Shown: positions 1 through 34,477 of the stretch, one piece after another
How the letters are laid out: each line of letters opens with the position of its first letter
How positions within the stretch are numbered: position 1 is the first letter of the stretch
Source: a virus
Taxonomy: Duplodnaviria; Heunggongvirae; Uroviricota; Caudoviricetes
Virus record (IMG/VR): IMGVR_UViG_2667527818_000007
Strand: one strand, 5' to 3'
Length of the DNA stretch: 34,477 nt
The notes under the pieces: model-generated
The model's input: only the letters and a program-made list of their open reading frames with translations
The model's database searches: none
Told to the model about the DNA's origin: nothing
Position numbers and translations under genes: made by a program

Positions 1-318
1 ATGAAAAAGATAGCTGCTATATCATTAATTAGTATTTTTATTATGTCTGGTTGTGCTGTGCATAATGATGAGACAAGTATCGGTAAATTTGGTCTTGCAT
101 ATAAAAGTAATATTCAGCGTAAACTCGATAACCAATACTACACCGAAGCCGAAGCTTCTTTAGCCAGGGGTAGAATATCTGGTGCAGAAAATATAGTAAA
201 AAATGATGCAACTCATTTCTGTGTTACTCAGGGCAAAAAAATGCAAATAGTTGAGCTGAAGACAGAAGGTGTAGGATTACATGGTGTCGCTCGTCTGACA
301 TTCAAATGTGGAGAGTGA
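1..318 (+). CDS. small putative lipoprotein (105 aa), function unknown
   Basis: Intact ORF with N-terminal hydrophobic signal ending in lipobox-like ...IMSGC; AT-rich; lies outside the prophage on the bacterial side of attL. Identity not recognised with certainty. Confidence 0.45.
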   Translation: MKKIAAISLISIFIMSGCAVHNDETSIGKFGLAYKSNIQRKLDNQYYTEAEASLARGRISGAENIVKNDATHFCVTQGKKMQIVELKTEGVGLHGVARLTFKCGE

Positions 319-477
319 GAATATTTTTTGGTAAGCGTCAAATATGCGCGTTCTGGCTGTGCGTAGCCGGAACCTGTGGGAGCACGATGCCGATAAGTGA
401 AAGGCATCGTGCTATGAAGGAGGATTCTATCGATGTGGTCAATGGAAGACGGTTACCAGAGATAGGGCTTATGCATA

Positions 478-504
478 AAAAAATAAGCCCGTGTAAGGGA
501 GATT
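478..504. repeat. attL core: 27-bp direct repeat aaaaaataagcccgtgtaagggagatt (identical copy at 32945..32971)
   Basis: Exact 27-bp match at both prophage ends, directly next to int on the left and to cyaR on the right; matches my recollection of the P2 att core. Confidence 0.85.
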
Positions 505-583
505 TAGGGTGTCACCAGTAGGGGCTTTCAACGGTACAATGCGGGTTTGAGCGGCATAAATTACCACTGAAAGCCCTTAAACG

Positions 584-1597
584 TTACTCTACTGTGGACA
601 CTGTGTGGACACTCTCGGCCTCAGTACCACCTCTTAGCGGATTAAGAGAAATGGCGTCCTGAAGGTACTCTGGCGCAAAATGAGCGTAAACCATAGTTTG
701 CTCAATCCGCGTGTGACCTAGTATCCGTTGTAGCGTGATAATACTTCCTCCATTAATCATGAAATGAGTGGCAAAGCTGTGCCTTAGTGCATGTGTGGCT
801 TGCCCCATTGGCAAATCCGGTTTTATTGCTTTCATTGTTCGTCTGAAGCGAGGGTAATCAGCATCAGGGAATAAAAAACCTCGTTTGTTATCCGCGATCA
901 TTTTGGCAACAGCCTCTGAGATCGGGACGGTGCGTGGTTTGTTTGTTTTCGTTTTAACAAACGTGACGCGGTTATGGATGATATTTTCTGCTTTCAAACG
1001 AGCTGCTTCTCCCCAACGTGCTCCAGTACTCAGGCAAAGAATCGCAATCTTTTTGTTGTCGCCGTCAAGAGCAGCAAGCAGTAAGGCAATTTCTTCCTGC
1101 GTGAGATAGCCTGTGTCTGGTTTTTCCTCCTTAAGCCTTTTTGTCCCTCTGATAGGGTGCTCACCAAAGAATAACTCCGCTTCAATCAGGGCTGTAAACA
1201 TGCCGCTAATACATGTTAAATCACGATTGATACTCGAAGGTTTAATACCCTGACTTCTTCGGGTGGCGCAGTACTGGCTGATAAGCGATTTCGTAATTTG
1301 AAATGCGCATGGGTCATTCGTTATTTTTGTGAAGATTTCAATTTTTCCAAGATTAGATTTCCCATGCTCTTCGTGTTTACCCTTTAAATCCCACCAGATC
1401 TGTGTCAGCTCCGACAGACGTCGCTTGTCTGTTGGTTTTGATAGCCATTCTTTATTGTGGTGGTTGTACAACGTGTATTTCTCGAAAGCGACAGCTTCGC
1501 TTTTCTTATCAAACTTCCTACGGATGCGTTTTCCATTACGTCCAGTAGGGCGGATGTCCACTTCATATCGACCATCATCGAGTTTTTTGATTGCCAT
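584..1597 (-). CDS. int: tyrosine integrase (337 aa)
   Basis: Same length as P2 Int; C-terminal catalytic region with HALRHSFATH...LGHT...VYAHF (H-x-x-R and Tyr); adjacent to the att core. Confidence 0.9.
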   Translation of the reverse strand: MAIKKLDDGRYEVDIRPTGRNGKRIRRKFDKKSEAVAFEKYTLYNHHNKEWLSKPTDKRRLSELTQIWWDLKGKHEEHGKSNLGKIEIFTKITNDPCAFQITKSLISQYCATRRSQGIKPSSINRDLTCISGMFTALIEAELFFGEHPIRGTKRLKEEKPDTGYLTQEEIALLLAALDGDNKKIAILCLSTGARWGEAARLKAENIIHNRVTFVKTKTNKPRTVPISEAVAKMIADNKRGFLFPDADYPRFRRTMKAIKPDLPMGQATHALRHSFATHFMINGGSIITLQRILGHTRIEQTMVYAHFAPEYLQDAISLNPLRGGTEAESVHTVSTVE

Positions 1598-1712
1598 CAG
1601 AAAACCCTCCGAGTGGTGTGTTTTTTTGCGACTACTAATCGCTTTTTTCGTGGTGGCTGAAATTTAGCCACCAATAGTAGGCACTTGTGATGAATATATT
1701 CACGATGAATTG

Positions 1713-2012
1713 TTAACCAGTCTTTTGACCGGAGTGGGGCGACGTTGTTTCGTTTTGCCCAAAGTGTGCGAGAGCGGGCGCAATTTGCCCGGACTCAGGA
1801 GCGATCTGATTGGTCATGAACCATAAAGTGTATTTGGTGAATTGTGGGGTCTGCAGGATGTTCATCATGACATCTGTTGGAGGTGTTGAACGACCACTTT
1901 CATAGTAACTCAGCGTGCCATACGGAACCCCTGTTAAATCAGCAAGTTGTTGTCTGCTCAAATACTCTGATTTTCGCATTAAGACTATCTTCTCGCTTAT
2001 CGTGTTTGACAT
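1713..2012 (-). CDS. C: immunity repressor C (99 aa, helix-turn-helix)
   Basis: 99 aa with HTH segment LSRQQLADLTGVPYGTLSYYESG; divergent from cox, upstream of int as in P2. Confidence 0.8.
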   Translation of the reverse strand: MSNTISEKIVLMRKSEYLSRQQLADLTGVPYGTLSYYESGRSTPPTDVMMNILQTPQFTKYTLWFMTNQIAPESGQIAPALAHFGQNETTSPHSGQKTG

Positions 2013-2126
2013 GGTGTTTAGATCTCAATAGTATTTAGTTTAGATGTAGATTGTTTAGTGCTTGGATGTGGGCACTAAAAGGCATTATAAGACATTAAAC
2101 GCAATTCATGAGGGCTAGAGGACGAC
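2013..2126. promoter_or_regulatory. divergent Pc/Pe promoter-operator region of the immunity switch
   Basis: Intergenic between divergent C and cox; direct repeats gtttagat at about 2016..2023 and 2038..2045 (22-bp spacing) plus further tttag copies, consistent with C-repressor operator half-sites. Confidence 0.5.
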
Positions 2127-2402
2127 ATGAGCAAGCAAGTAACACTCATGACTGATGCGATTCCTTATCAGGAGTTCGCAAAACTAATAGGAAAATCGAC
2201 AGGAGCGGTTCGTCGGATGATCGATAAAGGAAAGCTGCCTGTAATTGATATGACCGATCCACAATCAGCTTCAGGTCGTGCAGGTGAATATTGGGTATAC
2301 CTTCCGGCATGGAATAACGGACTAAAACTGGCTTATGAAAGCCGACCTAAAGAGATTCGTGACGGCTGGTTGATGTGGTTAGGTCTCGGTGAACCACGTT
2401 AA
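2127..2402 (+). CDS. cox: Cox excision/transcription control protein (91 aa)
   Basis: 91 aa, first gene of the early rightward operon, same length and position as P2 Cox. Confidence 0.75.
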   Translation: MSKQVTLMTDAIPYQEFAKLIGKSTGAVRRMIDKGKLPVIDMTDPQSASGRAGEYWVYLPAWNNGLKLAYESRPKEIRDGWLMWLGLGEPR

Positions 2403-2412
2403 GGAGAACCGT

Positions 2413-2583
2413 ATGAATGAGCCTCGTTGTATTGCTCAGTTACTGCGTAACGAAAGCCCCAGGGCGATTGACTTCACCATCACCCACGGTAAGGGGCGTA
2501 AGGGAATCATTATCCGCACCAAAAAACAGAGTCCGTTAAAAAAGGCTCTGACCTTTCTGAAAAGCCGGAGGGTATGGAAATGA
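2413..2583 (+). CDS. small early protein (56 aa; P2 orf78-like)
   Basis: ATG at 2413 preceded by strong SD aaggag (2401..2406); the tracked ORF from 2389 is probably an upstream extension. Confidence 0.5.
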   Translation: MNEPRCIAQLLRNESPRAIDFTITHGKGRKGIIIRTKKQSPLKKALTFLKSRRVWK

Positions 2584-3080
2584 CAGTGATGACGCTCAAT
2601 CTCGTTGAAAAACAGCCAGCAGCTATGCGCCGGATAATTGGTAAGCATCTTGCCGTTCCTCGCTGGCAGGATACATGTGATTATTATAATCAGATGATGG
2701 AGCGCGAACGGCTAACAGTTTGCTTTCATGCGCAGTTAAAACAGCGTCACGCAACGATGCGTTTTGAAGAAATGAACGACGTCGAACGTGAACGACTGGT
2801 ATGTGCAATTGATGAATTGCGTGGGGCATTCTCAAAACGTCGTCAGGTCGGTGCAAGTGAGTATGCATATATTAGTTTTTTAACAGTCAGTCAGCGTCGT
2901 ACTTTATTTATGCATGCCGGATTGACTGAAAAAGAATTTAACCAGCCATACTGGCGAATTAATGAAGAGTCATGTTACTGGCGTGATGCTTTATTCCGTG
3001 CATTACGTGAATTATTCAGCCTGTTTGAGTATGCACCGACAATTCTGACGTCGGTAAAACCAGAGCAATATCTGCATTAA
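2574..3080 (+). CDS. B: replication protein B-like (168 aa; helicase-loader equivalent in P2)
   Basis: Position and length match P2 gpB (about 166 aa) in the early operon. Confidence 0.65.
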   Translation: MEMTVMTLNLVEKQPAAMRRIIGKHLAVPRWQDTCDYYNQMMERERLTVCFHAQLKQRHATMRFEEMNDVERERLVCAIDELRGAFSKRRQVGASEYAYISFLTVSQRRTLFMHAGLTEKEFNQPYWRINEESCYWRDALFRALRELFSLFEYAPTILTSVKPEQYLH

Positions 3081-3143
3081 GTAATTAACCAGAGTTTTTA
3101 ACGCACTTAATCGTGCGGGGCTTCTTTTTGCCTGGAGAAAGTT

Positions 3144-3368
3144 ATGCATACAGTTTCTGAAAATCAGTGCGGTAAATACGCATTACTGCTGCAACAGGCC
3201 AGAACCGAAGCACAGGCCGACGCTGCGACGCGCTTTTCTTCTCATCTTGATGCCATGATTCGCCACATCACAAAGGCGGAGTTATCCCGCGTGGAGATAG
3301 TCGAGCTGCTCAGTCAGGAGTCGGAAAAATTTCACAATATCGGATTGTCTCGCGGGGAGGTGCTTTGA
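3144..3368 (+). CDS. early-operon hypothetical protein (74 aa)
   Basis: ORF in the early operon; position equivalent to P2 orf80. Confidence 0.5.
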
Positions 3369-3670
3369 TGTCCTGTTCTCGTTCAGTTGTATTACTGAAT
3401 AACGCCTTAAAAATCGCCGTTATGAAAAATGGCGATTTGTCTCTTATTCAACTTGGTCTTGATAAAGAAAAACGCGAAATAACTGAGTCTGTTATCGCGA
3501 TTTATCAGAACGAATTAAACCTCCTGTCTGATGTGGTCAATTTGCTTGTTAAACGCGCTGTGTTTCACAAGCAAATCTCCTCCGTGGATGAACTGACGAA
3601 ATTAACGACAGAAATCGCCAGCTATTGCGCTGATGAATTTAAAAACCTTAACGACAAAAGGAACTGGTAA
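3365..3670 (+). CDS. early-operon hypothetical protein (101 aa)
   Basis: Translationally coupled (overlapping stop/start) in the early operon; position of P2 orf81. Confidence 0.5.
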
Positions 3671-3894
3671 TGCCGGACAACGTAGATTTTATTCAGGCAC
3701 AACAGGCTGAATTACTGGAGCGCCAGATTAACGCGGCAAGGGTAAAACATTGCGGTGCTTCTGCGATGGTTTGCGAAGAGTGTGACGCGCCAATACCTGC
3801 TGCCCGTCGTGCGGCTTATCCGTCAGCCACGCGTTGTGTTTCCTGTCAGTCAGTTTTTGAAGCAAAAAACAAACATTACCGGAGAACGGCATGA
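3670..3894 (+). CDS. TraR/DksA-family C4 zinc-finger protein (74 aa)
   Basis: CEEC-x17-CVSC motif (CxxC...CxxC) typical of the TraR/DksA zinc finger; position of P2 orf82. Confidence 0.65.
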   Translation: MPDNVDFIQAQQAELLERQINAARVKHCGASAMVCEECDAPIPAARRAAYPSATRCVSCQSVFEAKNKHYRRTA

Positions 3895-4166
3895 GTATTC
3901 GTATTGAAATTGGCGAACGTTATGTCGTTACCAGTGACAGCTTTCAGTTTATTCTCCACGAGAAAAAGAGAGCTGAAAGCGGTAAAAACGCCGGTCAGGA
4001 ATGGCTGGCGGTGGTTGGTTATTACCCGAAATTAAGCCAGCTCGTTTCCGGCCTGATGCATCACGATATTCTGACCGGAAGCGCAAAGTCTTTTGCTGAT
4101 TTAAACGCGCAGGTTGAGCAACTCAGCAAGCGTTGTTCAGAGGCTTTTGGCTCATATGGCCGTTAA
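3891..4166 (+). CDS. early-operon hypothetical protein (91 aa)
   Basis: Coupled ORF upstream of gene A; position of P2 orf83. Confidence 0.5.
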   Translation: MSIRIEIGERYVVTSDSFQFILHEKKRAESGKNAGQEWLAVVGYYPKLSQLVSGLMHHDILTGSAKSFADLNAQVEQLSKRCSEAFGSYGR

Positions 4167-6432
4167 AGCCTCCGGGCGTTTTGTCCCTCCGTCAGCATTT
4201 GCCGCAGGCACCGGTAAGACGTTTACCGGTGCTTATGCATGGAACGCGCCACGCGAGGCCGTCGGGCGCGAAAGACCCCTTACACGTGACGAGATGCGTC
4301 AGGTGCAAGGTGTTTTATCCACGATTAACCGCCTGCCTTACTTTTTGCGCTCGCTGTTTACTTCACGGTATGACTACATCCGGCGCAATAAAAGCCCGGT
4401 GCACGGGTTTTATTTCCTCACATCCACTTTTCAGCGTCGTTTATGGCCGCGCATTGAGCGTGTGAATCAGCGCCATGAAATGAACACCGACGCGTCGTTG
4501 CTGTTTCTGGCAGAGCGTGATCACTATGCGCGCCTGCCGGGAATGAATGACAAGGAGCTGAAAAAGTTTGCCGCCCGTATCTCATCGCAGCTTTTCATGA
4601 TGTATGAGGAACTCAGCGATGCCTGGGTGGATGCGCATGGCGAAAAAGAATCACTGTTTACGGATGAGGCTCAGGATCACCTGTATGGTCATGTTGCTGG
4701 CGCTGCACGAGCTTTCAATATTTCCCCTCTCTACTGGAAAAAATACCGTAAAAGACAGATGACCACGAGGCAGGCATATTCTGCCATTGCCCGTCTGTTT
4801 AACGATGAGTGGTGGACTCATCAGCTTAAAGGCCAGCGTATGCGCTGGCATGAAGCGTTACTGATAGCTGTCGGGGAGGTCAATAAAGACCGTTCTCCTT
4901 ATGCCAGTAAACACGCCATTCGTGATGTGCGTGCGCGCCGCCAGGCAAATCTGGAATTTCTTAAATCGTGTGACCTTGAAAACAGGGAAACCGGCGAGCG
5001 CATCGACCTTATCAGTAAGGTGATGGGCAGTATTTCTAATCCTGAAATTCGCCGGATGGAGCTGATGAACACCATTGCCGGTATTGAGCGTTACGCCGCT
5101 GCAGAGGGTGATGTGGGGATGTTTATCACGCTGACCGCGCCGTCAAAGTATCACCCGACACGTCAGGTAGGAAAAGGCGAAAGTAAAACCGTGCAGCTTA
5201 ATCACGGCTGGAACGATGAGGCATTTAATCCAAAGGATGCGCAGCGTTATCTCTGCCGTATCTGGAGCCTGATGCGCACGGCATTCAAGGATAATGATTT
5301 ACAGGTCTACGGTTTGCGTGTCGTCGAGCCACACCACGACGGAACGCCGCACTGGCATATGATGCTTTTTTGTAATTCACGCCAGCGTAACCAGATTATC
5401 GAAATCATGCGTCGCTATGCGCTCAAAGAGGATGGCGACGAAAGAGGAGCCGCGCGAAACCGTTTTCAGGCAAAACACCTTAACCGGGGCGGTGCTGCGG
5501 GATATATCGCGAAATACATTTCAAAAAACATCGACGGCTATGCACTGGATGGTCAGCTCGATAACGACACCGGCATGCCGCTGAAAGACACTGCAGCGGC
5601 TGTTACCGCATGGGCGTCAACGTGGCGCATCCCGCAATTTAAAACGGTTGGCCTGCCGACAATGGGGGCTTACCGTGAACTACGCAAATTGCCGCGCGGC
5701 GTCAGCATTGCTGATGAGTTTGACGAGCGCGTCGAGGCTGCACGCGCCGCCGCAGACAGTGGTGATTTTGCGTTGTATATCAGCGCGCAGGGTGGGGCAA
5801 ATGTCCCGCGCGATTGTCAGACTGTCAGAGTCGCCCGTAGCCCGTCGGATGAAGTTAACGAGTACGAGGAAGAAGTCGAGAGAGTGGTCGGCATTTACGC
5901 GCCGCATCTCGGCGCGCGTCATATTCATATCACCAGAACGACGGACTGGCGCATTGTGCCGAAAGTTCCGGTCGTTGAGCCTTTGACTTTAAAAAGCGGC
6001 ATCGCCGCGCCTCGGAGTCCTGTCAATAACTGTGGAAAGCTCACCGGTGGTGATACTTCGTTACTGGCTCCCACACCTTCTGAGCACGCCGCAGCAGTGC
6101 TTAATCTGGTTGATGACGGTGTTATCGAATGGAATGACCCGGAGGTCGTGAGGGCGCTCAGAGGTGCATTAAAATACGGCCTGAGAAGACCAAACCGTCA
6201 GCAAAGAAACGGAAGCCCGTTAAAACCGCATGAAATTGCACCATCGGCCAGACTGACCCGGTCTGAACGATTGCAAATCACCCGTATCCGCGTTGACCTT
6301 GCTCAGAACGGTATCAGGCCGCAGCGATGGGAGATTGAGGCGCTGGCGCGTGGGGCAACCGTAAATTATGACGGGAAAAAATTCAGATATCCGGTCGCTG
6401 ATGAGTGGCCGGGGTTCTCGTTACCCATTTGA
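4156..6432 (+). CDS. A: rolling-circle replication initiator gpA (HUH endonuclease)
   Basis: HUH-type motif HHDGTPHWHMMLF and tyrosine-containing YIAKYISK. The tracked ORF starts at a TTG at 4114; the ATG at 4156 (MAVKASGRF...) is the more plausible start. Confidence 0.85.
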   Translation: MAVKASGRFVPPSAFAAGTGKTFTGAYAWNAPREAVGRERPLTRDEMRQVQGVLSTINRLPYFLRSLFTSRYDYIRRNKSPVHGFYFLTSTFQRRLWPRIERVNQRHEMNTDASLLFLAERDHYARLPGMNDKELKKFAARISSQLFMMYEELSDAWVDAHGEKESLFTDEAQDHLYGHVAGAARAFNISPLYWKKYRKRQMTTRQAYSAIARLFNDEWWTHQLKGQRMRWHEALLIAVGEVNKDRSPYASKHAIRDVRARRQANLEFLKSCDLENRETGERIDLISKVMGSISNPEIRRMELMNTIAGIERYAAAEGDVGMFITLTAPSKYHPTRQVGKGESKTVQLNHGWNDEAFNPKDAQRYLCRIWSLMRTAFKDNDLQVYGLRVVEPHHDGTPHWHMMLFCNSRQRNQIIEIMRRYALKEDGDERGAARNRFQAKHLNRGGAAGYIAKYISKNIDGYALDGQLDNDTGMPLKDTAAAVTAWASTWRIPQFKTVGLPTMGAYRELRKLPRGVSIADEFDERVEAARAAADSGDFALYISAQGGANVPRDCQTVRVARSPSDEVNEYEEEVERVVGIYAPHLGARHIHITRTTDWRIVPKVPVVEPLTLKSGIAAPRSPVNNCGKLTGGDTSLLAPTPSEHAAAVLNLVDDGVIEWNDPEVVRALRGALKYGLRRPNRQQRNGSPLKPHEIAPSARLTRSERLQITRIRVDLAQNGIRPQRWEIEALARGATVNYDGKKFRYPVADEWPGFSLPI

Positions 6433-6691
6433 GTAAAAACACAACGTAATTTGATATGGCATTGAATGGCTTATGCGGAGCAGTTATGGGGCAGCAGAAG
6501 GTCAATAGCATGCTGAATTAGAAGGCTAAATGCTATTGAGTGACTAGCATGTCGGTAAGGACAGCCGTTTGATCCGGGTCATAAAAGGCCATCCATTTAG
6601 TCTAATAAAATCATTGCGGGTAACCTTATGTCGACGCATAATTCGTCTTGAGCGAAGTCTTGTCAGTCTTTCATCGTATTGATGATGGGCG

Positions 6692-6722
6692 CAAAAAAAC
6701 CACCCTGGCAGGTGGTTTTTTT
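6692..6722. terminator. bidirectional intrinsic terminator
   Basis: aaaaaaaccacc-ctggca-ggtggttttttt: GC stem flanked by an A-run and a T-run; sits between the end of the A operon (+) and the 3' end of the small minus-strand ORF. Confidence 0.65.
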
Positions 6723-6734
6723 GTTTGAAGCATA

Positions 6735-6848
6735 TTAAAGCATAATGCTGACATTGATATTACTGACGTTTACTGACAAACCACTCGGACTACCGTTTGG
6801 ATAGCCAAAGAGGGCCAGAACGAGAATGCAGTAATAGCATTTCTTCAT
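6735..6848 (-). CDS. candidate small hydrophobic peptide (37 aa; MKKCYYCILVLALFGYPNGSPSGLSVNVSNINVSIML)
   Basis: ATG at 6846..6848 (minus) preceded by strong SD (caggaggcaat-ATG) and followed by the bidirectional terminator; hydrophobic N-terminus. The longer 88-aa tracked ORF is probably an upstream extension. Confidence 0.4.
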   Translation of the reverse strand: MKKCYYCILVLALFGYPNGSPSGLSVNVSNINVSIML

Positions 6849-7326
6849 ATTGCCTCCTGTAAGTAGAGGGCAACTTCCACCGGTATATGCGCTTCTTAGG
6901 TGGAATGACTTTTGAGCGAAGTCTTGCCCTGAAATAATGCTCTGTTTAAACGCAAAGTGATTTGGCATATCACCGAACAGAGAGCCGGAAAAACACAACA
7001 TATAGTATGTCGTTGTTTCTAGACATACATTCTATGTTGTGTAACAAGGGCTTTGCATTAAACATGTTTGAGATTTTATTGATGTAGCTCAAAGTAAAAA
7101 ACAGAGACTACGGATGATAAGGTCTTGAAAGCAATGTAAATTTTTTAAAGTTGCCAATTGCTTAAAAATGTACAGTTGCGGTATGGCGTACTTAAAAAGC
7201 TATGCATGCAACAAGTGAATGTTTTTGCATGCGTTGGGGATGTCCGTTCAGGCTGCGTGCGGTCAGGACTGGTGCGGATCCATAGTATCTATGCAACTGC
7301 ATTAAAACCGCCCTGTGAAGCGGGCG

Positions 7327-7345
7327 GGCGAGGCGGGGAAAGCAC
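7327..7345. other. cos site (19-nt cohesive-end sequence ggcgaggcggggaaagcac)
   Basis: Matches my recollection of the P2 cohesive end; located upstream of Q/P at the vegetative genome end, as expected. Confidence 0.6.
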
Positions 7346-7522
7346 TGCGCGCTGGCGGTGGTGCTGATTTTATTTTTTCAGCGTCTCAGCGTCTCAGCGC
7401 GTCGTGACGGCGTTTGGATTGTGCGCCGGGGCGTTGGTGTGTCTGCGGGGTGTTTTGTGCGGTGGTGAGCGTGTGAGGGCGTGATGACGGGGTGTAAAAA
7501 AGCCGCCCGCAGGCGGCGATGT

Positions 7523-8557
7523 TCAGCCGTTGTCAGTGTCCAGTGAGTAGTTTTTAAAGCGGATGACCTCCTGACCGAGCCAGCCGTTTATCTCGCGGAT
7601 CCTGTCCTGTAACGGGATAAGCTCATTGCGGACAAAGACCTTTGCCACTTTCTCAATATCACCCAGCGACCCGACGTTCTCCGGCTTGCCGCCCATCAAC
7701 TGAAAGGGGATGCGGTGCGCGTCCAGCAGGTCAGCGGCGCTGGCTTTTTTGATATTAAAAAAATCGTCCTTCGTTGCCACTTCACTGAGCGGGATAATTT
7801 TAATGCCGTCAGCTTTCCCCTGCGGGGCATAGAGAAACAGGTTTTTAAAGTTGTTGCGGCCTTTCGACTTCACCATGTTTTCGCGAAGCATTTCGATATC
7901 GTTGCGATCCTGCACGGCATCAGTGACGTACATGATATATCCGGCATGAGCGCCGTTTTCGTAATACTTGCGGCGGAACAGCGTGGCCGACTCATTCAGC
8001 CAGGCAGAGTTAAGGGCGCTGAGATATTCCGGCAGACCGTACAGCTCCTGATTAATATCCGGCTCCAGCAGGTGAAACACGGAGCCGGGCGCGAAAGGTG
8101 TCGGCTCGTTGAAGGACGGCACCCACCAGTAAACATCCTCCTCCACGCCACGGCGGGTATATTTTGCCGGTGAGGTTTCCAGTCTGATGACCTTACCGGT
8201 GGTGCTGTAACGCTTTTCCAGAAACGCATTACCGAATACCAGAAAATCCAGCACAAAGCGGCTGAAATCCTGCTGAGAAAGCCACGGGTGTGGGATAAAC
8301 GTTGAGGCCAGAATATTACGTTTGACGTAAATCGGTGAGCTGTGATGCACGGCAGCACGCAGGCTTTTTGCCAGACCGGTAAAGCTGACCGGTGGCTCAT
8401 ACCATCTGCCGTTACTGATGCACTCGACGTAATCCAGAATGTCACGGCGGTCGAGTACCGGCACCGGCTCACCAAAGGTGAATGCCTCCATTTTCGGGGC
8501 GCTGGCGGTCATTTTTTTTGCCGCAGGTTGCGGTGTTTTCCCTTTTTTCTTGCTCAT
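7523..8557 (-). CDS. Q: portal protein gpQ (344 aa)
   Basis: Same length as P2 Q; precedes the terminase gene on the minus strand, reading toward cos. Confidence 0.85.
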   Translation of the reverse strand: MSKKKGKTPQPAAKKMTASAPKMEAFTFGEPVPVLDRRDILDYVECISNGRWYEPPVSFTGLAKSLRAAVHHSSPIYVKRNILASTFIPHPWLSQQDFSRFVLDFLVFGNAFLEKRYSTTGKVIRLETSPAKYTRRGVEEDVYWWVPSFNEPTPFAPGSVFHLLEPDINQELYGLPEYLSALNSAWLNESATLFRRKYYENGAHAGYIMYVTDAVQDRNDIEMLRENMVKSKGRNNFKNLFLYAPQGKADGIKIIPLSEVATKDDFFNIKKASAADLLDAHRIPFQLMGGKPENVGSLGDIEKVAKVFVRNELIPLQDRIREINGWLGQEVIRFKNYSLDTDNG

Positions 8558-10329
8558 CAGTAAAACTCCAGAATGGTGGATGTCAGCGGGGTGCTGATAC
8601 CGGCGGTGAGTGGCTCATTTAACAGGGCGTGCATGGTCGCCCAGGCGAGGTCGGCGTGGCTGGCTTCCTCGCTACGGCTGGCCTCATAGGTGGCGCAGCG
8701 TCCGCTGCTGGTCATGGTCTTGCGGATAGCCATAAACGAGCTGGTGATGTCGGTGGCGCTGACGTCATATTCCAGACAGCCACGGCGGATGACGTCTTTT
8801 GCCTTGAGCACCATTGCGGTTTTCATTTCCGGCGTGTAGCGGATATCGCGCGCGGCGGGATAGAACGAGCGCACGAGCTGGAACACGCCGACACCGAGGC
8901 CGGTGGCATCAATTCCGATGTATTCGACGTTGTATTTTTCGGTGAGTTTGCGGATGGATTCCGCCTGAGTGGCAAAGTCCATGCCTTTCCACTGGTGACG
9001 CTCAAGTATTCTGAATTTACCTCCGGCCACCACCGGCGGTGCCAGCACCACGCATCCGGCGCTGTCGCCACGGTGTGACGGGTCGTAACCAATCCATACC
9101 GGGCGGGAGCCGAACGGATTGGCGGCAAACGGCGCATAGTCTTCCCATTCTTCCAGCGTGTCGACCATGCAGCGTTGCAGCTCCTCGAACGGGAACACCG
9201 ACGCCTTGTCGTCAACAAATTCACACATGAACAGGTTTTTAAAATCGTCGGCGCTGTTTTCACGTTTGAGCTGCTCAATGTCGAACAGCGTGCAGCCACC
9301 TTTCAGGGCGTCCTCAATGGTGACAATCTGCCGCCACTGGCCGTCCGCACAGAGAAGCCCCCCGGCAAGGGCGTTATGACTGACGTCGATTTCCACGCGT
9401 TCGGCGGCGCTGGCGCGTCCCCGGTTGAACAGTTCACCCGACCAGAATGGGTAGGCGTCGTGCGCCAGCGTGGACGGGGTGGAGAAATAGGTCGAGCGCA
9501 GGTGGCTCTGTGAGGCCATACCTGATGCCACCTTACGCAGTACCTGAAAATTCGGGATCCAGAAAATCTCGTCGACGTACAGGTCGCCGTTATGGCTCTG
9601 TGCGGTGTTGGAGTTGGTGCCGAGAAAAATCAGTTTTGCGCCGTTATTGCCCAGGACAATCGGGTCACCGGTCAGGTCAACGTCAACCAGCCGGGCAAAG
9701 GCGATGATGTATTCGCGGAACACATACGCCTGCGTTTTACTGGCCGACAGAAAAATCTGGTTATGACCGGTTTTCAGGGCGCGCAGCAGCGCCTCGCGGG
9801 AAAAATAAAACGTCGCGCCAATCTGGCGGGATTTCAGGATATCGCGGATGCGGTGCTCAAGCCCGGCGCGATACCAGTGCAACTGATAGTCGAAAGACTG
9901 CTCAAAGAAAATCTGCTCCAGCTTTTCGATGGCCTCGTCACTGAAAAAATTCTTTTTCGGTTTGCGACGCCCGCCTTTGTTGCGGTTAGCGACGTTCGGA
10001 TTAAGGTCTGCCTCGTTGCCGGTCTGACTGTAGCGGTTTACCCGTGCCAGTCGTTCAATCTGGCGTCCGAGCAGGTCAATTTCCTTGAAGTCACCGCCGG
10101 TTTTCTGCGGTTTGATGATGAGCTGGGTCAGCCGCGCTTCCAGACTCATTTCGACACGGCTGATGGGGGCAACGCTGTCCCAGCCGTCGCGCTGTTTCCA
10201 GCTCTGCACCGTCGGGCGTTTCATCTGCAACATGGCGGCAATCTGCGGCACGGAAAATCCCTGCCAGTACAGCAGCGCCGCCTGACGACGCGGGTCGTGT
10301 AAAAGAGTGGTGTCTGTGGTGATGGTCAT
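8557..10329 (-). CDS. P: terminase large subunit gpP (590 aa from internal start MTITTD...)
   Basis: Length matches P2 P when started at the Met at 10329; the tracked ORF extends 10 codons upstream. Confidence 0.85.
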   Translation of the reverse strand: MTITTDTTLLHDPRRQAALLYWQGFSVPQIAAMLQMKRPTVQSWKQRDGWDSVAPISRVEMSLEARLTQLIIKPQKTGGDFKEIDLLGRQIERLARVNRYSQTGNEADLNPNVANRNKGGRRKPKKNFFSDEAIEKLEQIFFEQSFDYQLHWYRAGLEHRIRDILKSRQIGATFYFSREALLRALKTGHNQIFLSASKTQAYVFREYIIAFARLVDVDLTGDPIVLGNNGAKLIFLGTNSNTAQSHNGDLYVDEIFWIPNFQVLRKVASGMASQSHLRSTYFSTPSTLAHDAYPFWSGELFNRGRASAAERVEIDVSHNALAGGLLCADGQWRQIVTIEDALKGGCTLFDIEQLKRENSADDFKNLFMCEFVDDKASVFPFEELQRCMVDTLEEWEDYAPFAANPFGSRPVWIGYDPSHRGDSAGCVVLAPPVVAGGKFRILERHQWKGMDFATQAESIRKLTEKYNVEYIGIDATGLGVGVFQLVRSFYPAARDIRYTPEMKTAMVLKAKDVIRRGCLEYDVSATDITSSFMAIRKTMTSSGRCATYEASRSEEASHADLAWATMHALLNEPLTAGISTPLTSTILEFY

Positions 10330-10502
10330 GAATACCTCGCCGTGATGAATACACGGCAAGGCTACTGAGTCGCGCCCCGCGATTCGCTAAGGTGCTGTTG
10401 TGTCAGTGATAAGCCATCCGGGACTGATGGCGGAGGATGCGTATCGTCGGGAAACTGATGCCGACATGTGACTCCTCTAATCACTATTCAGGACTCCTGA
10501 CA

Positions 10503-11357
10503 ATGGCAAAAAAAGTCTCAAAATTCTTTCGTATCGGCGTTGAGGGTGACACCTGTGACGGGCGTGTCATCAGTGCGCAGGATATTCAGGAAATGGCCGA
10601 AACCTTTGACCCGCGAGTCTATGGTTGCCGCATTAACCTGGAACATCTGCGCGGCATCCTGCCTGACGGTATTTTTAAGCGTTATGGCGATGTGGTCGAA
10701 CTGAAGGCCGAAAAGATTGACGATGATTCGGCGCTGAAAGGCAAATGGGCGCTGTTTGCGAAAATCACCCCGACCGATGACCTTATCGCAATGAACAAGG
10801 CCGCGCAGAAGGTCTACACCTCAATGGAAATTCAGCCGAACTTTGCCAACACCGGCAAATGTTATCTGGTGGGGCTGGCCGTCACCGATGACCCAGCAAG
10901 CCTCGGCACGGAATACCTGGAATTCTGCCGCACGGCAAAACACAACCCCCTGAACCGCTTCAAATTAAGCCCTGAAAACCTGATTTCAGTGGCAACGCCC
11001 GTTGAGCTGGAATTTGAAGACCTGCCTGAAACCGTGTTCACCGCCCTGACCGAAAAGGTGAAGTCCATTTTTGGCCGCAAACAGGCCAGCGATGATGCCC
11101 GTCTGAATGACGTGCATGAAGCGGTGACCGCTGTTGCTGAACATGTGCAGGAAAAACTGAGCGCCACTGAGCAGCGCCTCGCTGAGATGGAAACCGCCTT
11201 TTCCGCACTTAAGCAGGAGGTGACTGACAGGGCGGATGAAACCAGCCAGGCATTCACCCGCCTGAAAAACAGTCTCGACCACACCGAAAGTCTGACCCAG
11301 CAGCGCCGCAGCAAGGCCACCGGTGGTGGCGGTGATGCCCTGATGACGAACTGCTGA
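10503..11357 (+). CDS. O: capsid scaffolding protein gpO (284 aa from MAKKVSKF...)
   Basis: Length matches P2 O when started at 10503; divergent from P as in P2. Confidence 0.85.
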   Translation: MAKKVSKFFRIGVEGDTCDGRVISAQDIQEMAETFDPRVYGCRINLEHLRGILPDGIFKRYGDVVELKAEKIDDDSALKGKWALFAKITPTDDLIAMNKAAQKVYTSMEIQPNFANTGKCYLVGLAVTDDPASLGTEYLEFCRTAKHNPLNRFKLSPENLISVATPVELEFEDLPETVFTALTEKVKSIFGRKQASDDARLNDVHEAVTAVAEHVQEKLSATEQRLAEMETAFSALKQEVTDRADETSQAFTRLKNSLDHTESLTQQRRSKATGGGGDALMTNC

Positions 11358-11415
11358 CCGGTGTCAGTCAGTCCGGGAAAACCTTCACGATTAACCCTTA
11401 ATTTCAGGAAAAACT

Positions 11416-12489
11416 ATGCGCCAGGAAACCCGCTTTAAATTTAATGCTTACCTGTCCCGTGTTGCCGAACTGAACGGCATCGACGCCGGTGATGTGTCGA
11501 AAAAATTCACCGTTGAACCGTCGGTCACCCAGACCCTGATGAACACCATGCAGGAGTCCTCTGACTTTCTGACCCGCATCAACATTGTGCCGGTCAGCGA
11601 AATGAAAGGGGAAAAAATTGGTATTGGTGTCACCGGCTCCATCGCCAGCACCACCGACACCGCCGGTGGCACCGAGCGTCAGCCGAAGGACTTCTCGAAG
11701 CTGGCGTCAAACAAGTACGAATGCGACCAGATTAACTTCGATTTTTATATCCGCTACAAAACGCTTGACCTGTGGGCGCGTTATCAGGATTTCCAGCTCC
11801 GTATCCGTAACGCCATTATCAAACGCCAGTCCCTTGATTTCATCATGGCCGGTTTTAACGGCGTGAAGCGTGCCGAAACCTCTGACCGCAGCAGCAATCC
11901 GATGCTGCAGGATGTGGCGGTCGGCTGGCTGCAGAAATACCGCAATGAAGCCCCGGCGCGCGTGATGAGCAAGGTCACTGACGAGGAAGGTCACACGACC
12001 TCTGAGGTCATCCGCGTGGGTAAGGGCGGTGATTATGCCAGCCTCGATGCACTGGTGATGGATGCGACCAACAACCTGATTGAGCCGTGGTATCAGGAAG
12101 ACCCTGACCTTGTGGTGATTGTGGGACGTCAGCTACTGGCGGACAAGTATTTCCCCATCGTCAACAAGGAGCAGGACAACAGCGAAATGCTGGCCGCTGA
12201 CGTCATCATCAGCCAGAAACGCATCGGTAACCTGCCGGCGGTACGCGTCCCGTACTTCCCGGCGGATGCGATGCTCATCACGAAGCTGGAAAACCTGTCC
12301 ATCTACTACATGGATGACAGCCATCGCCGCGTGATTGTGGAAAACCCGAAACTCGACCGCGTGGAGAACTACGAGTCAATGAACATTGATTACGTGGTGG
12401 AAGACTACGCCGCCGGTTGTCTGGTGGAAAAAATTAAGGTCGGTGATTTCTCCACACCGGCTAAGGCGACCGCAGAGCCGGGAGCGTAA
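11416..12489 (+). CDS. N: major capsid protein gpN (357 aa)
   Basis: Same length and position as P2 N. Confidence 0.9.
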   Translation: MRQETRFKFNAYLSRVAELNGIDAGDVSKKFTVEPSVTQTLMNTMQESSDFLTRINIVPVSEMKGEKIGIGVTGSIASTTDTAGGTERQPKDFSKLASNKYECDQINFDFYIRYKTLDLWARYQDFQLRIRNAIIKRQSLDFIMAGFNGVKRAETSDRSSNPMLQDVAVGWLQKYRNEAPARVMSKVTDEEGHTTSEVIRVGKGGDYASLDALVMDATNNLIEPWYQEDPDLVVIVGRQLLADKYFPIVNKEQDNSEMLAADVIISQKRIGNLPAVRVPYFPADAMLITKLENLSIYYMDDSHRRVIVENPKLDRVENYESMNIDYVVEDYAAGCLVEKIKVGDFSTPAKATAEPGA

Positions 12490-12492
12490 CCG

Positions 12493-13230
12493 ATGACGAG
12501 TCCCGCACAGCGCCACATGATGCGGGTCTCGGCAGCGATGACCGCGCAGCGGGAAGCCGCCCCGCTGCGACATGCAACTGTCTATGAGCAGATGCTGGTT
12601 AAGCTCGCCGCAGACCAGCGCACACTGAAAGCGATTTATTCAAAAGAGCTGAAGGCCGCGAAAAAACGCGAACTGCTGCCGTTCTGGTTGCCGTGGGTGA
12701 ACGGCGTGCTGGAGCAGGGCAAAGGTGCACAGGATGACATTCTGATGACGGTCATGCTGTGGCGTCTGGATACCGGCGATATTGCCGGTGCGCTGGAGAT
12801 TGCCCGTTATGCCCTGAAGTACGGTCTGACCATGCCGGGTAAACACCGCCGCACCCCGCCGTACATGTTCACCGAGGAAGTGGCACTCGCGGCCATGCGC
12901 GCTCACGCTGCCGGTGAATCCGTGGATACCCGCCTGCTGACGGACACCCTTGAACTTACCGCCACGGCAGACATGCCTGATGAAGTGCGCGCAAAGCTGC
13001 ACAAAATCACCGGTCTGTTTCTGCGTGACGCTGGTGATGCCGCAGGGGCGCTGGCGCACCTGCAACGTGCGACACAGCTCGACTGTCAGGCAGGCGTCAA
13101 AAAAGAGATTGAACGACTGGAGCGGGAGCTGAAACCGAAGCCGCAGCCCAAAGCGGCCACCCGCGCCCCACGTAAGACCCGGAGCGTGACACCGGCAAAA
13201 CGTGGACGCCCGAAAAAGAAAGCCAGTTAA
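12493..13230 (+). CDS. M: terminase small subunit gpM (245 aa)
   Basis: Position after N and length close to P2 M; basic C-terminal tail. Confidence 0.8.
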   Translation: MTSPAQRHMMRVSAAMTAQREAAPLRHATVYEQMLVKLAADQRTLKAIYSKELKAAKKRELLPFWLPWVNGVLEQGKGAQDDILMTVMLWRLDTGDIAGALEIARYALKYGLTMPGKHRRTPPYMFTEEVALAAMRAHAAGESVDTRLLTDTLELTATADMPDEVRAKLHKITGLFLRDAGDAAGALAHLQRATQLDCQAGVKKEIERLERELKPKPQPKAATRAPRKTRSVTPAKRGRPKKKAS

Positions 13231-13329
13231 CAACCGAATGCGCCCCGCGCCAGGGCGGCACGCCGGTCAGTGAGGGTGAATCACCTGACACTGCACCGGC
13301 GTCCACCGCCCGACTTTTCAGAGGTAGTC

Positions 13330-13839
13330 ATGATGACGCTGATTATTCCGCGAAAGGAGGCTCCCGTGTCCGGTGAGGGTACGGTGGTCATCCCGCAACC
13401 GGCAGGCGACGAGCCGGTGATTAAAAACACGTTCTTTTTTCCCGATATCGATCCGAAGCGCGTCCGGGAACGTATGCGCCTTGAGCAGACCGTCGCCTCC
13501 GCCCGTCTGCGTGAGGCCATCAAGTCAGGCATGGCGGAGACGAATGCGGAGCTGTACGAGTACCGCGAACAGAAAATTGCCGCCGGTTTTACGCGTCTGG
13601 CGGACGTCCCGGCGGACGACATCGACGGTGAAAGCATCAAAGTTTTTTACTACGAGCGCGCCGTGTGTGCGATGGCGACCGCGTCGCTTTATGAGCGTTA
13701 TCGCGGCGTGGATGCCAGTGCGAAAGGCGACAAGAAGGCTGACAGCATTGACAGCACCATTGATGAACTGTGGCGGGATATGCGCTGGGCGGTGGCGCGT
13801 ATCCAGGACAAGCCACGCTGCATCGTGAGTCAAATCTGA
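13330..13839 (+). CDS. L: head completion protein gpL (169 aa from MMTLIIP...)
   Basis: SD gaggt four nt upstream of the ATG at 13330; length matches P2 L. Confidence 0.8.
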   Translation: MMTLIIPRKEAPVSGEGTVVIPQPAGDEPVIKNTFFFPDIDPKRVRERMRLEQTVASARLREAIKSGMAETNAELYEYREQKIAAGFTRLADVPADDIDGESIKVFYYERAVCAMATASLYERYRGVDASAKGDKKADSIDSTIDELWRDMRWAVARIQDKPRCIVSQI

Positions 13840-14042
13840 TGAAGACCTTTGCGCTACAGGGCGACACGCTCGACGCCATTTGTGTCCGGTATTACGGGCG
13901 CACTGAGGGCGTGGTTGAGACCGTGCTCGCCGCAAATCAGGGACTGGCTGAACTGGGTGCGGTGCTGCCACACGGCACCGCCGTCGAACTGCCCGACGTT
14001 CAGACCGCGCCCGTGGCTGAAACTGTCAATCTGTGGGAGTAA
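13839..14042 (+). CDS. X: tail protein gpX (67 aa)
   Basis: Internal start MKTFALQGDT... overlapping the L stop (TGATG); 67 aa as in P2 X. Confidence 0.75.
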   Translation: MKTFALQGDTLDAICVRYYGRTEGVVETVLAANQGLAELGAVLPHGTAVELPDVQTAPVAETVNLWE

Positions 14043-14045
14043 CGC

Positions 14046-14327
14046 ATGACAGCAGAAGAAAAAAGCGTCCTGTCGCTTTTCATGATTGGGGTGCTGATTG
14101 TTGTCGGCAAGGTGCTTGCCGGTGGTGAACCCATCACCCCGCGTCTGTTTATCGGGCGCATGTTGCTCGGTGGTTTTGTCTCGATGGTTGCCGGTGTTGT
14201 TCTGGTGCAGTTTCCTGACCTGTCACTGCCTGCGGTGTGCGGCATCGGCTCCATGCTGGGTATCGCCGGTTATCAGGTGATTGAGATTGCCATTCAGCGC
14301 CGCTTTAAGGGCAGGGGGAAACCGTAA
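14046..14327 (+). CDS. Y: holin gpY (93 aa)
   Basis: Small membrane protein with hydrophobic segments, first gene of the lysis cassette; same length as P2 Y. Confidence 0.8.
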   Translation: MTAEEKSVLSLFMIGVLIVVGKVLAGGEPITPRLFIGRMLLGGFVSMVAGVVLVQFPDLSLPAVCGIGSMLGIAGYQVIEIAIQRRFKGRGKP

Positions 14328-14824
14328 TGCCGGTAATTAACACGCATCAGAATATCGCCGCCTTTCTCGACATGCTGGCCGTGTCCGAAGGGACGGCGAA
14401 CCATCCGCTGACGAAAAACCGGGGCTATGACGTGATAGTCACCGGACTGGATGGAAAGCCGGAAATCTTCACCGACTACAGTGACCACCCGTTCGCACAT
14501 GGTCGACCGGCGAAGGTGTTTAACCGTCGCGGTGAAAAATCCACGGCCTCCGGTCGCTATCAGCAGCTTTACCTGTTCTGGCCGCACTACCGCAAACAGC
14601 TTGCCCTGCCGGATTTCAGTCCGTTGTCACAGGACAGGCTCGCCATTCAGTTGATCCGCGAACGCGGTGCGCTGGATGACATCCGGGCGGGACGCATTGA
14701 GCGCGCCATTTCACGCTGTCGCAATATCTGGGCGTCCCTGCCGGGTGCCGGTTACGGTCAGCGTGAGCATTCACTGGAAAAACTGGTCACCGTCTGGCGT
14801 ACCGCCGGCGGCGTACCGGCTTAA
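14327..14824 (+). CDS. K: endolysin gpK (165 aa, lysozyme-like murein hydrolase)
   Basis: Follows the holin; same length as P2 K. Confidence 0.8.
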   Translation: MPVINTHQNIAAFLDMLAVSEGTANHPLTKNRGYDVIVTGLDGKPEIFTDYSDHPFAHGRPAKVFNRRGEKSTASGRYQQLYLFWPHYRKQLALPDFSPLSQDRLAIQLIRERGALDDIRAGRIERAISRCRNIWASLPGAGYGQREHSLEKLVTVWRTAGGVPA

Positions 14825-14838
14825 ACGGAGTAAATACC

Positions 14839-15264
14839 ATGAAGAAATTATCCCTTTCACTGATGCTGAACGTGTCGCTGGCGCTGATGCTGGCACTGTC
14901 CCTGATTTACCCGCAGAGCGTGGCCGTCAATTTTGTCGCCGCCTGGGCGATTCTGGTGACGGTTATCTGTGTGGTTGCCGGTGGTGTCGGCGTGTATGCC
15001 ACTGAGTATGTGCTGGAACGCTACGGGCGGGAGCTGCCGCCGGAATCGCTGGCCGTGAAGATTGTCACGGCGCTGTTTTTGCAGCCGGTGCCGTGGCGCA
15101 GGCGGTCAGTGGCTCTGGTAGTGATGGTGGCGACGTTTATCTCGCTGGTCGCTGCCGGGTGGATTTTTACTGCGCTGATTTACCTCGTGGCGTCGCTGTT
15201 CTTCCGGCTGATACGTACGGCCTGCCGTCAGCGTTTTGAGGGGCGGGAACCATGTCAAAACTGA
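14839..15264 (+). CDS. lysA: lysis accessory membrane protein LysA (141 aa)
   Basis: Multi-pass hydrophobic protein after the endolysin; same length as P2 LysA. Confidence 0.75.
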   Translation: MKKLSLSLMLNVSLALMLALSLIYPQSVAVNFVAAWAILVTVICVVAGGVGVYATEYVLERYGRELPPESLAVKIVTALFLQPVPWRRRSVALVVMVATFISLVAAGWIFTALIYLVASLFFRLIRTACRQRFEGREPCQN

Positions 15265-15677
15265 TGATTGTGCTGGTTGTGTTGTTATCACTGGCGGTGG
15301 CGGGGCTGTTTCTGGCGAAGCATGAAAACGCCAGCCTGCGCGCCTCGCTGGACAGGGCAAACAATGTCGCCAGCGGGCAGCAGATGACCATCACCATGCT
15401 GAAAAAACAGTTTCATGTTGCGCTCACCAGGGCAGATAAAAACGAGCTGGCGCAGGTTGCACTGCGTCAGGAACTGGAAAACGCCGCGAAGCGTGAAGCA
15501 CAGCGCAAGAAAACCATCACGAGGTTACTGAATGAAAACGGAGATTTTCGCCGCTGGTACGGCGCTGACCTGCCTGATGCTGTGCGCCGGTTGCACCAGC
15601 GCCCGGCCTGCACTGACGCCAGTGATTGTCCACAACGCCTGCCCGAAAGTGAGCCTTTGCCCGATGCCGGGCAGTGA
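15252..15677 (+). CDS. lysB: inner-membrane spanin LysB (Rz-like, 141 aa)
   Basis: N-terminal transmembrane segment MSKLMIVLVVLLSLAVAGLFLA followed by a charged coiled-coil-like region. Confidence 0.75.
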   Translation: MSKLMIVLVVLLSLAVAGLFLAKHENASLRASLDRANNVASGQQMTITMLKKQFHVALTRADKNELAQVALRQELENAAKREAQRKKTITRLLNENGDFRRWYGADLPDAVRRLHQRPACTDASDCPQRLPESEPLPDAGQ

Positions 15678-15822
15678 CCCGGAGACGAACGGTGATTTAA
15701 GTGCCGATATCCGGCAGCTTGAGAACGCGCTGGCACGCTGTGCCAGCCAGGTAAAAATGATTAAACACTGTCAGGACGAAAACGATGCTCAAACCCGACA
15801 GCCTGCGCAGGGCGCTGACTGA
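15532..15822 (+). CDS. lysC: outer-membrane lipoprotein spanin LysC (Rz1-like, 96 aa)
   Basis: Out-of-frame ORF beginning inside lysB; lipobox LCAGC; Pro-rich mature region. Confidence 0.75.
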   Translation: MKTEIFAAGTALTCLMLCAGCTSARPALTPVIVHNACPKVSLCPMPGSDPETNGDLSADIRQLENALARCASQVKMIKHCQDENDAQTRQPAQGAD

Positions 15823-16252
15823 TGCCGTCACGGTGCTGAAAACCAGTCCCGAGATGCTGCGGATATTCGTGGATAACGGGAGTATTGCCTCCACACTGGC
15901 GACGTCGCTGTCATTTGAAAAGCGTTACACGCTCAATGTCATTGTGACCGACTTTACCGGTGATTTTGACCTGCTCATCGTGCCAGTGCTGGCGTGGCTG
16001 CGGGAAAATCAGCCCGACATCATGACCACTGACGAAGGCCAGAAAAAGGGCTTCACGTTTTATGCAGACATCAACAATGACAGCAGCTTTGATATCAGCA
16101 TCAGCCTGATGCTGACCGAGCGCACGCTGGTCAGTGAGGTGGACGGCGCGCTGCATGTGAAGAATATCCCGGAACCCACGCCGCCGGAGCCGGTCACCCG
16201 CCCGATGGAGCTTTATATCAATGGCGAACTGGTGAGCAAGTGGGATGAATGA
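15785..16252 (+). CDS. R: tail completion protein gpR (155 aa)
   Basis: Length and order as in P2. Confidence 0.8.
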   Translation: MLKPDSLRRALTDAVTVLKTSPEMLRIFVDNGSIASTLATSLSFEKRYTLNVIVTDFTGDFDLLIVPVLAWLRENQPDIMTTDEGQKKGFTFYADINNDSSFDISISLMLTERTLVSEVDGALHVKNIPEPTPPEPVTRPMELYINGELVSKWDE

Positions 16253-16697
16253 GTTTAAGCGTTTTGAAGACCGGCTGACCGGACTGATTGAGTCGCTGTC
16301 ACCGTCAGGGCGTCGGCGACTGAGTGCCGAACTGGCGAAACGTCTGCGGCAGAGTCAGCAGCGTCGGGTGATGGCACAGAAAGCCCCGGACGGCACACCC
16401 TACGCGCCACGCCAGCAGCAGAGCGCCAGAAAAAAGACCGGTCGTGTTAAGCGAAAAATGTTTGCGAAACTTATCACCAGTCGTTTTTTGCATATCCGCG
16501 CCAGCCCTGAACAGGCATCAATGGAGTTTTACGGCGGGAAGTCACCGAAAATCGCCAGTGTGCATCAGTTTGGTCTGTCGGAAGAAAACCGGAAAGACGG
16601 TAAGAAAATTGATTATCCGGCGCGTCCTCTGCTCGGCTTTACCGGTGAGGATGTGCAGATGATTGAAGAGATTATCCTGGCTCACCTCGACCGTTAG
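16245..16697 (+). CDS. S: tail completion protein gpS (150 aa)
   Basis: Length and order as in P2. Confidence 0.8.
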   Translation: MNEFKRFEDRLTGLIESLSPSGRRRLSAELAKRLRQSQQRRVMAQKAPDGTPYAPRQQQSARKKTGRVKRKMFAKLITSRFLHIRASPEQASMEFYGGKSPKIASVHQFGLSEENRKDGKKIDYPARPLLGFTGEDVQMIEEIILAHLDR

Positions 16698-16763
16698 TTG
16701 TGCCATTCCCGACACCTCATCGTTACATTGCCGCCGGTATGACCCGGCGGCATCCTTCCCGTT

Positions 16764-17399
16764 ATGAACACTCTCGCAAATATCCAGGAACTCGCGCGCG
16801 CACTGCGCAACATGATTCGCACCGGCCTTGTCGTCGAAACCAACCTTAAAGCCGGTCGCTGCCGTGTGCAGACCGGTGGCATGTGCACCGACTGGCTTCA
16901 GTGGCTGACCTGTCGTGCCGGTCGTTCGCGCACATGGTGGGCACCTTCCGTGGGGGAGCAGGTGCTGATTCTGGCCGTGGGCGGTGAACTTGACACGGCG
17001 TTTGTTCTGCCGGGGATTTATTCCGGCGATAACCCCGCGCCGTCTGCGTCGGCGGATGCCCTGCATATCCGTTTCCCTGACGGGGCGGTGATTGAGTATG
17101 AACCCGAAACCAGTGCACTCACGGTAAGCGGAATTAAAACGGCCAGCGTGACGGCTTCTGATTCTGTTACTGCCACGGTGCCGGTGGTCATGGTGAAAGC
17201 ATCAACCCGCGTCACCCTGGACACACCGGAGGTGGTCTGCACCAACAGGCTGATTACCGGCACGCTGGAAGTGCAGAAGGGCGGGACGATGCGCGGCAAC
17301 ATTGAACACACCGGCGGTGAACTCTCATCAAACGGTAAGGTACTGCATACCCATAAACACCCCGGCGACAGTGGCGGCACAACAGGGGGACCTCTATGA
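16764..17399 (+). CDS. V: baseplate spike/assembly protein gpV (211 aa)
   Basis: Length and order as in P2. Confidence 0.85.
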   Translation: MNTLANIQELARALRNMIRTGLVVETNLKAGRCRVQTGGMCTDWLQWLTCRAGRSRTWWAPSVGEQVLILAVGGELDTAFVLPGIYSGDNPAPSASADALHIRFPDGAVIEYEPETSALTVSGIKTASVTASDSVTATVPVVMVKASTRVTLDTPEVVCTNRLITGTLEVQKGGTMRGNIEHTGGELSSNGKVLHTHKHPGDSGGTTGGPL

Positions 17400-17743
17400 C
17401 AGCGCGTTATCTCGGAATGAATCGCAGTGATGGCCTGACTGTCACTGACCTTGAGCATATCAGCCAGAGTATCGGCGATATCCTGCGCACACCAGTCGGC
17501 TCACGGGTGATGCGTCGTGATTACGGCTCGTTGCTGGCGTCAATGATTGACCAGCCGCAGACCCCGGCGCTTGAGTTGCAGATTAAAGTCGCCTGTTACA
17601 TGGCAGTGCTGAAATGGGAACCCCGCGTCACCCTGTCATCCGTCACCACGGCGCGCAGTTTTGACGGGCGAATGACGGTCACGTTAACCGGCCAGCACAA
17701 CGACACCGGCCAGCCACTTTCGTTAACCATCCCTGTGAGTTGA
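17396..17743 (+). CDS. W: baseplate protein gpW (115 aa)
   Basis: Length and order as in P2. Confidence 0.85.
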   Translation: MTARYLGMNRSDGLTVTDLEHISQSIGDILRTPVGSRVMRRDYGSLLASMIDQPQTPALELQIKVACYMAVLKWEPRVTLSSVTTARSFDGRMTVTLTGQHNDTGQPLSLTIPVS

Positions 17744-17747
17744 AACC

Positions 17748-18656
17748 ATGCCGATTATCGACCTGAACCAGCTACCCGCACCGGATGTGGTCGAGGAGCT
17801 GGACTTTGAAACCATTCTTGCCGAACGCAAGGCGACACTGATTTCCCTTTACCCGGAAGACCAGCAGGAGGCGGTCGCCCGTACCCTGACACTGGAATCT
17901 GAGCCTCTCGTCAAACTGCTGGAGGAAAATGCTTATCGTGAGCTTATCTGGCGTCAGCGTGTGAATGAGGCTGCACGGGCGGTGATGCTGGCCTGTGCAG
18001 CCGGTAATGACCTTGATGTGATTGGTGCCAATTACAACACCACACGCCTGATTATCACCCCGGCAGATGATTCAACCATCCCGCCGACACCGGCAGTAAT
18101 GGAATCTGACACCGATTATCGGCTGCGTATTCAGCAGGCGTTTGAGGGCTTAAGCGTCGCCGGGTCGGTGGGAGCCTATCAGTATCATGGTCGCAGTGCC
18201 GACGGGCGTGTCGCCGATATTTCTGTCACCAGTCCGTCTCCGGCCTGCGTCACCATCTCTGTGCTGTCACGTGAAAATAACGGTGTCGCATCCGAAGACC
18301 TGCTGGCCGTGGTGCGTAACGCCCTTAATGGCGAGGACGTCAGACCGGTGGCCGACCGCGTGACCGTGCAGTCTGCCGCCATTGTTGAATACCAGATAAA
18401 TGCCACGCTTTACCTTTACCCTGGTCCCGAAAGCGAACCCATCCGCGCGGCCGCCGTGAAAAAACTGGAAGCATACATCACGGCACAGCACCGGCTGGGG
18501 CGCGACATCCGTCTGTCTGCCATTTATGCCGCCTTGCATGTTGAAGGTGTGCAGCGTGTCGAACTGGCTGCACCGCTGGCCGACATCGTGCTCAACAATA
18601 CGCAGGCGTCTTTCTGTACCGAATACCGCGTCGTGACCGGAGGCTCGGATGAGTGA
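17748..18656 (+). CDS. J: baseplate protein gpJ (302 aa)
   Basis: Length and order as in P2. Confidence 0.85.
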   Translation: MPIIDLNQLPAPDVVEELDFETILAERKATLISLYPEDQQEAVARTLTLESEPLVKLLEENAYRELIWRQRVNEAARAVMLACAAGNDLDVIGANYNTTRLIITPADDSTIPPTPAVMESDTDYRLRIQQAFEGLSVAGSVGAYQYHGRSADGRVADISVTSPSPACVTISVLSRENNGVASEDLLAVVRNALNGEDVRPVADRVTVQSAAIVEYQINATLYLYPGPESEPIRAAAVKKLEAYITAQHRLGRDIRLSAIYAALHVEGVQRVELAAPLADIVLNNTQASFCTEYRVVTGGSDE

Positions 18657-19179
18657 TTCGCGACTGCTGCCGACCGGCTCATCACCGCTTGAAGTTGCCG
18701 CCGCAAAAGCCTGTGCGGAAATTGAAAAAACACCGGTCAGTATTCGTGAGCTGTGGAACCCGGACACCTGCCCGGCAAATCTGCTGCCGTGGCTGGCGTG
18801 GGCGTTTTCGGTCGACAGGTGGGATGAAAAGTGGCCGGAAGCGACAAAACGCGCCGTTATCCGCGATGCCTATTTCATCCACTGTCATAAGGGCACGATA
18901 GGTGCAATCCGGCGTGTGGTGGAGCCGCTCGGCTATCTCATCAACGTGACGGAGTGGTGGGAAAACAGTGACCCGCCCGGCACCTTCCGGCTTGATATTG
19001 GTGTACTGGAAAGCGGTATCACAGAGGCAATGTATCAGGAAATGGAACGGCTGATTGCCGATGCCAAACCTGCAAGCCGCCACCTTATTGGCCTGAACAT
19101 TACCCGGGACATTCCCGGCTACCTGTTCGCCGGTGGTGTGGCTTACGACGGCGATGTAATTACGGTTTACCCCGGATAA
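18649..19179 (+). CDS. I: baseplate/tail protein gpI (176 aa)
   Basis: Length and order as in P2. Confidence 0.85.
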   Translation: MSDSRLLPTGSSPLEVAAAKACAEIEKTPVSIRELWNPDTCPANLLPWLAWAFSVDRWDEKWPEATKRAVIRDAYFIHCHKGTIGAIRRVVEPLGYLINVTEWWENSDPPGTFRLDIGVLESGITEAMYQEMERLIADAKPASRHLIGLNITRDIPGYLFAGGVAYDGDVITVYPG

Positions 19180-19189
19180 GTGAGGAATA

Positions 19190-21508
19190 ATGAGCACAAA
19201 ATTCAGAACCGTTATCACCACTGCCGGTGCAGCAAAGCTGGCAGCGGCAACCGCACCGGGAGGGCGGAAGGTCAACATTACCACGATGGCCGTCGGGGAT
19301 GGCGGTGGTAAATTGCCTGTCCCGGATGCCGGACAGACCGGGCTTATCCACGAAGTCTGGCGACATGCGCTGAACAAAATCAGCCAGGACAAACGAAACA
19401 GTAATTATATTATCGCAGAGCTGGTTATTCCGCCGGAGGTGGGCGGTTTCTGGATGCGTGAGCTTGGCCTGTACGATGATGCAGGAACGTTAATTGCCGT
19501 GGCGAACATGGCCGAAAGTTATAAGCCTGCCCTTGCCGAAGGCTCAGGGCGTTCGCAGACCTGCCGCATGGTCATCATCGTCAGCAGTGTGGCCTCAGTG
19601 GAGCTGACTATTGACACCACAACGGTGATGGCAACGCAGGATTACGTTGATGACAAAATTGCAGAGCACGAACAGTCACGACGTCACCCGGACGCCTCTC
19701 TGACCGCAAAAGGTTTTACTCAGCTAAGCAGCGCGACCAACAGCACGTCTGAAACACTGGCCGCAACGCCGAAAGCGGTAAAGGCCGCCTATGACCTTGC
19801 TAACGGGAAATATACTGCGCAGGATGCCACCACGGCGCGAAAAGGCCTTGTTCAGCTCAGTAGTGCGACTAACAGCACGTCTGAAACGCTCGCCGCAACA
19901 CCAAAAGCGGTAAAAGCAGCGTATGACCTTGCTAACGGGAAATATACCGCACAGGACGCCACCACAGCGCGAAAAGGCCTTGTCCAGCTCAGTAGTGCCA
20001 CCAACAGCGATTCTGAAACGCTTGCGGCAACGCCAAAGGCGGTTAAGACAGCGTATGACCTTGCTAACGGGAAATACACTGCACAGGATGCCACCACGGC
20101 GCGGAAAGGCCTTGTCCAGCTCAGTAGTGCCATCAACAGCGATTCTGAGACGCTGGCTGCAACACCAAAAGCGGTGAAGTCTGCCTATGACAATGCTGAA
20201 AAACGTCTTCAGAAAGATCAGAATGGTGCGGATATTCCGGGAAAGGATACCTTCACGAAAAATATCGGTGCCTGTCGTGCTTATAGCGGCGCTTTGAGCA
20301 CTGAAGCCGGAAACTGGACAACCGCTCAGTTTATTGAATGGCTGGATTCCCGTGGTGCATTTAATCATCCGTACTGGATGTGCAAAGGCTCCTGGTCATA
20401 TGCAAATAACAAAATCATTACGGATACCGGATGTGGTGATATCCACCTGGCTGGTTGTGTCGTCGAGGTCATGGGAACAAAATCTGCAATCACTATTCGA
20501 GTGACCACGCCGACAACATCAAGCGGTGGCGGTACAACCAGCGCGCAATTCACTTACATTAATCATGGGGACGGCTACTCCCCCGGCTGGCGTCGTGACT
20601 GGAATCGTCAGGGCGACGCAATGACCGGAACGATTAATCAGGATGGCGGAAGCCAGAATGCCTATATGTCTACGGCCTTATGTTCAGGCACCAGAGGCGG
20701 CAAAAAATATCTCAGAAAGTTTCGTGGTGGAGAAGGAGACACTATCTGGCATGAAACAGTGCAGGGCGGGGTAATTCGCTGGGCGACAGGAAACTATGAC
20801 GCTCAGGAAGAATTATCACTCAGCTCCGCTTATGGTCTCCGTTCTAGAGGTGAAATTACATCACTCAGTGCTAATGGTCTGCGCATTGCTTATGGCAATT
20901 ATGGATTCTTTATCAGGAATGATGGTGGCAGCACATATTTAATGCTGACGGCCTCTGGTGATAAATTTGGGACATGGAACGGTTTAAGGCCGCTGACTAT
21001 CAATAACGCTAATGGCGGAGTGTCAATGGGGCATGGCCTGAGTGTTACTGGTGATATTGCCTCAAGTACCAAAGTACGTGCCGGTAGCGGGAAAAAGTTC
21101 ACGGTCAGCAGCAGAAATACATCCACGAAGGAAGCCGCATTCAATTTGTGGGGAAACTCAAGTCGTCCTGTGGTGGCTGAATTAGGTGATGATGCAGGCT
21201 GGCATTTTTACAGTCAGAGAAATACAGATAACAGCATCACTTTTGCTGTTAACGGGCAGGTATCACCATCTAACTATAGTAATTTTGATTCACGCTATGT
21301 CCGGGATATCCGGCTTGGTGGTGCTGCCACATACAAACCTGCGAACAATGGCATGACATGGACACATCAGGCACCGTCCGGGTGTGTATATTCCGGCATT
21401 ATTGTTCAGGATACCGGCTCAAACTCTGCCGATAACATTGGTGGCATATATTACAGACCGGTGCAGAAATACATTAACGGGACATGGTATAACGTGGCGC
21501 AGGTATAA
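19190..21508 (+). CDS. H: tail fiber protein gpH (772 aa) with internal tandem repeats
   Basis: Conserved N-terminus, then about 3.6 tandem copies of a 41-aa unit and a variable C-terminal receptor-binding region; followed by G. Confidence 0.85.
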   Translation: MSTKFRTVITTAGAAKLAAATAPGGRKVNITTMAVGDGGGKLPVPDAGQTGLIHEVWRHALNKISQDKRNSNYIIAELVIPPEVGGFWMRELGLYDDAGTLIAVANMAESYKPALAEGSGRSQTCRMVIIVSSVASVELTIDTTTVMATQDYVDDKIAEHEQSRRHPDASLTAKGFTQLSSATNSTSETLAATPKAVKAAYDLANGKYTAQDATTARKGLVQLSSATNSTSETLAATPKAVKAAYDLANGKYTAQDATTARKGLVQLSSATNSDSETLAATPKAVKTAYDLANGKYTAQDATTARKGLVQLSSAINSDSETLAATPKAVKSAYDNAEKRLQKDQNGADIPGKDTFTKNIGACRAYSGALSTEAGNWTTAQFIEWLDSRGAFNHPYWMCKGSWSYANNKIITDTGCGDIHLAGCVVEVMGTKSAITIRVTTPTTSSGGGTTSAQFTYINHGDGYSPGWRRDWNRQGDAMTGTINQDGGSQNAYMSTALCSGTRGGKKYLRKFRGGEGDTIWHETVQGGVIRWATGNYDAQEELSLSSAYGLRSRGEITSLSANGLRIAYGNYGFFIRNDGGSTYLMLTASGDKFGTWNGLRPLTINNANGGVSMGHGLSVTGDIASSTKVRAGSGKKFTVSSRNTSTKEAAFNLWGNSSRPVVAELGDDAGWHFYSQRNTDNSITFAVNGQVSPSNYSNFDSRYVRDIRLGGAATYKPANNGMTWTHQAPSGCVYSGIIVQDTGSNSADNIGGIYYRPVQKYINGTWYNVAQV
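19718..20190 (+). repeat. about 3.6 tandem copies of a 123-nt (41-aa) repeat inside H
   Basis: LSSATNS(T/D)SETLAATPKAVKAAYDLANGKYTAQDATTARKGLVQ repeated; nucleotide copies differ mainly at synonymous positions. Confidence 0.85.
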
Positions 21509-21511
21509 TTT

Positions 21512-22036
21512 ATGCAGCATTTGATAAATATAACGGCGGGTAATCCAAAAACAGTTGAACAATATCAATTGACAAAGGGCTTTGATGTTGTCTGGTTTTT
21601 TACAGAAGATGGTAAGAACTGGTACGAAGAACAAAAGTATTTTGCTGATGACACGATAAAAATAGCGTACGACAAAGATAATATTATCCGCTATGTGGAA
21701 AAGGATGTGACAGCTATCAGGCCGGATGGATTAAGTGTTGTTGAAGTGCCGGATATTACTGCTAACCGACGGGCGGACATTTCAGGGGGCTGGATGTTTA
21801 AGGACGGCAAAGTGATTAAACGCATTTATACGGCAGAGGAATTACAACAGCAGGCAGAAATTCGGAAAGCCAGACTTCTTGCAGATGCTGAATCCGTGAT
21901 TTTGCCACTGGAGCGCGCTGTCAGGCTGAATATGGCAACAGATGAGGAGCGCAGCCGACTGGAAGCATGGGAACGCTACAGCGTTCTGGTCAGTCGTGTG
22001 GATCCTACAAATCCTGAATGGCCTGAAATGCCGTAA
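21512..22036 (+). CDS. G: tail fiber assembly chaperone gpG (174 aa)
   Basis: Immediately downstream of H; length close to P2 G. Confidence 0.8.
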
Positions 22037-22261
22037 TAAGTTGTATGAGCTTACATATCTATGGCACAGAGTAAATCCTAATCTGACAGTCCGCTCTGTG
22101 CCAGCTGCGGAAGTTTATAATATGTTTATGGAGTTTGGTGTAAAATCAATTAACTAATTGATTTATATTGATTTTGTTGTGGGGGGTAGCAAAGCATTGT
22201 TTTCAATGCAATATACAGATGAGTAAATTTTACTGCCTAATCTAATAGAGTGTAAGCCACA

Positions 22262-22302
22262 CATAAAAATTAACTATGGCTGATCATTATACAATCAGCC
22301 AT
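22262..22302 (-). terminator. probable intrinsic terminator of the 451-aa cargo gene
   Basis: 9-bp stem atggctgat/atcagccat (22276..22302) followed on the minus strand by a T-rich run, about 10 nt after the stop codon. Confidence 0.5.
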
Positions 22303-22311
22303 AGCTGAGAG

Positions 22312-23667
22312 CTATTTGTCACTAGCCATATCTTTCTTGCATTTTGGACATGGCACCAACATATCTTCTTTCACCAAGTAATAATATGGAATTATTATGC
22401 TATAACCCTGACAAGTTATATGTTCATATGCGATCGTTGGTGTCATATCTTCTTTATCATCGGATTCTATCGGAACCTCCCTAAACATTAATTCAGGTAG
22501 TGGTAAATCCTCTGGGTTATATAATGTCACCATCAATGGTTGTCTTTGGTATGCTTCCTCATTATTTGGAGTTTGACCTGAAGCCAAGTCGATTAACTTA
22601 ACCATATTAATCTGTTCATTGCTAACACAATAATTTACTAATGTATTTAAAGCTTTCTCTTTGAATAAACGATGATATGGACCGTGTGCTTTACAGTTAA
22701 TTAACTCATTAAACATGCCAAAATTAAATTCGTAAGAATAATCTCCAGCAGTTAAAGGTAGTCTATAATAATCACTTATATTTACATTCCCTTTTTGAGT
22801 ATTATTCAACAATGTAATCATTAAATTGTGGAAGTTAACTAAGGAACAACCATCACGATCAGGAAAGCCATGTACAATCATGTCAGTTGCATTAATCATC
22901 CTATCTGAATTATGACTCAGATATTCATTGTTGTTACCAAATAAAAAATAGCCTTTATTTAATATGAAAACTGCATTTGGTAGTAATTTTGTTTCATTAC
23001 TCTGGATTTCTTCCTTAAGAGCAGATACTATATCATCCCAGTGCATTTCTGTTTCATAAGCAAAAACAACTCCAAACCCTGCGAGTGATTTGTTATTTAT
23101 ATAAAATCCATGGTCATTCTTTTTTCTTTGTAGTTTTTTATATGATGCAATGTTTTTTATGGCGCTGCTTAATTCTTTCCTGGTAAGGTTTGATTTTACT
23201 TGAATAACTCCATATACATTTTCAGAAGGGTAAACATCATATATTTCGTTACGCTGCATTAGCACATATCCATCATCTGCATCATATAATGCGATGTCAA
23301 TCTCGTTGCTAAGATGTCCTGTAGCAGCAGCAACTCTTACGCTTCTTGAAGATACAGCATAACGCCCTGGGAATAAACCGCTTAATTTCAAGAAGTTTTT
23401 TAGTATATTTTCTCGAGCATTGCCTAAGTCTCTTGGATGGGATATATCCCTCGTTTTCTCGTATTCAAATTCAATATTTTTTTGAAAGTAATTCAGTTCT
23501 CTGATAATGCCATGAAAATCTCGTTCTTTACTACGAATATCGTTCACATGTTTATTTAAATTTGAAAAATACTCACGTATATTCATTTCCTTTTTATCAA
23601 ACTCTGCACGTCGTTCTTTTTCAGCTTTTGTTATCCGAACTTTCCTAGTTTTTTGTTGCTTAGTCAT
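22312..23667 (-). CDS. hypothetical protein (451 aa), partner of the SIR2-like gene; possible nuclease-like core
   Basis: Intact AT-rich ORF in the G-FI hotspot; charged Lys/Arg/Glu-rich N-terminus; weak PD-(D/E)xK-like pattern (IDIALYD...GVIQVKS, aa about 124-158); C-terminal Cys cluster (...CQGY...CPKC). Function not established. Confidence 0.55.
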   Translation of the reverse strand: MTKQQKTRKVRITKAEKERRAEFDKKEMNIREYFSNLNKHVNDIRSKERDFHGIIRELNYFQKNIEFEYEKTRDISHPRDLGNARENILKNFLKLSGLFPGRYAVSSRSVRVAAATGHLSNEIDIALYDADDGYVLMQRNEIYDVYPSENVYGVIQVKSNLTRKELSSAIKNIASYKKLQRKKNDHGFYINNKSLAGFGVVFAYETEMHWDDIVSALKEEIQSNETKLLPNAVFILNKGYFLFGNNNEYLSHNSDRMINATDMIVHGFPDRDGCSLVNFHNLMITLLNNTQKGNVNISDYYRLPLTAGDYSYEFNFGMFNELINCKAHGPYHRLFKEKALNTLVNYCVSNEQINMVKLIDLASGQTPNNEEAYQRQPLMVTLYNPEDLPLPELMFREVPIESDDKEDMTPTIAYEHITCQGYSIIIPYYYLVKEDMLVPCPKCKKDMASDK

Positions 23668-24141
23668 TATATATTAACCCTATTAATAAGCGTATAAGTA
23701 AAGAAGATCGTATCATATCAAATACTATCAAATTCTGAGAGCAGTTTTTATAATAGTCAATCATATAGAAAGTAAAATCCTCGTGCTCAGCCTAAATATC
23801 TGCGCCGAATATCACTACATTTTTCCAGACCACTCTTCCCCTAACCTCCGCTCCTTGCTCAGCGCGGACCTTCTGTCCAGTGAGGTAGTCCGCTACGAGC
23901 AAGAAGTGGACCATGTTGTACTAATTATTAGAGAGTAAATCATTATGTATCGGATTGAATCTTGACTCACAGGTGGCACAATGTTTTCATATTGTAATTT
24001 GTGTATATATGCAGATGGTTACAGTTTCAACTATGTTTTTGTAATTTTAAAAATAGAATTTATTGTTTGTTTATTGATGTGTTTGTATTAAAGAATTCAT
24101 TTTATAGCCCTCTATAGAGGGCTCTACAAAGATAGTCAGTA

Positions 24142-25656
24142 TTATTGTGACGAGTACCGTTTAAAATCATATAAGCTAACAAGTCTTTTATAATCTGAGG
24201 ATGATATTTCAAGGGTAACTCCTTCCCTCAAATATCCTTCGATATTATCAAGGTCAATATTGTTTACATATGTGTTGTAAAAAATAACTCGAACGAGTTT
24301 GTACGGTTTGAATCCGAGGGAAATGATTTCATCCACTGTGTCGCAGTTAATTCTTTCAGATTCATCAATAGAATTAAAATAGGTGGTAAGATTTGTTTCC
24401 TGATTATTTTTAAGTTGCTCAATATTTTGTATTTCATTACATATTGTGGAAAATCCATGCGCTGTAAAATACTGTGTTCGGGTTACTTTTATTTTATTTA
24501 ATAGCATGATTAGCGCATCATTTTTGGAGTCCATGATTTCAAAATAATTCATAACCATTTCGGATGCTGATTGATAATGGTAAGTTATTTTCTGCACAGA
24601 TCCAACAGCCATGACTAGTTCGTCATTAGCTAAGTTATCTAAATCACCAACTATTTTCACTTTAACAGTACCGCCTTCTTTTATTTTTCTCATTACTCCT
24701 TCAACCTTTCTAATATCCATAGATGATACTGGAAGTTTAAGGTTTATTAACCCCTCGAAAATCCCTTGAAAATTATCGGTTTTAATCTTGTTGATTTTAA
24801 TATTACCAATATTTTCGATAACCACATCATGTTCAAGCACTTCAAGGGAGTTGTTGTCTGCGTCTCGTTCAATAAGCAGAAAATTCTTTCTAACCTTATC
24901 GGCTAAATCGGAATCTTTAGGAATATAAGAAAAAATAGTTTTCAGAATCTCTCTGATATTCTCATCGCTTATGCTATAGCCGATAAATATAATAGGATTG
25001 TGAATGAATAAAGAAATGAGCTGGGCTCTAATTAAGTGATTATTGATTTTAAATCTTTCATAATCGGAATCTGAAATCACAATAGATTCAGGATGTGAAA
25101 CACAACCGTGTATTTTATATACAGATCCGTAAGGGTTACTTAGCAGAATATCATTCCCAATGATTGGATTAAACCCAATCAATGTCTCAATGAATCTATC
25201 ATAATTCGTTGTAATAACTGAGCCTATATTTCGACTTGCTTTTGCAAATAATTCCATTTCTGTTGCATACTTATCATCATCATTTATTTGATGTAGATCT
25301 ACAAGTTCAGATATAAATATTTTCATGCGACTGGCAGAGTAGTTTCCTGAAGCAGCATACTCGTAGTATTTGTCATTTATTCTTTTAAACTTACCGTTCC
25401 TATCAGCTTCTAATAATCTATTGAACTCTGTTTCAATTTCGCTAGCTACTTTTGGTAGATCAATTTCACCTAAAGAATTAGCGTTCCTGCCTGCGGAGTC
25501 AAAATAAAAGTCATGACTCCCTTTCATTTCGTAAACAATCTTTTTTAGAAGTTCTGACCATGAGTAAGTGCCTACCAGGTATCTCCGGCTAAACCCTGCA
25601 CCAACAAACACTACTGGATGGTTTACATAAGATTCCATGAATTCACTAATATTCAT
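24142..25656 (-). CDS. SIR2-like (sirtuin-fold) protein (504 aa) with an uncharacterised C-terminal domain; candidate NAD+-consuming defence effector
   Basis: Sirtuin-family signature order in the N-terminal half: VFVGAGFS (GAGxS, aa 19-23), TTNYD (aa 149-153), KIHG (aa 181-184). The C-terminal half of about 250 aa is not Gly-rich and not recognised. SD ggagaagg upstream of the ATG. Confidence 0.7.
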   Translation of the reverse strand: MNISEFMESYVNHPVVFVGAGFSRRYLVGTYSWSELLKKIVYEMKGSHDFYFDSAGRNANSLGEIDLPKVASEIETEFNRLLEADRNGKFKRINDKYYEYAASGNYSASRMKIFISELVDLHQINDDDKYATEMELFAKASRNIGSVITTNYDRFIETLIGFNPIIGNDILLSNPYGSVYKIHGCVSHPESIVISDSDYERFKINNHLIRAQLISLFIHNPIIFIGYSISDENIREILKTIFSYIPKDSDLADKVRKNFLLIERDADNNSLEVLEHDVVIENIGNIKINKIKTDNFQGIFEGLINLKLPVSSMDIRKVEGVMRKIKEGGTVKVKIVGDLDNLANDELVMAVGSVQKITYHYQSASEMVMNYFEIMDSKNDALIMLLNKIKVTRTQYFTAHGFSTICNEIQNIEQLKNNQETNLTTYFNSIDESERINCDTVDEIISLGFKPYKLVRVIFYNTYVNNIDLDNIEGYLREGVTLEISSSDYKRLVSLYDFKRYSSQ

Positions 25657-26118
25657 TTATCCTTCTCCATAACAGGAATATTTATAGCTGATAAAGCATA
25701 CAGCATCTTTGATGAAGATGCCTTCAATTTTGTTCACTCATCATCCTATTCTACCTGTTTCATGACACAACAAGCCCAGAACAGCAGTATGTATGCCATT
25801 GGGGGAGCATATGGATTCAATTAAGTTACGGTCAGAATATCTTACATTCATCCAAAGTGAGGCAATATATATAATTTAGCAAATTAACATTGTCACCACT
25901 GCCAGTTAGGGTTATGGGAATAAACAAGGCCTACAGGGATTCTTAGCAACTGTACCCACAGATCGTTGATAATAATCCTCTCAGTTGATTATTTTTCCTC
26001 AGATCACTGAGAAATACAGGCTATTTCCGCTTTACGCTCAAAGCAGACTGTCAGATTTGTTAGCGTTTGGGCTATGTAAATTGTCAGTTGGAAAATGAGT
26101 GAGTGCAAATCATGACAG

Positions 26119-26144
26119 GCAGGCGGATTACCCGCCTTTTCTTT
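26119..26144 (+). terminator. putative plus-strand intrinsic terminator upstream of the FI late promoter
   Basis: aggcgg-attac-ccgcct followed by ttttcttt; short GC stem plus U-run. Confidence 0.35.
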
Positions 26145-26240
26145 GTCTGTTGTTTCATCCACTGACCAGCTAGGTCAAATAGCGTCTCATGCACTGCACA
26201 ACAGAAAATAGTTGCACCCATTAACCACGGAGTTAAACGG

Positions 26241-27431
26241 ATGAGTGACTATCATCATGGCGTGCAGGTGCTGGAGATTAACGACGGCACCCGCGTCATT
26301 TCCACCGTATCCACCGCCATTGTCGGCATGGTCTGCACGGCCAGCGATGCGGATGCGGAAACCTTCCCCCTCAATAAACCGGTGCTGATTACCAATGTGC
26401 AGAGCGCAATTGCAAAGGCCGGTAAAAAAGGCACGCTGGCGGCATCGTTGCAGGCTATCGCTGACCAGTCAAAACCGGTCACCGTTGTCGTGCGTGTGGA
26501 AGACGGCAGCGGCGACGACGAGGAAACGAAACTCGCGCAGACCGTTTCCAATATCATCGGCACCACCGACGAAAACGGTCAGTACACCGGACTGAAAGCC
26601 CTGCTGGCGGCGGAGTCGGTAACCGGTGTTAAACCGCGCATTCTCGGTGTGCCGGGACTGGACACCAAAGAGGTTGCCGTCGCACTGGCATCAGTCTGTC
26701 AGAAGCTGCGCGCTTTCGGGTATATCAGCGCATGGGGCTGTAAAACCATTTCCGAGGTGAAAGCCTACCGCCAGAATTTCAGCCAGCGTGAGCTGATGGT
26801 CATCTGGCCGGATTTCCTCGCATGGGATACGGTCACCAGTACCACCGCCACCGCGTATGCCACCGCCCGTGCGCTGGGTCTGCGCGCTAAAATCGACCAG
26901 GAGCAGGGCTGGCATAAAACGCTGTCCAATGTCGGGGTGAACGGTGTTACCGGCATCAGCGCCTCTGTATTCTGGGATTTGCAGGAGTCCGGCACTGATG
27001 CTGACCTGCTTAACGAGTCAGGCATCACAACGCTGATTCGCCGCGACGGTTTCCGCTTCTGGGGTAACCGTACCTGCTCCGATGACCCGCTGTTCCTCTT
27101 TGAAAACTACACCCGCACCGCGCAGGTGCTGGCCGACACGATGGCTGAGGCGCACATGTGGGCGGTGGACAAGCCTATCACCGCAACGCTGATTCGCGAC
27201 ATCGTTGACGGCATCAATGCCAAATTCCGTGAGCTGAAAACAAACGGCTATATCGTGGATGCGACCTGCTGGTTCAGCGAAGAATCCAACGATGCGGAAA
27301 CCCTCAAGGCCGGAAAACTGTATATCGACTACGACTATACACCGGTGCCTCCTCTTGAAAACCTGACCCTGCGCCAGCGTATTACCGATAAATACCTGGC
27401 AAATCTGGTCACCTCGGTTAACAGCAATTAA
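26241..27431 (+). CDS. FI: tail sheath protein gpFI (396 aa)
   Basis: Same length and order as P2 FI. Confidence 0.9.
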   Translation: MSDYHHGVQVLEINDGTRVISTVSTAIVGMVCTASDADAETFPLNKPVLITNVQSAIAKAGKKGTLAASLQAIADQSKPVTVVVRVEDGSGDDEETKLAQTVSNIIGTTDENGQYTGLKALLAAESVTGVKPRILGVPGLDTKEVAVALASVCQKLRAFGYISAWGCKTISEVKAYRQNFSQRELMVIWPDFLAWDTVTSTTATAYATARALGLRAKIDQEQGWHKTLSNVGVNGVTGISASVFWDLQESGTDADLLNESGITTLIRRDGFRFWGNRTCSDDPLFLFENYTRTAQVLADTMAEAHMWAVDKPITATLIRDIVDGINAKFRELKTNGYIVDATCWFSEESNDAETLKAGKLYIDYDYTPVPPLENLTLRQRITDKYLANLVTSVNSN

Positions 27432-27443
27432 GGAGCCTGACCG

Positions 27444-27962
27444 ATGGCAATGCCGCGAAAACTCAAGTTAATGAACGTCTTTCTGAACGGCTACAGCTAT
27501 CAGGGCGTCGCGAAGTCCGTCACGCTGCCAAAACTGACCCGTAAGCTCGAAAACTATCGAGGTGCGGGGATGAACGGCAGCGCACCGGTAGACCTCGGCC
27601 TTGATGACGATGCGCTGTCAATGGAGTGGTCGCTCGGGGGCTTCCCGGATTCGGTTATCTGGGAGCTTTACGCCGCAACCGGTGTGGATGCCGTACCGAT
27701 TCGTTTTGCTGGCTCTTACCAGCGCGACGATACCGGCGAAACGGTGGCCGTCGAAGTGGTCATGCGTGGCCGTCAGAAAGAAATCGACACCGGCGAGGGT
27801 AAACAGGGAGAAGACACCGAGTCGAAAATCTCCGTGGTCTGCACTTATTTCCGGCTGACGATGGACGGTAAGGAGCTGGTCGAAATCGACACCATCAACA
27901 TGATTGAGAAGGTGAACGGCGTCGACCGGCTGGAGCAACACCGCCGCAATATCGGCCTGTGA
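27444..27962 (+). CDS. FII: tail tube protein gpFII (172 aa)
   Basis: Same length and order as P2 FII. Confidence 0.9.
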   Translation: MAMPRKLKLMNVFLNGYSYQGVAKSVTLPKLTRKLENYRGAGMNGSAPVDLGLDDDALSMEWSLGGFPDSVIWELYAATGVDAVPIRFAGSYQRDDTGETVAVEVVMRGRQKEIDTGEGKQGEDTESKISVVCTYFRLTMDGKELVEIDTINMIEKVNGVDRLEQHRRNIGL

Positions 27963-28018
27963 TTTTCATCCGGTCAGCCAGGCTGACCGGTTAACCCCGA
28001 TTCAGAAGTGAGAAAACC

Positions 28019-28294
28019 ATGAACAAAGAAAATGTCATTACCCTGGACAATCCGGTCAAACGTGGTGAGCAGGTTATCGAACAGGTCACGCTGATGAAAC
28101 CCAGTGCCGGGACGCTGCGCGGTGTCAGTCTGGCTGCGGTCGCAAACTCAGAAGTCGATGCACTGATTAAGGTGCTGCCGCGCATGACGGCACCGATGCT
28201 GACCGAGCAGGAAGTCGCCGCACTGGAACTGCCTGACCTTGTGGCGCTGGCCGGTAAGGTGGTCGGTTTTTTGTCGCCGAACTCGGTGCAGTGA
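28019..28294 (+). CDS. E: tail assembly chaperone gpE (91 aa)
   Basis: Same length as P2 E; ends just after the slippery run ggt ttt ttg. Confidence 0.8.
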   Translation: MNKENVITLDNPVKRGEQVIEQVTLMKPSAGTLRGVSLAAVANSEVDALIKVLPRMTAPMLTEQEVAALELPDLVALAGKVVGFLSPNSVQ

Positions 28295-28446
28295 CGTTTC
28301 CGAAAAATCTGTCGGTCGATGACCTGATGGCGGATGTGGCAGTGATATTTCACTGGCCGCCATCAGAACTGTATCCCATGAGCCTGACCGAACTCATCAC
28401 ATGGCGCGAAAAGGCGCTCCGGCGAAGCGGAAACACGAATGAGTAA
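28019..28446 (+). CDS. gpE+E' extended chaperone produced by programmed -1 frameshift
   Basis: Slippery heptamer t-ttt-ttg at 28267..28273; the -1 frame is open from 28273 to the TAA at 28444..28446, overlapping the T start (28439). Confidence 0.65.
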
Positions 28447-30886
28447 CAATGTAAAATTACAGGTATTGCTCAGGGCTGTTGACCAGGCATCCCGCCCGTT
28501 TAAATCCATCCGCACAGCGAGCAAATCGCTGTCGGGGGATATCCGGGAAACACAAAAATCACTGCGCGAGCTGAACGGTCACGCATCCCGTATTGAGGGA
28601 TTTCGCAAGACCAGCGCACAGCTTGCCGTGACTGGTCATGCACTTGAAAAGGCACGGCAGGAAGCCGAAGCCCTTGCCACACAGTTTAAAAACACTGAAC
28701 GTCCGACCCGTGCTCAGGCGAAAGTGCTGGAATCCGCAAAGCGTGCGGCGGAGGACTTACAGGCGAAATATAACCGCCTGACAGATTCCATTAAACGCCA
28801 GCAGCGGGAACTGGCCGCTGTGGGAATTAATACCCGCAATCTTGCACATGATGAGCAGGGACTGAAAAACCGTATCAGTGAAACCACCGCACAGCTTAAC
28901 CGTCAGCGTGACGCGCTGGCGCGTGTTAGTGCACAACAGGCAAAACTTAACGCAGTAAAACAGCGTTATCAGGCCGGAAAGGAACTGGCCGGAAATATGG
29001 CCTCAGTGGGCGCTGCCGGTGTGGGGATTGCTGCTGCGGGAACGATGGCCGGAGTTAAGCTGCTGATGCCCGGTTATGAGTTTGCGCAGAAAAACTCAGA
29101 ATTGCAGGCTGTGCTCGGTGTGGCAAAAGACTCCGCCGAAATGGCTGCACTACGCAAGCAGGCGCGCCAGCTCGGCGACAATACCGCAGCCTCGGCAGAT
29201 GATGCAGCCGGTGCGCAGATTATTATTGCGAAAGCCGGTGGGGATGTTGATGCCATTCAGGCGGCAACGCCGGTCACGCTGAATATGGCGCTGGCGAACC
29301 GTCGCACGATGGAAGAAAACGCCGCCCTGCTGATGGGGATGAAATCCGCCTTTCAGCTTTCAAACGATAAGGTCGCTCATATCGGGGATATTCTCTCCAT
29401 GACGATGAACAAAACCGCCGCCGATTTTGATGGCATGAGCGATGCGCTGACCTATGCCGCACCTGTGGCAAAAAATGCTGGTGTCAGCATTGAAGAAACC
29501 GCCGCAATGGTCGGGGCGCTGCATGATGCAAAAATTACCGGTTCAATGGCGGGGACGGGAAGCCGTGCCGTGTTAAGTCGCCTGCAGGCACCGACGGGAA
29601 AAGCATGGGATGCACTGAAAGAGCTTGGCGTGAAAACCTCAGACAGTAAAGGGAATACTCGACCAGTATTTACCATTCTGAAAGAAATGCAGGCCAGTTT
29701 TGAGAAAAACCGGCTCGGTACTGCCCAGCAGGCTGAATACATGAAAACCATTTTCGGGGAGGAGGCCAGCTCAGCCGCCGCCGTGCTGATGACTGCCGCC
29801 TCAACCGGAAAGCTGGACAAACTGACCGCTGCGTTTAAAGCCTCAGACGGAAAGACCGCAGAGCTGGTAAATATCATGCAGGACAACCTCGGTGGTGACT
29901 TTAAGGAGTTTCAGTCCGCTTATGAGGCGGTGGGGACTGACCTGTTTGACCAGCAGGAAGGCGCACTGCGTAAGCTCACGCAGACGGCCACAAAGTATGT
30001 GTTAAAACTCGACGGCTGGATACAGAAAAACAAATCACTGGCGTCAACCATCGGCATCATTGTCGGTGGTGCACTGGCGCTGACTGGTGTCATCGGTGCC
30101 ATTGGCCTCGTAGCCTGGCCGGTTATCACCGGCATTAATGCCATCATCGCGGCAGCAGGCGCAATGGGTGCAATCTTCACGACGGTTGGCAGTGCCGTTA
30201 TGACGGCCATCGGGGCGATTAGCTGGCCGGTTGTGGCTGTGGTGGCCGCCATTGTCGCCGGGGCGTTGCTTATCCGTAAATACTGGGAGCCTGTCAGCGC
30301 ATTCTTTGGCGGTGTGGTTGAAGGGCTGAAAGCGGCATTTGCGCCGGTGAGGGAGCTGTTCACGCCACTGAAACCGGTGTTTGACTGGCTGGGCGAAAAG
30401 TTACAGGCCGCGTGGCAGTGGTTTAAAAATCTGATTGCCCCGGTTAAAGCCACACAGGACACCCTGAACCGTTGCCGTGACACGGGGGTCATGTTCGGGC
30501 AGGCACTGGCTGACGCGCTGATGCTGCCGCTTAATGCGTTCAACAAACTGCGCAGCGGTATTGACTGGGTACTGGAAAAACTCGGGGTTATCAACAAAGA
30601 GTCAGACACACTTGACCAGACCGCCGCCAGAACTCATGCCGCCACGTATGGCACCGGTGGTTATATTCCGGCGACCAGCTCTTATGCAGGTTATCAGGCT
30701 TATCAGCCGGTTACGGCACCGGCTGGCCGCTCTTATGTGGACCAGAGTAAAAACGAATATCACATCAGCCTGACGGGTGGTACTGCGCCGGGGACACAGC
30801 TTGACCGCCAGTTACAGGATGCGCTCGAAAAATACGAGCGGGATAAACGTGCGCGCGCCCGTGCCAGCATGATGCATGACGGTTAA
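28439..30886 (+). CDS. T: tail tape measure protein gpT (815 aa)
   Basis: Same length as P2 T; Ala/Gly-rich with hydrophobic central segments. Confidence 0.9.
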   Translation: MSNNVKLQVLLRAVDQASRPFKSIRTASKSLSGDIRETQKSLRELNGHASRIEGFRKTSAQLAVTGHALEKARQEAEALATQFKNTERPTRAQAKVLESAKRAAEDLQAKYNRLTDSIKRQQRELAAVGINTRNLAHDEQGLKNRISETTAQLNRQRDALARVSAQQAKLNAVKQRYQAGKELAGNMASVGAAGVGIAAAGTMAGVKLLMPGYEFAQKNSELQAVLGVAKDSAEMAALRKQARQLGDNTAASADDAAGAQIIIAKAGGDVDAIQAATPVTLNMALANRRTMEENAALLMGMKSAFQLSNDKVAHIGDILSMTMNKTAADFDGMSDALTYAAPVAKNAGVSIEETAAMVGALHDAKITGSMAGTGSRAVLSRLQAPTGKAWDALKELGVKTSDSKGNTRPVFTILKEMQASFEKNRLGTAQQAEYMKTIFGEEASSAAAVLMTAASTGKLDKLTAAFKASDGKTAELVNIMQDNLGGDFKEFQSAYEAVGTDLFDQQEGALRKLTQTATKYVLKLDGWIQKNKSLASTIGIIVGGALALTGVIGAIGLVAWPVITGINAIIAAAGAMGAIFTTVGSAVMTAIGAISWPVVAVVAAIVAGALLIRKYWEPVSAFFGGVVEGLKAAFAPVRELFTPLKPVFDWLGEKLQAAWQWFKNLIAPVKATQDTLNRCRDTGVMFGQALADALMLPLNAFNKLRSGIDWVLEKLGVINKESDTLDQTAARTHAATYGTGGYIPATSSYAGYQAYQPVTAPAGRSYVDQSKNEYHISLTGGTAPGTQLDRQLQDALEKYERDKRARARASMMHDG

Positions 30887-30900
30887 GGAGGTGACGAAAA

Positions 30901-31380
30901 ATGATGCTCGCGTTAGGTATGTTTGTTTTTATGCGCCAGACGCTGCCACACCAGACCATGCAGCGTGAATCAGATTATCGCTGGCCGTCAAATTCCCGTA
31001 TCGGCAAACGGGATGCCTTTCAATTTCTCGGTGTGGGTGAGGAAAACATCACGCTTGCCGGTGTGCTTTATCCCGAACTGACCGGCGGAAAGCTGACGAT
31101 GACCACGCTCAGGCTGATGGCTGAGGAAGGCCGGGCGTGGCCGTTGCTGGATGGCACTGGCATGATTTACGGCATGTATGTCATCAGCAAGGTGAGTGAA
31201 ACAGGGAGTATTTTCTTTGCAGACGGCACACCCCGAAAAATTGATTTTACGCTGTCGCTCACCCGCGTTGATGAATCACTGGCCGCGCTGTATGGCGATA
31301 TCGGTAAACAGGCGGAATCGCTCATCGGTAAGGCTGGCAGTATGGCGACCAGATTCACGGGTATGACGGGGGCGGGATAA
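30901..31380 (+). CDS. U: tail protein gpU (159 aa)
   Basis: Length and order as in P2. Confidence 0.85.
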   Translation: MMLALGMFVFMRQTLPHQTMQRESDYRWPSNSRIGKRDAFQFLGVGEENITLAGVLYPELTGGKLTMTTLRLMAEEGRAWPLLDGTGMIYGMYVISKVSETGSIFFADGTPRKIDFTLSLTRVDESLAALYGDIGKQAESLIGKAGSMATRFTGMTGAG

Positions 31381-32543
31381 TGTTGGATGCGCTGACATTT
31401 GATGCAGGCAGTACGCTGACGCCGGATTACATGCTGATGCTCGACAGCAGGGATATTACCGGCAATATCAGCGACCGTCTGATGAGCATGACCCTGACGG
31501 ATAACCGGGGCTTTGAGGCTGACCAGCTTGATATTGAACTGAACGATGCCGACGGGCAGGTCGGGCTGCCGGTTCGTGGCGCTGTCCTGACGGTGTATAT
31601 CGGCTGGAAAGGTTTTGCCCTGGTATGCAAAGGGAAATTTACCGTTGATGAGGTTGAACACCGGGGCGCGCCGGATGTGGTCACCATCCGCGCCCGGAGT
31701 GCAGATTTTCGCGGGACGCTCAATTCCCGCCGGGAAGGCTCCTGGCATGACACCACACTCGGTGCGATTGTTGAGGCGATAGCCTCCCGTAACAAGCTGG
31801 AGGCCAGTGTCGCTCCGTCACTGGCCGGAATTAAAATCCCGCACATCGACCAGTCGCAGGAGTCTGATGCGAAATTCCTGACCCGTCTTGCAGAACGCAA
31901 CGGCGGTGAGGTGTCGGTAAAAATGGGAAAACTGTTGTTTCTCAAAGCGGGGCAGGGGGTGACGGCCAGCGGTAAAAAAATCCCGCAGGTCACCATCACC
32001 CGCAGCGACGGCGACCGTCATCATTTTGCGATTGCTGACCGTGGAGCCTATACCGGCGTTACGGCAAAGTGGTTACACACCAAAGACCCGAAGCCGCAAA
32101 AGCAGAAGGTAAAACTGAAACGCAAAAAGAAAGAGAAACACCTGCGCGCACTGGAGCACCCGAAAGCGAAACCGGTCACGCAGAAGAAAGAGCCAAAAGT
32201 ACCGGAAGCGCGCGAAGGTGAATACATGGCCGGTGAGGCTGACAACGTTTTTGCCCTGACCACGGTATATGCCACGAAAGCACAGGCCATGCGCGCCGCT
32301 CAGGCGAAGTGGGATAAACTGCAACGGGGTGTTGCGGAGTTCTCCATCAGCCTGGCTACTGGTCGGGCAGATATTTACACGGAAACACCGGTTAAAGTGT
32401 CAGGCTTTAAGCGCGTCATAGACGAGCAGGACTGGACCATCACTAAGGTGACACATTGTCTCAATAATAGCGGCTTCACGACGTCCTTGGAGCTTGAGGT
32501 AAGGCTTTCTGATGTGGAGTACGAAACAGAAGATGATGAGTGA
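31380..32543 (+). CDS. D: tail protein gpD (387 aa)
   Basis: Length and order as in P2; Lys-rich insert near aa 230-260. Confidence 0.85.
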   Translation: MLDALTFDAGSTLTPDYMLMLDSRDITGNISDRLMSMTLTDNRGFEADQLDIELNDADGQVGLPVRGAVLTVYIGWKGFALVCKGKFTVDEVEHRGAPDVVTIRARSADFRGTLNSRREGSWHDTTLGAIVEAIASRNKLEASVAPSLAGIKIPHIDQSQESDAKFLTRLAERNGGEVSVKMGKLLFLKAGQGVTASGKKIPQVTITRSDGDRHHFAIADRGAYTGVTAKWLHTKDPKPQKQKVKLKRKKKEKHLRALEHPKAKPVTQKKEPKVPEAREGEYMAGEADNVFALTTVYATKAQAMRAAQAKWDKLQRGVAEFSISLATGRADIYTETPVKVSGFKRVIDEQDWTITKVTHCLNNSGFTTSLELEVRLSDVEYETEDDE

Positions 32544-32624
32544 TGCGGTTTATTTATCTGTTTGTTTTATAAGGGTAAATTAACTAAAATGGCACCATCA
32601 ACAAAACCGGAAGAGGTGCTCGCG

Positions 32625-32843
32625 ATGTTTCATTGTCCTTTATGCCAGCATGCCGCACATGCGCGTACAAGTCGCTATATCACTGACACGACAAAAGAGC
32701 GTTATCACCAGTGCCAGAACGTGAATTGCAGCGCCACGTTCATCACTTATGAGTCGGTACAGCGATACATCGTAAAGCCGGGAGAAGTCCACGCCGTAAG
32801 GCCGCACCCGTTACCGTCAGGGCAGCAAATTATGTGGATGTAA
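32625..32843 (+). CDS. ogr: late-gene transcription activator Ogr (72 aa, zinc finger)
   Basis: MFHCPLCQHAAHARTSRYIT...CQNVNCSATF: Cys-x2-Cys...Cys-x4-Cys zinc finger; 72 aa from the ATG at 32625, as in P2 Ogr; the tracked ORF is a 5' extension. Confidence 0.85.
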   Translation: MFHCPLCQHAAHARTSRYITDTTKERYHQCQNVNCSATFITYESVQRYIVKPGEVHAVRPHPLPSGQQIMWM

Positions 32844-32854
32844 TTACAAACAGA

Positions 32855-32880
32855 AAGCCCCTCAGCCGAGGGGCTTTTTT
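32855..32880 (+). terminator. intrinsic terminator after ogr
   Basis: aagcccctc-agcc-gaggggctt followed by tttttt. Confidence 0.8.
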
Positions 32881-32943
32881 GTCGATGTGGTCAATGTGTG
32901 GACGTGACCAGAAATAAATCCTTTTATTTCATTGAATTACGCG

Positions 32944-33021
32944 TAAAAAATAAGCCCGTGTAAGGGAGATTACACAGGCTAAGGAGGTGGTTCCTGGTAC
33001 AGCTAGCATTTTATGGGTTAT
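32944..33021 (-). ncRNA. cyaR: CyaR (RyeE) Hfq-dependent sRNA
   Basis: Minus strand reads gctgaaaaacataacccataaaatgctagctgtaccaggaaccacctccttagcctgtgtaatctcccttacacgggcttatttttt, matching my recollection of CyaR including the CCACCUCCUU seed-like motif and the terminator hairpin. Confidence 0.8.
32945..32971. repeat. attR core: second copy of the 27-bp att repeat; overlaps the cyaR terminator hairpin
   Basis: Exact match to 478..504. Confidence 0.85.
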
Positions 33022-33115
33022 GTTTTTCAGCGAAACGGATGATAACCTTAATAAATGCAGCTGTATGTGATCGGTTTCTAAGAATTTTCCATCCGGGAAA
33101 AATAATCGAAATTAA

Positions 33116-34477
33116 TCACTTACCGTGTGGGTTACGCGTGGTTTCCCCGGAGAAATTACGCATCAGCAGAGCGTAATTGAGCTCAAGATCCTGCGGGACC
33201 GGGAGCCACACAGTATAACCATCGCCTGGTGCGACCGGCATCGCTTCACCTTTGGCGTTTTCCATGTGCTCAAGGGTAAAGTTAATGTTGCCTTGCGGCG
33301 TCATCAGCTCAAGGCTGTCGCCAACGGAGAATTTATTTTTCACCGCTACCGCCGCGAGGTCCCCCTTGCGCTCACCGGTAAACTCACCAACAAACTGCTG
33401 GCGGTCAGAAACTGAATAACCGTATTCGTAGTTCTGATAATCGTCGTGAGTATGACGACGCAGGAAACCTTCGGTATAGCCACGATGCGCCAGACCTTCC
33501 AGAGTTTCCAGCAGGCTGGTATCGAACGGTTTGCCCGCAGCGGCGTCATCGATAGCTTTACGGTAAACCTGTGCGGTGCGTGCGCAATAGTAGAAAGATT
33601 TAGTACGGCCTTCGATTTTCAGCGAATGCACGCCCATTTTGGTCAGGCGTTCTACATGGGCGATGGCGCGCAGATCTTTCGAGTTCATGATGTAAGTGCC
33701 GTGCTCATCTTCAAACGCGGTCATATACTCGCCCGGACGCTGGGCTTCTTCGATCATAAACACTTTGTCGGTTGGCGCGCCGATACCCAGCGTCGGCTCA
33801 ACATTTTGCACCGGAATCGGCTCGTACTTGTGTACGATGTTGCCAACGTCATCTTCTTTCCCTTCCTGGACGTTGTACTCCCAGCGGCAGGCGTTGGTGC
33901 AGGTACCCTGGTTCGGATCGCGCTTGTTGATATAGCCAGAGAGCAGGCAGCGACCGGAGTAGGCCATGCACAGTGCGCCGTGAACGAAGATCTCGATCTC
34001 CATATCCGGCACCTGATTGCGGATCTCTTCAATCTCTTCCAGCGACAGCTCGCGAGAGAGGATCACGCGGGTCAGGCCCATTTGCTGCCAGAATTTCACC
34101 GTCGCCCAGTTTACGGCGTTAGCCTGCACCGAGAGGTGGATCGGCATTTCAGGGAAGTGCTCACGCACCAGCATAATCAGCCCTGGATCGGACATAATCA
34201 GCGCATCCGGCCCCATTTCCACCACCGGTTTCAGGTCACGGATAAAGGTTTTCAGCTTGGCGTTGTGCGGTGCAATGTTGACCACGACATAAAACTTTTT
34301 CCCCAGCGCGTGGGCTTCATTGATGCCGAGCTGAAGATTTTCGTGGTTGAATTCGTTGTTGCGCACACGCAGGGAGTAACGCGGCTGGCCCGCATAAACA
34401 GCATCTGCGCCATAAGCGAAAGCGTAACGCATATTTTTCAGCGTTCCCGCCGGGGAAAGGAGTTCCGGTTTAAACAT
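33116..34477 (-). CDS. yegQ: peptidase U32-family protein YegQ (453 aa; tRNA hydroxylation-associated)
   Basis: Complete 453-aa ORF beginning MFKPELLSPAGTLKNMRYAFAYGADAVYAGQPRYSLRV...; recognised as the U32 peptidase-family host gene next to cyaR. Confidence 0.8.
   Translation of the reverse strand: MFKPELLSPAGTLKNMRYAFAYGADAVYAGQPRYSLRVRNNEFNHENLQLGINEAHALGKKFYVVVNIAPHNAKLKTFIRDLKPVVEMGPDALIMSDPGLIMLVREHFPEMPIHLSVQANAVNWATVKFWQQMGLTRVILSRELSLEEIEEIRNQVPDMEIEIFVHGALCMAYSGRCLLSGYINKRDPNQGTCTNACRWEYNVQEGKEDDVGNIVHKYEPIPVQNVEPTLGIGAPTDKVFMIEEAQRPGEYMTAFEDEHGTYIMNSKDLRAIAHVERLTKMGVHSLKIEGRTKSFYYCARTAQVYRKAIDDAAAGKPFDTSLLETLEGLAHRGYTEGFLRRHTHDDYQNYEYGYSVSDRQQFVGEFTGERKGDLAAVAVKNKFSVGDSLELMTPQGNINFTLEHMENAKGEAMPVAPGDGYTVWLPVPQDLELNYALLMRNFSGETTRNPHGK

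Follow-up and report, generated by a model that had tools for sequence, protein, structure and literature searches.

The A–cos interval holds a compact, unannotated module

The window analysed here, a stretch of 34,477 nt, contains a P2-like prophage in which the stop codon of gene A ends at position 6432 and a cos-like site occupies positions 7327-7345. The original prediction was that this interval holds no large cargo, and both the ORF listing and the PGAP annotation agreed: there is no large gene between A and cos, and not one annotated feature lies at this place in any of 191 E. coli records. The only longer ORFs in the interval are an 88-aa upstream extension of the reading frame of a minus-strand mini-ORF and a 69-aa ORF that crosses cos. 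The 88-aa extension was ruled out as a real gene, since its N-terminal part varies between alleles and is not conserved; a homologue search with it as query returned near-identical entries only.

What the interval does contain is a module of about 0.5 kb, spanning approximately positions 6603-7146 of the window, whose elements are listed in Table 1. In about 80 E. coli genomes the gpA-cos interval is without an annotated gene and the module is its sole content. A consensus terminator scan found no terminator-like site in the spacer that separates gene A from the module (6433..6602). Because there is no terminator between the A stop codon and the sRNA promoter described below, transcription of the A operon may extend into the region of the sRNA. 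A further repeat, D2 (AAAAACACAAC[G/A]TA, at 6435 and 6989), was judged to be a chance occurrence, as other alleles do not conserve it.

Table 1. Features of the interval between gene A and cos, in window coordinates
Feature	Position	Strand	Details
Spacer next to gene A, outside the module	6433..6602	+	~80% conserved among P2-like prophages; absent from plasmid copies
Predicted sigma-70 sRNA promoter	6603..6642	+	UP-like TAATAAA 6603-6609; -35 TTGCGG 6614-6619; 17-nt spacer; -10 CATAAT 6637-6642
Repeat copy 1, predicted sRNA seed	6648..6664	+	Exact repeat 6648-6662; pairing extendable to 6664 via one G·U
Predicted antitoxin-like sRNA, ~73 nt	6649..6722	+	5' seed, middle hairpin 6666-6690, terminator hairpin with U7 tail
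Bidirectional intrinsic terminator	6692..6723	both	Arms 6692-6704 / 6711-6723, perfect 13-nt; common to both convergent transcripts
Predicted toxin mRNA, ~330 nt	6692..7021	-	5' UTR ~174 nt
37-codon ORF	6735..6848	-	ATG at 6848, stop 6735-6737; protein MKKCYYCILVLALFGYPNGSPSGLSVNVSNINVSIML
SD and anti-SD	6853..6871	-	SD AGGAGG 6858-6853, 4 nt before ATG; anti-SD GCCCUCU 6871-6865; predicted pairing
Leader hairpin L2	6875..6905	-	Stem UUCCACC/GGUGGAA, conserved loop GAAGCGCAxAUA; three pairs with compensatory changes
Repeat copy 2, predicted target in mRNA leader	6912..6928	-	64-80 nt upstream of AUG; 95% conserved
Leader hairpin L1	6940..6982	-	Outer CUCUGUU/AACAGAG, inner GGUGAU/AUCACU; four pairs with compensatory changes; 100% of cells paired
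Peptide-gene promoter region	7029..7146	-	-10 TAGAAT 7034-7029; FNR site-1-like TTAATGCAAAGCCC 7061-7048; FNR site-2 TTGAGCTACATCAA 7092-7079

Substitution patterns support protein-level constraint on the 37-codon ORF

The minus-strand ORF of 37 codons with a strong SD sequence (AGGAGG) was present as expected. Across 63 loci it has 37 codons; one database protein corresponds to 38 codons, and a Salmonella paralogue to 39. Substitutions at the three codon positions stood at 373 : 272 : 721, an excess at the third position, and the alignment supports protein-level constraint on the ORF, i.e. purifying selection. The encoded peptide starts with basic N-terminal residues, continues with about 13 hydrophobic residues and ends in a Ser/Asn/Gly-rich tail, with the conserved core CILVLxLFGYP. 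AlphaFold, run on the single peptide sequence, gave a pLDDT of 60 and only a low-confidence N-terminal helix.

The standard laboratory strain E. coli W encodes an identical 37-aa peptide, and database entries (e.g. ECW_m2278) carry the designation hypothetical protein only. Searches of Pfam, NCBIfam, PHROGs and PADLOC with the peptides found no family (two PHROG matches at E 0.2-0.3 were disregarded), consistent with the earlier impression that the peptide falls outside recognised toxin families, and relaxing the threshold to E <= 10 in Pfam and NCBIfam likewise gave no match. Literature searches using words for the peptide, the seed or terminator sequences, or the accessions retrieved nothing relevant.

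A convergent sRNA is predicted to have its own promoter and a shared terminator

The first copy of a 15-nt repeat had been placed in the 3' UTR of the A operon. Its position before the terminator stood, but copy 1 lies 7-8 nt downstream of a conserved promoter and therefore most plausibly marks the 5' end of an independent sRNA. Among 10 clade representatives, the hexamers of this predicted promoter are 94-100% identical, whereas the spacer between them is 52% identical yet constant in length. The same promoter is found in plasmid and N15-like copies of the module that have no gene A. A consensus scan overlooked it because the -35 element fits at only 3 of 6 positions. The lone promoter that the scan did propose (6666-6638, minus strand) is not conserved and was dropped.

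With its 5' end placed from the position of the promoter, the sRNA is predicted to fold with an MFE of -29.3 kcal/mol (z = -4.45), and none of 200 shuffles was as stable. The three-part fold recurs in 12 of 13 alleles. Sequence identity in its middle hairpin drops to 46%; compared with shuffles, this hairpin was the more stable (p < 0.06) in 8 of 11 alleles. No Rfam family matched the sRNA at E <= 0.06, and a scan of positions 6000-7800 at E <= 1 returned only sub-threshold RNAI and Phe leader matches that were driven by the terminator. Conservation and predicted structure support an antisense RNA of canonical sRNA shape with a promoter of its own, rather than an A-operon 3' UTR alone.

The bidirectional terminator of the original prediction was recovered as a perfect 13-nt inverted repeat that would end both convergent transcripts. 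Its CCACC/GGTGG core lies between A7 and T7, and therefore termination is possible in both directions; because the terminator is shared, the 3' ends of the two predicted transcripts would be complementary over about 32 nt. The element is 97% conserved, and an identical 36-nt stretch is found in the Salmonella paralogue. It was not flagged by the consensus terminator scan, we believe because A/T pairs lengthen the stem and consume the T tail.

The two repeat copies are predicted to pair in trans

The repeat TTGAGCGAAGTCTTG was found exactly where it had been reported, at 6648-6662 and 6912-6926, with both copies on the plus strand. There is no third copy in the 34.5-kb window even when 2 mismatches are allowed, and none of 100 dinucleotide shuffles yielded two matches. 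Both copies are conserved although the modules are otherwise only 66-75% identical, and the seed core GAGCGAAGTCTTG shows 100% identity across all alleles. In the leader, copy 2 is partly displayed in a small predicted hairpin (GACU/AGUC, 6907-6923).

The predicted seed-target duplex measures 14-18 bp in every allele, is kept in all 14 distinct combinations of copy pairs, and anchors the top predicted sRNA-mRNA interaction in 10/10 alleles. Internal differences between the copies are all wobble-compatible, placing an sRNA U opposite an mRNA G or a G opposite a U, with no case of the disruptive orientation among what amount to only about 4-8 independent events. Position 16 is altered in both copies in allele L064, and a comparison of the two subfamilies showed that three positions are altered in both copies of the Salmonella paralogue, with Watson-Crick pairs restored. 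The paralogue's seed differs by G6A, U10C and G14A, and an sRNA of this L065 type is predicted to mismatch the target in the window. The pattern across alleles supports a trans pairing of the sRNA with the leader that has been kept. A search for further sRNA-mRNA pairing near the ribosome-binding site gave nothing consistent among alleles. Because this target is so distant from the ribosome-binding site, we can only infer the route by which pairing would repress translation.

The conservation of the seed also bears on a different possibility, that the sRNA mainly regulates host or phage mRNAs in trans and that its pairing with the neighbouring leader is secondary or sponge-like. Across Escherichia, Klebsiella, Enterobacter, Citrobacter and metagenomic alleles the 13-nt seed never varies (100% identity), even as the sRNA body diverges, a pattern to be expected if the seed were also kept constant by a conserved target in the host. 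Type I families seldom show such invariance across genera, and an additional host-encoded target could be the reason. We nevertheless consider it improbable that regulation of other mRNAs is the main function, since the 34.5-kb window has no other seed match within 2 mismatches and the target copy accompanies the sRNA wherever it occurs, always with the same spacing. Moreover, seed and cis target changed together in the Salmonella paralogue, which a host target would not follow.

Covariation supports a folded leader with a masked SD

The start of the predicted mRNA was placed from its -10 element and the geometry of the homologous nrdDG promoter, and its 3' end from the terminator. In the RNAalifold consensus of 14 alleles, the anti-SD GCCCUCU pairs with AGGAGGC (helix 6, with 93% of cells paired). 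Pairing of the SD with this upstream anti-SD predicts that the primary transcript should therefore be poorly translated. Over the whole leader, nine pairs show compensatory changes, a number reached by none of 500 shuffles; slid controls gave 0-2.

The peptide gene lies downstream of an nrdDG-like promoter

Judged by its sequence, the promoter of the peptide gene is homologous to the FNR-activated nrdDG promoter. It is identical to the K-12 nrdDG promoter at 92 of 120 positions, with 77-79% identity from the -10 element to about -125. At nrdDG, the FNR box at -64.5 is necessary and sufficient and a second lies at -33.5 (PMC10245656). The module has a predicted FNR site-2 centred at -64.5, identical in sequence to that of K-12 nrdDG and equally far from the -10 element, and a site-1-like sequence centred at -33.5 that is degenerate in the window allele and good in Klebsiella alleles. 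In all alleles both half-sites are conserved.

The two promoters differ in several ways. In E. coli the nrdDG promoter is FNR-activated and NrdR-repressed and drives the ribonucleotide reductase genes, whereas here the 37-codon ORF takes their place. FNR site-1 and NrdR box 1 are degenerate in the window allele, and an insertion of 13-16 nt shifts the spacing to a box-2-like sequence. The conserved block at 7051-7099 had been considered as a plus-strand promoter or an IHF site, neither of which was found by eye, and its conservation is explained by the nrdDG promoter homology. A promoter of FNR type is more suggestive of a physiological function under regulation than of a plain addiction module.

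The module recurs on prophages, plasmids and a phage-plasmid

Homologues of the module, 66-92% identical, are present in 152 E. coli genomes within P2-like prophages, and in some cases variable cargo comes after the module. In non-phage contexts it is carried by about 390 Klebsiella and Enterobacter IncF plasmids, an N15-like phage-plasmid copy adjoins a protelomerase gene, and a divergent paralogue is found on Salmonella IncFIB plasmids. A search of species-representative genomes found one locus. Both the ORF and the repeat, whose conservation in related loci had been proposed as a check, are kept across homologues, and comparison of more than 60 homologous loci backs each element of the trans-pairing, type I toxin-antitoxin-like layout that had been suggested. 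On the strength of these alignments the module is an autonomous mobile cassette, not specific to the prophage in the window.

P2-like prophages carry the block at the conserved border of a hotspot that is itself hypervariable. This position would fit repeats that act at the DNA level, as protein-binding or recombination sites framing cargo exchange, with the ORF and the RNA folds incidental, and covarying direct repeats could equally be two sites for one protein. We regard such a role as very improbable, however, given that the cassette is conserved outside P2, that the ORF shows codon-position bias, and that the RNA helices carry compensatory changes. In addition, the copies differ only in G·U-compatible ways, which is no requirement of a DNA site, and copy 1 coincides precisely with the +1 predicted for a conserved promoter.

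Comparison with known type I systems

The par locus of the Enterococcus faecalis plasmid pAD1 has convergent promoters, a shared bidirectional terminator, direct repeats and an SD-sequestering stem (PMC7472228). The cassette resembles par/Fst of pAD1 and its Gram-positive relatives in its convergent promoters and common bidirectional intrinsic terminator with complementary 3' stem-loops, in a direct repeat that is transcribed in opposite directions to give a second complementary region, and in an intramolecular stem that is predicted here to sequester the SD. Both encode a toxin (here putative) of about 33-37 aa and are plasmid- or phage-borne. The differences are that the cassette has one repeat rather than two (DRa, DRb), located 64-80 nt upstream of the AUG rather than over the translation initiation region, and an sRNA of ~73 nt with an extra middle hairpin rather than one of about 40 nt. 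Neither the Fst motif PXXXG nor a charged C-terminal tail is present in the peptide, Pfam gives no match for it, and the host is enterobacterial. In the T1TAdb paper, 3'-overlap layouts are listed for Gram-positive families only (PMC8594479).

SprA1/SprA1as of Staphylococcus aureus is also convergent with a 3' overlap, and there too functional pairing takes place away from this overlap, through the 5' portion of the antisense RNA (PMC8594479). The system is Gram-positive and has no sequence relationship to the cassette. A further difference is that SprA1as targets the ribosome-binding region.

Among E. coli systems, TisB/IstR-1, ZorO/OrzO, ShoB/OhsC and DinQ/AgrB share with the cassette a short (~15-20 nt) trans complementarity within a long structured 5' UTR, far upstream of the RBS, and a toxin promoter under a global regulator, which would be of FNR type here. 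The tisB and dinQ promoters respond to LexA. Unlike in the cassette, the sRNA gene in this group lies 5' of the toxin gene and divergent from it, with no shared terminator (PMC8594479), and NCBIfam searches gave no match to TisB-, ZorO-, ShoB- or DinQ-type toxins. Hok/Sok was rejected as well: there was no Hok match in Pfam or NCBIfam and no conserved overlapping leader ORF, and the antisense RNA lies at the 3' side.

The protein most similar in design is TimP, from the TimP/TimR pair at the ryfA locus of Salmonella and E. coli. TimP has 38-41 aa, resembles a signal anchor in its N-terminal segment and ends in a polar tail rich in Asn and Ser, and its sRNA pairs with the 5' UTR, as is predicted here. 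In contrast, timR is divergent and upstream of timP, whereas the sRNA of the cassette is convergent and downstream. Despite N-termini that look alike by eye (MKIRCFCIVLI in TimP, MKKCYYCILVL here), membership in the TimP family was rejected because hhalign gave a probability of only 9-10%, over 11 columns. The NCBIfam model of TimP, NF040796, scored a control TimP at 86.8 bits and gave nothing for window-type peptides at E <= 10, and the Rfam scan of 6000-7800 had no match to RF00126 (ryfA).

A candidate type I toxin-antitoxin-like cassette

By generic criteria, type I systems consist of a small (<60 aa) hydrophobic peptide gene under purifying selection and an adjacent small RNA complementary to the toxin mRNA; the module has the first, and the second as a prediction. 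We think it probable, though well short of certain, that the region from about 6603 to 7146 is a self-contained type I toxin-antitoxin-like cassette. An mRNA of ~330 nt would be transcribed leftward from the nrdDG-type promoter, with FNR sites assigned by homology, and end at the bidirectional terminator, encoding a 37-aa protein with an N-terminal helix resembling a membrane anchor. Its 174-nt leader is predicted to fold into conserved hairpins that mask the SD with the anti-SD, a fold supported by covariation. Conservation and the predicted fold suggest that a separate promoter directs rightward transcription of an sRNA of ~73 nt, up to the common terminator, and comparison of alleles suggests that the first 14-18 nt of this sRNA pair with a site in the leader, 64-80 nt upstream of the AUG. 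Such a duplex would block a standby or activation site, or trigger cleavage, and so prevent synthesis of the peptide. Should the sRNA be shorter-lived than the mRNA, peptide synthesis and membrane damage would become possible once the element is lost or transcription is shut off. The likely role of such a cassette would be to stabilise its carrier plasmid, phage-plasmid or prophage; phage exclusion within the P2 defence hotspot is a more speculative possibility.

Among the points that count against a toxin is the peptide itself, in which the hydrophobic stretch is short (~13 residues) and the tail is polar and uncharged, unlike those of Fst, Hok and TisB. The sRNA might instead tune a non-toxic small membrane protein, an accessory factor made possibly only under anaerobic conditions, such as a membrane-protein modulator or a superinfection-exclusion peptide. 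Many sRNA-regulated small proteins are non-toxic. A peptide with neither a full-length transmembrane helix nor a charged tail would suit this role, the homology to the FNR-activated nrdDG promoter points to conditional expression, and the P2 hotspot in which the module lies houses exclusion genes (PMC9122126). We rate a non-toxic product as rather unlikely, however, since the cassette is carried by large conjugative plasmids and an N15-like phage-plasmid, which are typical sites of addiction modules, and since SD sequestration, combined with a long structured leader and an antisense RNA of its own, is a known type I layout. TimP, so similar in design, is toxic (PMC7667032).

Building on the toxin-antitoxin reading, a more ambitious proposal is possible but doubtful: that the cassette represents a new enterobacterial type I family with the wiring of Gram-positive par, its toxin placed behind a captured FNR-activated nrdDG-type promoter and armed only without oxygen. 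It could then provide roughly 80 P2-like prophages with a minimal system of abortive infection or prophage addiction. We know of no other type I toxin behind an FNR-type promoter, and this one would be the first. If true, the proposal would bring the par-type layout of convergent genes, shared terminator and direct repeat into Enterobacteria.

A 2026 survey found the gpA-gpQ locus of P2-like phages never to be empty (PMC13586616). This locus is usually treated as a hotspot for protein-coding defence cargo, and gene-based surveys would miss a cargo that consists of an RNA and a mini-protein. Hundreds of clinically relevant IncF plasmids of Klebsiella also carry the cassette without annotation and, if it is an addiction module, it would bear on the persistence of these plasmids.

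A conserved mini-gene and its carriers

In this P2-like prophage, replication gene A stops at 6432, and a cos-like sequence, which we take to be the 19-nt P2 cohesive end, lies at such a position that the cassette (about 6603-7146) ends ~180 nt short of cos. The A-cos interval carries tin and old in P2 itself and is a described defence hotspot (PMC9122126). It was originally predicted to hold no large ORF here, in agreement with ORF inspection, which found no credible larger ORF in the interval, and with PGAP annotation, in which 191 E. coli records show no feature across the cassette (window 6433-7326 interval), leaving ~80 genomes with a gpA-cos interval free of annotated genes. A 2026 survey found no P2-like prophage with both main defence hotspots gene-free (PMC13586616). 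Within the spacer beside gene A, we also observed one copy (6435-6448) of a 14-nt near-repeat, AAAAACACAAC[G/A]TA, whose second copy (6989-7002) falls in the cassette and which other alleles do not conserve, and a 10-bp hairpin (6502-6539), of which other alleles keep a shorter stem only; both are probably chance or weak features.

Features of the A-cos region and of the plasmid paralogue
Feature	Position	Strand	Remarks
UP-like TAATAAA	6603-6609	+	94-100% identical across alleles
sRNA -35 TTGCGG	6614-6619	+	94-100% identical across alleles
sRNA -10 CATAAT	6637-6642	+	94-100% identical across alleles
Inverted repeat/terminator	6692-6704 / 6711-6723		Perfect 13-bp stem, A7-CCACC ... GGTGG-T7
Mini-ORF	6848-6735	-	37 codons; AGGAGG 4 nt ahead of ATG
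Peptide-gene -10 TAGAAT	7034-7029	-	Conserved, likewise the block upstream
cos-like sequence GGCGAGGCGGGGAAAGCAC	7327-7345
Portal gene Q	8557-7523	-
Paralogue cassette	L065 1100-1620, NZ_CP030198.1		39-aa peptide MDRRDCMCLFILTLISHLITGQESWMVYLNHISLTVQFY; same terminator, same nrdDG-like promoter

The predicted minus-strand ORF with a strong Shine-Dalgarno (SD) sequence was recovered, with 37 codons in 63/63 loci, 38 in one database protein and 39 in a divergent paralogue on a Salmonella IncFIB plasmid. Across loci the peptide follows the pattern M[KN][KR]xxxCILVLxLFGYPxGSxSGxSxxVSxxxxxxxL. Among 10 clade representatives, substitutions at codon positions 1, 2 and 3 stood at 373 : 272 : 721, with 409 synonymous among the codon pairs that differed; by sequence comparison, the mini-ORF is judged to be a real gene. 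An 88-aa upstream extension called by some gene callers was rejected as not conserved. The exact peptide occurs on at least 1,000 contigs, named only hypothetical protein (e.g. ECW_m2278 of E. coli W). Searches of Pfam, NCBIfam, PHROGs and PADLOC models gave no match, as anticipated for a peptide of no recognised toxin family, phmmer against 1.84 billion representative proteins returned only seven relatives, and no paper was found that contains the peptide, seed, terminator or accession strings of the cassette.

ORF and repeat are both kept in related E. coli P2-like prophages and beyond. A BLAST search of 5,426 complete E. coli genomes placed the cassette core in 152, each time within a P2-like prophage, with ~85 genomes at ≥99% identity and ~65 at 91-94%. 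Diverged prophages carry the ~0.55-kb cassette directly after A; one allele group follows it with cargo (an ImmA/IrrE peptidase gene and a hypothetical gene), and the window's own group has no cargo between cassette and cos. In E. coli ESBLEC_HM50 (L002, about 1501-3988), a ~94-nt insertion lies in the cassette before the cos-proximal sequence, and a reverse transcriptase gene (retron-like cargo) is located past the cos-like sequence, outside the A-cos interval. Flanked by unrelated genes, a ~75%-identical cassette occurs on ~390 Klebsiella IncF plasmids as well as on plasmids or contigs from Enterobacter and Citrobacter. A full cassette with a 59%-identical peptide (L043, 36-1892, 2243-2353) adjoins a protelomerase gene (TelK domains), which assigns it to an N15-like linear phage-plasmid, and metagenome contigs supplied further alleles. 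The Salmonella paralogue, detected via its identical terminator, has the same layout and was found in 16 plasmid records, its exact 39-aa peptide on at least 781 contigs. In an alignment of 16 alleles, conservation begins sharply at TAATAAA (6603) and tapers off past ~7142. By sequence comparison, the cassette is a conserved, mobile unit. On plasmid pJ53-KPC_Vir of an E. coli J53 transconjugant (L007), which has a Klebsiella-type allele, a type I toxin gene annotated by PGAP as dinQ (5399-5536) lies ~1 kb from the cassette, so that two type I-like loci are clustered there.

A predicted sRNA complementary to the mRNA leader

Copy 1 of the repeat had been assigned to the 3' UTR of the A operon. 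Upstream of it, conserved hexamers are separated by a spacer that stays at 17 nt despite only 52% identity, a promoter signature, and copy 1 is thereby marked as the 5' end of a dedicated predicted sRNA. The A-operon assignment may still hold in part, since no terminator was found between A and the sRNA promoter and read-through is thus a possible second source of seed. Promoter position sets the predicted +1 at about 6649-6650, and the predicted ~73-nt sRNA (MFE z-score -4.45; no matching Rfam family) comprises a 5' seed, a middle hairpin and the terminator. Seed and terminator are 100% and 97% conserved; the middle hairpin, at only 46% sequence identity, still folds in 12/13 alleles and beats shuffles in stability in 8/11. 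The A7/T7-flanked perfect stem could terminate transcription in both directions, in line with the predicted bidirectional terminator.

The exact 15-mer TTGAGCGAAGTCTTG lies, as predicted, at 6648-6662 (copy 1) and 6912-6926 (copy 2), with no third site in the window within 2 mismatches; two matches arose in 0/100 shuffles. The proposed complementarity between plus-strand RNA and minus-strand leader held up across alleles, as a 14-18 bp duplex is kept in 14/14 distinct combinations. Internal differences between the copies put U of the sRNA against G of the mRNA at three positions and show the reverse (sRNA G, mRNA U) at one; all are G·U-oriented and none is in the A·C orientation. This wobble-only pattern, drawn from few independent events (about 4-8), is not predicted if the repeats are DNA-level elements. 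Pairing between RNAs is also supported by allele L064, in which position 16 is changed in both copies, and with the paralogue, whose seed TGAGCAAAGCCTTACC differs from the window seed at three positions and whose target has the same three changes, restoring 16 Watson-Crick pairs. In 10/10 alleles tested, the top-ranked sRNA-mRNA interaction prediction is anchored by the duplex of seed and target.

A structured leader and an nrdDG-type promoter

A start near 7021 would give the peptide mRNA a 174-nt 5' UTR. RNAalifold on 14 alleles predicted hairpins at 6940-6982 and 6875-6905, a small hairpin presenting part of the copy 2 target, and a helix between the SD and GCCCUCU upstream of it. In the consensus structure 96.8% of cells were paired, and nine pairs showed compensatory changes, a number reached by 0/500 shuffles (slid controls, 0-2). 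Copy 2 is, on this predicted fold, a target within a structured leader.

A weak BLAST match of the paralogue revealed homology between the minus strand of window 7029-7146 and the nrdDG promoter of E. coli K-12 (92/120 positions identical; 111/140 for another P2-like allele). The nrdDG promoter has two FNR sites, site-1 at -33.5 and site-2 at -64.5, the latter being both necessary and sufficient for activation (PMC10245656). The window matches site-2 exactly (TTGAGCTACATCAA, 7092-7079). At the site-1 position (7061-7048) its sequence is degenerate (TTAAT...), but Klebsiella alleles are near consensus there (TTGATGCAAATCAC). If +1 is 7021, the two sites are centred precisely at -64.5 and -33.5. 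This homology and geometry make FNR-dependent expression probable, the peptide gene being induced without oxygen. NrdR box 1 of nrdDG (CACTATATATAG; probe sequence in PMC12176259) is kept in Klebsiella and Salmonella alleles and degenerate in the window (7044-6992, minus strand, compared with the K-12 nrdDG locus, L068), and a 13-16 nt insertion before the box-2-like TATGTTGT alters the spacing. The NrdR boxes may survive as a remnant in a palindrome at 6993-7002 / 7033-7042.

Relation to type I systems and proposed function

The layout matches that of par of pAD1 in each feature compared, both having convergent promoters, a terminator that works in both directions, a direct repeat read both ways and a stem that sequesters the SD (PMC7472228); for 3'-overlapping layouts, the T1TAdb paper gives Gram-positive families only (PMC8594479). 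Membership of the Fst family was rejected because the single repeat is far from the RBS and the peptide has no PXXXG, charged tail or homology. By design the closest protein is TimP, a 38-41 aa protein with an uncleaved signal-like anchor (PMC7667032). Both have an Asn/Ser-rich tail and similar first 11 residues (MKKCYYCILVL, window 6738-6848, versus MKIRCFCIVLI, K-12 timP, L044 1202-1327), but gene order differs, and homology was rejected because neither the TimP HMM nor hhalign nor Rfam RF00126 supported it, leaving a similarity without statistical support. The target position within the 5' UTR recalls tisB, zorO, shoB and dinQ, whose sRNAs are divergent and upstream, whereas the cassette sRNA is convergent.

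Comparison or sequence backs a pair of convergent genes, the protein-coding status of the 37-aa ORF, a lasting complementarity of the sRNA 5' end to a site in the structured leader, and a sequestered SD. The sRNA would prevent translation by occluding a standby or activation site, in the manner of tisB- and zorO-type systems, or by provoking cleavage, and the complementary terminator stem-loops may initiate contact in a par-like manner. The peptide would enter the inner membrane and be harmful, and loss of the short-lived RNA would release it. We consider an sRNA-controlled mini-protein unit very likely, and a true toxin-antitoxin pair somewhat favored; the cassette is best described as representing a new family of type I toxin-antitoxin-like modules. 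A phage-exclusion role at the P2 hotspot is speculation, and a role in retaining plasmids, phage-plasmid and prophage fits, as it matches the distribution of the cassette.

Follow-up and report, generated by a model that had tools for sequence, protein, structure and literature searches.

Tandem 44-residue PF03406 repeats in the tail fiber gene H of a P2-like phage and their probable reshuffling by recombination

We analyzed a stretch of 34,477 nucleotides of viral DNA (Caudoviricetes; IMG/VR record IMGVR_UViG_2667527818_000007), which is called the window throughout this text. The window carries a tail fiber gene H followed by the gene of a fiber assembly chaperone, G. The four ORFs upstream of H encode 211, 115, 302, and 176 aa, which are the sizes and the order of V, W, J, and I of bacteriophage P2. 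After H-G there are two low-GC cargo genes and then ORFs that fit the P2 tail sheath genes by order and size. No tRNA genes were found in the window. In closed E. coli genomes the same gene is labelled 'tail fiber protein' in RefSeq. The two genes and the domains of H outside its repeats are listed below.

19190..21508, + strand: tail fiber gene H, 772 aa (ORF listing)
19190..19642, + strand: N-terminal tail-collar / baseplate-attachment domain, aa 1-151 (Pfam PF12571, E 1.6e-58)
20189..20650, + strand: distal domain like the Mu tail fiber S' domain, aa 334-487 (PDB 8ju3, best stretch 2e-69)
20810..21001, + strand: T4 gp34-type trimerisation domain, aa 541-604 (Pfam PF21446, E 9e-26; matches to PDB 4uxe and 5yvq)
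21254..21505, + strand: C-terminal tip common to P2 H and Mu S, aa 689-772 (sequence comparison)
21512..22036, + strand: tail fiber assembly chaperone G (Pfam PF02413, E 9e-34)

An array of repeats lies between the PF12571 domain and the distal domains resembling Mu S' and gp34. Tandem Repeats Finder reports it as one tandem array at 19721-20191 with a period of 132, 3.6 copies, 87% matches, no indels, and a score of 669. A preliminary description of this DNA, made from the sequence alone, had placed about 3.6 copies at 19718-20190, in agreement with this result. The repeat unit of 41 aa given there has to be corrected to 44 aa (132 nt), because it is the Pfam profile match, and not the period, that measures 41/42. 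The parts of the array are the following.

19697..19720, + strand: leader half-unit DASLTAKGFT, the counterpart of the DATTARKGLV that ends units 1-3; the first Pfam repeat begins here
19721..19852, + strand: repeat unit 1, 44 aa
19853..19984, + strand: repeat unit 2, 44 aa; same protein as unit 1, with 16 third-position differences
19985..20116, + strand: repeat unit 3, 44 aa; substitutions T9D and A22T (2 aa relative to units 1 and 2)
20117..20191, + strand: truncated unit 4, 25 conserved codons through AVKSAYD; end of the array
19790..19812, + strand: near-invariant 23-nt core TATGACCTTGCTAACGGGAAATA, found again at 19922-19944 and 20054-20076
20192..20245, + strand: conserved linker NAEKRLQKDQNGADIPGK 3' of the array, common to Mu S and 186 K; distal modules of relatives diverge just past it

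The repeat of H is PF03406 (Phage_fiber_2, or Pf2), an ordinary and already catalogued module. The Pfam profile 'phage tail fibre repeat' matches H in four stretches with 265.4 bits (cut-off 22) and an E-value of 1.1e-80. The first stretch covers aa 170-210, and the Pfam register, which starts at aa 170 (nt 19697), gives four repeats. A total of 405 phage records contain PF03406, among them those of P2-like, Stx/lambdoid, P1, Mu-like, and Haemophilus phages. Neither PMC3368898 nor PMC8078820 describes a solved structure of the repeat; published models of the Mu fiber span the N-terminus and the C-terminus of gp49 (PMC11915804). An AlphaFold2 monomer model of aa 140-370, built with a 20-sequence alignment, is all-helix and of low confidence (pLDDT 42, pTM 0.20).

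Two ORFs of the opposite strand overlap the array.

19724..20368, - strand: antisense ORF of 214 aa, a non-genic by-product of the repeat (ORF listing)
19852..20136, - strand: antisense ORF of 94 aa (ORF listing)

We rejected a true antisense gene here. In the 214-aa frame pN is 0.15-0.18 and pS is 0-0.06, and such an excess of pN means that there is no protein-level constraint in this frame. Antisense ORFs over the array had been suspected to be artefacts of the repeat from the beginning, rightly so.

A close known relative is gpH of P2 (AF063097). H of the window shares with it the gene order V-W-J-I-H-G with the downstream chaperone, the N-terminal domain together with the first repeats (96% identity over the first 251 aa), the PF03406 unit of 44 aa, and a motif at the C-terminal tip. 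However, P2 has two units, one full and one truncated, against four here, and after the AVK of its last unit it continues into a different middle part (TVMDETNKKAPL...). The middle of the two proteins is non-homologous, and the distal 400-500 aa, where the receptor-binding part of P2 lies, are only partly homologous to H of the window, with 38% identity over the C-terminal 289 aa. The best matches of the distal part of H are Mu S' and T4 gp34. On this comparison, H of the window is best described as a mosaic allele of the H family and not the P2 allele. The lengths of 772 aa for this H and 669 aa for P2 gpH are both confirmed. The suggestion that the repeat block lengthens the fiber stands in part: two extra units account for 88 of the 103 extra residues, but the distal two thirds of the proteins differ, so that this is not a like-for-like comparison.

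Much closer alleles exist. P2-like phages that plate on Yersinia pestis (vB_YpM_46, vB_YpM_115/117, and P37) have the same H architecture and copy number as the window. The H gene of vB_YpM_46 has 97.6% nucleotide identity over 92% of the gene, and the H genes of the Yersinia phages differ from that of the window in the last roughly 190 nt. An E. coli prophage H in RefSeq (WP_370622188.1, strain ET729) is 99.9% identical over the whole gene, again with the same architecture and copy number. The H alleles of these relatives differ mostly within the repeat block.

Mu S and 186 K contain one and two PF03406 units, respectively, against four here, and in both the linker NA.ARLAKDRNGADIP.K follows the repeat as it does in H. 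The next distal domain is also common to H and Mu S' (PDB 5yvq, 8ju3; E 4e-90 for 8ju3). The annotation of 186 K places a Mu-like inversion crossover site right after the linker, whereas its counterpart in H keeps only the AATATCGGT core. In Mu an invertase switches the distal parts of the fiber. Within the window, the ORF map past H-G contains neither an invertase nor an alternative inverted segment of the Mu G or P1 C segment type, a result that rests on the ORF map and on the partial match to the 186 crossover site. Lambda Stf and the collagen-like prophage fibers of EHEC (EPclB) also carry PF03406, as an internal module of trimeric phage fibers (PMC3368898). Those proteins have a single Pf2 unit or few units between collagen or coiled-coil stalks and an N-terminal PF08400 domain, whereas H has a pure tandem array after PF12571.

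The three full units differ from each other at 16, 20, and 17 nt of 132, and third codon positions account for 47 of the 53 differences. The observation that the copies are nearly identical as proteins and diverge largely at wobble positions is therefore correct. Pairwise dS is 0.58-0.80 and dN is 0-0.036, which gives a dN/dS of about 0-0.06. The peptide of the repeat units is under strong purifying selection. A dS of 0.6-0.8 between units, against 0.09 between the N-terminal domains of this H and of P2 H, indicates that the units diverged early compared with the spread of P2-type phages. Thus purifying selection after an old duplication, one of two explanations proposed initially, is supported, with the addition that the units probably also recombine or convert each other and are not independent.

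For 76 complete H genes with N-termini at least 99% identical, we counted the units by an identity scan against the unit consensus. There are two copies in 16 genes, three in 3, four in 49 (the commonest state), and five in 8, and the spacing is 44 aa without exception. The repeat is therefore not invariant across P2-like H proteins. Whole-unit differences occur inside one distal class (772 and 816 aa; 709 and 621 aa, with tails 99.2% identical), although copy number is constant in most distal classes. It is uniform in the 772-aa class, in 12 of 12 IMG/VR genes and in every closed-genome match listed. Copy number also goes with the type of junction. A P2-type junction always follows two copies, and the Mu-S-like linker follows three to five copies and leads into at least three different distal modules. 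Between copy number and the length of the protein outside the repeats there is a weak, non-significant trend (Spearman -0.36, p = 0.15, 17 classes). A literature search on repeat copy number and fiber length gave nothing pertinent, and the accessible papers on P2 fibers are silent on the repeat.

The repeat block is 3-4 times as polymorphic as its flanks. Nucleotide diversity is 0.066 in the block and 0.016 in the N-terminal part, and the share of variable four-fold sites is 51% in the block and 21% in the flanks. Among closed genomes, differences amount to 3.8-7.0% in the block, whereas the distal 1317 nt differ by 0.1-0.3% in four of five diverged alleles and by 4.1% in the fifth. At four-fold sites 41 of 63 variant states match the state of a paralogous unit against 27.5 expected (p = 5e-4); this control reduces, and does not remove, the part of shared states that may reflect mutational or codon-usage bias. 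Taken together, the polymorphism of the block and the tendency of its variants to copy a paralogous unit point to recombination or gene conversion between units. One relative (L065) has the unit order 1-3-2-4; some IMG/VR contigs are short-read assemblies in which chimeric units are possible, and the reshuffling pattern is reproduced in six closed genomes. Comparison with more distant phages is consistent with concerted evolution. All units of PSP3 have the residues N4, D7, A29, and I43, the last three of which are also found in the single full unit of 186, and the residues of the lineage studied here are S4, N7, G29, and L43. Within the array dS is 0.6-0.8 against 1.3-2.5 between genera. Judging from these lineage-specific residues common to each array, the units of an array do not simply diverge independently. 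Intragenic conversion and misaligned recombination of co-resident prophages are not cleanly separable.

We consider it likely that the array forms a P2-type proximal fiber shaft of four tandem Pf2 modules, whose old silent variants have been reshuffled, and whose number has been changed, by recombination or conversion. The four 44-residue modules stand between the baseplate-plugging domain and an exchangeable distal receptor-binding part. The silent differences between units are old paralogous variants, mostly biallelic, and about half of the codons carry them all. They are continually reshuffled, from unit to unit and between related prophages, by homologous recombination or gene conversion, and through the same process whole units are gained or lost, leading to two to five copies in otherwise near-identical fibers. 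The truncated last unit and the linker serve as a joint for the attachment of different distal modules. Each unit may correspond to one trimeric shaft module, and the number of units would then set the length or reach of the fiber and not its receptor specificity. The published host-range determinants of P2-like fibers are near the C-terminus (PMC5285337).

The polymorphism of the block might instead be mainly imported from PF03406 fiber genes of other phages (lambdoid stf, Mu/P1 S) or from other P2-like prophages. There is some evidence of such exchange. In one allele (L082), units 3-4 and the distal part show no difference from the window, but units 1-2 differ by 6-8% and the N-terminus by 1.5%, which implies that two alleles crossed over within the array. 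Lambdoid side-tail-fiber genes found in many of the same genomes have 84-89% identity to the repeat DNA, and genomes holding any match have a median of two matching places. However, variant states tend to equal those of paralogous units within their own array, and the 1-3-2-4 swaps and identical neighboring units are most simply explained as intra-array events. Import as the main source is thus possible but rather unlikely; it overlaps with the preferred reading, and import and intra-array conversion are not exclusive.

The second explanation proposed initially was selection against recombinational collapse, in which synonymous differences are kept because sufficiently dissimilar units escape deletion by RecA or Red. 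Several features fit it. Internal units of 64 distinct arrays have a mean identity of 87.6% at the nucleotide level and 95.7% at the protein level. The longest run of perfect identity between units, which contains the core TATGACCTTGCTAACGGGAAATA, is 23-28 nt, and about this length is the minimum for efficient homologous recombination in E. coli. Most distal classes hold a single copy number. Nevertheless, the 16-20 differences observed between units are only half of the 32 +/- 4 expected under free synonymous recoding (P < 0.002), i.e., the units are about half-way to synonymous saturation. Identical runs exceed those left by random recoding (median 11 nt), and the third position never varies in about half of the codons. 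Arrays with 99-100% identical neighbors exist in nature (units 2 and 3 are 100% identical in L019 and 99.2% in L014), and gains, losses, and swaps of units mean that recombination does happen. Old duplication, purifying selection, and occasional conversion suffice, and given the half-way divergence, the 23-nt core, and the identical-neighbor arrays, selection against collapse is not needed; we regard it as improbable.

A related possibility is that unit number is an adaptive 'length dial' matched to the distal module and to how thick the surface layers of the host are (LPS core, O-antigen, capsule), with silent heterogeneity kept since identical arrays are deleted too often. The dependence of copy number on junction type, the whole-unit variants, and the rarity of near-identical internal pairs (at least 98% identity in 2 of 177) are compatible with this possibility, which we regard as improbable.

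It is very unlikely that the array is a fast contingency locus in which slipped-strand mispairing switches copy number within a population: otherwise near-identical fibers do differ in copy number, but contingency repeats of the slippage type are short, near-identical, and change at high frequency, whereas the units here are 132 nt long, in frame, and 12-15% diverged, which makes them poor substrates for slippage, and the 772-aa class is uniform.

Short-read assemblies often break in H, as seen from the many 'partial' database homologues that end at contig ends, but there is next to no chance that assembly errors produced the repeat or its copy number, since units that differ about every 8 nt are resolvable by reads, the reading frame is unbroken across the array, and the full-coverage matches listed from closed E. 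coli genomes are collinear and equal in length, three of them at least 99.8% identical. A place covering at least 80% of the H gene exists in 173 complete E. coli genomes, and all 43 full-coverage matches listed consist of one alignment piece each (42 of 2319 nt and one frameshifted pseudogene of 2318 nt).

For annotation the locus is routine: a catalogued repeat in a common P2-like prophage fiber, of which many public E. coli genomes hold near-identical alleles. Within the proximal fiber, polymorphism and proneness to recombination are highest in the repeat block, which is also a place where short-read assemblies break; therefore, allele typing and prophage comparison in this region need long reads. 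Natural fibers with two to five units, including whole-unit variants on the same distal module, are suitable material for relating shaft length to adsorption. For the engineering of P2 and R-type pyocin fibers, the array offers two naturally tolerated fusion points, one following the last unit's AVK and the other following the NGADIP.K linker.

The window is a P2-like prophage that contains an integrase-sized ORF, replication protein A (PF05840), and capsid and tail gene blocks. In its V-W-J-I-H-G block, the ORFs before the tail fibre gene H have the same sizes as in P2 (211, 115, 302, and 176 aa). Tandem Repeats Finder detected a single strong array in the whole window, at 19721-20191 (period 132 nt, 3.6 copies, 87% matches, 0 indels, score 669). 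The features of the region are as follows.

19190..21508: H, 772 aa
aa 1-151 of H: tail-collar fibre N-terminal domain, PF12571 (Pfam)
19721, codon 178: start of unit 1
19853, codon 222: start of unit 2
19985, codon 266: start of unit 3
20117, codon 310: start of unit 4, of which only the first 25 codons are retained
aa 541-604 of H: T4 gp34 trimerisation domain, PF21446 (Pfam)
21512..22036: G, tail-fibre assembly chaperone, PF02413

The unit starts at codons 178, 222, 266, and 310 give a period of 44 aa and not 41 aa, as the preliminary description had it; the array itself, its conserved peptide and its wobble differences were described correctly, and the repeat is real once the unit length is corrected. 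All 44 residues of units 1 and 2 are identical, and unit 3 departs at two of them (T9D, A22T). The three full units differ pairwise by 16, 20, and 17 nt per 132 nt, with 47 of these 53 differences at third codon positions (dS 0.58-0.80, dN 0-0.036, Nei-Gojobori). Two antisense ORFs lie over the array (214 aa at 19724..20368 and 94 aa at 19852..20136). When the units are compared with one another in the reading frame of the 214-aa ORF, pN (0.15-0.18) exceeds pS (0-0.06), while a coding frame shows the opposite, in agreement with the earlier suggestion that such ORFs are artefactual.

Pfam finds PF03406 (Phage_fiber_2, “phage tail fibre repeat”, hereafter Pf2) four times in H (E 1.1e-80). The earliest of these matches opens at aa 170, since the Pfam register lies eight residues ahead of the unit boundary. 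In sequence, H best matches the solved structures of Mu tail fibre S/S' (8ju3, E 4e-90; 5yvq) and T4 gp34, and its C-terminal tip matches a short tail fibre. The Mu S/S' chains have one repeat copy followed by the same linker as in H. P2 gpH (669 aa) is 96% identical to H over residues 1-251, but it exits the repeat after AVK and continues with an unrelated middle; identity over the last 289 residues is 38%. Thus H is a mosaic allele, with four parts as judged from these matches: the attachment domain of P2, an array of four Pf2 units, the conserved linker NAEKRLQKDQNGADIPGK, and Mu S'-type and gp34-type distal domains. A mosaic of this kind was described for L-413C gpH (PMC7460101). The length excess over P2 H that had been noted before (772 versus about 669 aa) is mostly due to the array, since two extra units make up 88 of the 103 residues; the remainder reflects a different set of distal modules. 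H genes of the window's length (the 772-aa class) have a second polymorphism hotspot in the gp34-like distal region (20906-21037, codons 573-616; diversity 0.11-0.15), with many non-third-position changes, and this segment is possibly a receptor-contact one.

Copy number was counted in 80 IMG/VR loci with an H N-terminus at least 99% identical to that of the window. The 76 complete H genes among them have two (16 genes), three (3), four (49), or five (8) units, spaced by exactly 44 aa throughout. In this sample the 669-aa P2 class invariably has two units and the 772-aa class invariably four. Whole-unit variants occur on one distal module: a five-unit H of 816 aa (locus L015) has a tail of the same length as the window H tail and 93.5% identical to it, and the tails of a three-unit H of 621 aa (L041) and a five-unit H of 709 aa (L001) are 99.2% identical. 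An assembly artefact is ruled out. Among the full-coverage matches listed in complete E. coli genomes (n=43), 43 of 43 align as one collinear piece, with a length of 2319 nt in 42 cases, and three are at least 99.8% identical to H; at least 80% of the gene is covered at one place in 173 complete E. coli genomes. Copy number is thus neither artefactual nor invariant, the two outcomes that the preliminary description had asked to check, the gene being collinear in closed genomes and its unit number ranging from 2 to 5 in relatives. The remaining listed match is a 2318-nt frameshifted pseudogene of the same H allele (L086, E. coli 2013C-4830, NZ_CP027325.1 2870408-2872725). Most of the best-matching public homologues (P0001-P0120) of the H N-terminus and repeats are “partial” and end at contig ends; therefore, short-read assemblies often break off within the repeat block or directly behind it.

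In the IMG/VR relatives copy number follows the type of junction to the distal modules. The P2-type exit (AVKTVMDETNKK) always comes with two units, the exit AVKSAYDNAEKRLQKDQNGADIP with three to five, and directly past the linker of the latter exit the relatives continue with one of at least three distinct distal modules. The annotation of phage 186 gene K places a “Mu-like inversion crossover site” at the same point, after the same NGADIP linker. By our own comparison, its counterpart in the window (20253-20278) keeps the core AATATCGGT alone, about 12 of 26 bases. An alternative fibre segment in inverted orientation was not seen in the window.

Selection of silent differences to prevent recombinational collapse of the array, proposed earlier as one cause of the divergence, is a minor possibility. 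Divergence of 12-15% would be expected to lower deletion by homologous recombination, given the general behaviour of RecA and mismatch repair. If the unit were encoded twice, independently and with the codon usage of this operon, the two synonymous versions would differ at 32 ± 4 nt (75.6% identity) with a median longest identical run of 11 nt, against 16-20 nt and 23-28 nt in the real units, which are therefore far from maximally recoded, and arrays with identical neighbouring units occur. This explanation is unnecessary, as no observation here requires it.

Unit-to-unit dS (0.6-0.8) is about 8 times that of H versus P2 H in the N-terminal domain (0.09) and smaller than that between genera (1.3-2.5 versus PSP3 and 186). 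All units of the window array and of P2 have S4, N7, G29, and L43. The PSP3 array has N4 and D7 in all units and A29 and I43 in both full units, and the single full unit of 186 shares D7, A29, and I43 with PSP3. Such lineage residues common to units are what concerted evolution, or separate expansion in each lineage, leaves behind; one ancient duplication followed by independent drift would not produce this pattern.

Units usually keep their positional identity (64 distinct arrays), with exceptions: the unit order is 1-3-2-4 in L065 and 1-3-3-4 in L052, and units 2 and 3 are 100% identical in L019 and 99.2% in L014. Within the 772-aa class the block has a nucleotide diversity of 0.066, compared with 0.016 for the N-terminal 531 nt and 0.032 for the remainder of the gene. 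The comparison was repeated with alleles from six closed genomes, to avoid short-read chimeras. Of these six, one almost matches the window; the other five differ from it by 3.8-7.0% in the block, by 1.1-2.3% in the N-terminus, and in the distal 1317 nt by 0.1-0.8% (four alleles) or 4.1% (the fifth). One closed-genome allele (L082) equals the window in unit 3 and everything after it and differs by 6-8% in units 1-2, which points to an allelic crossover inside the array. Minor states are found at the homologous site of another unit in 76 of 98 cases (IMG/VR 772-aa class), and 65-76% of variant states in closed genomes equal the state of another unit. Of the 63 variant states at four-fold degenerate sites, 41 coincide with the state of a paralogous unit, versus 27.5 expected from the transition/transversion spectrum of the flanks (binomial p = 5e-4); 51% of such sites are variable in the block versus 21% in the flanks. 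Silent variation affects only about half of the 44 codons, mostly as two alleles of intermediate frequency; the other codons (e.g., TAT-GAC-CTT-GCT-AAC-GGG-AAA) are essentially invariant in 135 distinct unit sequences.

Together, the seven lines of divergence evidence indicate that a limited set of old paralogous variants is reshuffled by homologous recombination or gene conversion, both between units and between prophages, while strong purifying selection acts on the repeat peptide. The earlier explanation, purifying selection after an old duplication, thus holds with a refinement: reshuffling takes the place of independent drift.

A monomer structure model of the repeat region was unusable (pLDDT 42). 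Little is known about Pf2, interpreted in a collagen-like prophage fibre as a globular node between stalks after rotary shadowing (PMC3368898); a contact-based model of the family is uncertain (PMC8078820), and Mu fibre models span the N-terminus and C-terminus of gp49 (PMC11915804). The repeat is flanked by the attachment domain on one side and the distal domains on the other, its 44-residue period is strict, and its gains and losses involve whole units; from this we infer that each unit may be one trimeric shaft module and that copy number would set shaft length or reach. An effect of copy number on host range is possible; in the P2-like fibre P88 the experimentally mapped host-range determinants are near the C-terminus (residues 716-746, PMC5285337).

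A search with two units as the protein query retrieved 405 phage records with the repeat, including P2-like, Stx-converting and other lambdoid, P1, Mu-like, Haemophilus, and Pasteurella phages. DNA similar to some part of H is present in 2591 of 5426 complete E. coli genomes (median 2 and maximum 11 places per matching genome; 69 places on plasmids). Many of these matches span the repeat block alone, with 84-89% identity, and sit inside lambdoid “prophage tail fiber N-terminal domain-containing” (side-tail-fibre) genes. The repeat is a textbook-type, already catalogued PF03406 feature in a common H allele. Its distribution fits a long-standing view, reportedly that of Haggard-Ljungquist et al. 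in 1992, that conserved fibre segments allow unrelated phages to exchange fibre parts.

Between G and the tail sheath gene, in the position of fun(Z) in P2, there are two cargo genes of low GC content (about 30-35%, versus about 55% in tail genes). One (22312..23667, minus strand) encodes a 451-aa DUF6602 / PD-(D/E)xK NucC-like nuclease (PADLOC E 1.7e-24), the other (24142..25656, minus strand) a SIR2-like protein of 504 aa with a match to the candidate defence system PDC-S25 (E 4e-144); the pair is probably an anti-phage defence cassette. A U32-family peptidase gene (33116..34477, minus strand) reaches the right edge of the window; it is bacterial and looks like a host gene, and the prophage therefore ends to its left.

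What the first reader, a model, noticed from the sequence alone, without database searches (positions are those of the whole stretch)
22037..26240. AT-rich two-gene cargo island in the P2 G-FI hotspot: candidate anti-phage system (SIR2-like + unknown 451-aa partner)
Between tail fiber assembly gene G and tail sheath gene FI, where P2 carries Z/fun, this prophage has about 4.2 kb of visibly AT-rich DNA with two same-strand genes opposite to the late operon. This locus is a known variable hotspot for defence cargo in P2-like phages (established knowledge). One gene carries sirtuin-type motifs (seen in sequence); the partner has no obvious ATPase, TIR or RT signature. I see no HerA-like Walker A, no TIR-like protein and no Argonaute, so the pair does not fit the gene composition of the SIR2 systems I know (Thoeris, SIR2-HerA, DSR, short pAgo-SIR2). 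Defence function and novelty are inference.
Basis: partly seen in the sequence, partly recalled or inferred. Interest (0 to 1): 0.9.

Follow-up and report, generated by a model that had tools for sequence, protein, structure and literature searches.

The report
Two stacked single-gene phage-defence cassettes
The AT-rich island in this P2-like prophage is real, but it is most likely two independent one-gene anti-phage cassettes placed side by side (a SIR2 NAD-degrading enzyme and a NucC-like DNA nuclease), each bounded by its own short conserved DNA sites, rather than a new two-gene defence system.

Summary
Observation confirmed: window 22037-26240 is 30-37% GC against about 55-60% in the flanks. 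It lies between the P2 tail-fibre-assembly and tail-sheath genes and holds two minus-strand genes of 451 and 504 aa.

The two genes are not a conserved pair. In 5,426 E. coli genomes they are adjacent only in 12 near-identical prophages, and each also occurs alone at about 96% identity in other prophages. None of 33 other DUF6602-family loci has this SIR2, and none of 49 other SIR2-family loci has DUF6602. The closest relatives are solo too.

Homology breakpoints fall on a ~23-bp palindromic site found at both island edges and at the inter-gene junction. The same sites bracket diverse AT-rich defence cargo in many prophages.

Verdict: ordinary defence cargo, new members of known kinds. The boundary sites are the more interesting by-product.

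The parts
21512..22036 (+). Left backbone gene: P2 G-type tail fiber assembly protein (not part of the cargo)
   Evidence: ORF; RefSeq annotation of the 99.9%-identical locus
22089..22111 (+). A-type boundary site GTCCGCTCTGTGCCAGCTGCGGA at the left edge of the island. It lies inside the 'left inverted repeat' annotated for the P2 Z-region.
   Evidence: inverted-repeat pair I1 (22080-22112 / 26025-26057)
22272..22306 (-). Terminator-like hairpin (16-bp stem) directly after the stop codon of the 451-aa gene
22312..23667 (-). 451-aa NucC-like PD-(D/E)xK nuclease (DUF6602). It has N-terminal helices, a NucC-fold core with D124/E149/Q156-x-K158, and a family-specific C-terminal domain with invariant C325, H328, C440, C443.
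23732..23760 (-). Sigma-70-like promoter candidate (TTGACT-17-CAGAAT) about 65 nt upstream of the 451-aa gene
   Evidence: consensus match only, not evidence of function
23847..23869 (-). B-type boundary site GTCCGCGCTGAGCAAGGAGCGGA at the junction of the two cassettes. The homology breakpoints to the solo cassettes fall here (23843 and 23869).
23888..23911 (+). Degenerate A-type site (GTCCGCTACGAGCAAGAAGTGGA), 19 bp from the junction B site; left end of the SIR2 cassette
24097..24132 (-). GC-rich hairpin (AGCCCTC-TATA-GAGGGCT) directly after the SIR2 stop codon; likely terminator of the SIR2 unit
   Evidence: pair I9
24142..25656 (-). 504-aa SIR2 protein, PADLOC PDC-S25 family. SIR2 NADase-type domain spans about residues 1-305 (N151, D153, H183 invariant). 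A conserved linker spans 306-360. The helical C-terminal domain (364-501) has no structural match.
26026..26048 (-). B-type boundary site GTCTGCTTTGAGCGTAAAGCGGA at the right edge of the island. Homology to the solo SIR2 cassette ends at 26049.
26121..26137 (+). Terminator-like hairpin with a T-run in the conserved P2 flank, upstream of the sheath gene
   Evidence: this flank is conserved in P2-type phages
26241..27431 (+). Right backbone gene: P2 FI-type tail sheath protein (not part of the cargo)

Best explanation
The island consists of two autonomous one-gene anti-phage cassettes stacked in the P2 G-FI (Z/fun) cargo slot. Both are expressed from the strand opposite the late operon, so presumably in the lysogen.

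Cassette 1 (about 22089-23869) encodes a stand-alone NucC-fold nuclease. Inferred mechanism: it is held inactive and is activated on infection, probably through a change in oligomeric state as in NucC. Its family-specific C-terminal Cys/His domain and N-terminal helices would provide the regulation that a cyclic-trinucleotide signal provides for NucC. Once active it cuts DNA.

Cassette 2 (about 23888-26048) encodes a PDC-S25 SIR2 protein. Inferred mechanism: the helical C-terminal domain senses a phage cue and triggers assembly and activation of the SIR2 domain. This hydrolyses NAD+ and aborts the infection, as in ThsA, DSR2, Avs5 and KomC.

Shown here: the fold and family assignments, conservation of the catalytic residues, the independence of the two genes, and the site-bounded cassette structure. 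Inferred: defence activity, the triggers, NADase and DNase activity, and abortive infection. The two genes were brought together by recombination at the shared ~23-bp boundary sites, not by selection for a joint mechanism.
For: Identity of the proteins:
- SIR2 matches PDC-S25 at E 1.9e-144 over residues 2-502 and Pfam SIR2_2.
- N151, D153 and H183 are invariant.
- D124, E149 and K158 are invariant, Q156 is nearly so, and the quartet C325/H328/C440/C443 is invariant.
- A DUF6602 single-gene system (Damona) protects against phage (bioRxiv 10.1101/2024.07.02.601686).

Independence of the two genes:
- 12 of 5,426 E. coli genomes carry the pair, all at 99.6% identity or more.
- SIR2 occurs alone in a lambdoid prophage, and DUF6602 occurs alone in 11 genomes next to an integrase.
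- None of 28 genome loci or 5 other viral loci of the DUF6602 family has PDC-S25 within 10 kb. None of 49 other SIR2-family viral loci has DUF6602.
- The closest relatives (88% SIR2 from Erwinia, 82% DUF6602 from Citrobacter) are solo.
- No neighbour family recurs with either gene, other than phage backbone genes.
- Solo and paired copies differ with dN/dS of 0.15 (SIR2) and 0.37 (DUF6602) and have no stops.

Separate units:
- There is a hairpin after each stop codon and a promoter-like site before the 451-aa gene.
- Boundary sites occur at both edges and at the junction, and nowhere else in the 34.5-kb window (3 matches against 0.03 expected by chance).
- The homology breakpoints fall on these sites.
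Against: No experiment shows defence by either protein, and PDC-S25 is only a computational candidate. Orthology to the validated Damona protein could not be tested, because no V. cholerae member was seen. In the nuclease, Q replaces the usual acidic residue of the (D/E)xK motif, so activity is assumed, not shown. The C-terminal domains of both proteins have no structural or functional precedent, so the 'sensor' role is conjecture. SIR2 residues 310-360 are conserved but poorly modelled. Independence in evolution does not exclude functional cooperation where the two are stacked. Two of 28 DUF6602 loci have some other SIR2-type gene next door (L028 ThsA-like, L030). I read this as defence-island clustering, but it is a weak hint of association at the domain level.
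Confidence: 0.72

Rival explanations
1. One reading: SIR2 and the 451-aa protein form one obligate two-gene defence system of a new type, with sensor and effector split between the two proteins, or with a SIR2-derived nucleotide activating the NucC-like nuclease.
For: The genes are adjacent, on the same strand and in the same AT-rich island. NucC enzymes are normally activated by a nucleotide second messenger (established knowledge; PDB entries 6p7p and 7zgv show cA3 bound), and SIR2 enzymes make ADP-ribose-type products. The pair is conserved at 99.6% identity or more in 12 genomes.
Against: Those 12 genomes represent one prophage haplotype. Each gene occurs alone at about 96% identity, intact and under purifying selection. 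There is no co-occurrence in 82 other loci of the two families or in the closest relatives. A 474-bp gap holds a hairpin after the SIR2 gene, a promoter-like site before the second gene, and a cassette junction site. PADLOC models PDC-S25 as a single-gene unit.
Confidence: 0.06
2. The two are independent systems that cooperate when stacked. This is non-obligate synergy: for example, NAD+ depletion plus DNA degradation could broaden the range of phages blocked or close escape routes.
For: Both are predicted abortive-type effectors with different targets. The stacked haplotype has spread to E. coli from pigs, humans, poultry, fox, mink and sediment.
Against: No evidence here bears on synergy. 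The stacked form is rarer than the solo nuclease plus the other cargo variants: 12 genomes against 978 that share the hotspot flanks. One genome carries an internal deletion of the island.
Confidence: 0.15
3. The cargo is not anti-phage defence. It could be lysogenic-conversion, addiction or toxin genes, or the SIR2 protein could act as a protein deacylase or ADP-ribosyltransferase on host targets.
For: No experimental data exist for either protein. Older GenBank entries label cargo at this locus 'putative lysogenic conversion protein'. Some A..B cassettes carry genes with no defence annotation.
Confidence: 0.08
4. The NucC-like protein is an orphan effector that listens to cyclic tri-adenylate made by a CBASS or type III CRISPR system elsewhere in the host, rather than sensing phage itself.
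For: The whole NucC fold is retained (225 of 240 residues aligned). NucC is cA3-activated (PDB titles).
Against: No cyclase gene lies in the window or recurs near 33 family loci. The family always carries an extra, family-specific C-terminal domain (72 representatives in 1.84 billion proteins, all with the same architecture apart from fragments and one weak hit in a 1,777-aa protein) and N-terminal helices absent from NucC. Conservation of the cA3 pocket could not be assessed.
Confidence: 0.1

Closest known systems
PADLOC 'PDC-S25' (phage defence candidate, single gene; PADLOC-DB v2.0.0)
   Same: The 504-aa protein matches the model end to end (E 1.9e-144; residues 2-502 against profile positions 9-515 of 517). 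Like the model's definition, it occurs as a single gene in many mobile-element backbones.
   Different: Nothing distinguishes it from the family. The family itself is only a computational candidate, and I found no validation in the searchable literature.
Single-protein and SIR2-effector NADase defences: DSR2, ThsA (Thoeris), Avs5, KomC (Kongming), SIR2-HerA
   Same: The SIR2 domain is homologous, with the N/D/H catalytic set. These are the nearest structures. The architecture of an N-terminal SIR2 domain plus a C-terminal non-catalytic domain parallels DSR2 and ThsA.
   Different: The protein is 504 aa against about 1,000 aa for DSR2. It has no SLOG domain, no STAND NTPase, no TIR, HerA, pAgo or KomA/B partner. 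Its C-terminal domain matches nothing (at most 268 residues align), and no DSR model hit it in PADLOC.
NucC, the cA3-activated endonuclease effector of type III CBASS and type III CRISPR systems
   Different: The protein is stand-alone, with no cyclase nearby. It has an extra ~60-aa N-terminal helical region and a ~150-aa C-terminal Cys/His domain. Q replaces E in the ExK triad in most members. Whether it binds cA3 is unknown.
'Damona', a single-gene DUF6602 anti-phage system from the V. cholerae chromosomal integron (bioRxiv 10.1101/2024.07.02.601686)
   Same: Pfam DUF6602 domain. The same secondary matches to Cas PD_DExK and CBASS endonuclease models are reported for Damona. It is a single gene, and its homologs are reported in prophages.
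   Different: No V. cholerae member appears in the 116-cluster full-length family, so it may be a different architecture sharing only the nuclease domain.
P2 Z/fun-region variable locus with flanking inverted repeats (GenBank AJ512676-AJ512685; Nilsson et al. 2004, Mol Biol Evol 21:1, not readable here)
   Same: Same position between G and FI. The annotated 'left/right inverted repeats' of P2-EC67 align to the island's edges.
   Different: The cargo differs. Here two cassettes are stacked, with an internal junction site. I also find the same sites in non-P2 prophages and in tandem arrays.

Membership tests
PADLOC PDC-S25 (single-gene SIR2 candidate) | Full-length match to the family HMM | tested here: met
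   PDLC04968 E 1.9e-144, 480 bits, residues 2-502 against profile 9-515/517
PADLOC PDC-S25 (single-gene SIR2 candidate) | Functions and occurs as a single gene with no conserved partner | tested here: met
   Occurrence only was tested; function was not. The gene is solo in L001, in L209 and in 36 of 37 family viral loci. The recurrent neighbours are phage replication genes only.
PADLOC PDC-S25 (single-gene SIR2 candidate) | Demonstrated anti-phage activity | not testable with these tools
   The only literature mention is as a predicted candidate in a genome inventory
Thoeris (ThsA + ThsB) | ThsA with an N-terminal SIR2 domain and a C-terminal SLOG domain that binds gcADPR | tested here: not met
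Thoeris (ThsA + ThsB) | Adjacent TIR-domain ThsB gene | tested here: not met
   The only neighbour is the NucC-like gene, with no TIR hit
SIR2-HerA (Nezha) | Partner HerA-type ATPase/helicase | tested here: not met
   The partner has no Walker A motif and folds as NucC
DSR1/DSR2 | A single polypeptide of about 1,000 aa: SIR2 plus a long helical C-terminal sensor homologous to the DSR family | tested here: not met
   The protein is 504 aa. Homology to DSR2 is limited to residues 139-236. No DSR model appears among the PADLOC hits at E<=1.
Short pAgo-SIR2 (SPARSA) | Associated short Argonaute/APAZ protein | tested here: not met
   No such ORF lies in the island
NucC (CBASS / type III CRISPR effector) | NucC restriction-endonuclease-like fold | tested here: met
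NucC (CBASS / type III CRISPR effector) | Catalytic D...E...ExK residues | tested here: inconclusive
   D124, E149 and K158 are invariant and align to NucC. The position before x-K is Q156 in at least 90% of members, and E in one.
NucC (CBASS / type III CRISPR effector) | Encoded with a CD-NTase or Cas10 cyclase that supplies cA3 | tested here: not met
   There is no cyclase in the window (all other genes are P2 backbone). No recurrent neighbour appears in 28 genome loci.
NucC (CBASS / type III CRISPR effector) | cA3-binding allosteric pocket and trimer-to-hexamer activation | not testable with these tools
   This needs a residue-level superposition or multimer modelling and binding assays
Damona (validated DUF6602 single-gene defence) | DUF6602 nuclease domain in a single-gene unit | tested here: met
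   PF20247 E 4.5e-22; solo occurrence
Damona (validated DUF6602 single-gene defence) | Sequence-level orthology to the tested V. cholerae protein | not testable with these tools
   The sequence is not in the held text or supplement. No V. cholerae member was seen in the family.
   Adjacent only in one E. coli P2 haplotype (12 genomes plus IMG/VR locus L032). Absent in 82 other family loci and in the closest relatives.

The most novel reading that the evidence does not exclude
The ~23-bp sites have 7-bp inverted arms GTCCGCT/AGCGGAC around a 9-nt spacer and come in A and B variants. They bracket each of the two cassettes here. In more than 120 viral contigs they bracket, singly or in tandem arrays with about 41 bp between the start of one site and the start of the next, diverse AT-rich cargo that includes Old, retron RT-Toprim, Septu PtuA and Tmn. 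On this reading they are the recombination sites of a dedicated, integron-like cassette-exchange system that moves defence genes between unrelated enterobacterial prophages (P2-like, lambdoid and others). The stacking seen in this window would be one product of that system. The recombinase is unknown. Nilsson et al. 2004 proposed site-specific recombination for the P2 Z region, but the generality, the arrays and the defence content do not seem to be described in the literature I could search.
Probability: 0.3. Interest if true: 0.75.

Novelty: new member of a known kind. Interest (0 to 1): 0.35.

Why it matters
For the finding as stated, the value is mostly corrective: adjacency in a prophage hotspot is not evidence of a system. 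Here comparative genomics splits an apparent SIR2 + "unknown" operon into two single-gene units.

Each unit is still a reasonable candidate for experiment. PDC-S25 is a compact SIR2 protein with an unmatched C-terminal domain, a family of more than 2,000 clusters that has not been validated. The second gene is a rare stand-alone NucC homolog that appears to have replaced cyclic-nucleotide control with its own Cys/His domain. That could show how a signalling-dependent effector becomes autonomous.

The by-product matters more. Discrete conserved sites delimit defence cassettes across unrelated prophages. They offer a sequence handle for finding cargo slots and new defence genes, and a testable hypothesis for how such cargo is shuffled.

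Tried and rejected
- **NCBIfam** gave nothing useful for either protein.
- **Rfam** found no RNA family in the island at E<=1, so the long intergenic regions are not explained by a known RNA.
- **The sigma-70/terminator scan** is not enriched over shuffles (16 promoter-like sites against 20.3 expected). Individual sites are therefore only suggestive.
- **Damona's sequence or size:** I looked for it in the paper and its supplement and failed. The profile search and cluster look-up did not reveal a V. cholerae member.
- **Older literature:** Nilsson 2004 and Odegrip 2006 could not be read. Searching the literature for the site sequences, and for integron-like prophage cassettes, returned nothing relevant.
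- **SIR2-like neighbours in L028 and L030:** I considered whether they revive a SIR2 + DUF6602 association and rejected this. They are different SIR2 families (44-51 bits against more than 400 for true members). One is ThsA-like by its sequence (my reading; I ran no profile search on it), and in L028 the DUF6602 gene is split across reading frames.
- **Boundary sites as strong hairpins or terminators:** rejected. Folding energies are modest (z -1.0 to -3.8) and there is no T-run.
- **C-terminal domain of the nuclease as a reusable sensor module:** rejected. It occurs only in this architecture, apart from fragments and one weak hit in a 1,777-aa protein.
- **Recurrent neighbours of the SIR2 family as hidden partners:** rejected. 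They are SSB, a DUF2800 nuclease, DNA polymerase A and D5 primase backbone genes.


Full report
OBSERVATION

The window is a P2-like prophage. From 22001 to 26000 every 500-bp window has a GC content of 0.30-0.37, against 0.54-0.61 in the neighbouring late genes.

The island holds two minus-strand ORFs, at 22312..23667 (451 aa) and 24142..25656 (504 aa). They lie between a plus-strand 174-aa ORF ending at 22036 and a plus-strand 396-aa ORF starting at 26241. A 99.9%-identical E. coli locus is annotated in RefSeq as tail fiber assembly protein, DUF6602 domain-containing protein, SIR2 family protein and phage tail sheath protein.

WHAT THE TWO PROTEINS ARE

The 504-aa protein matches the PADLOC candidate family PDC-S25 from end to end (E 1.9e-144) and Pfam SIR2_2 (residues 146-269, E 4e-24). 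ThsA models match only the SIR2 part. More than 2,000 homolog clusters of about 500 aa exist across Proteobacteria, Bacteroidota and Firmicutes. N151, D153 and H183 are invariant in 35 of them.

The AlphaFold model (pLDDT 78.6) has three parts:
- a confident SIR2 domain (residues 1-305);
- a conserved but poorly modelled stretch (310-360);
- a confident all-helical C-terminal domain (364-501).

D124, E149 and K158 are invariant and align with the NucC active site. The residue before x-K is Q156 in most members. Relative to NucC the protein has extra N-terminal helices and a C-terminal domain of about 150 aa with an invariant C325-x2-H328 ... C440-x2-C443 quartet, which probably binds zinc.

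That C-terminal domain was found in only 72 representatives among 1.84 billion proteins. It is always at the C-terminus of proteins of about 400-460 aa, apart from fragments and one weak hit inside a 1,777-aa protein. The full-length family numbers about 116 clusters.

One paper reports a DUF6602 single-gene system, Damona, from the V. cholerae integron. It protects against phage and gets the same secondary domain matches. I could not obtain its sequence, so orthology is open.

ARE THEY ONE SYSTEM?

No conserved pairing exists.

- **E. coli genomes.** Among 5,426 complete genomes the SIR2 gene occurs in 13 and the DUF6602 gene in 24. They are adjacent in 12, all at 99.6% identity or more over the 4.2 kb.
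- **Solo copies.** The SIR2 gene also occurs alone (96.4% nt) in a lambdoid prophage, with an AbiH gene and hokD nearby. The nuclease gene occurs alone (96.2% nt) in 11 genomes; the one I inspected (L002) has it next to the integrase of a different prophage.
- **Selection.** The solo copies are intact. Against the paired copies, dN/dS is 0.15 for SIR2 and 0.37 for the nuclease.
- **Beyond E. coli.** None of 28 genomic and 5 viral loci of the nuclease family has a PDC-S25 gene within 10 kb. None of 49 other viral loci of the SIR2 family has a DUF6602 gene.
- **Neighbours.** No other neighbour family recurs with the nuclease. The recurrent neighbours of the SIR2 gene are phage replication-backbone genes.
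- **Closest relatives.** The 88% SIR2 in an Erwinia integrative element sits beside a UvrD-helicase/DUF2290 pair, and the 82% nuclease in Citrobacter sits between terminase genes. Both are solo.
- **One caveat.** Two nuclease loci have a different SIR2-type gene next door (one ThsA-like), which I read as defence-island clustering.

HOW THE ISLAND IS BUILT

BLAST breakpoints show that the solo nuclease cassette equals window 22060-23869 and the solo SIR2 cassette equals window 23843-26049. The 27-bp overlap is a conserved site.

The pattern GTCYGCNYTGWGCNNNNRGCGGA occurs three times in the 34.5-kb window at 2 mismatches or fewer: at 22089 (+), 23847 (-) and 26026 (-). Chance expectation is 0.03. 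At 3 mismatches a fourth, degenerate copy appears at 23888, and nothing appears elsewhere.

Each cassette therefore has an A-type site on one side and an inverted B-type site on the other. The same sites flank the solo cassettes in L001 and L002. The outer pair corresponds to the "left/right inverted repeats" annotated in old P2 Z-region GenBank entries.

A hairpin follows each stop codon, and a promoter-like site precedes the nuclease gene. This fits two separate transcription units.

THE SITES ARE GENERAL

- In 41 of 80 loci analysed, an inverted B-type site lies 0.6-5.8 kb downstream. In about a dozen loci, a B site starts 38-42 bp before the next A site, giving tandem arrays. One example surrounds a 42%-identical nuclease homolog in L085.
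- The 41 intervals hold 32 unrelated cargo families. In 37 of 41 the cargo is more AT-rich than its flanks (mean GC 0.37 against 0.47).
- Of 10 sampled cargo proteins, 5 match known defence proteins: Tmn, Old, retron RT-Toprim, Septu PtuA and Hp2.
- Conservation is confined to the ~23-bp site plus about 4 nt, across 65 distinct A contexts and 39 distinct B contexts.
- The hairpins the sites can form are only modest.

This supports the reading that the island is two stacked cargo units. It also suggests that cassettes are exchanged at these sites, by a mechanism (site-specific or short-homology recombination) that I could not determine.

MECHANISM (INFERRED)

The SIR2 protein most likely acts like DSR2, ThsA or Avs5. 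Its C-terminal domain would sense a phage cue, the SIR2 domains would assemble and become active, NAD+ would be depleted and the infection would abort.

The nuclease most likely acts like NucC, with oligomerisation-gated DNA cleavage. Its own Cys/His C-terminal domain and N-terminal helices would take the place of the cyclic-trinucleotide signal.

Both genes point away from the late operon, as expected for genes expressed in the lysogen. None of these activities was or could be tested here.

COMPARISON AND NOVELTY

The SIR2 gene is a member of a catalogued but unvalidated candidate family. It fails the defining features of Thoeris, SIR2-HerA, DSR and pAgo-SIR2.

The nuclease is a stand-alone NucC-fold protein that shares its domain with the validated Damona system. 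The G-FI/fun locus is already described as a P2 defence hotspot (PMC9519451).

The finding is therefore ordinary defence cargo: new members of known kinds, not a new two-gene system. Of 5,426 genomes, 978 share the hotspot flanks and only 12 carry this cargo, which illustrates rapid turnover. One genome carries an internal deletion of the island.

The most novel reading my evidence leaves open concerns the boundary sites, not the gene pair.

Noticed in passing
window 22089-22111 (+), 23847-23869 (-), 23888-23911 (+, degenerate), 26026-26048 (-); also L001 5003-5031 and about 7183-7207; L002 5024-5052 and 6782-6810; L085 8996, 10884, 10924, 12591, 12632: A discrete ~23-bp site (arms GTCCGCT/AGCGGAC, 9-nt spacer, A and B variants in inverted orientation) brackets each cassette. 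It recurs in more than 120 viral contigs around diverse AT-rich cargo, often in tandem arrays where a B site starts about 41 bp before the next A site. Half of the sampled cargo are known defence genes. The recombination mechanism and the recombinase are unknown.
   Followed up: partly
L088 (E. coli MN06021, NZ_CM129879.1), equivalent to window 22037-26240: An internal-deletion remnant of this same island: only 1,238 bp remain between G and FI, with the last 367 bp of the nuclease gene and no SIR2 gene. The cargo is being lost as well as gained.
   Followed up: partly
window 6433-7522: The other P2 cargo hotspot (the old/tin position, between the 772-aa ORF at 4114-6432, assigned as the replication gene from its position only, and the 344-aa presumed portal ORF) is about 1.1 kb. 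It contains no convincing ORF (longest 88 aa) and no copy of the boundary site, so the G-FI island is this prophage's only sizeable cargo.
   Followed up: partly
window 24577-24726 (SIR2 protein residues 310-360): This stretch (LPVSSMDIRKVEGVMRKIKEGGTVKVKIVGDLD...) is among the most conserved parts of the family, yet it is modelled with pLDDT of 32-42. It may be a segment that orders only on oligomerisation or ligand binding.
   Followed up: no
L209 1428-4182 (Erwinia billingiae, next to the 88%-identical SIR2 gene): The solo SIR2 homolog sits in an integrase/Ogr-Delta element beside a UvrD-helicase + DUF2290 gene pair. From memory, this combination was reported as an anti-phage system in the P4/P2 hotspot work. 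So the SIR2 cassette also travels in satellite-like elements.
   Followed up: no
L028 7706-9178 and L030 8178-9653: Two distant DUF6602-family loci have a different SIR2-type gene immediately adjacent: a ThsA-like SIR2-SLOG protein in Stutzerimonas, where the DUF6602 gene is split across reading frames, and another SIR2 fusion in Rhizobium. This is probably defence-island clustering, but it amounts to 2 of 28 loci.
   Followed up: partly
window 26121-26137 (+): A plus-strand terminator-like hairpin with a T-run lies in the conserved P2 flank after the island. If the late transcript that covers H and G ends only here, late transcription would run antisense through both cargo genes during lytic growth.
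   Followed up: no
window 19700-20400 (inside the 772-aa tail fibre ORF, 19190-21508): The tail fibre protein contains four near-identical tandem copies of a ~42-aa unit (...LSSATNSTSETLAATPKAVKAAYDLANGKYTAQDATTARKGLVQ...). These show up as long spurious ORFs on the other frames.
   Followed up: no

Follow-up and report, generated by a model that had tools for sequence, protein, structure and literature searches.

NucC is the textbook example of a nuclease that is restrained by a second messenger. It acts as an effector endonuclease of CBASS and type III CRISPR systems (PDB 6p7p, 6q1h, 6uxf and 7zgv), its N-terminal α0 helix packs two trimers into a hexamer, and its activity is lost upon the D73N substitution. 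Another closely related system is Damona, a single-gene DUF6602 anti-phage cassette from the chromosomal integron of Vibrio cholerae N16961, which protects against phage and has homologues reported in prophages (Darracq et al, bioRxiv 10.1101/2024.07.02.601686). With respect to the setting of such genes, Z/fun is a known defence hotspot of P2 (PMC13586616), and the way in which defence genes pass between elements without flanking homology was still an open question in a 2026 study on the repertoires of P2 and P4. Here, we describe a DUF6602 gene in a cargo island at the Z/fun hotspot of a P2-like Escherichia coli prophage, using the viral stretch of 34,477 nt in which it lies (IMG/VR record IMGVR_UViG_2667527818_000007; the window), and compare it with these systems.

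The gene reads from an ATG start through 451 codons on the minus strand, and it is a real gene, since its product is matched over the full length in 115 clusters (90% identity) with E-values down to 1e-248. An identical protein is present in RefSeq (WP_000166330.1) under the name DUF6602 domain-containing protein. The island has a low GC content of 31–35% compared with ~55% for the surrounding prophage, and its gene content consists only of the DUF6602 gene and a SIR2 gene. The earlier note saw no recognisable family signature in the protein, which proved wrong: Pfam DUF6602 (PF20247) was matched at 78.4 bits against a cut-off of 27, with residues 72–179 aligned to profile positions 4–104 of 104, the PADLOC profiles PD_DExK and NucC were matched at 1.7e-24 and 5e-17, respectively, and NucC chains in the PDB were matched by sequence at 3e-7, NucC being the only PDB match by sequence and profile. 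The protein is a genuine and conserved relative of NucC, which cuts DNA in phage defence, and it carries a putative zinc-binding domain in the same chain. The hosts of the 115 clusters are Proteobacteria, cyanobacteria, a Firmicute, Acidobacteria and Myxococcota, and a cluster look-up for 10 representatives named Aeromonas and cyanobacteria only. The gene takes cargo positions in unrelated elements: prophages of the P2-like and lambdoid types, islands that resemble satellites, and plasmids. A tblastn search of 50,697 deposited phage genomes returned no match for the DUF6602/NucC-like family, which is visible only in prophages within genomes, IMG/VR contigs and plasmids; the PHROG match of the protein was weak. 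The features of the locus are collected in the table below, and conservation is given for the A2 set of 74 sequences or for the wider family set of 147 members.

Table. Features of the DUF6602 locus and the adjacent SIR2 gene, in positions of the window
Feature	Position	Strand	Basis or remark
Gene of the 451-aa DUF6602/NucC-like protein	22312..23667, stop codon included	-	ORF, full-length homologues and RefSeq
N-terminal highly charged helical extension (residues 1-50)	23518..23667	-	Composition; AF2 helix 14-46
NucC-type restriction-endonuclease-fold nuclease domain (residues about 51-292)	22792..23517	-	
E86, invariant helix glutamate of the predicted active site	23410..23412	-	74/74 and 147/147 members; aligns with a conserved NucC Glu
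Predicted core catalytic motif E122-I-D124 ... Q156-V-K158	23194..23304	-	Alignment to NucC and family conservation
Family-private C-terminal alpha/beta domain (residues 293-451)	22315..22791	-	
Putative zinc knuckle C325-x2-H328, within a beta hairpin	22684..22695	-	74/74 in A2, 146/147; between strands 322-325 and 329-332
C440-x2-C443, putative second zinc half-site at the start of the last helix	22339..22350	-	74/74 in A2, 146/147; helix 441-450
Terminator-like hairpin	22272..22306	-	Directly after the DUF6602 stop codon; 16-pair stem, then a T-rich tail
DUF6602 cassette extent when solo	22060..23869	.	94.6% identity to E. coli JNU (L001)
Type B boundary palindrome (TCCGCTCTGTGCCAGCTGCGGA)	22090..22111	.	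3' side of the DUF6602 cassette; same element at the same cassette end in L001
Composite junction between the cassettes	23847..23910	.	Palindromes of type A (23847-23868) and type B-like (23889-23910), spaced by 20 nt
SIR2 gene, 504 aa, neighbouring but separable	24142..25656	-	Pfam SIR2_2 4.4e-24; PADLOC PDC-S25 1.9e-144; phrog_2695 1e-137

The protein has the α-β-β-β-α-β core fold of the PD-(D/E)xK superfamily and also the NucC-specific fold, which is the core with the trimer and pocket embellishments. A D...(E/Q)xK nuclease core had been suspected earlier from the segments IDIALYD and GVIQVKS. These are indeed residues 123–129 and 153–159 of the ORF, and the guess of a hydrophobic strand was supported in that IALYD (residues 125–129) and residues 151–161 form β strands in the predicted structure. 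The suspected core could thus be retained as a restriction-endonuclease fold of the NucC type, but its key aspartate is D124, not D129 as had been proposed: position 129 is D, N, S or E in 52, 19, 2 and 1 of the 74 sequences, respectively, but there is no variation at D124, the counterpart in the alignment of the catalytic NucC residue D73. K158, the counterpart of NucC K106, is likewise invariant in both sets, and Q156 takes the place of E104. This (D/E) position is glutamine in 133 of the 147 members, 130 of which have E122, two residues ahead of D124. The pair at residues 122 and 156 is E/Q in 130 members, Q/E in 12, Q/Q in 3, E/S in 1, Q/S in 1 and E/E in none, with an acid at one or the other position in 143 of the 147; in NucC and the short DUF6602 proteins, the first position is Q or A and the second is E. 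By alignment, therefore, the Glu/Gln pair is exchanged with respect to NucC (Q71-I-D73 ... E104-x-K106), the glutamate being relocated and not lost. The exchange gave a Fisher p of 4e-15, which is not independent evidence, and no more than about 6 changes of state are required over the whole tree. Because the canonical metal-binding glutamate (NucC E104) is a glutamine here, the predicted activity depends on a presumed compensation by E122, and E86, E122, D124, Q156 and K158 would be clustered, as judged from the alignment and secondary structure.

On the N-terminal side, the first 60 aa are strongly charged, as had been pointed out, with 17 K/R and 10 D/E by count. When the profile was aligned to Serratia NucC, the match began at profile position 30 and NucC residue 6, and the N-terminal helix may be equivalent to α0 of NucC. 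On the C-terminal side, a search for structural relatives of the domain in the PDB and BFVD found none. Among 1.84 billion representative proteins, this domain occurs only behind a DUF6602 domain, and the nuclease domain of this family is always paired with it, indicating a fixed two-domain architecture. A metal site is probably formed by C325-x2-H328 together with C440-x2-C443, and the alignment and secondary structure are consistent with a clustering of these four putative zinc ligands. The earlier note had suggested metal binding by the C-terminal cysteines of CQGY and CPKC, which are residues 419–422 and 440–443 in the ORF; the suggestion holds up for C440 and C443, which are invariant along with C325 and H328, but not for C419, which is cysteine in only 12 of the 74 sequences. 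After the last helix, many family members have a basic tail.

On balance, we favour the explanation that the gene product is an autonomous single-protein anti-phage DNA endonuclease on a self-contained cargo cassette, in which a zinc domain replaces the control by a second messenger. The enzymatic part would be a complete NucC-type nuclease with a metal site made up of E86, E122, D124, Q156 and K158, in which the mapped positions of the cyclic-trinucleotide pocket that activates NucC are not conserved. The family-private zinc domain at the C-terminus would exert control in cis, aided by the charged N-terminal helix, and the role of the C-terminal domain as the sensor is assigned by elimination. 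This control module would hold the nuclease latent until a phage-derived cue, which may be a protein or a nucleic acid, causes its release or assembly, and the resultant, largely non-specific DNA cleavage would lead to aborted infection. The adjacent SIR2 gene would make up another cassette of one gene, independent of the first and stacked with it in this hotspot. Solo occurrences, the absence of a conserved neighbour, an own terminator and own boundary elements all argue for autonomy. A role in defence is supported by the low-GC island at a P2 defence hotspot and by the phage protection that the DUF6602 cassette Damona gives. A more specific version is tentative and rather doubtful as a whole: a messenger-independent NucC that has lost the pocket, in which the orphan-fold zinc domain would sense a phage component directly and drive an oligomeric on-switch, combined with the idea of the boundary palindromes as linkers that is taken up below.

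The same two domains could also make up a type IV-like restriction nuclease that is constitutively active, the zinc domain reading a modification or structure of phage DNA so that phage DNA is cut and the host is left unharmed. The restriction-endonuclease fold, the cassette without a methyltransferase partner, the basic N- and C-terminal tails, which suit DNA binding, and the zinc module, which could bind DNA, are in line with this, and similar hotspots hold other restriction-like cargo beside the DUF6602 gene. We regard it nevertheless as unlikely, because the NucC enzymes, which are non-specific and gated, are by far the closest relatives and the C-terminal domain is unlike any known modified-base reader or DNA-binding fold.

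The autonomous reading also bears on the SIR2 gene, of which the DUF6602 protein had been proposed to be a partner, as the sensor or second effector of one system. This proposal is unsupported, since either gene can be found by itself in other places, with a DNA identity of about 95%. Among complete E. coli genomes, a close DUF6602 gene was found in 23, 11 of which were without the SIR2 gene, and the SIR2 gene was found in 13, one of which was without DUF6602; the solo SIR2 gene is that of strain NADC1036, where it lies beside AbiH and hokD. In about 38 other DUF6602 contexts, there was no conserved neighbour, and a SIR2 gene was nearby in only 2, one being a genuine Thoeris ThsA beside a degraded DUF6602 gene and the other a divergently oriented gene of a different SIR2 type. 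By distant loci, the count was 2 of 27, both with unrelated SIR2 types. Of 7 viral contigs with the family, 6 were without SIR2. When conserved neighbour genes were sought at 29 family loci, no family was common to more than 4 of them. Furthermore, the SIR2 protein matches PDC-S25, a single-gene candidate family of PADLOC, at full length (1.9e-144).

The boundaries of the two genes are consistent with this separability. In E. coli JNU, the DUF6602 gene adjoins a lambdoid prophage integrase and is without SIR2, and the homology to this solo cassette stops at 23869, whereas that to the solo SIR2 cassette, which spans 23843–26049, starts at 23843; hence, two abutting cassettes are present in the window. 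Each of them is bracketed by its own palindromic elements of 22–23 nt, with the patterns TCYGCT..GCTCA.AGCGGAC and TCYGCT...TGCCA...GCGGA, and the composite junction between them was predicted to fold as a DNA hairpin (-14.3 kcal/mol, z -2.98). A scan with a degenerate pattern found the palindromic element at cargo-gene edges in at least 95 distinct viral-contig contexts, while BLAST with the junction of 81 nt, run over E. coli genomes, returned the same island only, the element being too short and diverged for this method. As Rfam gave nothing over the island at E≤1, the GC-richer intergenic stretch is not a known RNA but the cassette junction. The palindrome could be a recombination linker that moves defence cassettes between unrelated prophages, P2-like and lambdoid. 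Both genes lie on one strand, separated by a gap of 474 bp, in which an 18-bp palindrome directly after the SIR2 stop codon is followed by the composite hairpin junction; promoter-like sites were not above chance, and a search of the small ORFs between the genes for an antitoxin or regulator gave nothing convincing.

The DUF6602 gene behaves as a mobile cassette of its own and not as an obligate partner of the SIR2 gene. A two-gene system, in which the SIR2 protein and the nuclease cooperate, perhaps with one of them as the sensor and both as effectors that deplete NAD+ and cleave DNA, is quite improbable in view of the gap and the palindrome right after the SIR2 stop codon, the boundary elements around each gene, the solo occurrences, the full-length fit of SIR2 to a single-gene family, the different families of both other SIR2 neighbours, and the lack of a conserved neighbour at the 29 loci and of SIR2 in most of the viral contigs. 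What speaks for it is that the genes are adjacent on one strand in a defence hotspot, that some SIR2 gene lies within 2 kb of two further family members, and that the identical DUF6602 protein was always accompanied by the SIR2 gene, with both proteins identical, in the P2-like prophages read, despite their differing tail fibres (709, 736 and 772 aa), so that cooperation may be possible in this particular island.

An orphan effector gated, like NucC, by a second messenger, be it a cyclic oligonucleotide or a different nucleotide signal that a host system such as CBASS or type III CRISPR would produce in trans, has only a slim chance of being correct. The residue corresponding to the adenine-stacking Y81 of NucC is D132 here and is D, N or E in all of the 74 sequences (43, 16 and 15, respectively), never aromatic. 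The gate-loop region (residues 180–197) is variable in length and sequence, with a pLDDT of about 67, and is without the H136/Y141 latch. In addition, neither a cyclase nor a CRISPR gene is a conserved neighbour at the 29 loci, and the family-specific extra domain is always there. The inspected DUF6602 contexts had no cyclase, and one locus (L039) has a cas cluster of type I-F, not type III (Csy2, Csy3, Csy4 and Cas1), at 3.4 kb. The complete NucC fold including its embellishments would suit such gating, as would the hairpin loop that occupies the gate-loop position in the 451-aa protein, and the equivalent of NucC R53, which is R102 here, is R, K, S, I or N in 47, 19, 5, 2 and 1 of the 74 sequences and hence basic in 66 (89%), which may allow for some small-molecule ligand. 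Of the cA3 pocket of NucC (R53, Y81, T226/V227 and the gate-loop latch H136/Y141), the mapped positions, which are those of R53, Y81 and the latch, are not retained apart from this mostly basic residue. Also slim is the chance of a role outside defence, as a mobile-element nuclease for recombination, host takeover or addiction, or as a protein that has the nuclease fold but is inactive and serves a structural or regulatory function: the glutamine in place of E104 in most members, the absence of the family from deposited phage genomes and the weak PHROG match would agree with it, but D124, K158 and E86 are invariant with the glutamate moved rather than lost, the gene takes cargo positions in unrelated elements with no fixed place in a phage life-cycle module, and by GC content the gene is foreign to the prophage.

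If the autonomous single-protein reading is true, the family would represent a lineage of the NucC fold that has a private zinc domain in place of the pocket, and it should help in understanding the rewiring of immune effectors to new sensors. A new sensor fold to characterise would come with it and, in the more specific version given above, a complete sensor–effector immune protein in one chain. The exchange between E122 and Q156 would be a clear case from nature of a catalytic acid that has moved within a PD-(D/E)xK site. For the annotation of the locus, two stacked single-gene systems should take the place of one SIR2 system, which alters the constructs and mutants that would be informative, and the boundary palindromes bear on the question of defence-gene exchange left by the 2026 study of P2 and P4.

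In comparison with known systems, NucC shares with the 451-aa protein the landmarks H-P, G, E, P-x-R-Y, S-x-x-I-D and V-K-S, the catalytic Asp and Lys, and an N-terminal helix at the position of the α0 hexamerisation helix. The differences are the length (about 241 aa in NucC versus 451 aa here, with an extra charged N-extension of 50 residues and a private putative zinc domain of 159 residues), the motif, which is Q-I-D x30 E-A/V-K in NucC and E-I-D x31 Q-V-K here and so departs from IDx30EAK (D73, E104 and K106), the cA3 contacts by Y81 and the gate loop, which are not conserved, and the neighbourhood, NucC being accompanied by a CD-NTase or a Cas10 complex and this gene by neither. The type II enzymes of the CCGG family (NgoMIV, Cfr10I, Bse634I, SgrAI and Kpn2I) are more distant, as the protein is much closer to NucC, a cognate methyltransferase is absent here, and there is no sign of sequence specificity. 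In two of them, Cfr10I and NgoMIV, another residue likewise stands in place of the acid at the (D/E)xK position and the acid comes from elsewhere, which would be a precedent for the swap between E122 and Q156. On the mobilisable plasmid pA2503 of Acinetobacter baumannii, an operon encodes an Abi protein, a DUF6602 protein of 281 aa with the nuclease fold, and a small SEC-C metal-binding protein with CxxC...CxxC. The concept of a nuclease with a zinc module is similar, but the DUF6602 protein shows only 27% identity over residues 61–239 and has the ancestral A/E at positions 122/156, and the zinc module resides in a protein of its own, of the SEC-C type, for which no similarity to the C-terminal domain here was detected. 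As for Damona, no V. cholerae protein was present among the 115 and 163 family hits or the looked-up clusters, including those of a broadened DUF6602/NucC profile search, which makes it probable that Damona belongs to another DUF6602 lineage, likely a shorter one. Set side by side by description only, both are single-gene mobile DUF6602 cassettes, and the same Cas PD_DExK and CBASS small-endonuclease profiles match Damona and the 451-aa protein.

The 451-aa protein is a bona fide member of Pfam DUF6602, which it matched with 78.4 bits against a cut-off of 27. The earlier note, made from the sequence alone, had placed the ORF, four sequence motifs and the charged N-terminus correctly but had seen no recognisable family signature; this was mistaken, since the protein also matched the PADLOC models of CRISPR-associated PD_DExK (1.7e-24) and NucC (5e-17), and the only solved structures found by sequence were NucC enzymes (3e-7 when the protein alone was the query, 3.9e-17 with a profile of its family). 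Full-length relatives form 115 clusters in the protein database, indicating that the gene is real, and occur in Enterobacterales, Pseudomonas, Vibrio, Aeromonas, Acinetobacter, Rhizobium, Acetobacter, cyanobacteria, Lucifera, Archangium and Acidobacteria. DUF6602 was barely mentioned in the literature searched, in which no description was found of the C-terminal domain or the acid swap described below.

The catalytic motif of NucC is I72-D73, 30 residues and E104-A-K106, in which D73 and E104 hold Mg2+ and the D73N substitution is inactivating (Lau et al., bioRxiv 10.1101/694703). Profile alignment placed D73, E104 and K106 at D124, Q156 and K158, respectively, and E86, D124 and K158 were invariant in the 74-sequence alignment. 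D129, previously proposed as the key Asp, was instead variable (D in 52, N in 19, S in 2 and E in 1). In the predicted structure, D124 and D129 are at the start and the end, respectively, of one beta strand, and the D129 equivalent is also kept in NucC and short DUF6602 proteins, indicating that it is a fold landmark and not the catalytic Asp. The protein of the window has Glu two residues ahead of the catalytic Asp (S-N-E-I-D) and Gln in Q-V-K. In NucC and in short DUF6602 proteins (Acinetobacter, Streptomyces), the first of these positions is Q or A and the second is E. Among the 147 full-length members, positions 122/156 were E/Q in 130, Q/E in 12, Q/Q in 3, E/S in 1, Q/S in 1 and E/E in none, these counts not being phylogenetically independent, as a neighbour-joining tree accounts for all states with about six changes. 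We read this acid swap, from the alignment, as a probable relocation of the metal-binding carboxylate without loss of catalysis.

Residues 293-451 form a compact alpha/beta domain (pLDDT of 90.0 in a domain-only model), for which no structural relative was found in the BFVD viral models at E<=0.001. An exhaustive HMMER scan with this domain gave 97 hits among 1.84 billion representative proteins; the domain was at the C-end of every full-length hit, and DUF6602 preceded it in 9/9 distant full-length hits tested. The C-terminal domain is private to the family, and the two-domain architecture is fixed. C325, H328, C440 and C443 were invariant in the 74-sequence alignment, and C347 was 97% conserved. 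Of the C-terminal Cys cluster suggested previously, C440 and C443 are thus conserved, but C419 is not, being Cys in just 12 of the 74 sequences. In the predicted structure, C325 and H328 are located in the turn of a beta hairpin formed by strands 322-325 and 329-332, whereas the last helix begins with C440 and C443. Structural zinc sites are classically built in this way, from a knuckle and the N-terminus of a helix, and the four residues are therefore probable zinc ligands. A Lys/Arg-rich tail is common at the C-terminus of family members, and strong charge also marks the N-terminal 50 residues; both would suit nucleic-acid contact. The N-terminal helix may match the alpha0 helix of NucC, which packs trimers into the active hexamer.

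We consider it somewhat probable that the 451-aa protein is an autonomous single-chain immune nuclease, a reading for which functional support would come by analogy with NucC and Damona, a DUF6602 cassette of V. cholerae. A NucC-type DNase would be kept latent in the cell, and a phage cue met by the private zinc domain would release or assemble it, so that DNA would be degraded and infection would fail. The NucC-type fold, the conserved residues, the fixed architecture, the loss of the mapped cA3 contacts, the autonomy of the cassette and its hotspot setting are observed, and nuclease activity, zinc binding, sensing, the trigger and anti-phage function are predicted. That the protein is instead a constitutive type IV-like restriction enzyme appears unlikely.

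A complete P2-like prophage of E. coli makes up the window, and RefSeq genomes with the equivalent region were 99.3-99.9% identical. A 4-kb island of 31-35% GC, in a prophage of about 55% GC, separates the tail-fibre assembly gene from the sheath gene and contains two genes, for SIR2 and DUF6602. The island occupies the Z/fun locus of P2, which has been documented as a secondary hotspot for defence genes among the tail genes (PMC13586616). The main P2 defence hotspot (old/tin position, gene A to portal; 6433-7522, about 1.1 kb) has no ORF longer than 88 aa, and thus the cargo of the prophage sits at Z/fun instead. The P2-like prophage of strain MN06021 (NZ_CM129879.1) retains, at the corresponding place between tail-fibre assembly and sheath, just the final 367 bp of DUF6602 (equivalent to 22312-22678 of the window; 100% identity), a deletion remnant of the island.

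Positions of prophage genes, island genes and boundary palindromes
Feature	Locus	Position	Strand
Integrase	window	584-1597	
Replication gene A	window	4114-6432	
Portal and terminase	window	7523-10359	
Tail fibre and assembly genes	window	19190-22036	
Palindrome type B	window	22090-22111	
DUF6602/NucC-like gene, 451 aa	window	22312-23667	-
Palindrome type A	window	23847-23868	
Palindrome type B-like	window	23889-23910	
SIR2 gene, 504 aa	window	24142-25656	-
Palindrome type A	window	26026-26047	
Sheath and tube	window	26241-27962	
Palindromes	L001 (E. coli JNU)	6029, 7784	
Palindromes	L002 (E. coli NADC1036)	3612, 3654, 6005, 8183	
Palindromes	L060 (compared locus)	5648, 7536, 7576, 9242	
Palindrome	L004 (compared locus)	2629	
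Palindromes	L005 (compared locus)	2774, 7767	

A close DUF6602 gene was present in 23 of 5,426 complete E. coli genomes; in 12 of them it sits in the P2 hotspot together with SIR2, and in the other 11, at 96.2% identity, SIR2 is absent. In strain JNU, the one of these 11 inspected, the solo gene adjoins the integrase of a lambdoid prophage, and the match boundaries were the same in the remaining SIR2-less genomes. The SIR2 gene was found in 13 genomes of this set and was alone in one, where AbiH and hokD flank it in a lambdoid prophage. The solo cassettes were homologous to 22060-23869 (DUF6602) and 23843-26049 (SIR2) of the window, which is therefore made of two abutting cassettes, and the DUF6602 gene is followed by a strong terminator-like hairpin of its own. 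Distant relatives were also solo in 25 of 27 genomes of other species, and solo settings included an AlpA/integrase/H-NS island, 15 Vibrio parahaemolyticus plasmids, an integrase/Bro-N/DUF927 element of A. baumannii and the post-replication hotspot of a lambdoid viral contig. The two exceptions, a true Thoeris ThsA (1.5e-155) in Stutzerimonas xanthomarina and a divergently oriented SIR2 gene of another type, are defence-island clustering and not a conserved pair. In the Stutzerimonas locus (5709-8844), the DUF6602 gene directly downstream of the Thoeris-like pair (ThsA and a 183-aa ORF) is degraded by an internal deletion, with residues 8-90 and 265-451 alone matched. The SIR2 protein matched the PADLOC single-gene candidate PDC-S25 (1.9e-144) and phrog_2695 (1e-137) over its full length; with about 230 C-terminal residues lacking a family assignment, it is likely a second predicted sensor-effector fusion. 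The SIR2 gene, which had been taken for a partner, is thus not an obligate one. A genuine two-gene system, favoured solely by the spread of the identical pair among P2-like prophages, is rather improbable in view of the solo occurrences of each gene and the single-gene match of SIR2.

Each cassette is bracketed by a 22-23-nt imperfect palindrome of type A (TCYGCTnnTnGCTCAnAGCGGAC) or type B (TCYGCTnnnTGCCAnnnGCGGA), and stacked cassettes have a composite hairpin of A, 17-20 nt and B at their junction. The A-20 nt-B junction of the window is predicted to fold into a hairpin as DNA (-14.3 kcal/mol, z -2.98). A 33-nt inverted repeat with 76% complementarity (22080-22112 and 26025-26057, 3912 nt apart) flanks the whole island and contains the outer palindromes and CTGACAG/CTGTCAG. 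The palindromes were also found at the ends of the solo cassettes in JNU and NADC1036, around the AbiH cassette of NADC1036, in L060 around a homologue of 42% identity and the cassette next to it, and in two Citrobacter loci. This AbiH cassette (3824-5914 of the NADC1036 lambdoid prophage locus) comprises an AbiH gene and a 274-aa hypothetical gene with a weak LeoBC match, stacked beside the solo SIR2 cassette and hokD. A scan of IMG/VR with the type A pattern gave at least 120 stretches in at least 95 distinct contexts, at least 15 of which had a type B copy 17-20 nt downstream. Ten adjoining ORFs were sampled, and type A was often beside defence-type genes (PD-T7-1, DzbA, a GmrSD/NsnA-like protein and a HEPN protein), the others being a thymidylate-synthase-like protein, an MFS transporter and four unknowns. 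Rfam held no family for the element, and no description was found in the literature searched. A 2026 study of P2 and P4 repertoires left unclear the route by which defence genes pass between these and unrelated elements; the palindromes are a candidate answer, possibly serving as recombination linkers or insulators when cassettes are shuffled among unrelated prophages.

NucC binds cA3 via R53, Y81 and T226/V227, and its gate loop is latched by H136 and Y141 (bioRxiv 10.1101/694703). The equivalent of R53 is R102 (R or K in 66 of the 74 members), and that of Y81 is D132 (D, N or E in each of the 74); residues 180-197, which correspond to the gate loop, vary more than any other part of the protein and have the lowest model confidence. 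Judging from these residues, the mapped cA3 contacts appear to be lost, and no cyclase or type III CRISPR gene was a conserved neighbour in 29 family loci; therefore, cA3 gating is unlikely, whereas gating by a different ligand is possible. An orphan messenger-gated effector, against which both observations argue, is accordingly very unlikely, and a non-defence nuclease is the least probable reading.

Compared with known systems, the 451-aa protein resembles NucC at its catalytic end, in predicted activity, but differs from it in three features: its precise motif, its cA3 pocket and its operon context. Damona, a single-gene DUF6602 cassette of a V. cholerae integron, protects against phage (bioRxiv 10.1101/2024.07.02.601686) and matches the same PD_DExK and CBASS-nuclease profiles. 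There was no V. cholerae protein among the family hits, which suggests that Damona probably belongs to a different DUF6602 lineage. Furthermore, an operon-like trio of genes on A. baumannii plasmid pA2503 (L037, 2214-4327) encodes an Abi family protein, a short, 281-aa DUF6602 protein whose active site is in the ancestral A/E state, and a SEC-C/CxxC zinc protein of 109 aa. This trio may be an analogue in which the nuclease and the zinc module are separate proteins.

Follow-up and report, generated by a model that had tools for sequence, protein, structure and literature searches.

A probable seam between two self-contained one-gene cassettes in the gpG–gpFI hotspot of a P2-like Escherichia coli prophage

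The closest described case is the Z/fun locus of P2-like coliphages. Inverted repeats flanking Z/fun were reported by Nilsson, Karlsson and Haggard-Ljungquist (2004, Mol Biol Evol 21:1), as summarized by Benler and Koonin (2022; PMC8987985). According to the same summary, the repeats were proposed to be sites of site-specific exchange, and the same cargo was found together with the repeats in bacterial genomes (Benler and Koonin, 2022). A 2022 description of P2/P4 hotspots leaves the repeats unmentioned and the recombination pathway open. A text search of 8 million papers with the repeat sequence gave no match, and keyword searches returned only the secondary mention of the 2004 work.

The locus described here shares with the 2004 case, in its summarized form, the phage family, the position between gpG and gpFI, and the inverted repeats that flank the cargo. 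Here too, cargo lies between G and FI, and the inverted repeats are conserved across phages that carry different cargo. Cargo and repeats are also found together outside P2, with a SIR2 gene in a lambdoid prophage (locus L001) and a DUF6602 gene beside an integrase (locus L002). The outer repeats of the hotspot are prior art, because inverted repeats of Z/fun are, in the summary of the 2004 report, already on record. The present locus differs from the 2004 case, as far as the summary describes it, in being a tandem of two cassettes that meet at a junction of two repeats, A and B, separated by 18 nt. It adds a tandem example to the known kind of exchangeable cargo that is bounded by repeats.

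The DNA analysed (hereafter the window, 34 477 nucleotides; IMG/VR record IMGVR_UViG_2667527818_000007) is a complete P2-like (Peduovirus-type) E. coli prophage, in which int, gpA, portal, terminase and tail genes were recognized with Pfam (Table 1). Both cargo genes are located inside the variable gpG/gpFI (Z/fun) hotspot, with the tail-fibre assembly gene on one side and the sheath gene on the other, as judged from Pfam matches in the flanks. Between G and FI, the hotspot forms an insert of 4.2 kb whose GC content is low (0.33, compared with 0.51 for the whole window). Cultured Peduovirus genomes aligned by megablast to the two flanks only, covering 18% of positions 21500–26300, and the cargo differs in every phage. 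Each boundary repeat is retained in at least five of eight other P2-family phages that carry different cargo, the remaining copies being missing or more diverged; in these phages the repeats take the forms aatctgacaG-TCCGCTCTGTGCCAG..GCGGA past gpG and TCCGCT...CGCTCAAAGCAGAC-tgtcagatt ahead of FI. For three of the eight phages and for one prophage (L206), blastn similarity to the window stopped at 22111–22116 and restarted at 26020–26029, and these breaks are the inner edges of the boundary repeats.

Table 1. Features of the window and of the cargo region (positions are those of the window)
Feature	Position	Strand	Remarks
Integrase	584–1597		
Replication protein A	4114–6432		
Portal and terminase	7523–10359		
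Tail fibre H	19190–21508		
Fibre assembly G	21512–22036		
B-type end repeat, GTCCGCTCTGTGCCAGCTGCGGA	22089–22111	+	Motif search; left edge of hotspot and of DUF6602 cassette
DUF6602 intrinsic-terminator-like hairpin	22272–22306	−	16-pair stem, then AATTTTTATG; directly 3' of the stop (terminator scan)
Cargo gene 1, 451-aa DUF6602 / PD-(D/E)xK NucC-like nuclease	22312–23667	−	Pfam PF20247, 4.5e-22; PADLOC PD_DExK and NucC models
DUF6602 5' flank	23668–23846	−	Co-travels with DUF6602; contains the promoter-like site
DUF6602 promoter-like site	23760–23732	−	TTGACT-17-CAGAAT; consensus scan only
A-type end repeat, TCCGCTCCTTGCTCAGCGCGGAC	23847–23869	+	Right end of DUF6602 cassette; putative crossover site; left hairpin arm
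Junction spacer, 18 nt, cttctgtccagtgaggta	23870–23887	+	
B-position end repeat, GTCCGCTACGAGCAAGAAGTGGA	23888–23910	+	Left end of SIR2 unit; right hairpin arm; conserved with L001
AT-rich SIR2 3' flank	23911–24105	−	Travels with SIR2
Perfect palindrome, terminator-like hairpin	24106–24123	−	
Cargo gene 2, 504-aa SIR2_2 protein	24142–25656	−	Pfam PF13289, 4.4e-24; PADLOC PDLC04968, 1.9e-144
A-type end repeat, TCCGCTTTACGCTCAAAGCAGAC	26026–26048	+	Right edge of SIR2 unit and of hotspot
Sheath FI	26241–27431		Tape measure and gpD also in the window
Host sRNA gene CyaR	32948–33033		Lies, like a U32 peptidase gene (yegQ), beyond the prophage

The first-pass annotation of this DNA had singled out the long space between the two cargo genes, and its description of that space holds. 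The gap measures 474 bp (23668–24141), from the ATG of the minus-strand 451-aa ORF to the stop of the minus-strand 504-aa ORF. It contains no ORF of 60 aa or more; the longest is 51 aa and crosses the repeats, and the small gap ORFs (up to 51 aa) were rejected as genes, since they run across the repeats. The GC-richer patch was found again, with a GC content of 0.52 over 23770–23900 and 0.58 over 23843–23914, the rest of the gap being at 0.30. The imperfect inverted repeat consists, as had been noticed, of cttgctcagcgcggac (23854–23869) and gtccgctacgagcaag (23888–23903) with 18 nt between them; its arms proved to be longer than first described, at 23 nt each (the two repeats of the junction in Table 1). 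As single-stranded DNA the 72-nt hairpin stretch folds at −14 to −15 kcal/mol, with z = −3.0 on the plus strand and z = −2.3 on the minus strand. The perfect 18-bp palindrome agccctctatagagggct, 18 nt from the SIR2 stop, was also recovered, and it is unique in the window among perfect palindromes of at least 14 bp (simulated expectation 0.14 per window and 0.04 per hotspot).

The arms of the inverted repeat belong to two related 23-nt types, A (TCCGCTCCTCGCTCAnAGCGGAC) and B (GTCCGCTTCGTGCCAGAAGCGGA). The pattern TCCGCTCCnnGCTCAnnGCGGAC has four copies in the window at no more than three mismatches, against 0.02 expected: one just past gpG, two in the gap and one before gpFI. The order is B / DUF6602 / A – 18 nt – B / SIR2 / A, each cargo gene being bracketed by B...A. 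The consensus of A is TCCGCT-yyTCGCTCAnA-GCGGAC and that of B, on the plus strand, GTCCGC-TTyGTGCCAGA-AGCGGA; B is the reverse complement of A save for consistent central changes. Positions 7, 8 and 16 of the repeat are free and the remainder is at least 90% fixed; positions 10 and 13 (C and T in A, G and A in B) tell the two types apart in nearly every copy. The repeat can be read as a dyad with arms of 9 bp (GTCCGCTyy / rnAGCGGAC), and the 6 bp at its centre would then be TCGCTC for A and TGGCAC for B. In about 70–85% of copies, AAYG stands before the repeat and CRTT after it; outer RYYY/RRRY parts are not evident. The 18-nt spacer of the junctions is itself partly conserved, as CTTCnGCnCAGT. 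The position-specific conservation of the repeat, together with the lack of covariation described below, suggests a double-stranded DNA sequence recognized by a symmetric binder.

The gap was then searched in 5426 complete E. coli genomes. The whole gap is present in 12 of them, all at least 99% identical. Its positions 1–202 alone are present in 11 genomes at 94% identity, beside DUF6602 without SIR2, in a different integrative element where the common sequence breaks off at a distance of 2 bp from a tyrosine integrase stop codon. Its positions 176–474 alone were found in a single genome, beside SIR2 alone, in a lambdoid prophage. Local blastn alignment of the two partial loci to the window gave the same division: 22060–23869 corresponds to the DUF6602-only locus L002 (94.5%) and 23843–26049 to the SIR2-only locus L001 (95.5%). 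The two blocks overlap solely in 23843–23869, the only stretch common to the window, L001 and L002. A P2 prophage with just one of the two cassettes was not found among the 5426 E. coli genomes. Among the explanations first offered for the gap, a recombination scar was essentially right; the homology blocks meet in a single 23-nt A repeat. We conclude, with a probability of roughly 80%, that two self-contained one-gene cassettes, each acquired independently, lie next to each other in a P2-like Z/fun hotspot, and that the gap is their seam.

Variant positions within the repeats provide information on where the exchanges took place. In the A repeat at 23847, the left flank is of the L002 type, whereas positions 16–17 and everything rightward are of the L001 type. 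In the A repeat at 26026, positions 7–9 are of the L001 type, and position 20 and the right flank are of the P2 type. In the B repeat at 22089, the left flank and position 4 are of the P2 type, and positions 16–17 and the right flank of the L002 type. By these variant positions, the crossovers appear to lie within the repeats at three boundaries of the window. Among many pairs of loci that have only one flank in common, the differences gather in the repeat half that lies farther from this flank; these pairs are non-independent, and the result is a left-half/right-half trend with no single sharp crossover point. One cassette end of L001 matches the P2 cargo end.

The A copies of one array are direct repeats of each other, and so are the B copies; A x A exchange could therefore excise a circle made of the spacer, B, SIR2 and A. 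The SIR2 unit (spacer-B-SIR2-A) may thus have entered by recombination between A repeats, the recipient being a P2 hotspot that would already have held B-DUF6602-A. Excision of the circle by A x A exchange followed by its insertion at the A repeat of the hotspot would give the observed order, and a double crossover would lead to the same result. Neither the partly conserved spacer nor the single repeats at the ends of arrays are fully accounted for by simple insertion of a circle.

The layout of the window is not peculiar to it. Cassettes of this family are all framed as B...cargo...A, and homology between unrelated backbones is interrupted within the repeats. In another P2 prophage that carries two cassettes, a junction of identical type lies between the cargo genes. 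The L001 array reads B / hypothetical / A-18-B / AbiH / A (degenerate) / hypothetical / A-18-B / SIR2 / A, and L002 reads B / DUF6602 / A. When A and B were called strictly, on the central 11 nt, B..A made up 102 of about 205 pairs at cassette distance, more than any other combination. With the same strict typing, A-then-B was the commonest junction (65, plus 10 A/A) and B-then-A was not seen, while the 18-nt spacing occurred in 32 of 59 unique junctions. With loose matching, both strands counted, the 18-nt spacing was also the commonest, in 120 of 219 composites (55%). The exact pattern is present in 73 IMG/VR contigs, where many unrelated sequences border it on both sides, and a slightly looser pattern in more than 120 species representatives, nearly all Enterobacterales with several Alteromonadales. 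A junction-like match was found in 2605 of the 5426 E. coli genomes, in one to six places each and never annotated; the repeats carry no annotation in RefSeq. Phage lambda has one A copy (27323–27345), between ea59 and attP.

One hundred unique cassettes have a median length of 1.7 kb and a GC content of 0.42. In all 36 pairs with similar interiors among them, the two members had the same polarity relative to B->A, and the strand of the longest ORF, taken as the cargo, was split 51:49 with respect to B->A. The cargo is diverse, with 81 protein clusters in 97 cassettes. It includes defence-type proteins (GajA of Gabija, OLD, AbiT/AbiL, AriA-like proteins of PARIS-like systems, PD-T7-1, DUF4238, SIR2 and nucleases) as well as ordinary accessory functions (LysR, MFS, hydrolases, ArsB and a TonB receptor). 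Two classes of mobile element were considered for the repeats and rejected. A dispersed REP/BIME (REPIN) element does not agree with the copy number, which is one to six places per genome with about half of the E. coli genomes having none, whereas such elements are dispersed between genes in tens to hundreds of copies per genome. A transposon with terminal inverted repeats does not agree with the P2-type outer flanks, which are inverted (aatctgaca / tgtcagatt) and not direct target-site duplications; neither the cassettes nor their surroundings yielded a transposase.

The cargo genes appear to carry their own signals. The low GC content of the hotspot, the terminator of DUF6602 and the promoter-like sites detected by sequence scans are moron-like properties of this cargo. 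The palindrome downstream of SIR2 forms a hairpin with a 7-bp stem and a 4-nt loop (RNA fold −12.6 kcal/mol, z = −2.7; DNA fold z = −3.8), and it is unchanged in L001 despite substitutions in its flanks. Its position relative to SIR2 resembles that of the canonical terminator of DUF6602 (22306–22272). The palindrome is probably the SIR2 terminator or a 3'-end hairpin; we call it terminator-like at most, because its minus-strand tail, AUAAAAUGAAUUCUUU, is a poor T-run that fails the T-run rule, and the terminator scan made no call. The proposal that the gap holds a terminator or an independent promoter is thus compatible, on motif scans only, with the outer parts of the gap, and does not apply to the GC-rich hairpin. 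The A-spacer-B hairpin was rejected as an intrinsic terminator, since it has no T-run and no call was made at 23843–23914 on either strand. The 3' flank of SIR2 is 93–95% identical in L001, where DUF6602 is absent. No such flank, and no repeats, accompany the more distant SIR2 relatives (77% nucleotide or 44–46% amino-acid identity), which assigns the repeats to the cassette frame and not to the gene family.

Two readings of the gap other than a seam between cassettes were weighed. SIR2 and DUF6602 could form one two-gene defence operon whose internal regulatory DNA, the gap, would contain a promoter, an attenuator or a site for a regulator: the genes are adjacent and on the same strand, both have defence-type domains, and the pair is present in 12 E. 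coli genomes. However, the 12 pairs, the best match among which lies in a confirmed P2 prophage, are at least 99% identical and so reflect one recent arrangement. Each gene is found solo in other elements, about 95% identical and accompanied by no more of the gap than its own part; the premise that the two are operon partners is not supported. DUF6602 has its own canonical terminator, a terminator-like hairpin lies 3' of SIR2, and the SIR2 protein fits a single-gene candidate model (PADLOC PDC-S25). SIR2 relatives in other viral contigs lack the repeats, and a DUF6602 search found none of these genes near them. A regulator-binding site in particular fits poorly with the pattern of homology breakpoints. 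We regard an operon as very unlikely, and SIR2 and DUF6602 are best treated in future work as independent one-gene candidates rather than as a pair. Equally improbable, in our estimation, is a structured RNA formed by the GC-rich inverted repeat, whether it acts as a small RNA, as a processing site, or as a bidirectional terminator or insulator. In favour of an RNA, the 72-nt stretch folds better than shuffled sequences on both strands, and it sits between convergent or serial transcription units. A small non-coding RNA, one of the options of the first-pass annotation, was not borne out: in an Rfam search only CyaR passed the gathering threshold in the window, nothing credible appeared in 23600–24200 at E-values up to 10, and a tRNA search gave no match. 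The covariation analysis that had been called for was run on 32 independent junctions with 18-nt spacers and revealed no compensatory changes, 490 of 500 column shuffles giving pairing and covariation at least as high as observed. Inside single repeats, covariation was also absent, the candidate pairs 7/16 and 8/15 pairing as independence predicts. The partner arms were no more complementary than shuffled partners, and the hairpin was rejected as a selected structure. Four arm positions are conserved non-pairs, no T-run lies 3' of the hairpin on either strand, single repeats stand at array ends, and the polarity of the repeats is independent of the cargo strand (51:49). The junction folds well because two conserved sequences stand in inverted order, and the lack of covariation points to recognition of sequence over folding. 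The GC-rich patch would consist of two back-to-back recombination-site repeats, and would therefore not be an RNA element.

If the gap is a seam between cassettes, the repeats may be used in either of two ways. They may be sites for a sequence-specific DNA-binding enzyme that would confine exchange to A x A and B x B, so that cassettes would neither invert nor delete; the distinct 6-bp centres would bar A x B recombination, which agrees with the fixed polarity. We tentatively propose that A and B are heterospecific sites of a dedicated exchange system, served by a candidate trans-acting recombinase or site-specific nuclease that would move single-gene units, a proposal that we consider rather doubtful. 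No recombinase was linked to the repeats: 914 ORFs were clustered from 120 species, and only LysR, SDR, AraC, LysE, AKR and MFS proteins were found as neighbours, LysR, SDR and AraC types being the commonest. P2 is not known to encode a recombinase other than its integrase, and no resemblance is apparent between the repeat and the P2 attP core. The same anatomy could also arise with no dedicated machinery, a serious alternative that we consider less likely than not. The repeats would then be portable patches of 23–33 bp identity for RecA or for annealases of the Red/RecT/Erf type, and they could have stayed conserved, with the same degree of likelihood, since only cassettes that retain them keep spreading. 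The crossover signal within the repeats would also arise from ordinary recombination over 23–33 bp of identity. The want of a repeat-linked recombinase in any context and the spread of the inferred crossovers over the repeat, rather than at one position, agree with homology alone, as does the presence of such arrays in lambdoid prophages. Lambdoid prophages usually encode annealing recombinases that tolerate short, imperfect homology. In contrast, three positions of the repeat are free beside neighbours that are at least 95% fixed in Enterobacterales and Alteromonadales, the arms are dyad-symmetric, and the two positions that distinguish A from B do so with hardly an exception. Selection for identity alone would constrain all positions equally and would need no symmetric arms.

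With either use of the repeats, the locus gives a concrete anatomy for the swapping of defence genes in prophage hotspots: two 23-nt sites, a fixed layout and crossovers that appear to lie inside the sites. The cargo amounts to more than 100 distinct genes, and the repeats could be used as landmarks for new cargo and as tools for engineered cassette exchange. A dedicated exchange system, if it exists, would be an integron-like cassette economy without a linked integrase and would explain the turnover of anti-phage genes in prophage hotspots. Such a system, working through circles or by double exchange, would span P2- and lambda-type prophages, integrase islands and the chromosomes of Enterobacterales and Alteromonadales.

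Several known systems resemble this arrangement in part. In engineered recombinase-mediated cassette exchange with heterospecific lox or FRT sites, swapping is favoured and inversion or loss is prevented; that system is artificial and its enzyme is known. The A and B repeats are likewise two related, non-identical inverted sites that differ in their central bases, in agreement with the fixed polarity observed here, whereas the enzyme, and the need for one, are putative in the present case. The morons of temperate phages and the PeSL (promoter/stem-loop) mobile regulatory cassettes of T4-type phages are self-contained accessory genes inserted between conserved phage genes, and short boundary repeats serve them as crossover points. 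The cassettes described here are similar in being self-contained accessory genes with a promoter and a terminator and in having short repeated boundaries for crossover. They differ in that the A and B boundary repeats are neither transcription signals nor terminators, and in that repeat polarity is independent of cargo direction.

Integrons, like the arrays described here, consist of small cassettes, most of them with one gene, and imperfect palindromes of about 65–70 nt stand between these. The likeness extends to direct repeats that would permit excision of circles and their re-insertion and to the presence of defence genes in the cargo, and it may include AAY...RTT around the palindrome. 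However, there is no integron integrase, attI site or common promoter between gpG and gpFI. In attC sites the structure is conserved and the sequence is variable. The A and B repeats, in contrast, are conserved in sequence (79% mean column identity), their covariation is below that of shuffled columns, and four non-pairs are fixed. The present cargo also differs from that of integrons in pointing either way and carrying its own signals, and the arrays end in single repeats. The pdif (Xer) modules of Acinetobacter plasmids are accessory-gene modules with short inverted sites, present in many backbones, on which the host XerC/D recombinase acts. The cassettes described here are also discrete modules bounded by short inverted sites in many backbones, with no linked recombinase. 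They differ from pdif modules in that, by direct comparison, A and B are unlike the 28-bp 11-6-11 dif consensus, and in that their hosts are Enterobacterales prophages and chromosomes. In addition, adjacent modules share one site in pdif arrays, whereas here they are parted by two sites and a spacer.

At the gpG/gpFI hotspot, a canonical intrinsic terminator lies within conserved backbone DNA with the right A repeat on one side and gpFI on the other (coordinates are listed in the table). The whole cargo region is thus comprised between the gpG stop and the terminator, which places it within the 3' end of the late tail-fibre transcript. A second variable region classical for P2, from replication gene A to the portal gene, is short in the window: its ORFs do not exceed 88 aa and the A/B repeat is absent from it. 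Within this phage, the repeats are thus confined to the gpG/gpFI hotspot. Just past the late-control end of the prophage, the CyaR sRNA and a U32 peptidase gene mark the prophage-host junction.

Coordinates of the features in the window and in related loci
Feature	Location	Strand	Sequence or score
Replication gene A to portal gene region	window 6433-7522
Box left of terminal B repeat	window 22062-22071		TGGCACAG(AG)
Box left of terminal B repeat	L001, about 1110		TGGCACAG(AG)
Box left of terminal B repeat	L002, about 3400		TGGCACAG(AG)
Intrinsic terminator	window 26121-26137	+	AGGCGGATTACCCGCCT then TTTCTTTGTC
CyaR sRNA	window 32948-33033	-	Rfam 100.7 bits
U32 peptidase gene	window 33116-34477	-
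Four-cassette array	L001 1138-7205
Lambda A-type repeat	L208 8824-8846 (NC_001416 27323-27345)		AACT-TCCGCTCCTCGCTCATAACAGAC

Three backbones that are unrelated to one another, namely the window, L001 (a lambdoid prophage of E. coli NADC1036) and L002 (a DUF6602-only locus beside an integrase), share a short box located 18-20 nt to the left of their terminal B repeat. Its sequence agrees with the central part of a B copy in inverted orientation, and the box may be what is left of a second repeat at the ends of arrays. In L001, A/B repeats bound an array of four cassettes placed between a DUF977 gene and hokD, which carry two hypothetical genes besides an AbiH gene and the SIR2 gene. The first of these cassettes has a right end that matches the right cargo end in a sequenced Peduovirus P2 genome (L077).

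In other Enterobacterales chromosomes (L085-L204), repeat-bounded cassettes carry mostly non-defence cargo, mainly LysR and AraC regulators, short-chain dehydrogenases, LysE, aldo-keto reductases and MFS transporters. Copies of the repeat are also present in Idiomarina, Pseudidiomarina, Rheinheimera and Alteromonas. One common class of viral contigs (L009, L015, L018 and some 20 further IMG/VR loci) has a conserved flank after the A repeat, and in this flank a Chi site (GCTGGTGG) is situated about 40 nt from the repeat; the opposite side is variable, with at least six unrelated sequences.

Phage lambda carries one A-type repeat, flanked by ea59 on one side and by sib/attP on the other; ea59, an AAA ATPase, adjoins the HNH nuclease ea31. 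No B copy was found across 18.5-29.5 kb of lambda. The cargo of the lambda b region may be bounded by the A/B kind of site.

Follow-up and report, generated by a model that had tools for sequence, protein, structure and literature searches.

SIR2 NADases recur among the effectors of bacterial immunity, and the systems that carry them differ in how infection is sensed. The SIR2 fold is also found in some deacylases and ADP-ribosyltransferases. In type I Thoeris the SIR2 NADase ThsA (PDB 6lhx, 8bto) ends in a SLOG domain, and KomC of the Kongming system (PDB 8zsf, 9xvc) consists of a SIR2 domain only (264 aa) and depends on KomA, KomB and dITP. In SIR2–HerA (Nezha) and PD-T7-2 the SIR2 protein needs an adjoining HerA-like ATPase, and Avs5 combines SIR2 with a STAND NTPase. 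DSR2 (for example PDB 8wy8) is a single-gene system of ~1000 aa, in which an N-terminal SIR2 NADase is followed by a middle region (MID) and an alpha-solenoid C-terminal domain; two papers report that this helical C-terminal domain binds the phage tail tube protein (PMC11850899, PMC10981675).

Here we describe a SIR2-family gene carried by a P2-like prophage. In the window, by which we mean the whole 34,477-nucleotide stretch of DNA analysed, the gene lies inside a 4-kb island of 33% GC that is flanked by genes for tail-fibre assembly and the tail sheath. The same P2 locus, which contains fun, is the second defence-enriched hotspot of P2 (Vassallo et al. 2022, PMC9519451). Our favoured reading, which we hold to be probable though well short of certain, is that the gene encodes a single-gene abortive-infection SIR2 NADase, carried as prophage cargo, whose C-terminal region senses infection.

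A catalogued SIR2 family

An identical gene in RefSeq is labelled 'SIR2 family protein'. The first-pass annotation of this DNA had called the C-terminal domain unrecognised. In profile searches the family proves to be known: the PADLOC model PDLC04968 (PDC-S25) aligns aa 2–502 with profile positions 9–515 of 517 (E 1.9e-144), a second PDC-S25 model, PDLC04967, matches with E 2.5e-61, and PHROG 2695 covers aa 1–503 (E 1e-137). As these matches are full-length and take in the C terminus, the family is already catalogued, and by profile match the protein is a member of PDC-S25 and PHROG 2695. No NCBIfam model matched the SIR2 or the DUF6602 protein of the island. According to Payne et al. (bioRxiv 10.1101/2024.01.29.577857) and the DefensePredictor preprint, the PDC systems of PADLOC are candidates that have yet to be tested, and our literature search found no experimental test of the PDC-S25 SIR2 family. 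More than 2000 clusters (90% identity) match the query, spread over Proteobacteria, Bacteroidota and Firmicutes; the family also extends to temperate phages and to the B. anthracis plasmid pXO2, and a member is present in ~1.3% of complete E. coli genomes. A promoter scan stayed at chance level (16 sites, 19.9 expected) and gave nothing above chance 5′ of the gene, and an Rfam search of the island returned no match.

Table 1 Features of the SIR2 gene, its domains and the surrounding island (positions in the window)
Feature	Position	Strand	Remarks
DUF6602 / PD-(D/E)xK (NucC-like) cassette	22060..23869	.	Separate neighbour of the SIR2 cassette
23-nt boundary motif, inverted, degenerate copy	22089..22111	-	Left edge of the island
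DUF6602 CDS	22312-23667	-	Pfam DUF6602 E 4.5e-22; PADLOC PD_DExK, NucC-like on aa 50-252
SIR2 cassette	23843..26049	.	Gene with ~390 bp of 5′ and ~300 bp of 3′ flank; one mobile unit
23-nt boundary motif, cassette junction	23847..23869	+	SIR2 and DUF6602 cassette homologies both end within it
SIR2-family CDS, 504 aa	24142..25656	-	ATG start; PDC-S25 and PHROG 2695 member
All-helical C-terminal domain, aa 360-504	24145..24579	-	Proposed sensor; no recognisable relative
Conserved middle segment, aa 306-359	24580..24741	-	LPVSxMDIRKV...GGxIKVxI...AxGS; family alignment
SIR2 (sirtuin-fold) catalytic domain, aa 1-305	24742..25656	-	Pfam SIR2_2, AlphaFold, Foldseek
Catalytic His183-Gly184	25105..25110	-	H183 aligns with ThsA H152 and KomC H146
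TTNYD, aa 149-153, with putative catalytic Asn151	25198..25212	-	Residue-for-residue alignment to ThsA (N112) and KomC TTNYD
GAGxS NAD-binding loop, G19-A20-G21-F22-S23	25588..25602	-	Aligns with GAGVS/GAGLS loops of KomC and ThsA
Shine-Dalgarno GGAGAAGGA	25660..25668	-	Just 5′ of the SIR2-gene ATG; by direct sequence reading
23-nt boundary motif TCCGCTTTACGCTCAAAGCAGAC	26026..26048	+	Right-hand border of both island and SIR2 cassette

An N-terminal domain of the defence NADase type

The sirtuin motif order GAGxS, TTNYD and HG, read at first pass from the N-terminal sequence, is fully present; VFVGAGFS, TTNYD and KIHG begin at aa 16, 149 and 181, respectively. Ten residues across these motifs (G19, G21, S23, T149, T150, N151, Y152, D153, H183 and G184) are invariant in a 45-sequence alignment of the family, and the KomC equivalent of H183, H146, is the residue mutated in PDB 9xvc, 'KomC(H146N)'. 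The AlphaFold model of the domain has pLDDT values mostly of 80–95. Its strands and helix extend to aa 304 and the alignment to ThsA extends to aa 303, which places the end of the domain at about aa 305; the additional C-terminal region therefore comprises ~200 aa (306–504), not ~250 aa from about aa 250 as had been estimated.

We then searched the PDB with the model of aa 1–305 using Foldseek, which gave 91 matches at E ≤ 0.001. The best 50 of these 91 are exclusively defence SIR2 NADases, namely ThsA (8bto, E 7e-9), DSR2, KomC (target-normalised TM 0.67) and SIR2/HerA, and by sequence the nearest solved chains are KomC and ThsA. The N-terminal domain has the sirtuin fold, its catalytic residues are intact and invariant, and the model, the structural matches and the ThsA/KomC alignment support its earlier placement with the defence-NADase type. 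Its conserved residues predict NADase activity for the protein.

A fast-diverging C-terminal region

The middle segment is the best-conserved part of the C-terminal half, with L308, P309, D314, G328, G329, V333, N344 and G352 invariant in the 45-sequence alignment, and neither the full-length nor the domain-only AlphaFold model reaches a pLDDT of 50 there. The segment might serve in autoinhibition, in contacts between subunits of an oligomer or in the binding of a ligand. Within subfamily 1, median identity is 53% in the SIR2 domain, 45% in the middle segment and 34% in the helical domain; against subfamily 2 the corresponding values are 32%, 21% and 15%. Analogy and this faster divergence make a sensor or oligomerisation role plausible for the C-terminal domain, while the divergence of the helical domain might just as well be that of a scaffold under weak constraint.

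The C-terminal region is confined to the SIR2-family architecture and was found nowhere else. At the level of fold the first-pass description of the C-terminal domain as unrecognised stands, as a structure search with this domain alone (scope: PDB and BFVD) gave no specific similarity to any PDB chain, DSR2 included. Its supposed Lys/Asn/Ile-rich character, by contrast, is no C-terminal trait: these three residues make up 27.2% of aa 1–305, 24.8% of aa 360–504, 23.7% of the neighbour gene product and 15.4% of the tail sheath protein, and the richness follows from the low GC content of the whole island. One sequence in which the C-terminal domain seemed to be fused to a methyltransferase, considered as evidence of modularity, was rejected as a lone truncated fragment on a 1.4-kb contig.

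KomC and ThsA, the nearest solved sequence relatives, are ligand-activated and form filaments, and the invariant polar and glycine residues of the region (D314, G328, G329, N344, G352 and E366) are such as a ligand pocket might contain. Both observations would fit an orphan effector, an NADase activated by a small nucleotide at aa 306–359 or at the helical domain, with the signal enzyme supplied by the host from elsewhere or by the infecting phage. However, the protein has no SLOG/STALD or other nucleotide-binding domain, and the PADLOC ThsA profiles cover the SIR2 part only (aa 121–305). GxGxxG, Walker A and G....GK[ST] are all absent, in agreement with the missing Gly-rich loop reported earlier, although there is an invariant GG at 328–329; a Pfam search of 40 C-terminal sequences yielded no recurring family, and the modelled fold of the helical domain (aa 360–504) is not Rossmann-like. 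Nor does a TIR, deaminase, HAM1 or cyclase gene adjoin the gene in the contexts examined. We consider activation by such a nucleotide rather unlikely.

Enzyme type

The catalytic Asn, Asp and His are common to all sirtuin chemistries, some subfamily-2 members bear the NCBI label 'NAD-dependent protein deacylase', and a helical C-terminal domain could bind a substrate. The protein might on these grounds be a protein-modifying sirtuin (deacylase or ADP-ribosyltransferase) that acts on a host or phage protein, for example in lysogenic conversion or superinfection control. Against this, the four-Cys Zn-binding module of canonical deacylases (two CxxC pairs in a small domain) is lacking, with no CxxC in the protein and Cys only at positions 185, 406 and 438. 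The Pfam assignment is SIR2_2 (PF13289; aa 146–269, 85.6 bits against a cut-off of 24.5) and not the SIR2 family (PF02146) of canonical deacylases, and the PDB sequence matches include no canonical sirtuin deacylase recognisable by name. The best 50 structural matches being defence NADases, and the genomic contexts defence islands and prophage hotspots, a protein-modifying role appears decidedly improbable.

A solitary and mobile gene

The SIR2 cassette recurs with 95.5% identity over 2208 bp in a lambdoid prophage of E. coli NADC1036, where the SIR2 gene stands alone between AbiH and hokD; of the 130 nt 5′ of the ATG, 126 are identical in this copy. Elsewhere, one family member lies in a defence island beside a type I restriction R subunit, DUF262, a PDC-S26 nuclease and a restriction endonuclease, and others occur in P4-like satellite islands, next to CcdAB/TacA or RelE/MqsA toxin–antitoxin pairs, or as solitary morons between lysin and integrase in the temperate Gram-positive phages BK5-T and phBC6A51. 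Association with known defence systems, the PDC criterion, is seen in the restriction-island member, the AbiH-adjoining member and the P2 hotspot. The genomic context is solitary, mobile and defence-associated.

The only other sizeable ORF of the island is the DUF6602 gene, whose cassette adjoins an integrase in E. coli JNU, 94.6% identical and without the SIR2 gene. The first-pass annotation had implied a partner for the SIR2 protein. Since each of the two genes is found alone elsewhere as its own cassette, and the 12 other family contexts have no neighbour in common, the DUF6602 gene is no partner of the SIR2 gene. A two-gene system of the SIR2 protein and the adjoining DUF6602 PD-(D/E)xK nuclease-like protein would account for their common strand in one low-GC island, for the lack of a strong terminator-like site between them and for their joint presence in 12 E. 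coli genomes, but these 12 are near-identical copies of one prophage (99.3–99.9% identity), each gene occurs without the other in other prophages at ~95% DNA identity, their separate homology blocks meet at the boundary motif with a 475-bp spacer that consists of the own flanks of each gene, and none of the other family contexts holds a DUF6602 gene; the distribution has largely refuted this arrangement, to which we give almost no weight. A 370-aa gene 5′ of SIR2 homologues in the P4-like satellite islands was likewise rejected as a partner, being unrelated to DUF6602 and to any PADLOC model.

A 23-nt motif flanks the SIR2 and DUF6602 cassettes and is also found at cargo borders in many prophages. 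The window contains three copies, with none expected. Homology to the lambdoid SIR2 copy stops at the right-hand motif, and the degenerate copy at the opposite edge, together with ACTGTCAGATT (22080-22090 on the minus strand and 26047-26057 on the plus strand), creates inverted repeats of ~32 bp that enclose the island. Of 28 loci in P2-like viral contigs, 26 have the motif at a distance of 193–337 bp (mostly 193–216 bp) upstream of the sheath gene, and a Kongming-like operon with deaminase and HAM1 genes occupies the same lambdoid hotspot with the same motif at its borders. A hairpin within the motif is weakly supported in the window copies (z −1.3, +0.1 and −1.75) and more strongly in other copies (z −3 to −3.9). 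The motif may offer part of an explanation for the exchange of defence cassettes among unrelated prophages. E. coli MN06021, considered as a P2 prophage with different cargo, proved to be a precise deletion derivative of the island.

Proposed mechanism

As a single-gene abortive-infection system, the protein would work as follows. The N-terminal SIR2 domain would be an NAD+ glycohydrolase that stays inactive as long as the lysogen is uninfected. On infection by a competing phage, the C-terminal region (306–359 and 360–504) would detect a phage-derived cue, for which the analogy with DSR2 makes a phage protein the likeliest candidate. This would turn the enzyme on, probably via an altered oligomeric state, and NAD+ would then be depleted and the infection aborted. 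We infer the anti-phage function of the protein, and likewise the identity of the trigger and activation by oligomerisation.

A more specific version of the sensing step is possible, and we offer it tentatively and with some doubt: aa 306–504 may form a sensor and switch of a fold not seen before, in which aa 360–504 bind a conserved phage protein and aa 306–359 become ordered only on activation, for example at a filament or tetramer interface, opening the NADase site. If true, this would define a compact and mechanistically distinct class of single-protein SIR2 immunity that extends across P2-like, lambdoid and Gram-positive temperate phages and plasmids (pXO2). The family is compact at ~500 aa, has no conserved partner, and its proposed sensing half is unlike anything known. 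If the trigger were identified, the few single-protein abortive-infection systems that are understood would be joined by one with a new type of sensor, and part of the phage resistance of E. coli strains that carry the family would also be accounted for.

Comparison with known SIR2 defence systems

The defence SIR2 fold is common to this protein, SIR2–HerA (Nezha) and PD-T7-2, and PD-T7-2A is itself an E. coli Pfam SIR2_2 protein; the HerA-like ATPase that must adjoin these proteins is found neither in the island nor in the family contexts examined. Identity with PD-T7-2, the Sir2 system of Vassallo et al., was rejected because that system is SIR2 plus a HerA-like ATPase, and a V. cholerae NAD-depletion system considered as a family match is, as described, Nezha. 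The protein differs from Avs5 in having no STAND NTPase Walker A and only 504 aa. KomC is the best PDB match by sequence (E 1.4e-9), but the extra 200-aa C-terminal region sets the protein apart from it, and the island contains no adenosine deaminase or HAM1 gene.

ThsA is the best structural and the second-best sequence match, with identical TTNYD and HG motifs, a similar length (476–479 aa) and a similar SIR2 domain boundary. It differs in its C-terminal half, where SLOG stands in place of an all-helical region with no profile or fold match, and no ThsB/TIR gene is found near the SIR2 gene or in the other contexts examined. The overall plan is that of DSR2, a single gene with an N-terminal SIR2 NADase domain, a middle region and a helical C-terminal domain, and the SIR2 domains of the two match structurally; DSR2 is about twice as long, and the PADLOC DSR profiles did not match the protein at E up to 1. 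From PDC-S25/PHROG 2695 it shows no difference, being the same end to end, C-terminal half included.

SIR2 domain

In the SIR2 gene, the ribosome-binding site GGAGAAGGA lies upstream of the ATG. The GAGxS, TTNYD and HG motifs claimed in the first-pass annotation are all present, as VFVGAGFS (from aa 16), TTNYD (from aa 149) and KIHG (from aa 181). G19, G21, S23, T149, T150, N151, Y152, D153, H183 and G184 do not vary among 45 aligned homologues, which share 44-88% identity with the query, and the observation is therefore real rather than a chance match. The proposed N-terminal sirtuin fold, on which that reading was staked, is also found: Pfam SIR2_2 (PF13289) is assigned at 85.6 bits (cut-off 24.5), the AlphaFold2 model built from the 45-sequence alignment (mean pLDDT 80.7) is confident across aa 1-305, and the best 50 Foldseek matches in the PDB are all defence-associated SIR2 NADases (ThsA, DSR2, KomC, and SIR2/HerA). 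Among solved structures, the closest in sequence is KomC of Kongming (E 1.4e-9), followed by ThsA of Thoeris (E 3e-9). In the alignment with these proteins TTNYD pairs with TTNYD, and the counterpart of H183 is H152 in ThsA and H146 in KomC; PDB entry 9xvc is of KomC mutated at H146.

Two details of the annotation required correction. Instead of ending near aa 250, the SIR2 domain reaches ~aa 305, as the alignment with ThsA extends to aa 303 and the predicted strands and helix of the AlphaFold2 model run on to aa 304. Nor does Lys/Asn/Ile richness distinguish the C-terminal region: K+N+I is similar across island proteins (27% for aa 1-305, 25% for aa 360-504, and 24% for the DUF6602 protein encoded alongside, versus 15% for the tail sheath protein), a richness that arises because the island as a whole is 33% GC.

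C-terminal region

The C-terminal half consists of two parts. The first, aa 306-359, is well conserved (median identity 45%; L308, P309, D314, G328, G329, V333, N344, and G352 invariant in the 45 homologues), with pLDDT below 50 in the full-length and domain-only models alike, and it may serve in oligomer contacts, autoinhibition or ligand binding. The second, aa 360-504, is modelled as a bundle of nine helices (pLDDT 90-98, domain-only model) and, as the earlier view had it, is not a SLOG/Rossmann domain. This bundle is without detectable relatives in our searches: the 40 C-terminal sequences scanned share no recurring Pfam family, the top PDB profile match has E 0.31, and no BFVD match falls below E 1.2.

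A phmmer search with aa 306-504 returned only 86 proteins among 1.84 billion representatives. All ten that were inspected either have SIR2_2 at the N-terminus or are fragments of proteins that do, and a profile search with the C-terminal region gave the same picture; the region is therefore exclusive to the SIR2_2 architecture. Its fusion to a methyltransferase, seen in a single fragment on a 1.4-kb contig, was regarded as an artefact or read-through.

The protein could possibly be an orphan effector that answers a nucleotide signal, like ThsA or KomC. The middle segment, conserved and of undefined fold, is consistent with this idea; however, the protein has no SLOG-like domain, and a gene for a signal-producing enzyme was not found nearby.

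Cassettes and genomic context

The prophage is complete and P2-like, with genes for integrase, replication protein A, portal, tail fibre H, tail-fibre assembly G, sheath FI, tube FII, and tape measure. Genes G and FI are separated by a 4-kb island with a GC content of 31-35%, which contains the SIR2 gene; we take this interval to be the second P2 hotspot. The better-known P2 defence hotspot is nearly empty (~1.1 kb, longest ORF at most 88 aa), and the accessory cargo of the prophage is confined to the second. Four tandem ~42-aa units, read in translation as …GLVQLSSATNS(T/D)SETLAATPKAVKxAYDLANGKYTAQDATTA…, occur in the tail fibre protein.

Both island genes, SIR2 and DUF6602, are on the minus strand. 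The 451-aa DUF6602 protein has a PD-(D/E)xK, NucC-like N-terminal domain (aa ~50-250) that resembles NucC and CBASS endonuclease effectors, and an uncharacterised C-terminal half that terminates in CPKC. PADLOC assigns it to no system and NCBIfam has no model for it; its gene is probably a second, independent single-gene defence candidate. Terminator-like hairpins lie after the DUF6602 gene and upstream of the tail sheath gene, and none was found between the two genes.

Coordinates of the SIR2 gene, its cassette, boundary motifs and associated features (window positions unless a locus is named)
Feature	Location	Strand	Description
SIR2 ORF	24142-25656	minus	ATG start, 504 aa, sole ORF in interval
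SIR2 cassette	23843-26049
DUF6602 cassette	22060-23869
23-nt motif	22089-22111	minus	left island edge, inverted copy
23-nt motif	23847-23869	plus	junction of two cassettes
23-nt motif	26026-26048	plus	right island edge
23-nt motif	L001 7005-7027 and 9183-9205		lambdoid prophage of E. coli NADC1036
23-nt motif	L002 7784-7806		further locus
23-nt motif	L076 5283-5305		lambdoid locus
Kongming-like operon	L076 2653-5026
Terminator-like hairpin	22272-22306	minus	strong, 16-bp stem, directly 3′ of DUF6602 stop codon
Terminator-like hairpin	26121-26137	plus	GC-rich, with T-run, ~100 bp upstream of tail sheath gene
Better-known P2 hotspot	6433-7522		between replication gene A (4114-6432) and portal gene Q (7523-8557)
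Tail fibre gene	19190-21508	plus
Satellite-island gene	L004 4797-5909; L019 6820-7947		Klebsiella / E. coli P4-like satellite islands
V. cholerae locus of the family	L014 12207-13043		edge of phage-like element

A lambdoid prophage carries the SIR2 cassette at 95.5% identity, with the gene alone between AbiH and hokD, and the DUF6602 cassette recurs at 94.6% identity beside an integrase elsewhere. Twelve more family contexts have no neighbour in common. Among them are P4-like satellite islands and small islands containing CcdAB/TacA or RelE/MqsA; others are a defence island (type I RM, DUF262, PDC-S26, and restriction endonuclease), a solitary insertion adjoining thrC, the edge of a V. cholerae prophage and a mobile element of Priestia, and in BK5-T and phBC6A51 the gene occupies the moron slot between lysin and integrase. 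A two-gene system of SIR2 and DUF6602, neighbours in this island, is largely refuted by these separate locations and by the lack of a shared neighbour.

In the satellite islands, a 370-375-aa protein is encoded 92 bp upstream of the SIR2 homologue on the same strand; it has no Pfam or PADLOC match, is unrelated to DUF6602, and may be a clade-specific partner or another cargo gene. The V. cholerae phage-like element, which encodes a PF18628/PF25513 (P2_N/P2_C) protein, is a further mobile-element type carrying the family. A sister prophage in E. coli MN06021 (NZ_CM129879) has a clean 2967-bp deletion corresponding to window 22679-25645, which takes nearly the entire SIR2 gene together with codons 1-329 of DUF6602 and leaves a fusion remnant annotated as a 125-aa 'hypothetical protein'. 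The island cargo is therefore dispensable and can be lost.

Boundary motif

The cassette ends share a 23-nt motif, TCCGCT-N4-GCTCARMGCRGAC, with three copies in the window versus none expected by chance; the outer copies are prolonged into an 11-bp inverted repeat. The motif also flanks the SIR2 cassette on both sides in the lambdoid prophage and terminates the DUF6602 cassette at its other location. In at least 120 IMG/VR stretches, the motif separates non-conserved sequence of low GC (mean 39%) from conserved backbone, P2-like or lambdoid (mean 49%). Of 28 loci in P2-like contigs, 26 have it 193-337 bp upstream of the sheath gene, most of them within 193-216 bp. Some copies show strong hairpin potential (z about -3 to -3.9); that of the window's copies is weak. 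The motif may be a hotspot border or a linker permitting defence-cassette swaps between unrelated prophages.

In the lambdoid locus L076, adenosine deaminase, Ham1 and a 264-aa SIR2_2 protein are encoded in an operon, the Kongming KomABC gene set. This operon is bordered by the motif and lies just upstream of DUF1367/YbcO/antiterminator-Q genes, in the slot that the SIR2 cassette occupies in E. coli NADC1036.

Family distribution

PADLOC PDC-S25 matches the protein end to end, C-terminus included (E 1.9e-144, aa 2-502), and PHROG 2695 likewise matches its full length (E 1e-137). The 145 PDC systems are candidates put forward because they are embedded in BREX, DISARM, and type I RM loci ('guilt-by-embedding'; bioRxiv 10.1101/2024.01.29.577857). 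Our literature searches found PDC-S25 named once, as predicted by PADLOC for an E. coli O157 strain, and no experimental paper on the family. More than 2000 matches in a 90%-clustered database, ~500 aa each and conserved end to end, come from Enterobacterales, Pseudomonas, Vibrio, Aeromonas, Priestia, and Marinilabiliaceae, and a second, more divergent subfamily occurs in Bacillales and other groups. Full-length relatives are encoded by the temperate phages phBC6A51, BK5-T, and Javan227. Among 5426 complete E. coli genomes, DNA-level comparison detects a family member in 72 and this allele in 13. The divergent subfamily includes pXO2-73 (among P0218-P0235) of the B. anthracis virulence plasmid pXO2, annotated 'NAD-dependent protein deacylase'; a literature search found no paper naming it.

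Proposed mechanism and comparison with known systems

The best-supported reading, each step of which we infer, is that the gene is a predicted single-protein abortive-infection system, in which the SIR2 domain would hydrolyse NAD+ and the C-terminal region would sense infection and control this activity. We favour it because the catalytic residues are intact, the best 50 structural matches are all defence NADases, the contexts are solitary, mobile and defence-associated, and conservation declines along the protein. Median identity to the query is 53% for the SIR2 domain, 45% for the middle segment and 34% for the helical domain in the nearer subfamily, and 32%, 21%, and 15%, respectively, in the divergent one. 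Such a gradient is typical of variable sensor domains in immune proteins. A protein-modifying sirtuin would be compatible with the sequence but is less likely, since the protein lacks the four-Cys zinc module seen in canonical sirtuin deacylases (no CxxC and three Cys in the whole protein), its structural neighbours are defence NADases, and its genomic context is defence-associated.

The protein belongs to an already catalogued candidate family and has an effector domain of a kind that is ordinary in bacterial immunity; its location in a P2 hotspot would be unsurprising to a specialist. Three points are new here: a C-terminal module without known relatives, a SIR2 gene without a partner gene, and a family with no reported experiment. 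In their solved structures, ThsA, KomC, DSR2, and Avs5 are tetramers or filaments, which makes activation via oligomerisation plausible for this protein as well. Two reports (PMC11850899, PMC10981675) describe DSR2 as a SIR2 domain, a middle domain and a C-terminal helical domain, in that order, the last of which binds the tail tube protein. The query has the same order, with a helical C-terminal domain after its SIR2 and middle parts, and by this likeness its helical domain may bind a phage protein.

What the first reader, a model, noticed from the sequence alone, without database searches (positions are those of the whole stretch)
32944..33021. Prophage integrated into the 3' terminator of the sRNA gene cyaR; the att core regenerates the sRNA 3' end
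The 27-bp att core (32945..32971) is the terminator hairpin and U-tail of CyaR on the minus strand. Integration therefore replaces the sRNA 3' end with phage-derived but identical sequence, and a second copy of the terminator segment sits at attL (478..504) with no sRNA body attached. This fixes the prophage boundaries at 478..32971.
Basis: partly seen in the sequence, partly recalled or inferred. Interest (0 to 1): 0.5.

Follow-up and report, generated by a model that had tools for sequence, protein, structure and literature searches.

The report
P2 prophage inserted at cyaR end
A complete P2-type prophage sits at the classic P2 attachment site of E. coli, which overlaps the last 27 bases of the small RNA gene cyaR, and the insertion leaves the RNA sequence unchanged; this is a correct reading of a site already described in the literature.

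Summary
AAAAAATAAGCCCGTGTAAGGGAGATT occurs exactly twice (478-504, 32945-32971). It is identical to the attP core annotated in phage P2, and it brackets a 32,467-bp Peduovirus about 97% identical to P2. Joining the two phage ends rebuilds P2 attP as one contiguous piece. Joining the two host flanks rebuilds, at 100% identity over 1,133 bp, the yegR-cyaR-yegQ region of prophage-free E. coli. Rfam places CyaR at 32948-33033 on the minus strand (100.7 bits).

Three corrections apply:
- The core holds the loop, the 3' arm and the U-tail of the terminator, but only 2 nt of the 5' arm. The other 9 nt are host DNA.
- The attL copy cannot fold as a terminator.
- One core copy belongs to the host, so the phage genome is 32,467 bp.

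The site is already known. cyaR/ryeE is listed as a P2 insertion site in the E. coli W genome paper and in Bobay et al. 2013. The same attL junction is present in 812 of 5,426 complete E. coli genomes.

One side observation may be new. The "host" flank of prophage-free E. coli keeps a degenerate P2 P arm, so the empty site looks like the scar of an older integration.

The parts
1..318 (+). yegR, the host gene on the left flank
   Evidence: The ORF is. The identical stretch is annotated as yegR in RefSeq genomes.
430..464 (.). Degenerate P2-type P arm ('fossil') inside the host flank. It is also present in prophage-free E. coli.
   Evidence: family D8 and the alignment. In one search the local alignment to the phage P arm scores 38 against 14.7 +/- 2.1 for shuffles (z = 10.9, 0 of 1000), and includes a 15-nt exact run, TCGATGTGGTCAATG.
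478..504 (+). attL core. This is the displaced copy of the CyaR loop, 3' arm and U-tail, with no sRNA body attached.
   Evidence: It does not fold as a terminator (-4.2 kcal/mol, z = +0.62). No terminator-like site was found in 250-700.
505..32944 (.). Body of the P2-type (Peduovirus) prophage. The phage genome is 32,467 bp including one core copy.
   Evidence: 79-82% of 478-24000 is covered at about 97% identity by P2, P24C9, P22H1 and phage 10W. The ORF order follows P2.
584..1597 (-). int, a P2-type tyrosine integrase of 337 aa
   Evidence: Pfam Int_N (1.3e-24) and Phage_integrase (8.7e-22). The region is annotated int in P2.
592..618 (.). P' arm Int-binding repeats (TGTGGACA x2), placed by position transfer from the P2 annotation
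   Evidence: The P2 record annotates the 'Int P' arm' 88-114 nt beyond the core. The sequence is visible.
22312..25656 (-). Non-P2 cargo between tail genes G and FI: a PD-DExK/DUF6602 nuclease-like protein (22312-23667) and a SIR2-like protein (24142-25656)
   Evidence: PADLOC PDC-S25 at 1.9e-144 and PD_DExK at 1.7e-24. Pfam SIR2_2 and DUF6602.
32625..32843 (+). ogr, the late-gene activator and last phage gene before attR
   Evidence: Pfam Ogr_Delta at 1.1e-21. Annotated ogr in P2.
32854..32877 (.). ogr / F-operon terminator hairpin. It lies between cyaR read-through and the phage late genes.
   Evidence: The P2 annotation reads 'rho-independent terminator for ogr transcript and F operon'. The hairpin was detected.
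32882..32946 (.). P arm: Int arm-type sites (about 32882-32909) and the IHF site (about 32913-32946), placed by position transfer from P2
   Evidence: P2 annotates the Int P arm and IHF sites 63-36 nt and 32-0 nt before the core. Alignment A1.
32945..32971 (+). attR core. It forms the 3' end of the intact cyaR gene.
32945..33033 (-). cyaR (ryeE) sRNA gene. Terminator: 5' arm 32980-32970, loop 32969-32964, 3' arm 32963-32953, tail 32952-32945.
   Evidence: Rfam RF00112 at 100.7 bits. The fold gives -15.9 kcal/mol for the terminator, z = -5.6. Covariation across 93 Enterobacterales sequences shows 98.5% of cells paired and 8 of 11 pairs compensatory.
33116..34477 (-). yegQ, the host gene on the right flank
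   Evidence: Pfam Peptidase_U32 at 5e-89. Annotated yegQ in RefSeq. yegQ is adjacent to cyaR in 113 of 120 loci.

Best explanation
A complete P2-type temperate phage (Peduovirus) has integrated by Int-mediated site-specific recombination at the primary P2 attachment site of E. coli (locI), which lies between yegR and yegQ. The attP core and the attB site are the same 27 bp. On the host side these 27 bp are the loop, the 3' stem arm and the U-tail of the Rho-independent terminator of the sRNA gene cyaR. Recombination within this identity duplicates the 27 bp. The copy at attR stays joined to the cyaR body and to the 5' stem arm, which is host DNA, so CyaR keeps its sequence and its terminator. 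The copy at attL is joined to the phage P' arm and the int end, and it is not a terminator.

Shown here: the repeat, the junctions, the identity of the phage, and the position and structure of the sRNA. Inferred: that Int, IHF and Cox act as they do in P2; where in the core the strands cross; and that CyaR output is unchanged.
For: - The 27-bp repeat is exact, unique, and absent from shuffles.
- It is identical to the annotated attP core of P2, which is flanked there by the Int P arm, IHF, Cox and Int P' arm sites.
- The reconstructed attP is one contiguous piece at 98.6-99.6% identity in P2, P22H1, P24C9 and phages 9W and 10W.
- The reconstructed empty site is one piece at 100% identity over 1,133 bp in ATCC 8739, BLR(DE3), ML35 and others. 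4,565 of 5,426 genomes have it with at most a short insert.
- Homology breakpoints fall exactly at the core edges, window 504 and 32945.
- The prophage is about 97% identical to P2 with P2 gene order. Int and Ogr are confirmed by Pfam.
- CyaR scores 100.7 bits in Rfam. The terminator fold is, and the helix is supported by covariation.
- The literature already lists cyaR/ryeE as a P2 or phage target: PMC3032704 Table 2 and PMC3603311.
- In other genera, P2-type arms and Ogr/D/U genes follow the local variant of the CyaR terminator (L098, L112).
Against: Nothing found contradicts it. The limits are these. No experiment shows that this prophage can excise or that CyaR levels are unaffected. The U-run is 6 at attR and 7 in this strain's empty-site configuration, and the sequence past the terminator changes, so 'unchanged' holds for the 27 bp but not for the context. 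The crossover point within the core cannot be read from identical sequences.
Confidence: 0.97

Rival explanations
1. The element is only a defective remnant, like the ogr-D' fragment of K-12, and not a complete prophage.
For: K-12-type genomes carry exactly such a remnant at this site. 1,219 genomes have the attR junction but only 812 have the attL junction, so remnants are common.
Against: Both junctions are intact here. The interval is 32.5 kb, with ORFs of P2-like length for int, C, cox, B, A, Q, P, O, N, M, L, the lysis genes, the tail genes, T, U, D and ogr, at about 97% identity to P2. Intactness of every gene and of cos was not checked base by base.
Confidence: 0.05
2. The 27-bp repeat is a coincidence or a generic terminator motif, and the element entered by another route such as transposition or homologous recombination.
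For: None, beyond the fact that terminator-like sequences are common.
Against: None of 100 shuffles gives a match. Both breakpoints are exact against empty sites and against free phage genomes. P2's own record annotates the core as attP.
Confidence: 0.005
3. Integration is not neutral for CyaR. Changing the U-run from 7 to 6 and replacing the downstream DNA alters termination efficiency or Hfq binding, and read-through from the CRP-activated cyaR promoter runs antisense towards ogr.
For: The CyaR terminator is leaky (41% read-through in a double-terminator assay), and Hfq binding depends on a long poly(U) tail (PMC9765468). The attR tail is UAUUUUUU followed by A, whereas the empty site has one more U. 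cyaR and ogr converge and are separated by about 70 nt and one hairpin.
Against: K-12, the strain used for the CyaR termination assays (PMC9765468), has the same attR junction with a 6-U run, and CyaR is functional there. Some empty E. coli sites also have 6 U (L066). The ogr terminator hairpin lies in the path of read-through. No expression data exist for this strain.
Confidence: 0.12

Closest known systems
Phage P2 at its primary E. coli attachment site (locI); named examples at this locus are Wphi2 in E. coli W, P2*B in E. coli B and the ogr-D' remnant in K-12
   Same: The 27-bp core is the same. The attP architecture is the same (P arm, IHF, core, Cox, P' arm). The host locus (yegR-cyaR-yegQ) and the orientation are the same, with ogr next to cyaR and int next to yegR.
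   Different: About 3% nucleotide divergence from P2. The cargo at the variable regions differs: a SIR2-like protein plus a PD-DExK nuclease between G and FI, where my own recollection is that P2 carries Z/fun; a nearly empty region between A and Q; and a tail-fibre gene H lengthened by a 132-bp tandem repeat.
Prophage integration into the 3' end of tRNA or tmRNA genes with regeneration of the gene (for example phage 186 in tRNA-Ile, and Fels-2 and SopE-phi in ssrA)
   Same: The att core overlaps the 3' part of a structured RNA gene, and the phage carries a copy that restores it. PMC3448106 describes this logic for 186-type phages.
   Different: The target here is an Hfq-dependent sRNA, and the duplicated part is half of an intrinsic terminator, not an acceptor or T arm. 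PMC3448106 noted that P2-type integrases are mostly found 'between other genes'. Here the intergenic site is in fact an sRNA gene.
Other sRNA genes used as prophage sites: rybB (the P2-like Rybb* elements) in E. coli, and ryeB/sdsR in Salmonella
   Same: A conserved sRNA locus serves as a recurrent phage attachment site (PMC3032704 Table 2; PMC3603311; PMC3333887).
   Different: The sRNAs and cores differ. These loci were not examined here.

Membership tests
P2-type (Peduovirus) prophage at the P2 primary attachment site | Core sequence identical to the P2 attP core | tested here: met
   27 of 27 bases identical to AF063097 24356-24382, annotated attP.
P2-type (Peduovirus) prophage at the P2 primary attachment site | Joining the prophage ends restores a contiguous attP with P arm, IHF, core, Cox and P' arm next to int and ogr | tested here: met
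   One piece, 100% coverage, 98.6-99.6% identity in ten phage records. The features are annotated in P2.
P2-type (Peduovirus) prophage at the P2 primary attachment site | Joining the host flanks restores a naturally occurring empty site with one core copy | tested here: met
   1,133 bp, one piece, 100% identity in many genomes. Breakpoints are at window 504 and 32945.
P2-type (Peduovirus) prophage at the P2 primary attachment site | P2 gene content and order, tyrosine integrase, Ogr zinc-finger activator | tested here: met
P2-type (Peduovirus) prophage at the P2 primary attachment site | Able to excise, replicate and form particles | not testable with these tools
   Requires culture work.
CyaR/RyeE sRNA (Rfam RF00112) | Covariance-model score above the gathering threshold over the full model | tested here: met
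   100.7 bits against 47, model positions 1-85 of 85.
CyaR/RyeE sRNA (Rfam RF00112) | Conserved position next to yegQ | tested here: met
   yegQ lies 83 nt upstream in the window. It is adjacent in 113 of 120 loci.
CyaR/RyeE sRNA (Rfam RF00112) | Rho-independent terminator with a U-tail at the 3' end, supported by covariation | tested here: met
   In one search, 98.5% of cells are paired, 8 of 11 pairs have compensatory changes, and slid controls give 18-47%.
CyaR/RyeE sRNA (Rfam RF00112) | cAMP-CRP-dependent promoter and Hfq-dependent expression | not tested
   The simple sigma-70 scan found no promoter in 32800-33200, which fits an activator-dependent promoter but does not show one. The upstream host DNA is identical to empty-site strains.
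att sites that regenerate the 3' end of an RNA gene | The core overlaps the RNA 3' end, and the gene sequence after integration equals the sequence before integration | tested here: met
   The core lies at 32945-32971 inside cyaR (32945-33033). The window from the core through cyaR to 33600 (32945-33600) is identical to the empty site.

The most novel reading that the evidence does not exclude
The prophage-free E. coli attachment site may itself be the scar of a much older P2-like integration. The 'host' DNA just past the core (window 430-464) is homologous to the Int arm-binding part of the P2 P arm, and that stretch is matched in 5,291 of 5,426 complete genomes. If so, the 3' half of the CyaR terminator in E. 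coli has been phage-supplied since early in the species. The site then shows up to three generations of use: the fossil arm, the K-12 ogr-D' remnant, and the intact prophage seen here. The surviving arm-type site next to attB might also contribute to P2's preference for this site.
Probability: 0.5. Interest if true: 0.35.

Novelty: already known. Interest (0 to 1): 0.15.

Why it matters
For annotation, it fixes the prophage boundaries to the base and shows that cyaR is intact in the lysogen. It also explains why cyaR is flanked by ogrK in K-12.

Biologically it is a clear example of a known rule: temperate phages target the conserved 3' ends of structured RNA genes and carry a replacement copy. 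The particular feature here is that the replaced part is one half of a covarying terminator stem, so the phage core has to stay complementary to a host-encoded 5' arm.

None of this is new for P2 and E. coli. The cross-genus survey and the fossil arm add modest evolutionary detail.

Tried and rejected
- **Chimeric terminator idea.** I considered that the U-G wobble in the E. coli CyaR stem (5' arm GCCUGUGU against 3' arm ACACGGGC) marks a terminator with a phage-derived 3' arm. I rejected it as evidence because the same wobble, or others, occur in Klebsiella, Enterobacter and Pseudescherichia loci that have no phage arm.
- **Independent phage origin for the host flank.** I searched for a phage that carries the flank 319-477. 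The only hits were prophage-junction records that include host DNA (Phage TP AY639599; ON470606 just past its integrase).
- **Primary literature.** I tried to read De Lay & Gottesman 2009, Papenfort 2008, Wassarman 2001 and Barreiro & Haggard-Ljungquist 1992. None is held, so prior knowledge is cited through secondary papers.
- **Promoter scan.** The simple scan found no cyaR promoter, which is uninformative for a CRP-dependent promoter.
- **Other RNA genes.** There is no tRNA or tmRNA in the window, and no other Rfam family reaches its gathering score.

Full report
**1. The observation**

The 27-mer AAAAAATAAGCCCGTGTAAGGGAGATT occurs exactly twice in the 34,477-bp window, at 478-504 and 32945-32971. 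Both copies are on the + strand. There are no other matches even with three mismatches allowed, and none of 100 dinucleotide-preserving shuffles gave a match (family D15).

**2. The sRNA**

Rfam RF00112 (CyaR_RyeE) matches 32948-33033 on the minus strand over the whole model, at 100.7 bits against a gathering score of 47. The 3' part folds into an 11-bp stem with a 6-nt loop (minus strand 32980-32953, -15.9 kcal/mol, z = -5.6). The stem is followed by UAUUUUUU.

I collected 120 loci from one representative genome per species that carry the CyaR seed. 113 of them have yegQ adjacent. On 93 distinct sequences the terminator helix is paired in 98.5% of cells. Eight of its 11 pairs show changes on both sides. 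Sliding the 3' partner by 1-3 columns drops pairing to 18-47%. The hairpin is therefore the selected 3' structure of CyaR.

**3. How the core maps onto the terminator**

Read on the CyaR strand, the core contains:
- the last two bases of the 5' arm (32971-32970);
- the loop (32969-32964);
- the full 3' arm (32963-32953);
- the tail (32952-32945).

The other nine bases of the 5' arm (32980-32972) are outside the core and remain host DNA.

A consequence is that the attL copy has no 5' arm to pair with and does not fold as a terminator (-4.2 kcal/mol, z = +0.62). No terminator-like site was found in 250-700.

**4. Identity of the element**

The interval between the repeats is a Peduovirus. 79-82% of 478-24000 aligns at about 97% identity to P2, P24C9, P22H1 and phage 10W. 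The ORF order is that of P2. The 337-aa protein at 584-1597 (minus strand) is a tyrosine integrase, and the protein at 32625-32843 is Ogr.

The P2 GenBank record annotates a 27-bp attP at 24356-24382. That feature aligns base for base with the repeat. It is flanked there by the Int P arm, IHF, Cox and Int P' arm sites.

**5. The two junction tests**

- Joining the right end of the prophage to its left end (32560-32971 plus 505-1000) gives a sequence that is one contiguous piece, with 100% coverage and 98.6-99.6% identity, in ten free-phage records including P2 itself.
- Joining the host flanks with one core copy (1-504 plus 32972-33600) gives a 1,133-bp sequence. It is present as one piece at 100% identity in ATCC 8739, BLR(DE3), ML35 and many other chromosomes, where it is annotated yegR and yegQ.

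Junction-specific queries confirm the breakpoints. Genomes without the prophage match the attL query only up to window 504. They match the attR query only from window 32945, with a few extending 8 nt further by chance similarity.

The phage genome is 32,467 bp, because 478..32971 counts the core twice.

**6. How common and how well known**

The full attL junction is present in 812 of 5,426 complete E. coli genomes (15%). The full attR junction is present in 1,219 (22%). The excess reflects remnants such as the K-12 ogr-D' fragment.

Prior descriptions of the site:
- The E. coli W genome paper lists "cyaR RNA" as an insertion site, with Wphi2 (P2) in W, ogr-D' in K-12, P2*B in B and nothing in Crooks (PMC3032704).
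- Bobay et al. state that ryeE in E. coli was [quoted passage not shown] (PMC3603311).
- The 1992 paper that sequenced the P2 attachment sites and found the K-12 remnant is cited in PMC3091744.

The primary papers are not held in the library. The finding is therefore correct but already known.

**7. Mechanism**

*Shown.* The phage and host sites share 27 identical bp. The recombinant junctions are exactly those expected from reciprocal exchange within that identity. cyaR at attR has the same sequence as in the empty site.

*Inferred from P2 biology.* Int binds the core and the arm sites, IHF bends the P arm, and Cox directs excision.

*Unknown.* The position of strand exchange within the core is not known. 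So how many of the 27 bp at attR are physically of phage origin is also not known.

**8. Is integration strictly neutral for CyaR?**

Identity ends with the core. This strain's empty-site configuration has seven A at 477-483, which gives a 7-U run. attR has six A and then T at 32944.

The CyaR terminator is leaky (41% read-through in a double-terminator assay), and Hfq needs a long poly(U) tail (PMC9765468). A small effect is therefore conceivable, and read-through would run antisense towards ogr.

Three points argue against a significant effect:
- K-12, the strain used for those CyaR termination assays, has the same attR junction.
- Another empty E. coli site also has six U (L066).
- The ogr terminator hairpin lies in the path of read-through.

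I rate a measurable effect at about 0.12.

**9. Cross-genus view**

The exact P2 core occurs as the CyaR 3' end only in E. coli, one Enterobacter hormaechei genome and three Kluyvera genomes among the species sampled. Other genera differ at 1-9 positions, mostly as compensated stem changes.

P2-type P arms nevertheless follow the local CyaR terminator in several other lineages:

| Locus | Organism | What follows cyaR |
|---|---|---|
| L098 | Citrobacter youngae | P arm, with Ogr and D |
| L112 | Enterobacteriaceae G50 | P arm, with Ogr, D and U |
| L035 | Citrobacter sp. | P arm |
| L052 | 'Bacterium BS0013' | P arm |
| L077 | Buttiauxella MAG | P arm |
| L087 | Enterobacter sp. | P arm |
| L116 | E. 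albertii | P arm |

The phage core thus tracks the host's terminator, as it must if the 3' arm it supplies is to pair with a host 5' arm.

**10. Side observation: a fossil arm**

The host flank just left of attL (430-464), which is also present in prophage-free strains, aligns to the Int arm-binding part of the P2 P arm. The alignment includes a 15-nt exact run. It scores 38 against 14.7 +/- 2.1 for shuffles (z = 10.9, 0 of 1000).

For comparison:
- a second E. coli gives z = 7.9;
- Salmonella diarizonae gives z = 6.3;
- ten control loci, from nine other genera and a cryptic Escherichia lineage, give z between -1.0 and 1.8;
- true prophage arms give z of 20-31.

The fossil lies 15 nt closer to the core than the real arm does. 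The query stretch 385-504, which contains it, is matched in 5,291 of 5,426 genomes. The most economical reading is that the "empty" E. coli site is the scar of an older P2-like attR.

K-12 then shows three layers: the fossil arm; a partial attL core fused by deletion to the interior of gene D (the junction is after window 495/496); and the ogr-P arm-core-cyaR junction. I could not establish whether this has been noted before.

**11. Verdict**

The novelty class is "already known" and interest is low (0.15). The most novel reading still open is the scar hypothesis: probability about 0.5, modest interest.

Noticed in passing
window 430-464 (also L002 and L066): The 'host' flank next to the core, present in prophage-free E. 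coli, is homologous to the P2 P arm Int-binding region (z = 10.9 against shuffles). It lies 15 nt nearer the core than a real arm does. It looks like the scar of an older P2-like integration.
   Followed up: partly
L003 1440-1540 (K-12-type strain PD007), aligned to window 440-540 and 32290-32390: The left edge of the K-12 ogr-D' remnant is a deletion that joins the attL core, after ...CGTGTA (window 495/496), to the interior of gene D, at a GTGT microhomology. The older fossil arm is retained to its left.
   Followed up: yes
window 22312-25656, minus strand: The non-P2 cargo between tail genes G and FI consists of a 504-aa SIR2-like protein (PADLOC candidate system PDC-S25, 1.9e-144) and a 451-aa PD-DExK/DUF6602 nuclease-like protein. 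It probably occupies a P2 anti-phage defence hotspot.
   Followed up: partly
window 19721-20191: A 132-bp tandem repeat (3.6 copies, 87% matches) lies inside the tail-fibre gene H (19190-21508). It gives a 772-aa product, longer than P2 H as I recall it (about 669 aa).
   Followed up: no
window 6433-7522: The region between gene A and gene Q, where to my knowledge P2 carries orf91, tin and old, is only about 1.1 kb here. It holds a single 88-aa ORF (6735-7001, minus strand) with no Pfam or PADLOC match.
   Followed up: partly
L077 6779-6868 (Buttiauxella MAG): The CyaR terminator has a C-A mismatch (5' arm ...GCGC, 3' arm GCAC...) directly next to a P2-type P arm. This may be a case where the phage-supplied 3' arm does not perfectly regenerate the stem. 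Mismatches also occur in loci without arms, so this is only anecdotal.
   Followed up: no
window 466-490 (also in empty sites): GGGCTTAT...ATAAGCCC forms an 8-bp inverted repeat that spans the host flank and the outer part of the core. It exists at attB and attL but not at attR, and it appears in the minimum-free-energy fold of 455-585. Its significance is unknown.
   Followed up: no
L098, L112, L035, L052, L087, L116: P2-type P arms, with Ogr, D and U in L098 and L112, follow the local variant of the CyaR terminator in Citrobacter, Enterobacter, E. albertii and unnamed Enterobacteriaceae. The 3' end of cyaR is therefore a P2-like attachment site across several genera, with cores that differ from the E. 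coli core at 1-3 positions.
   Followed up: partly
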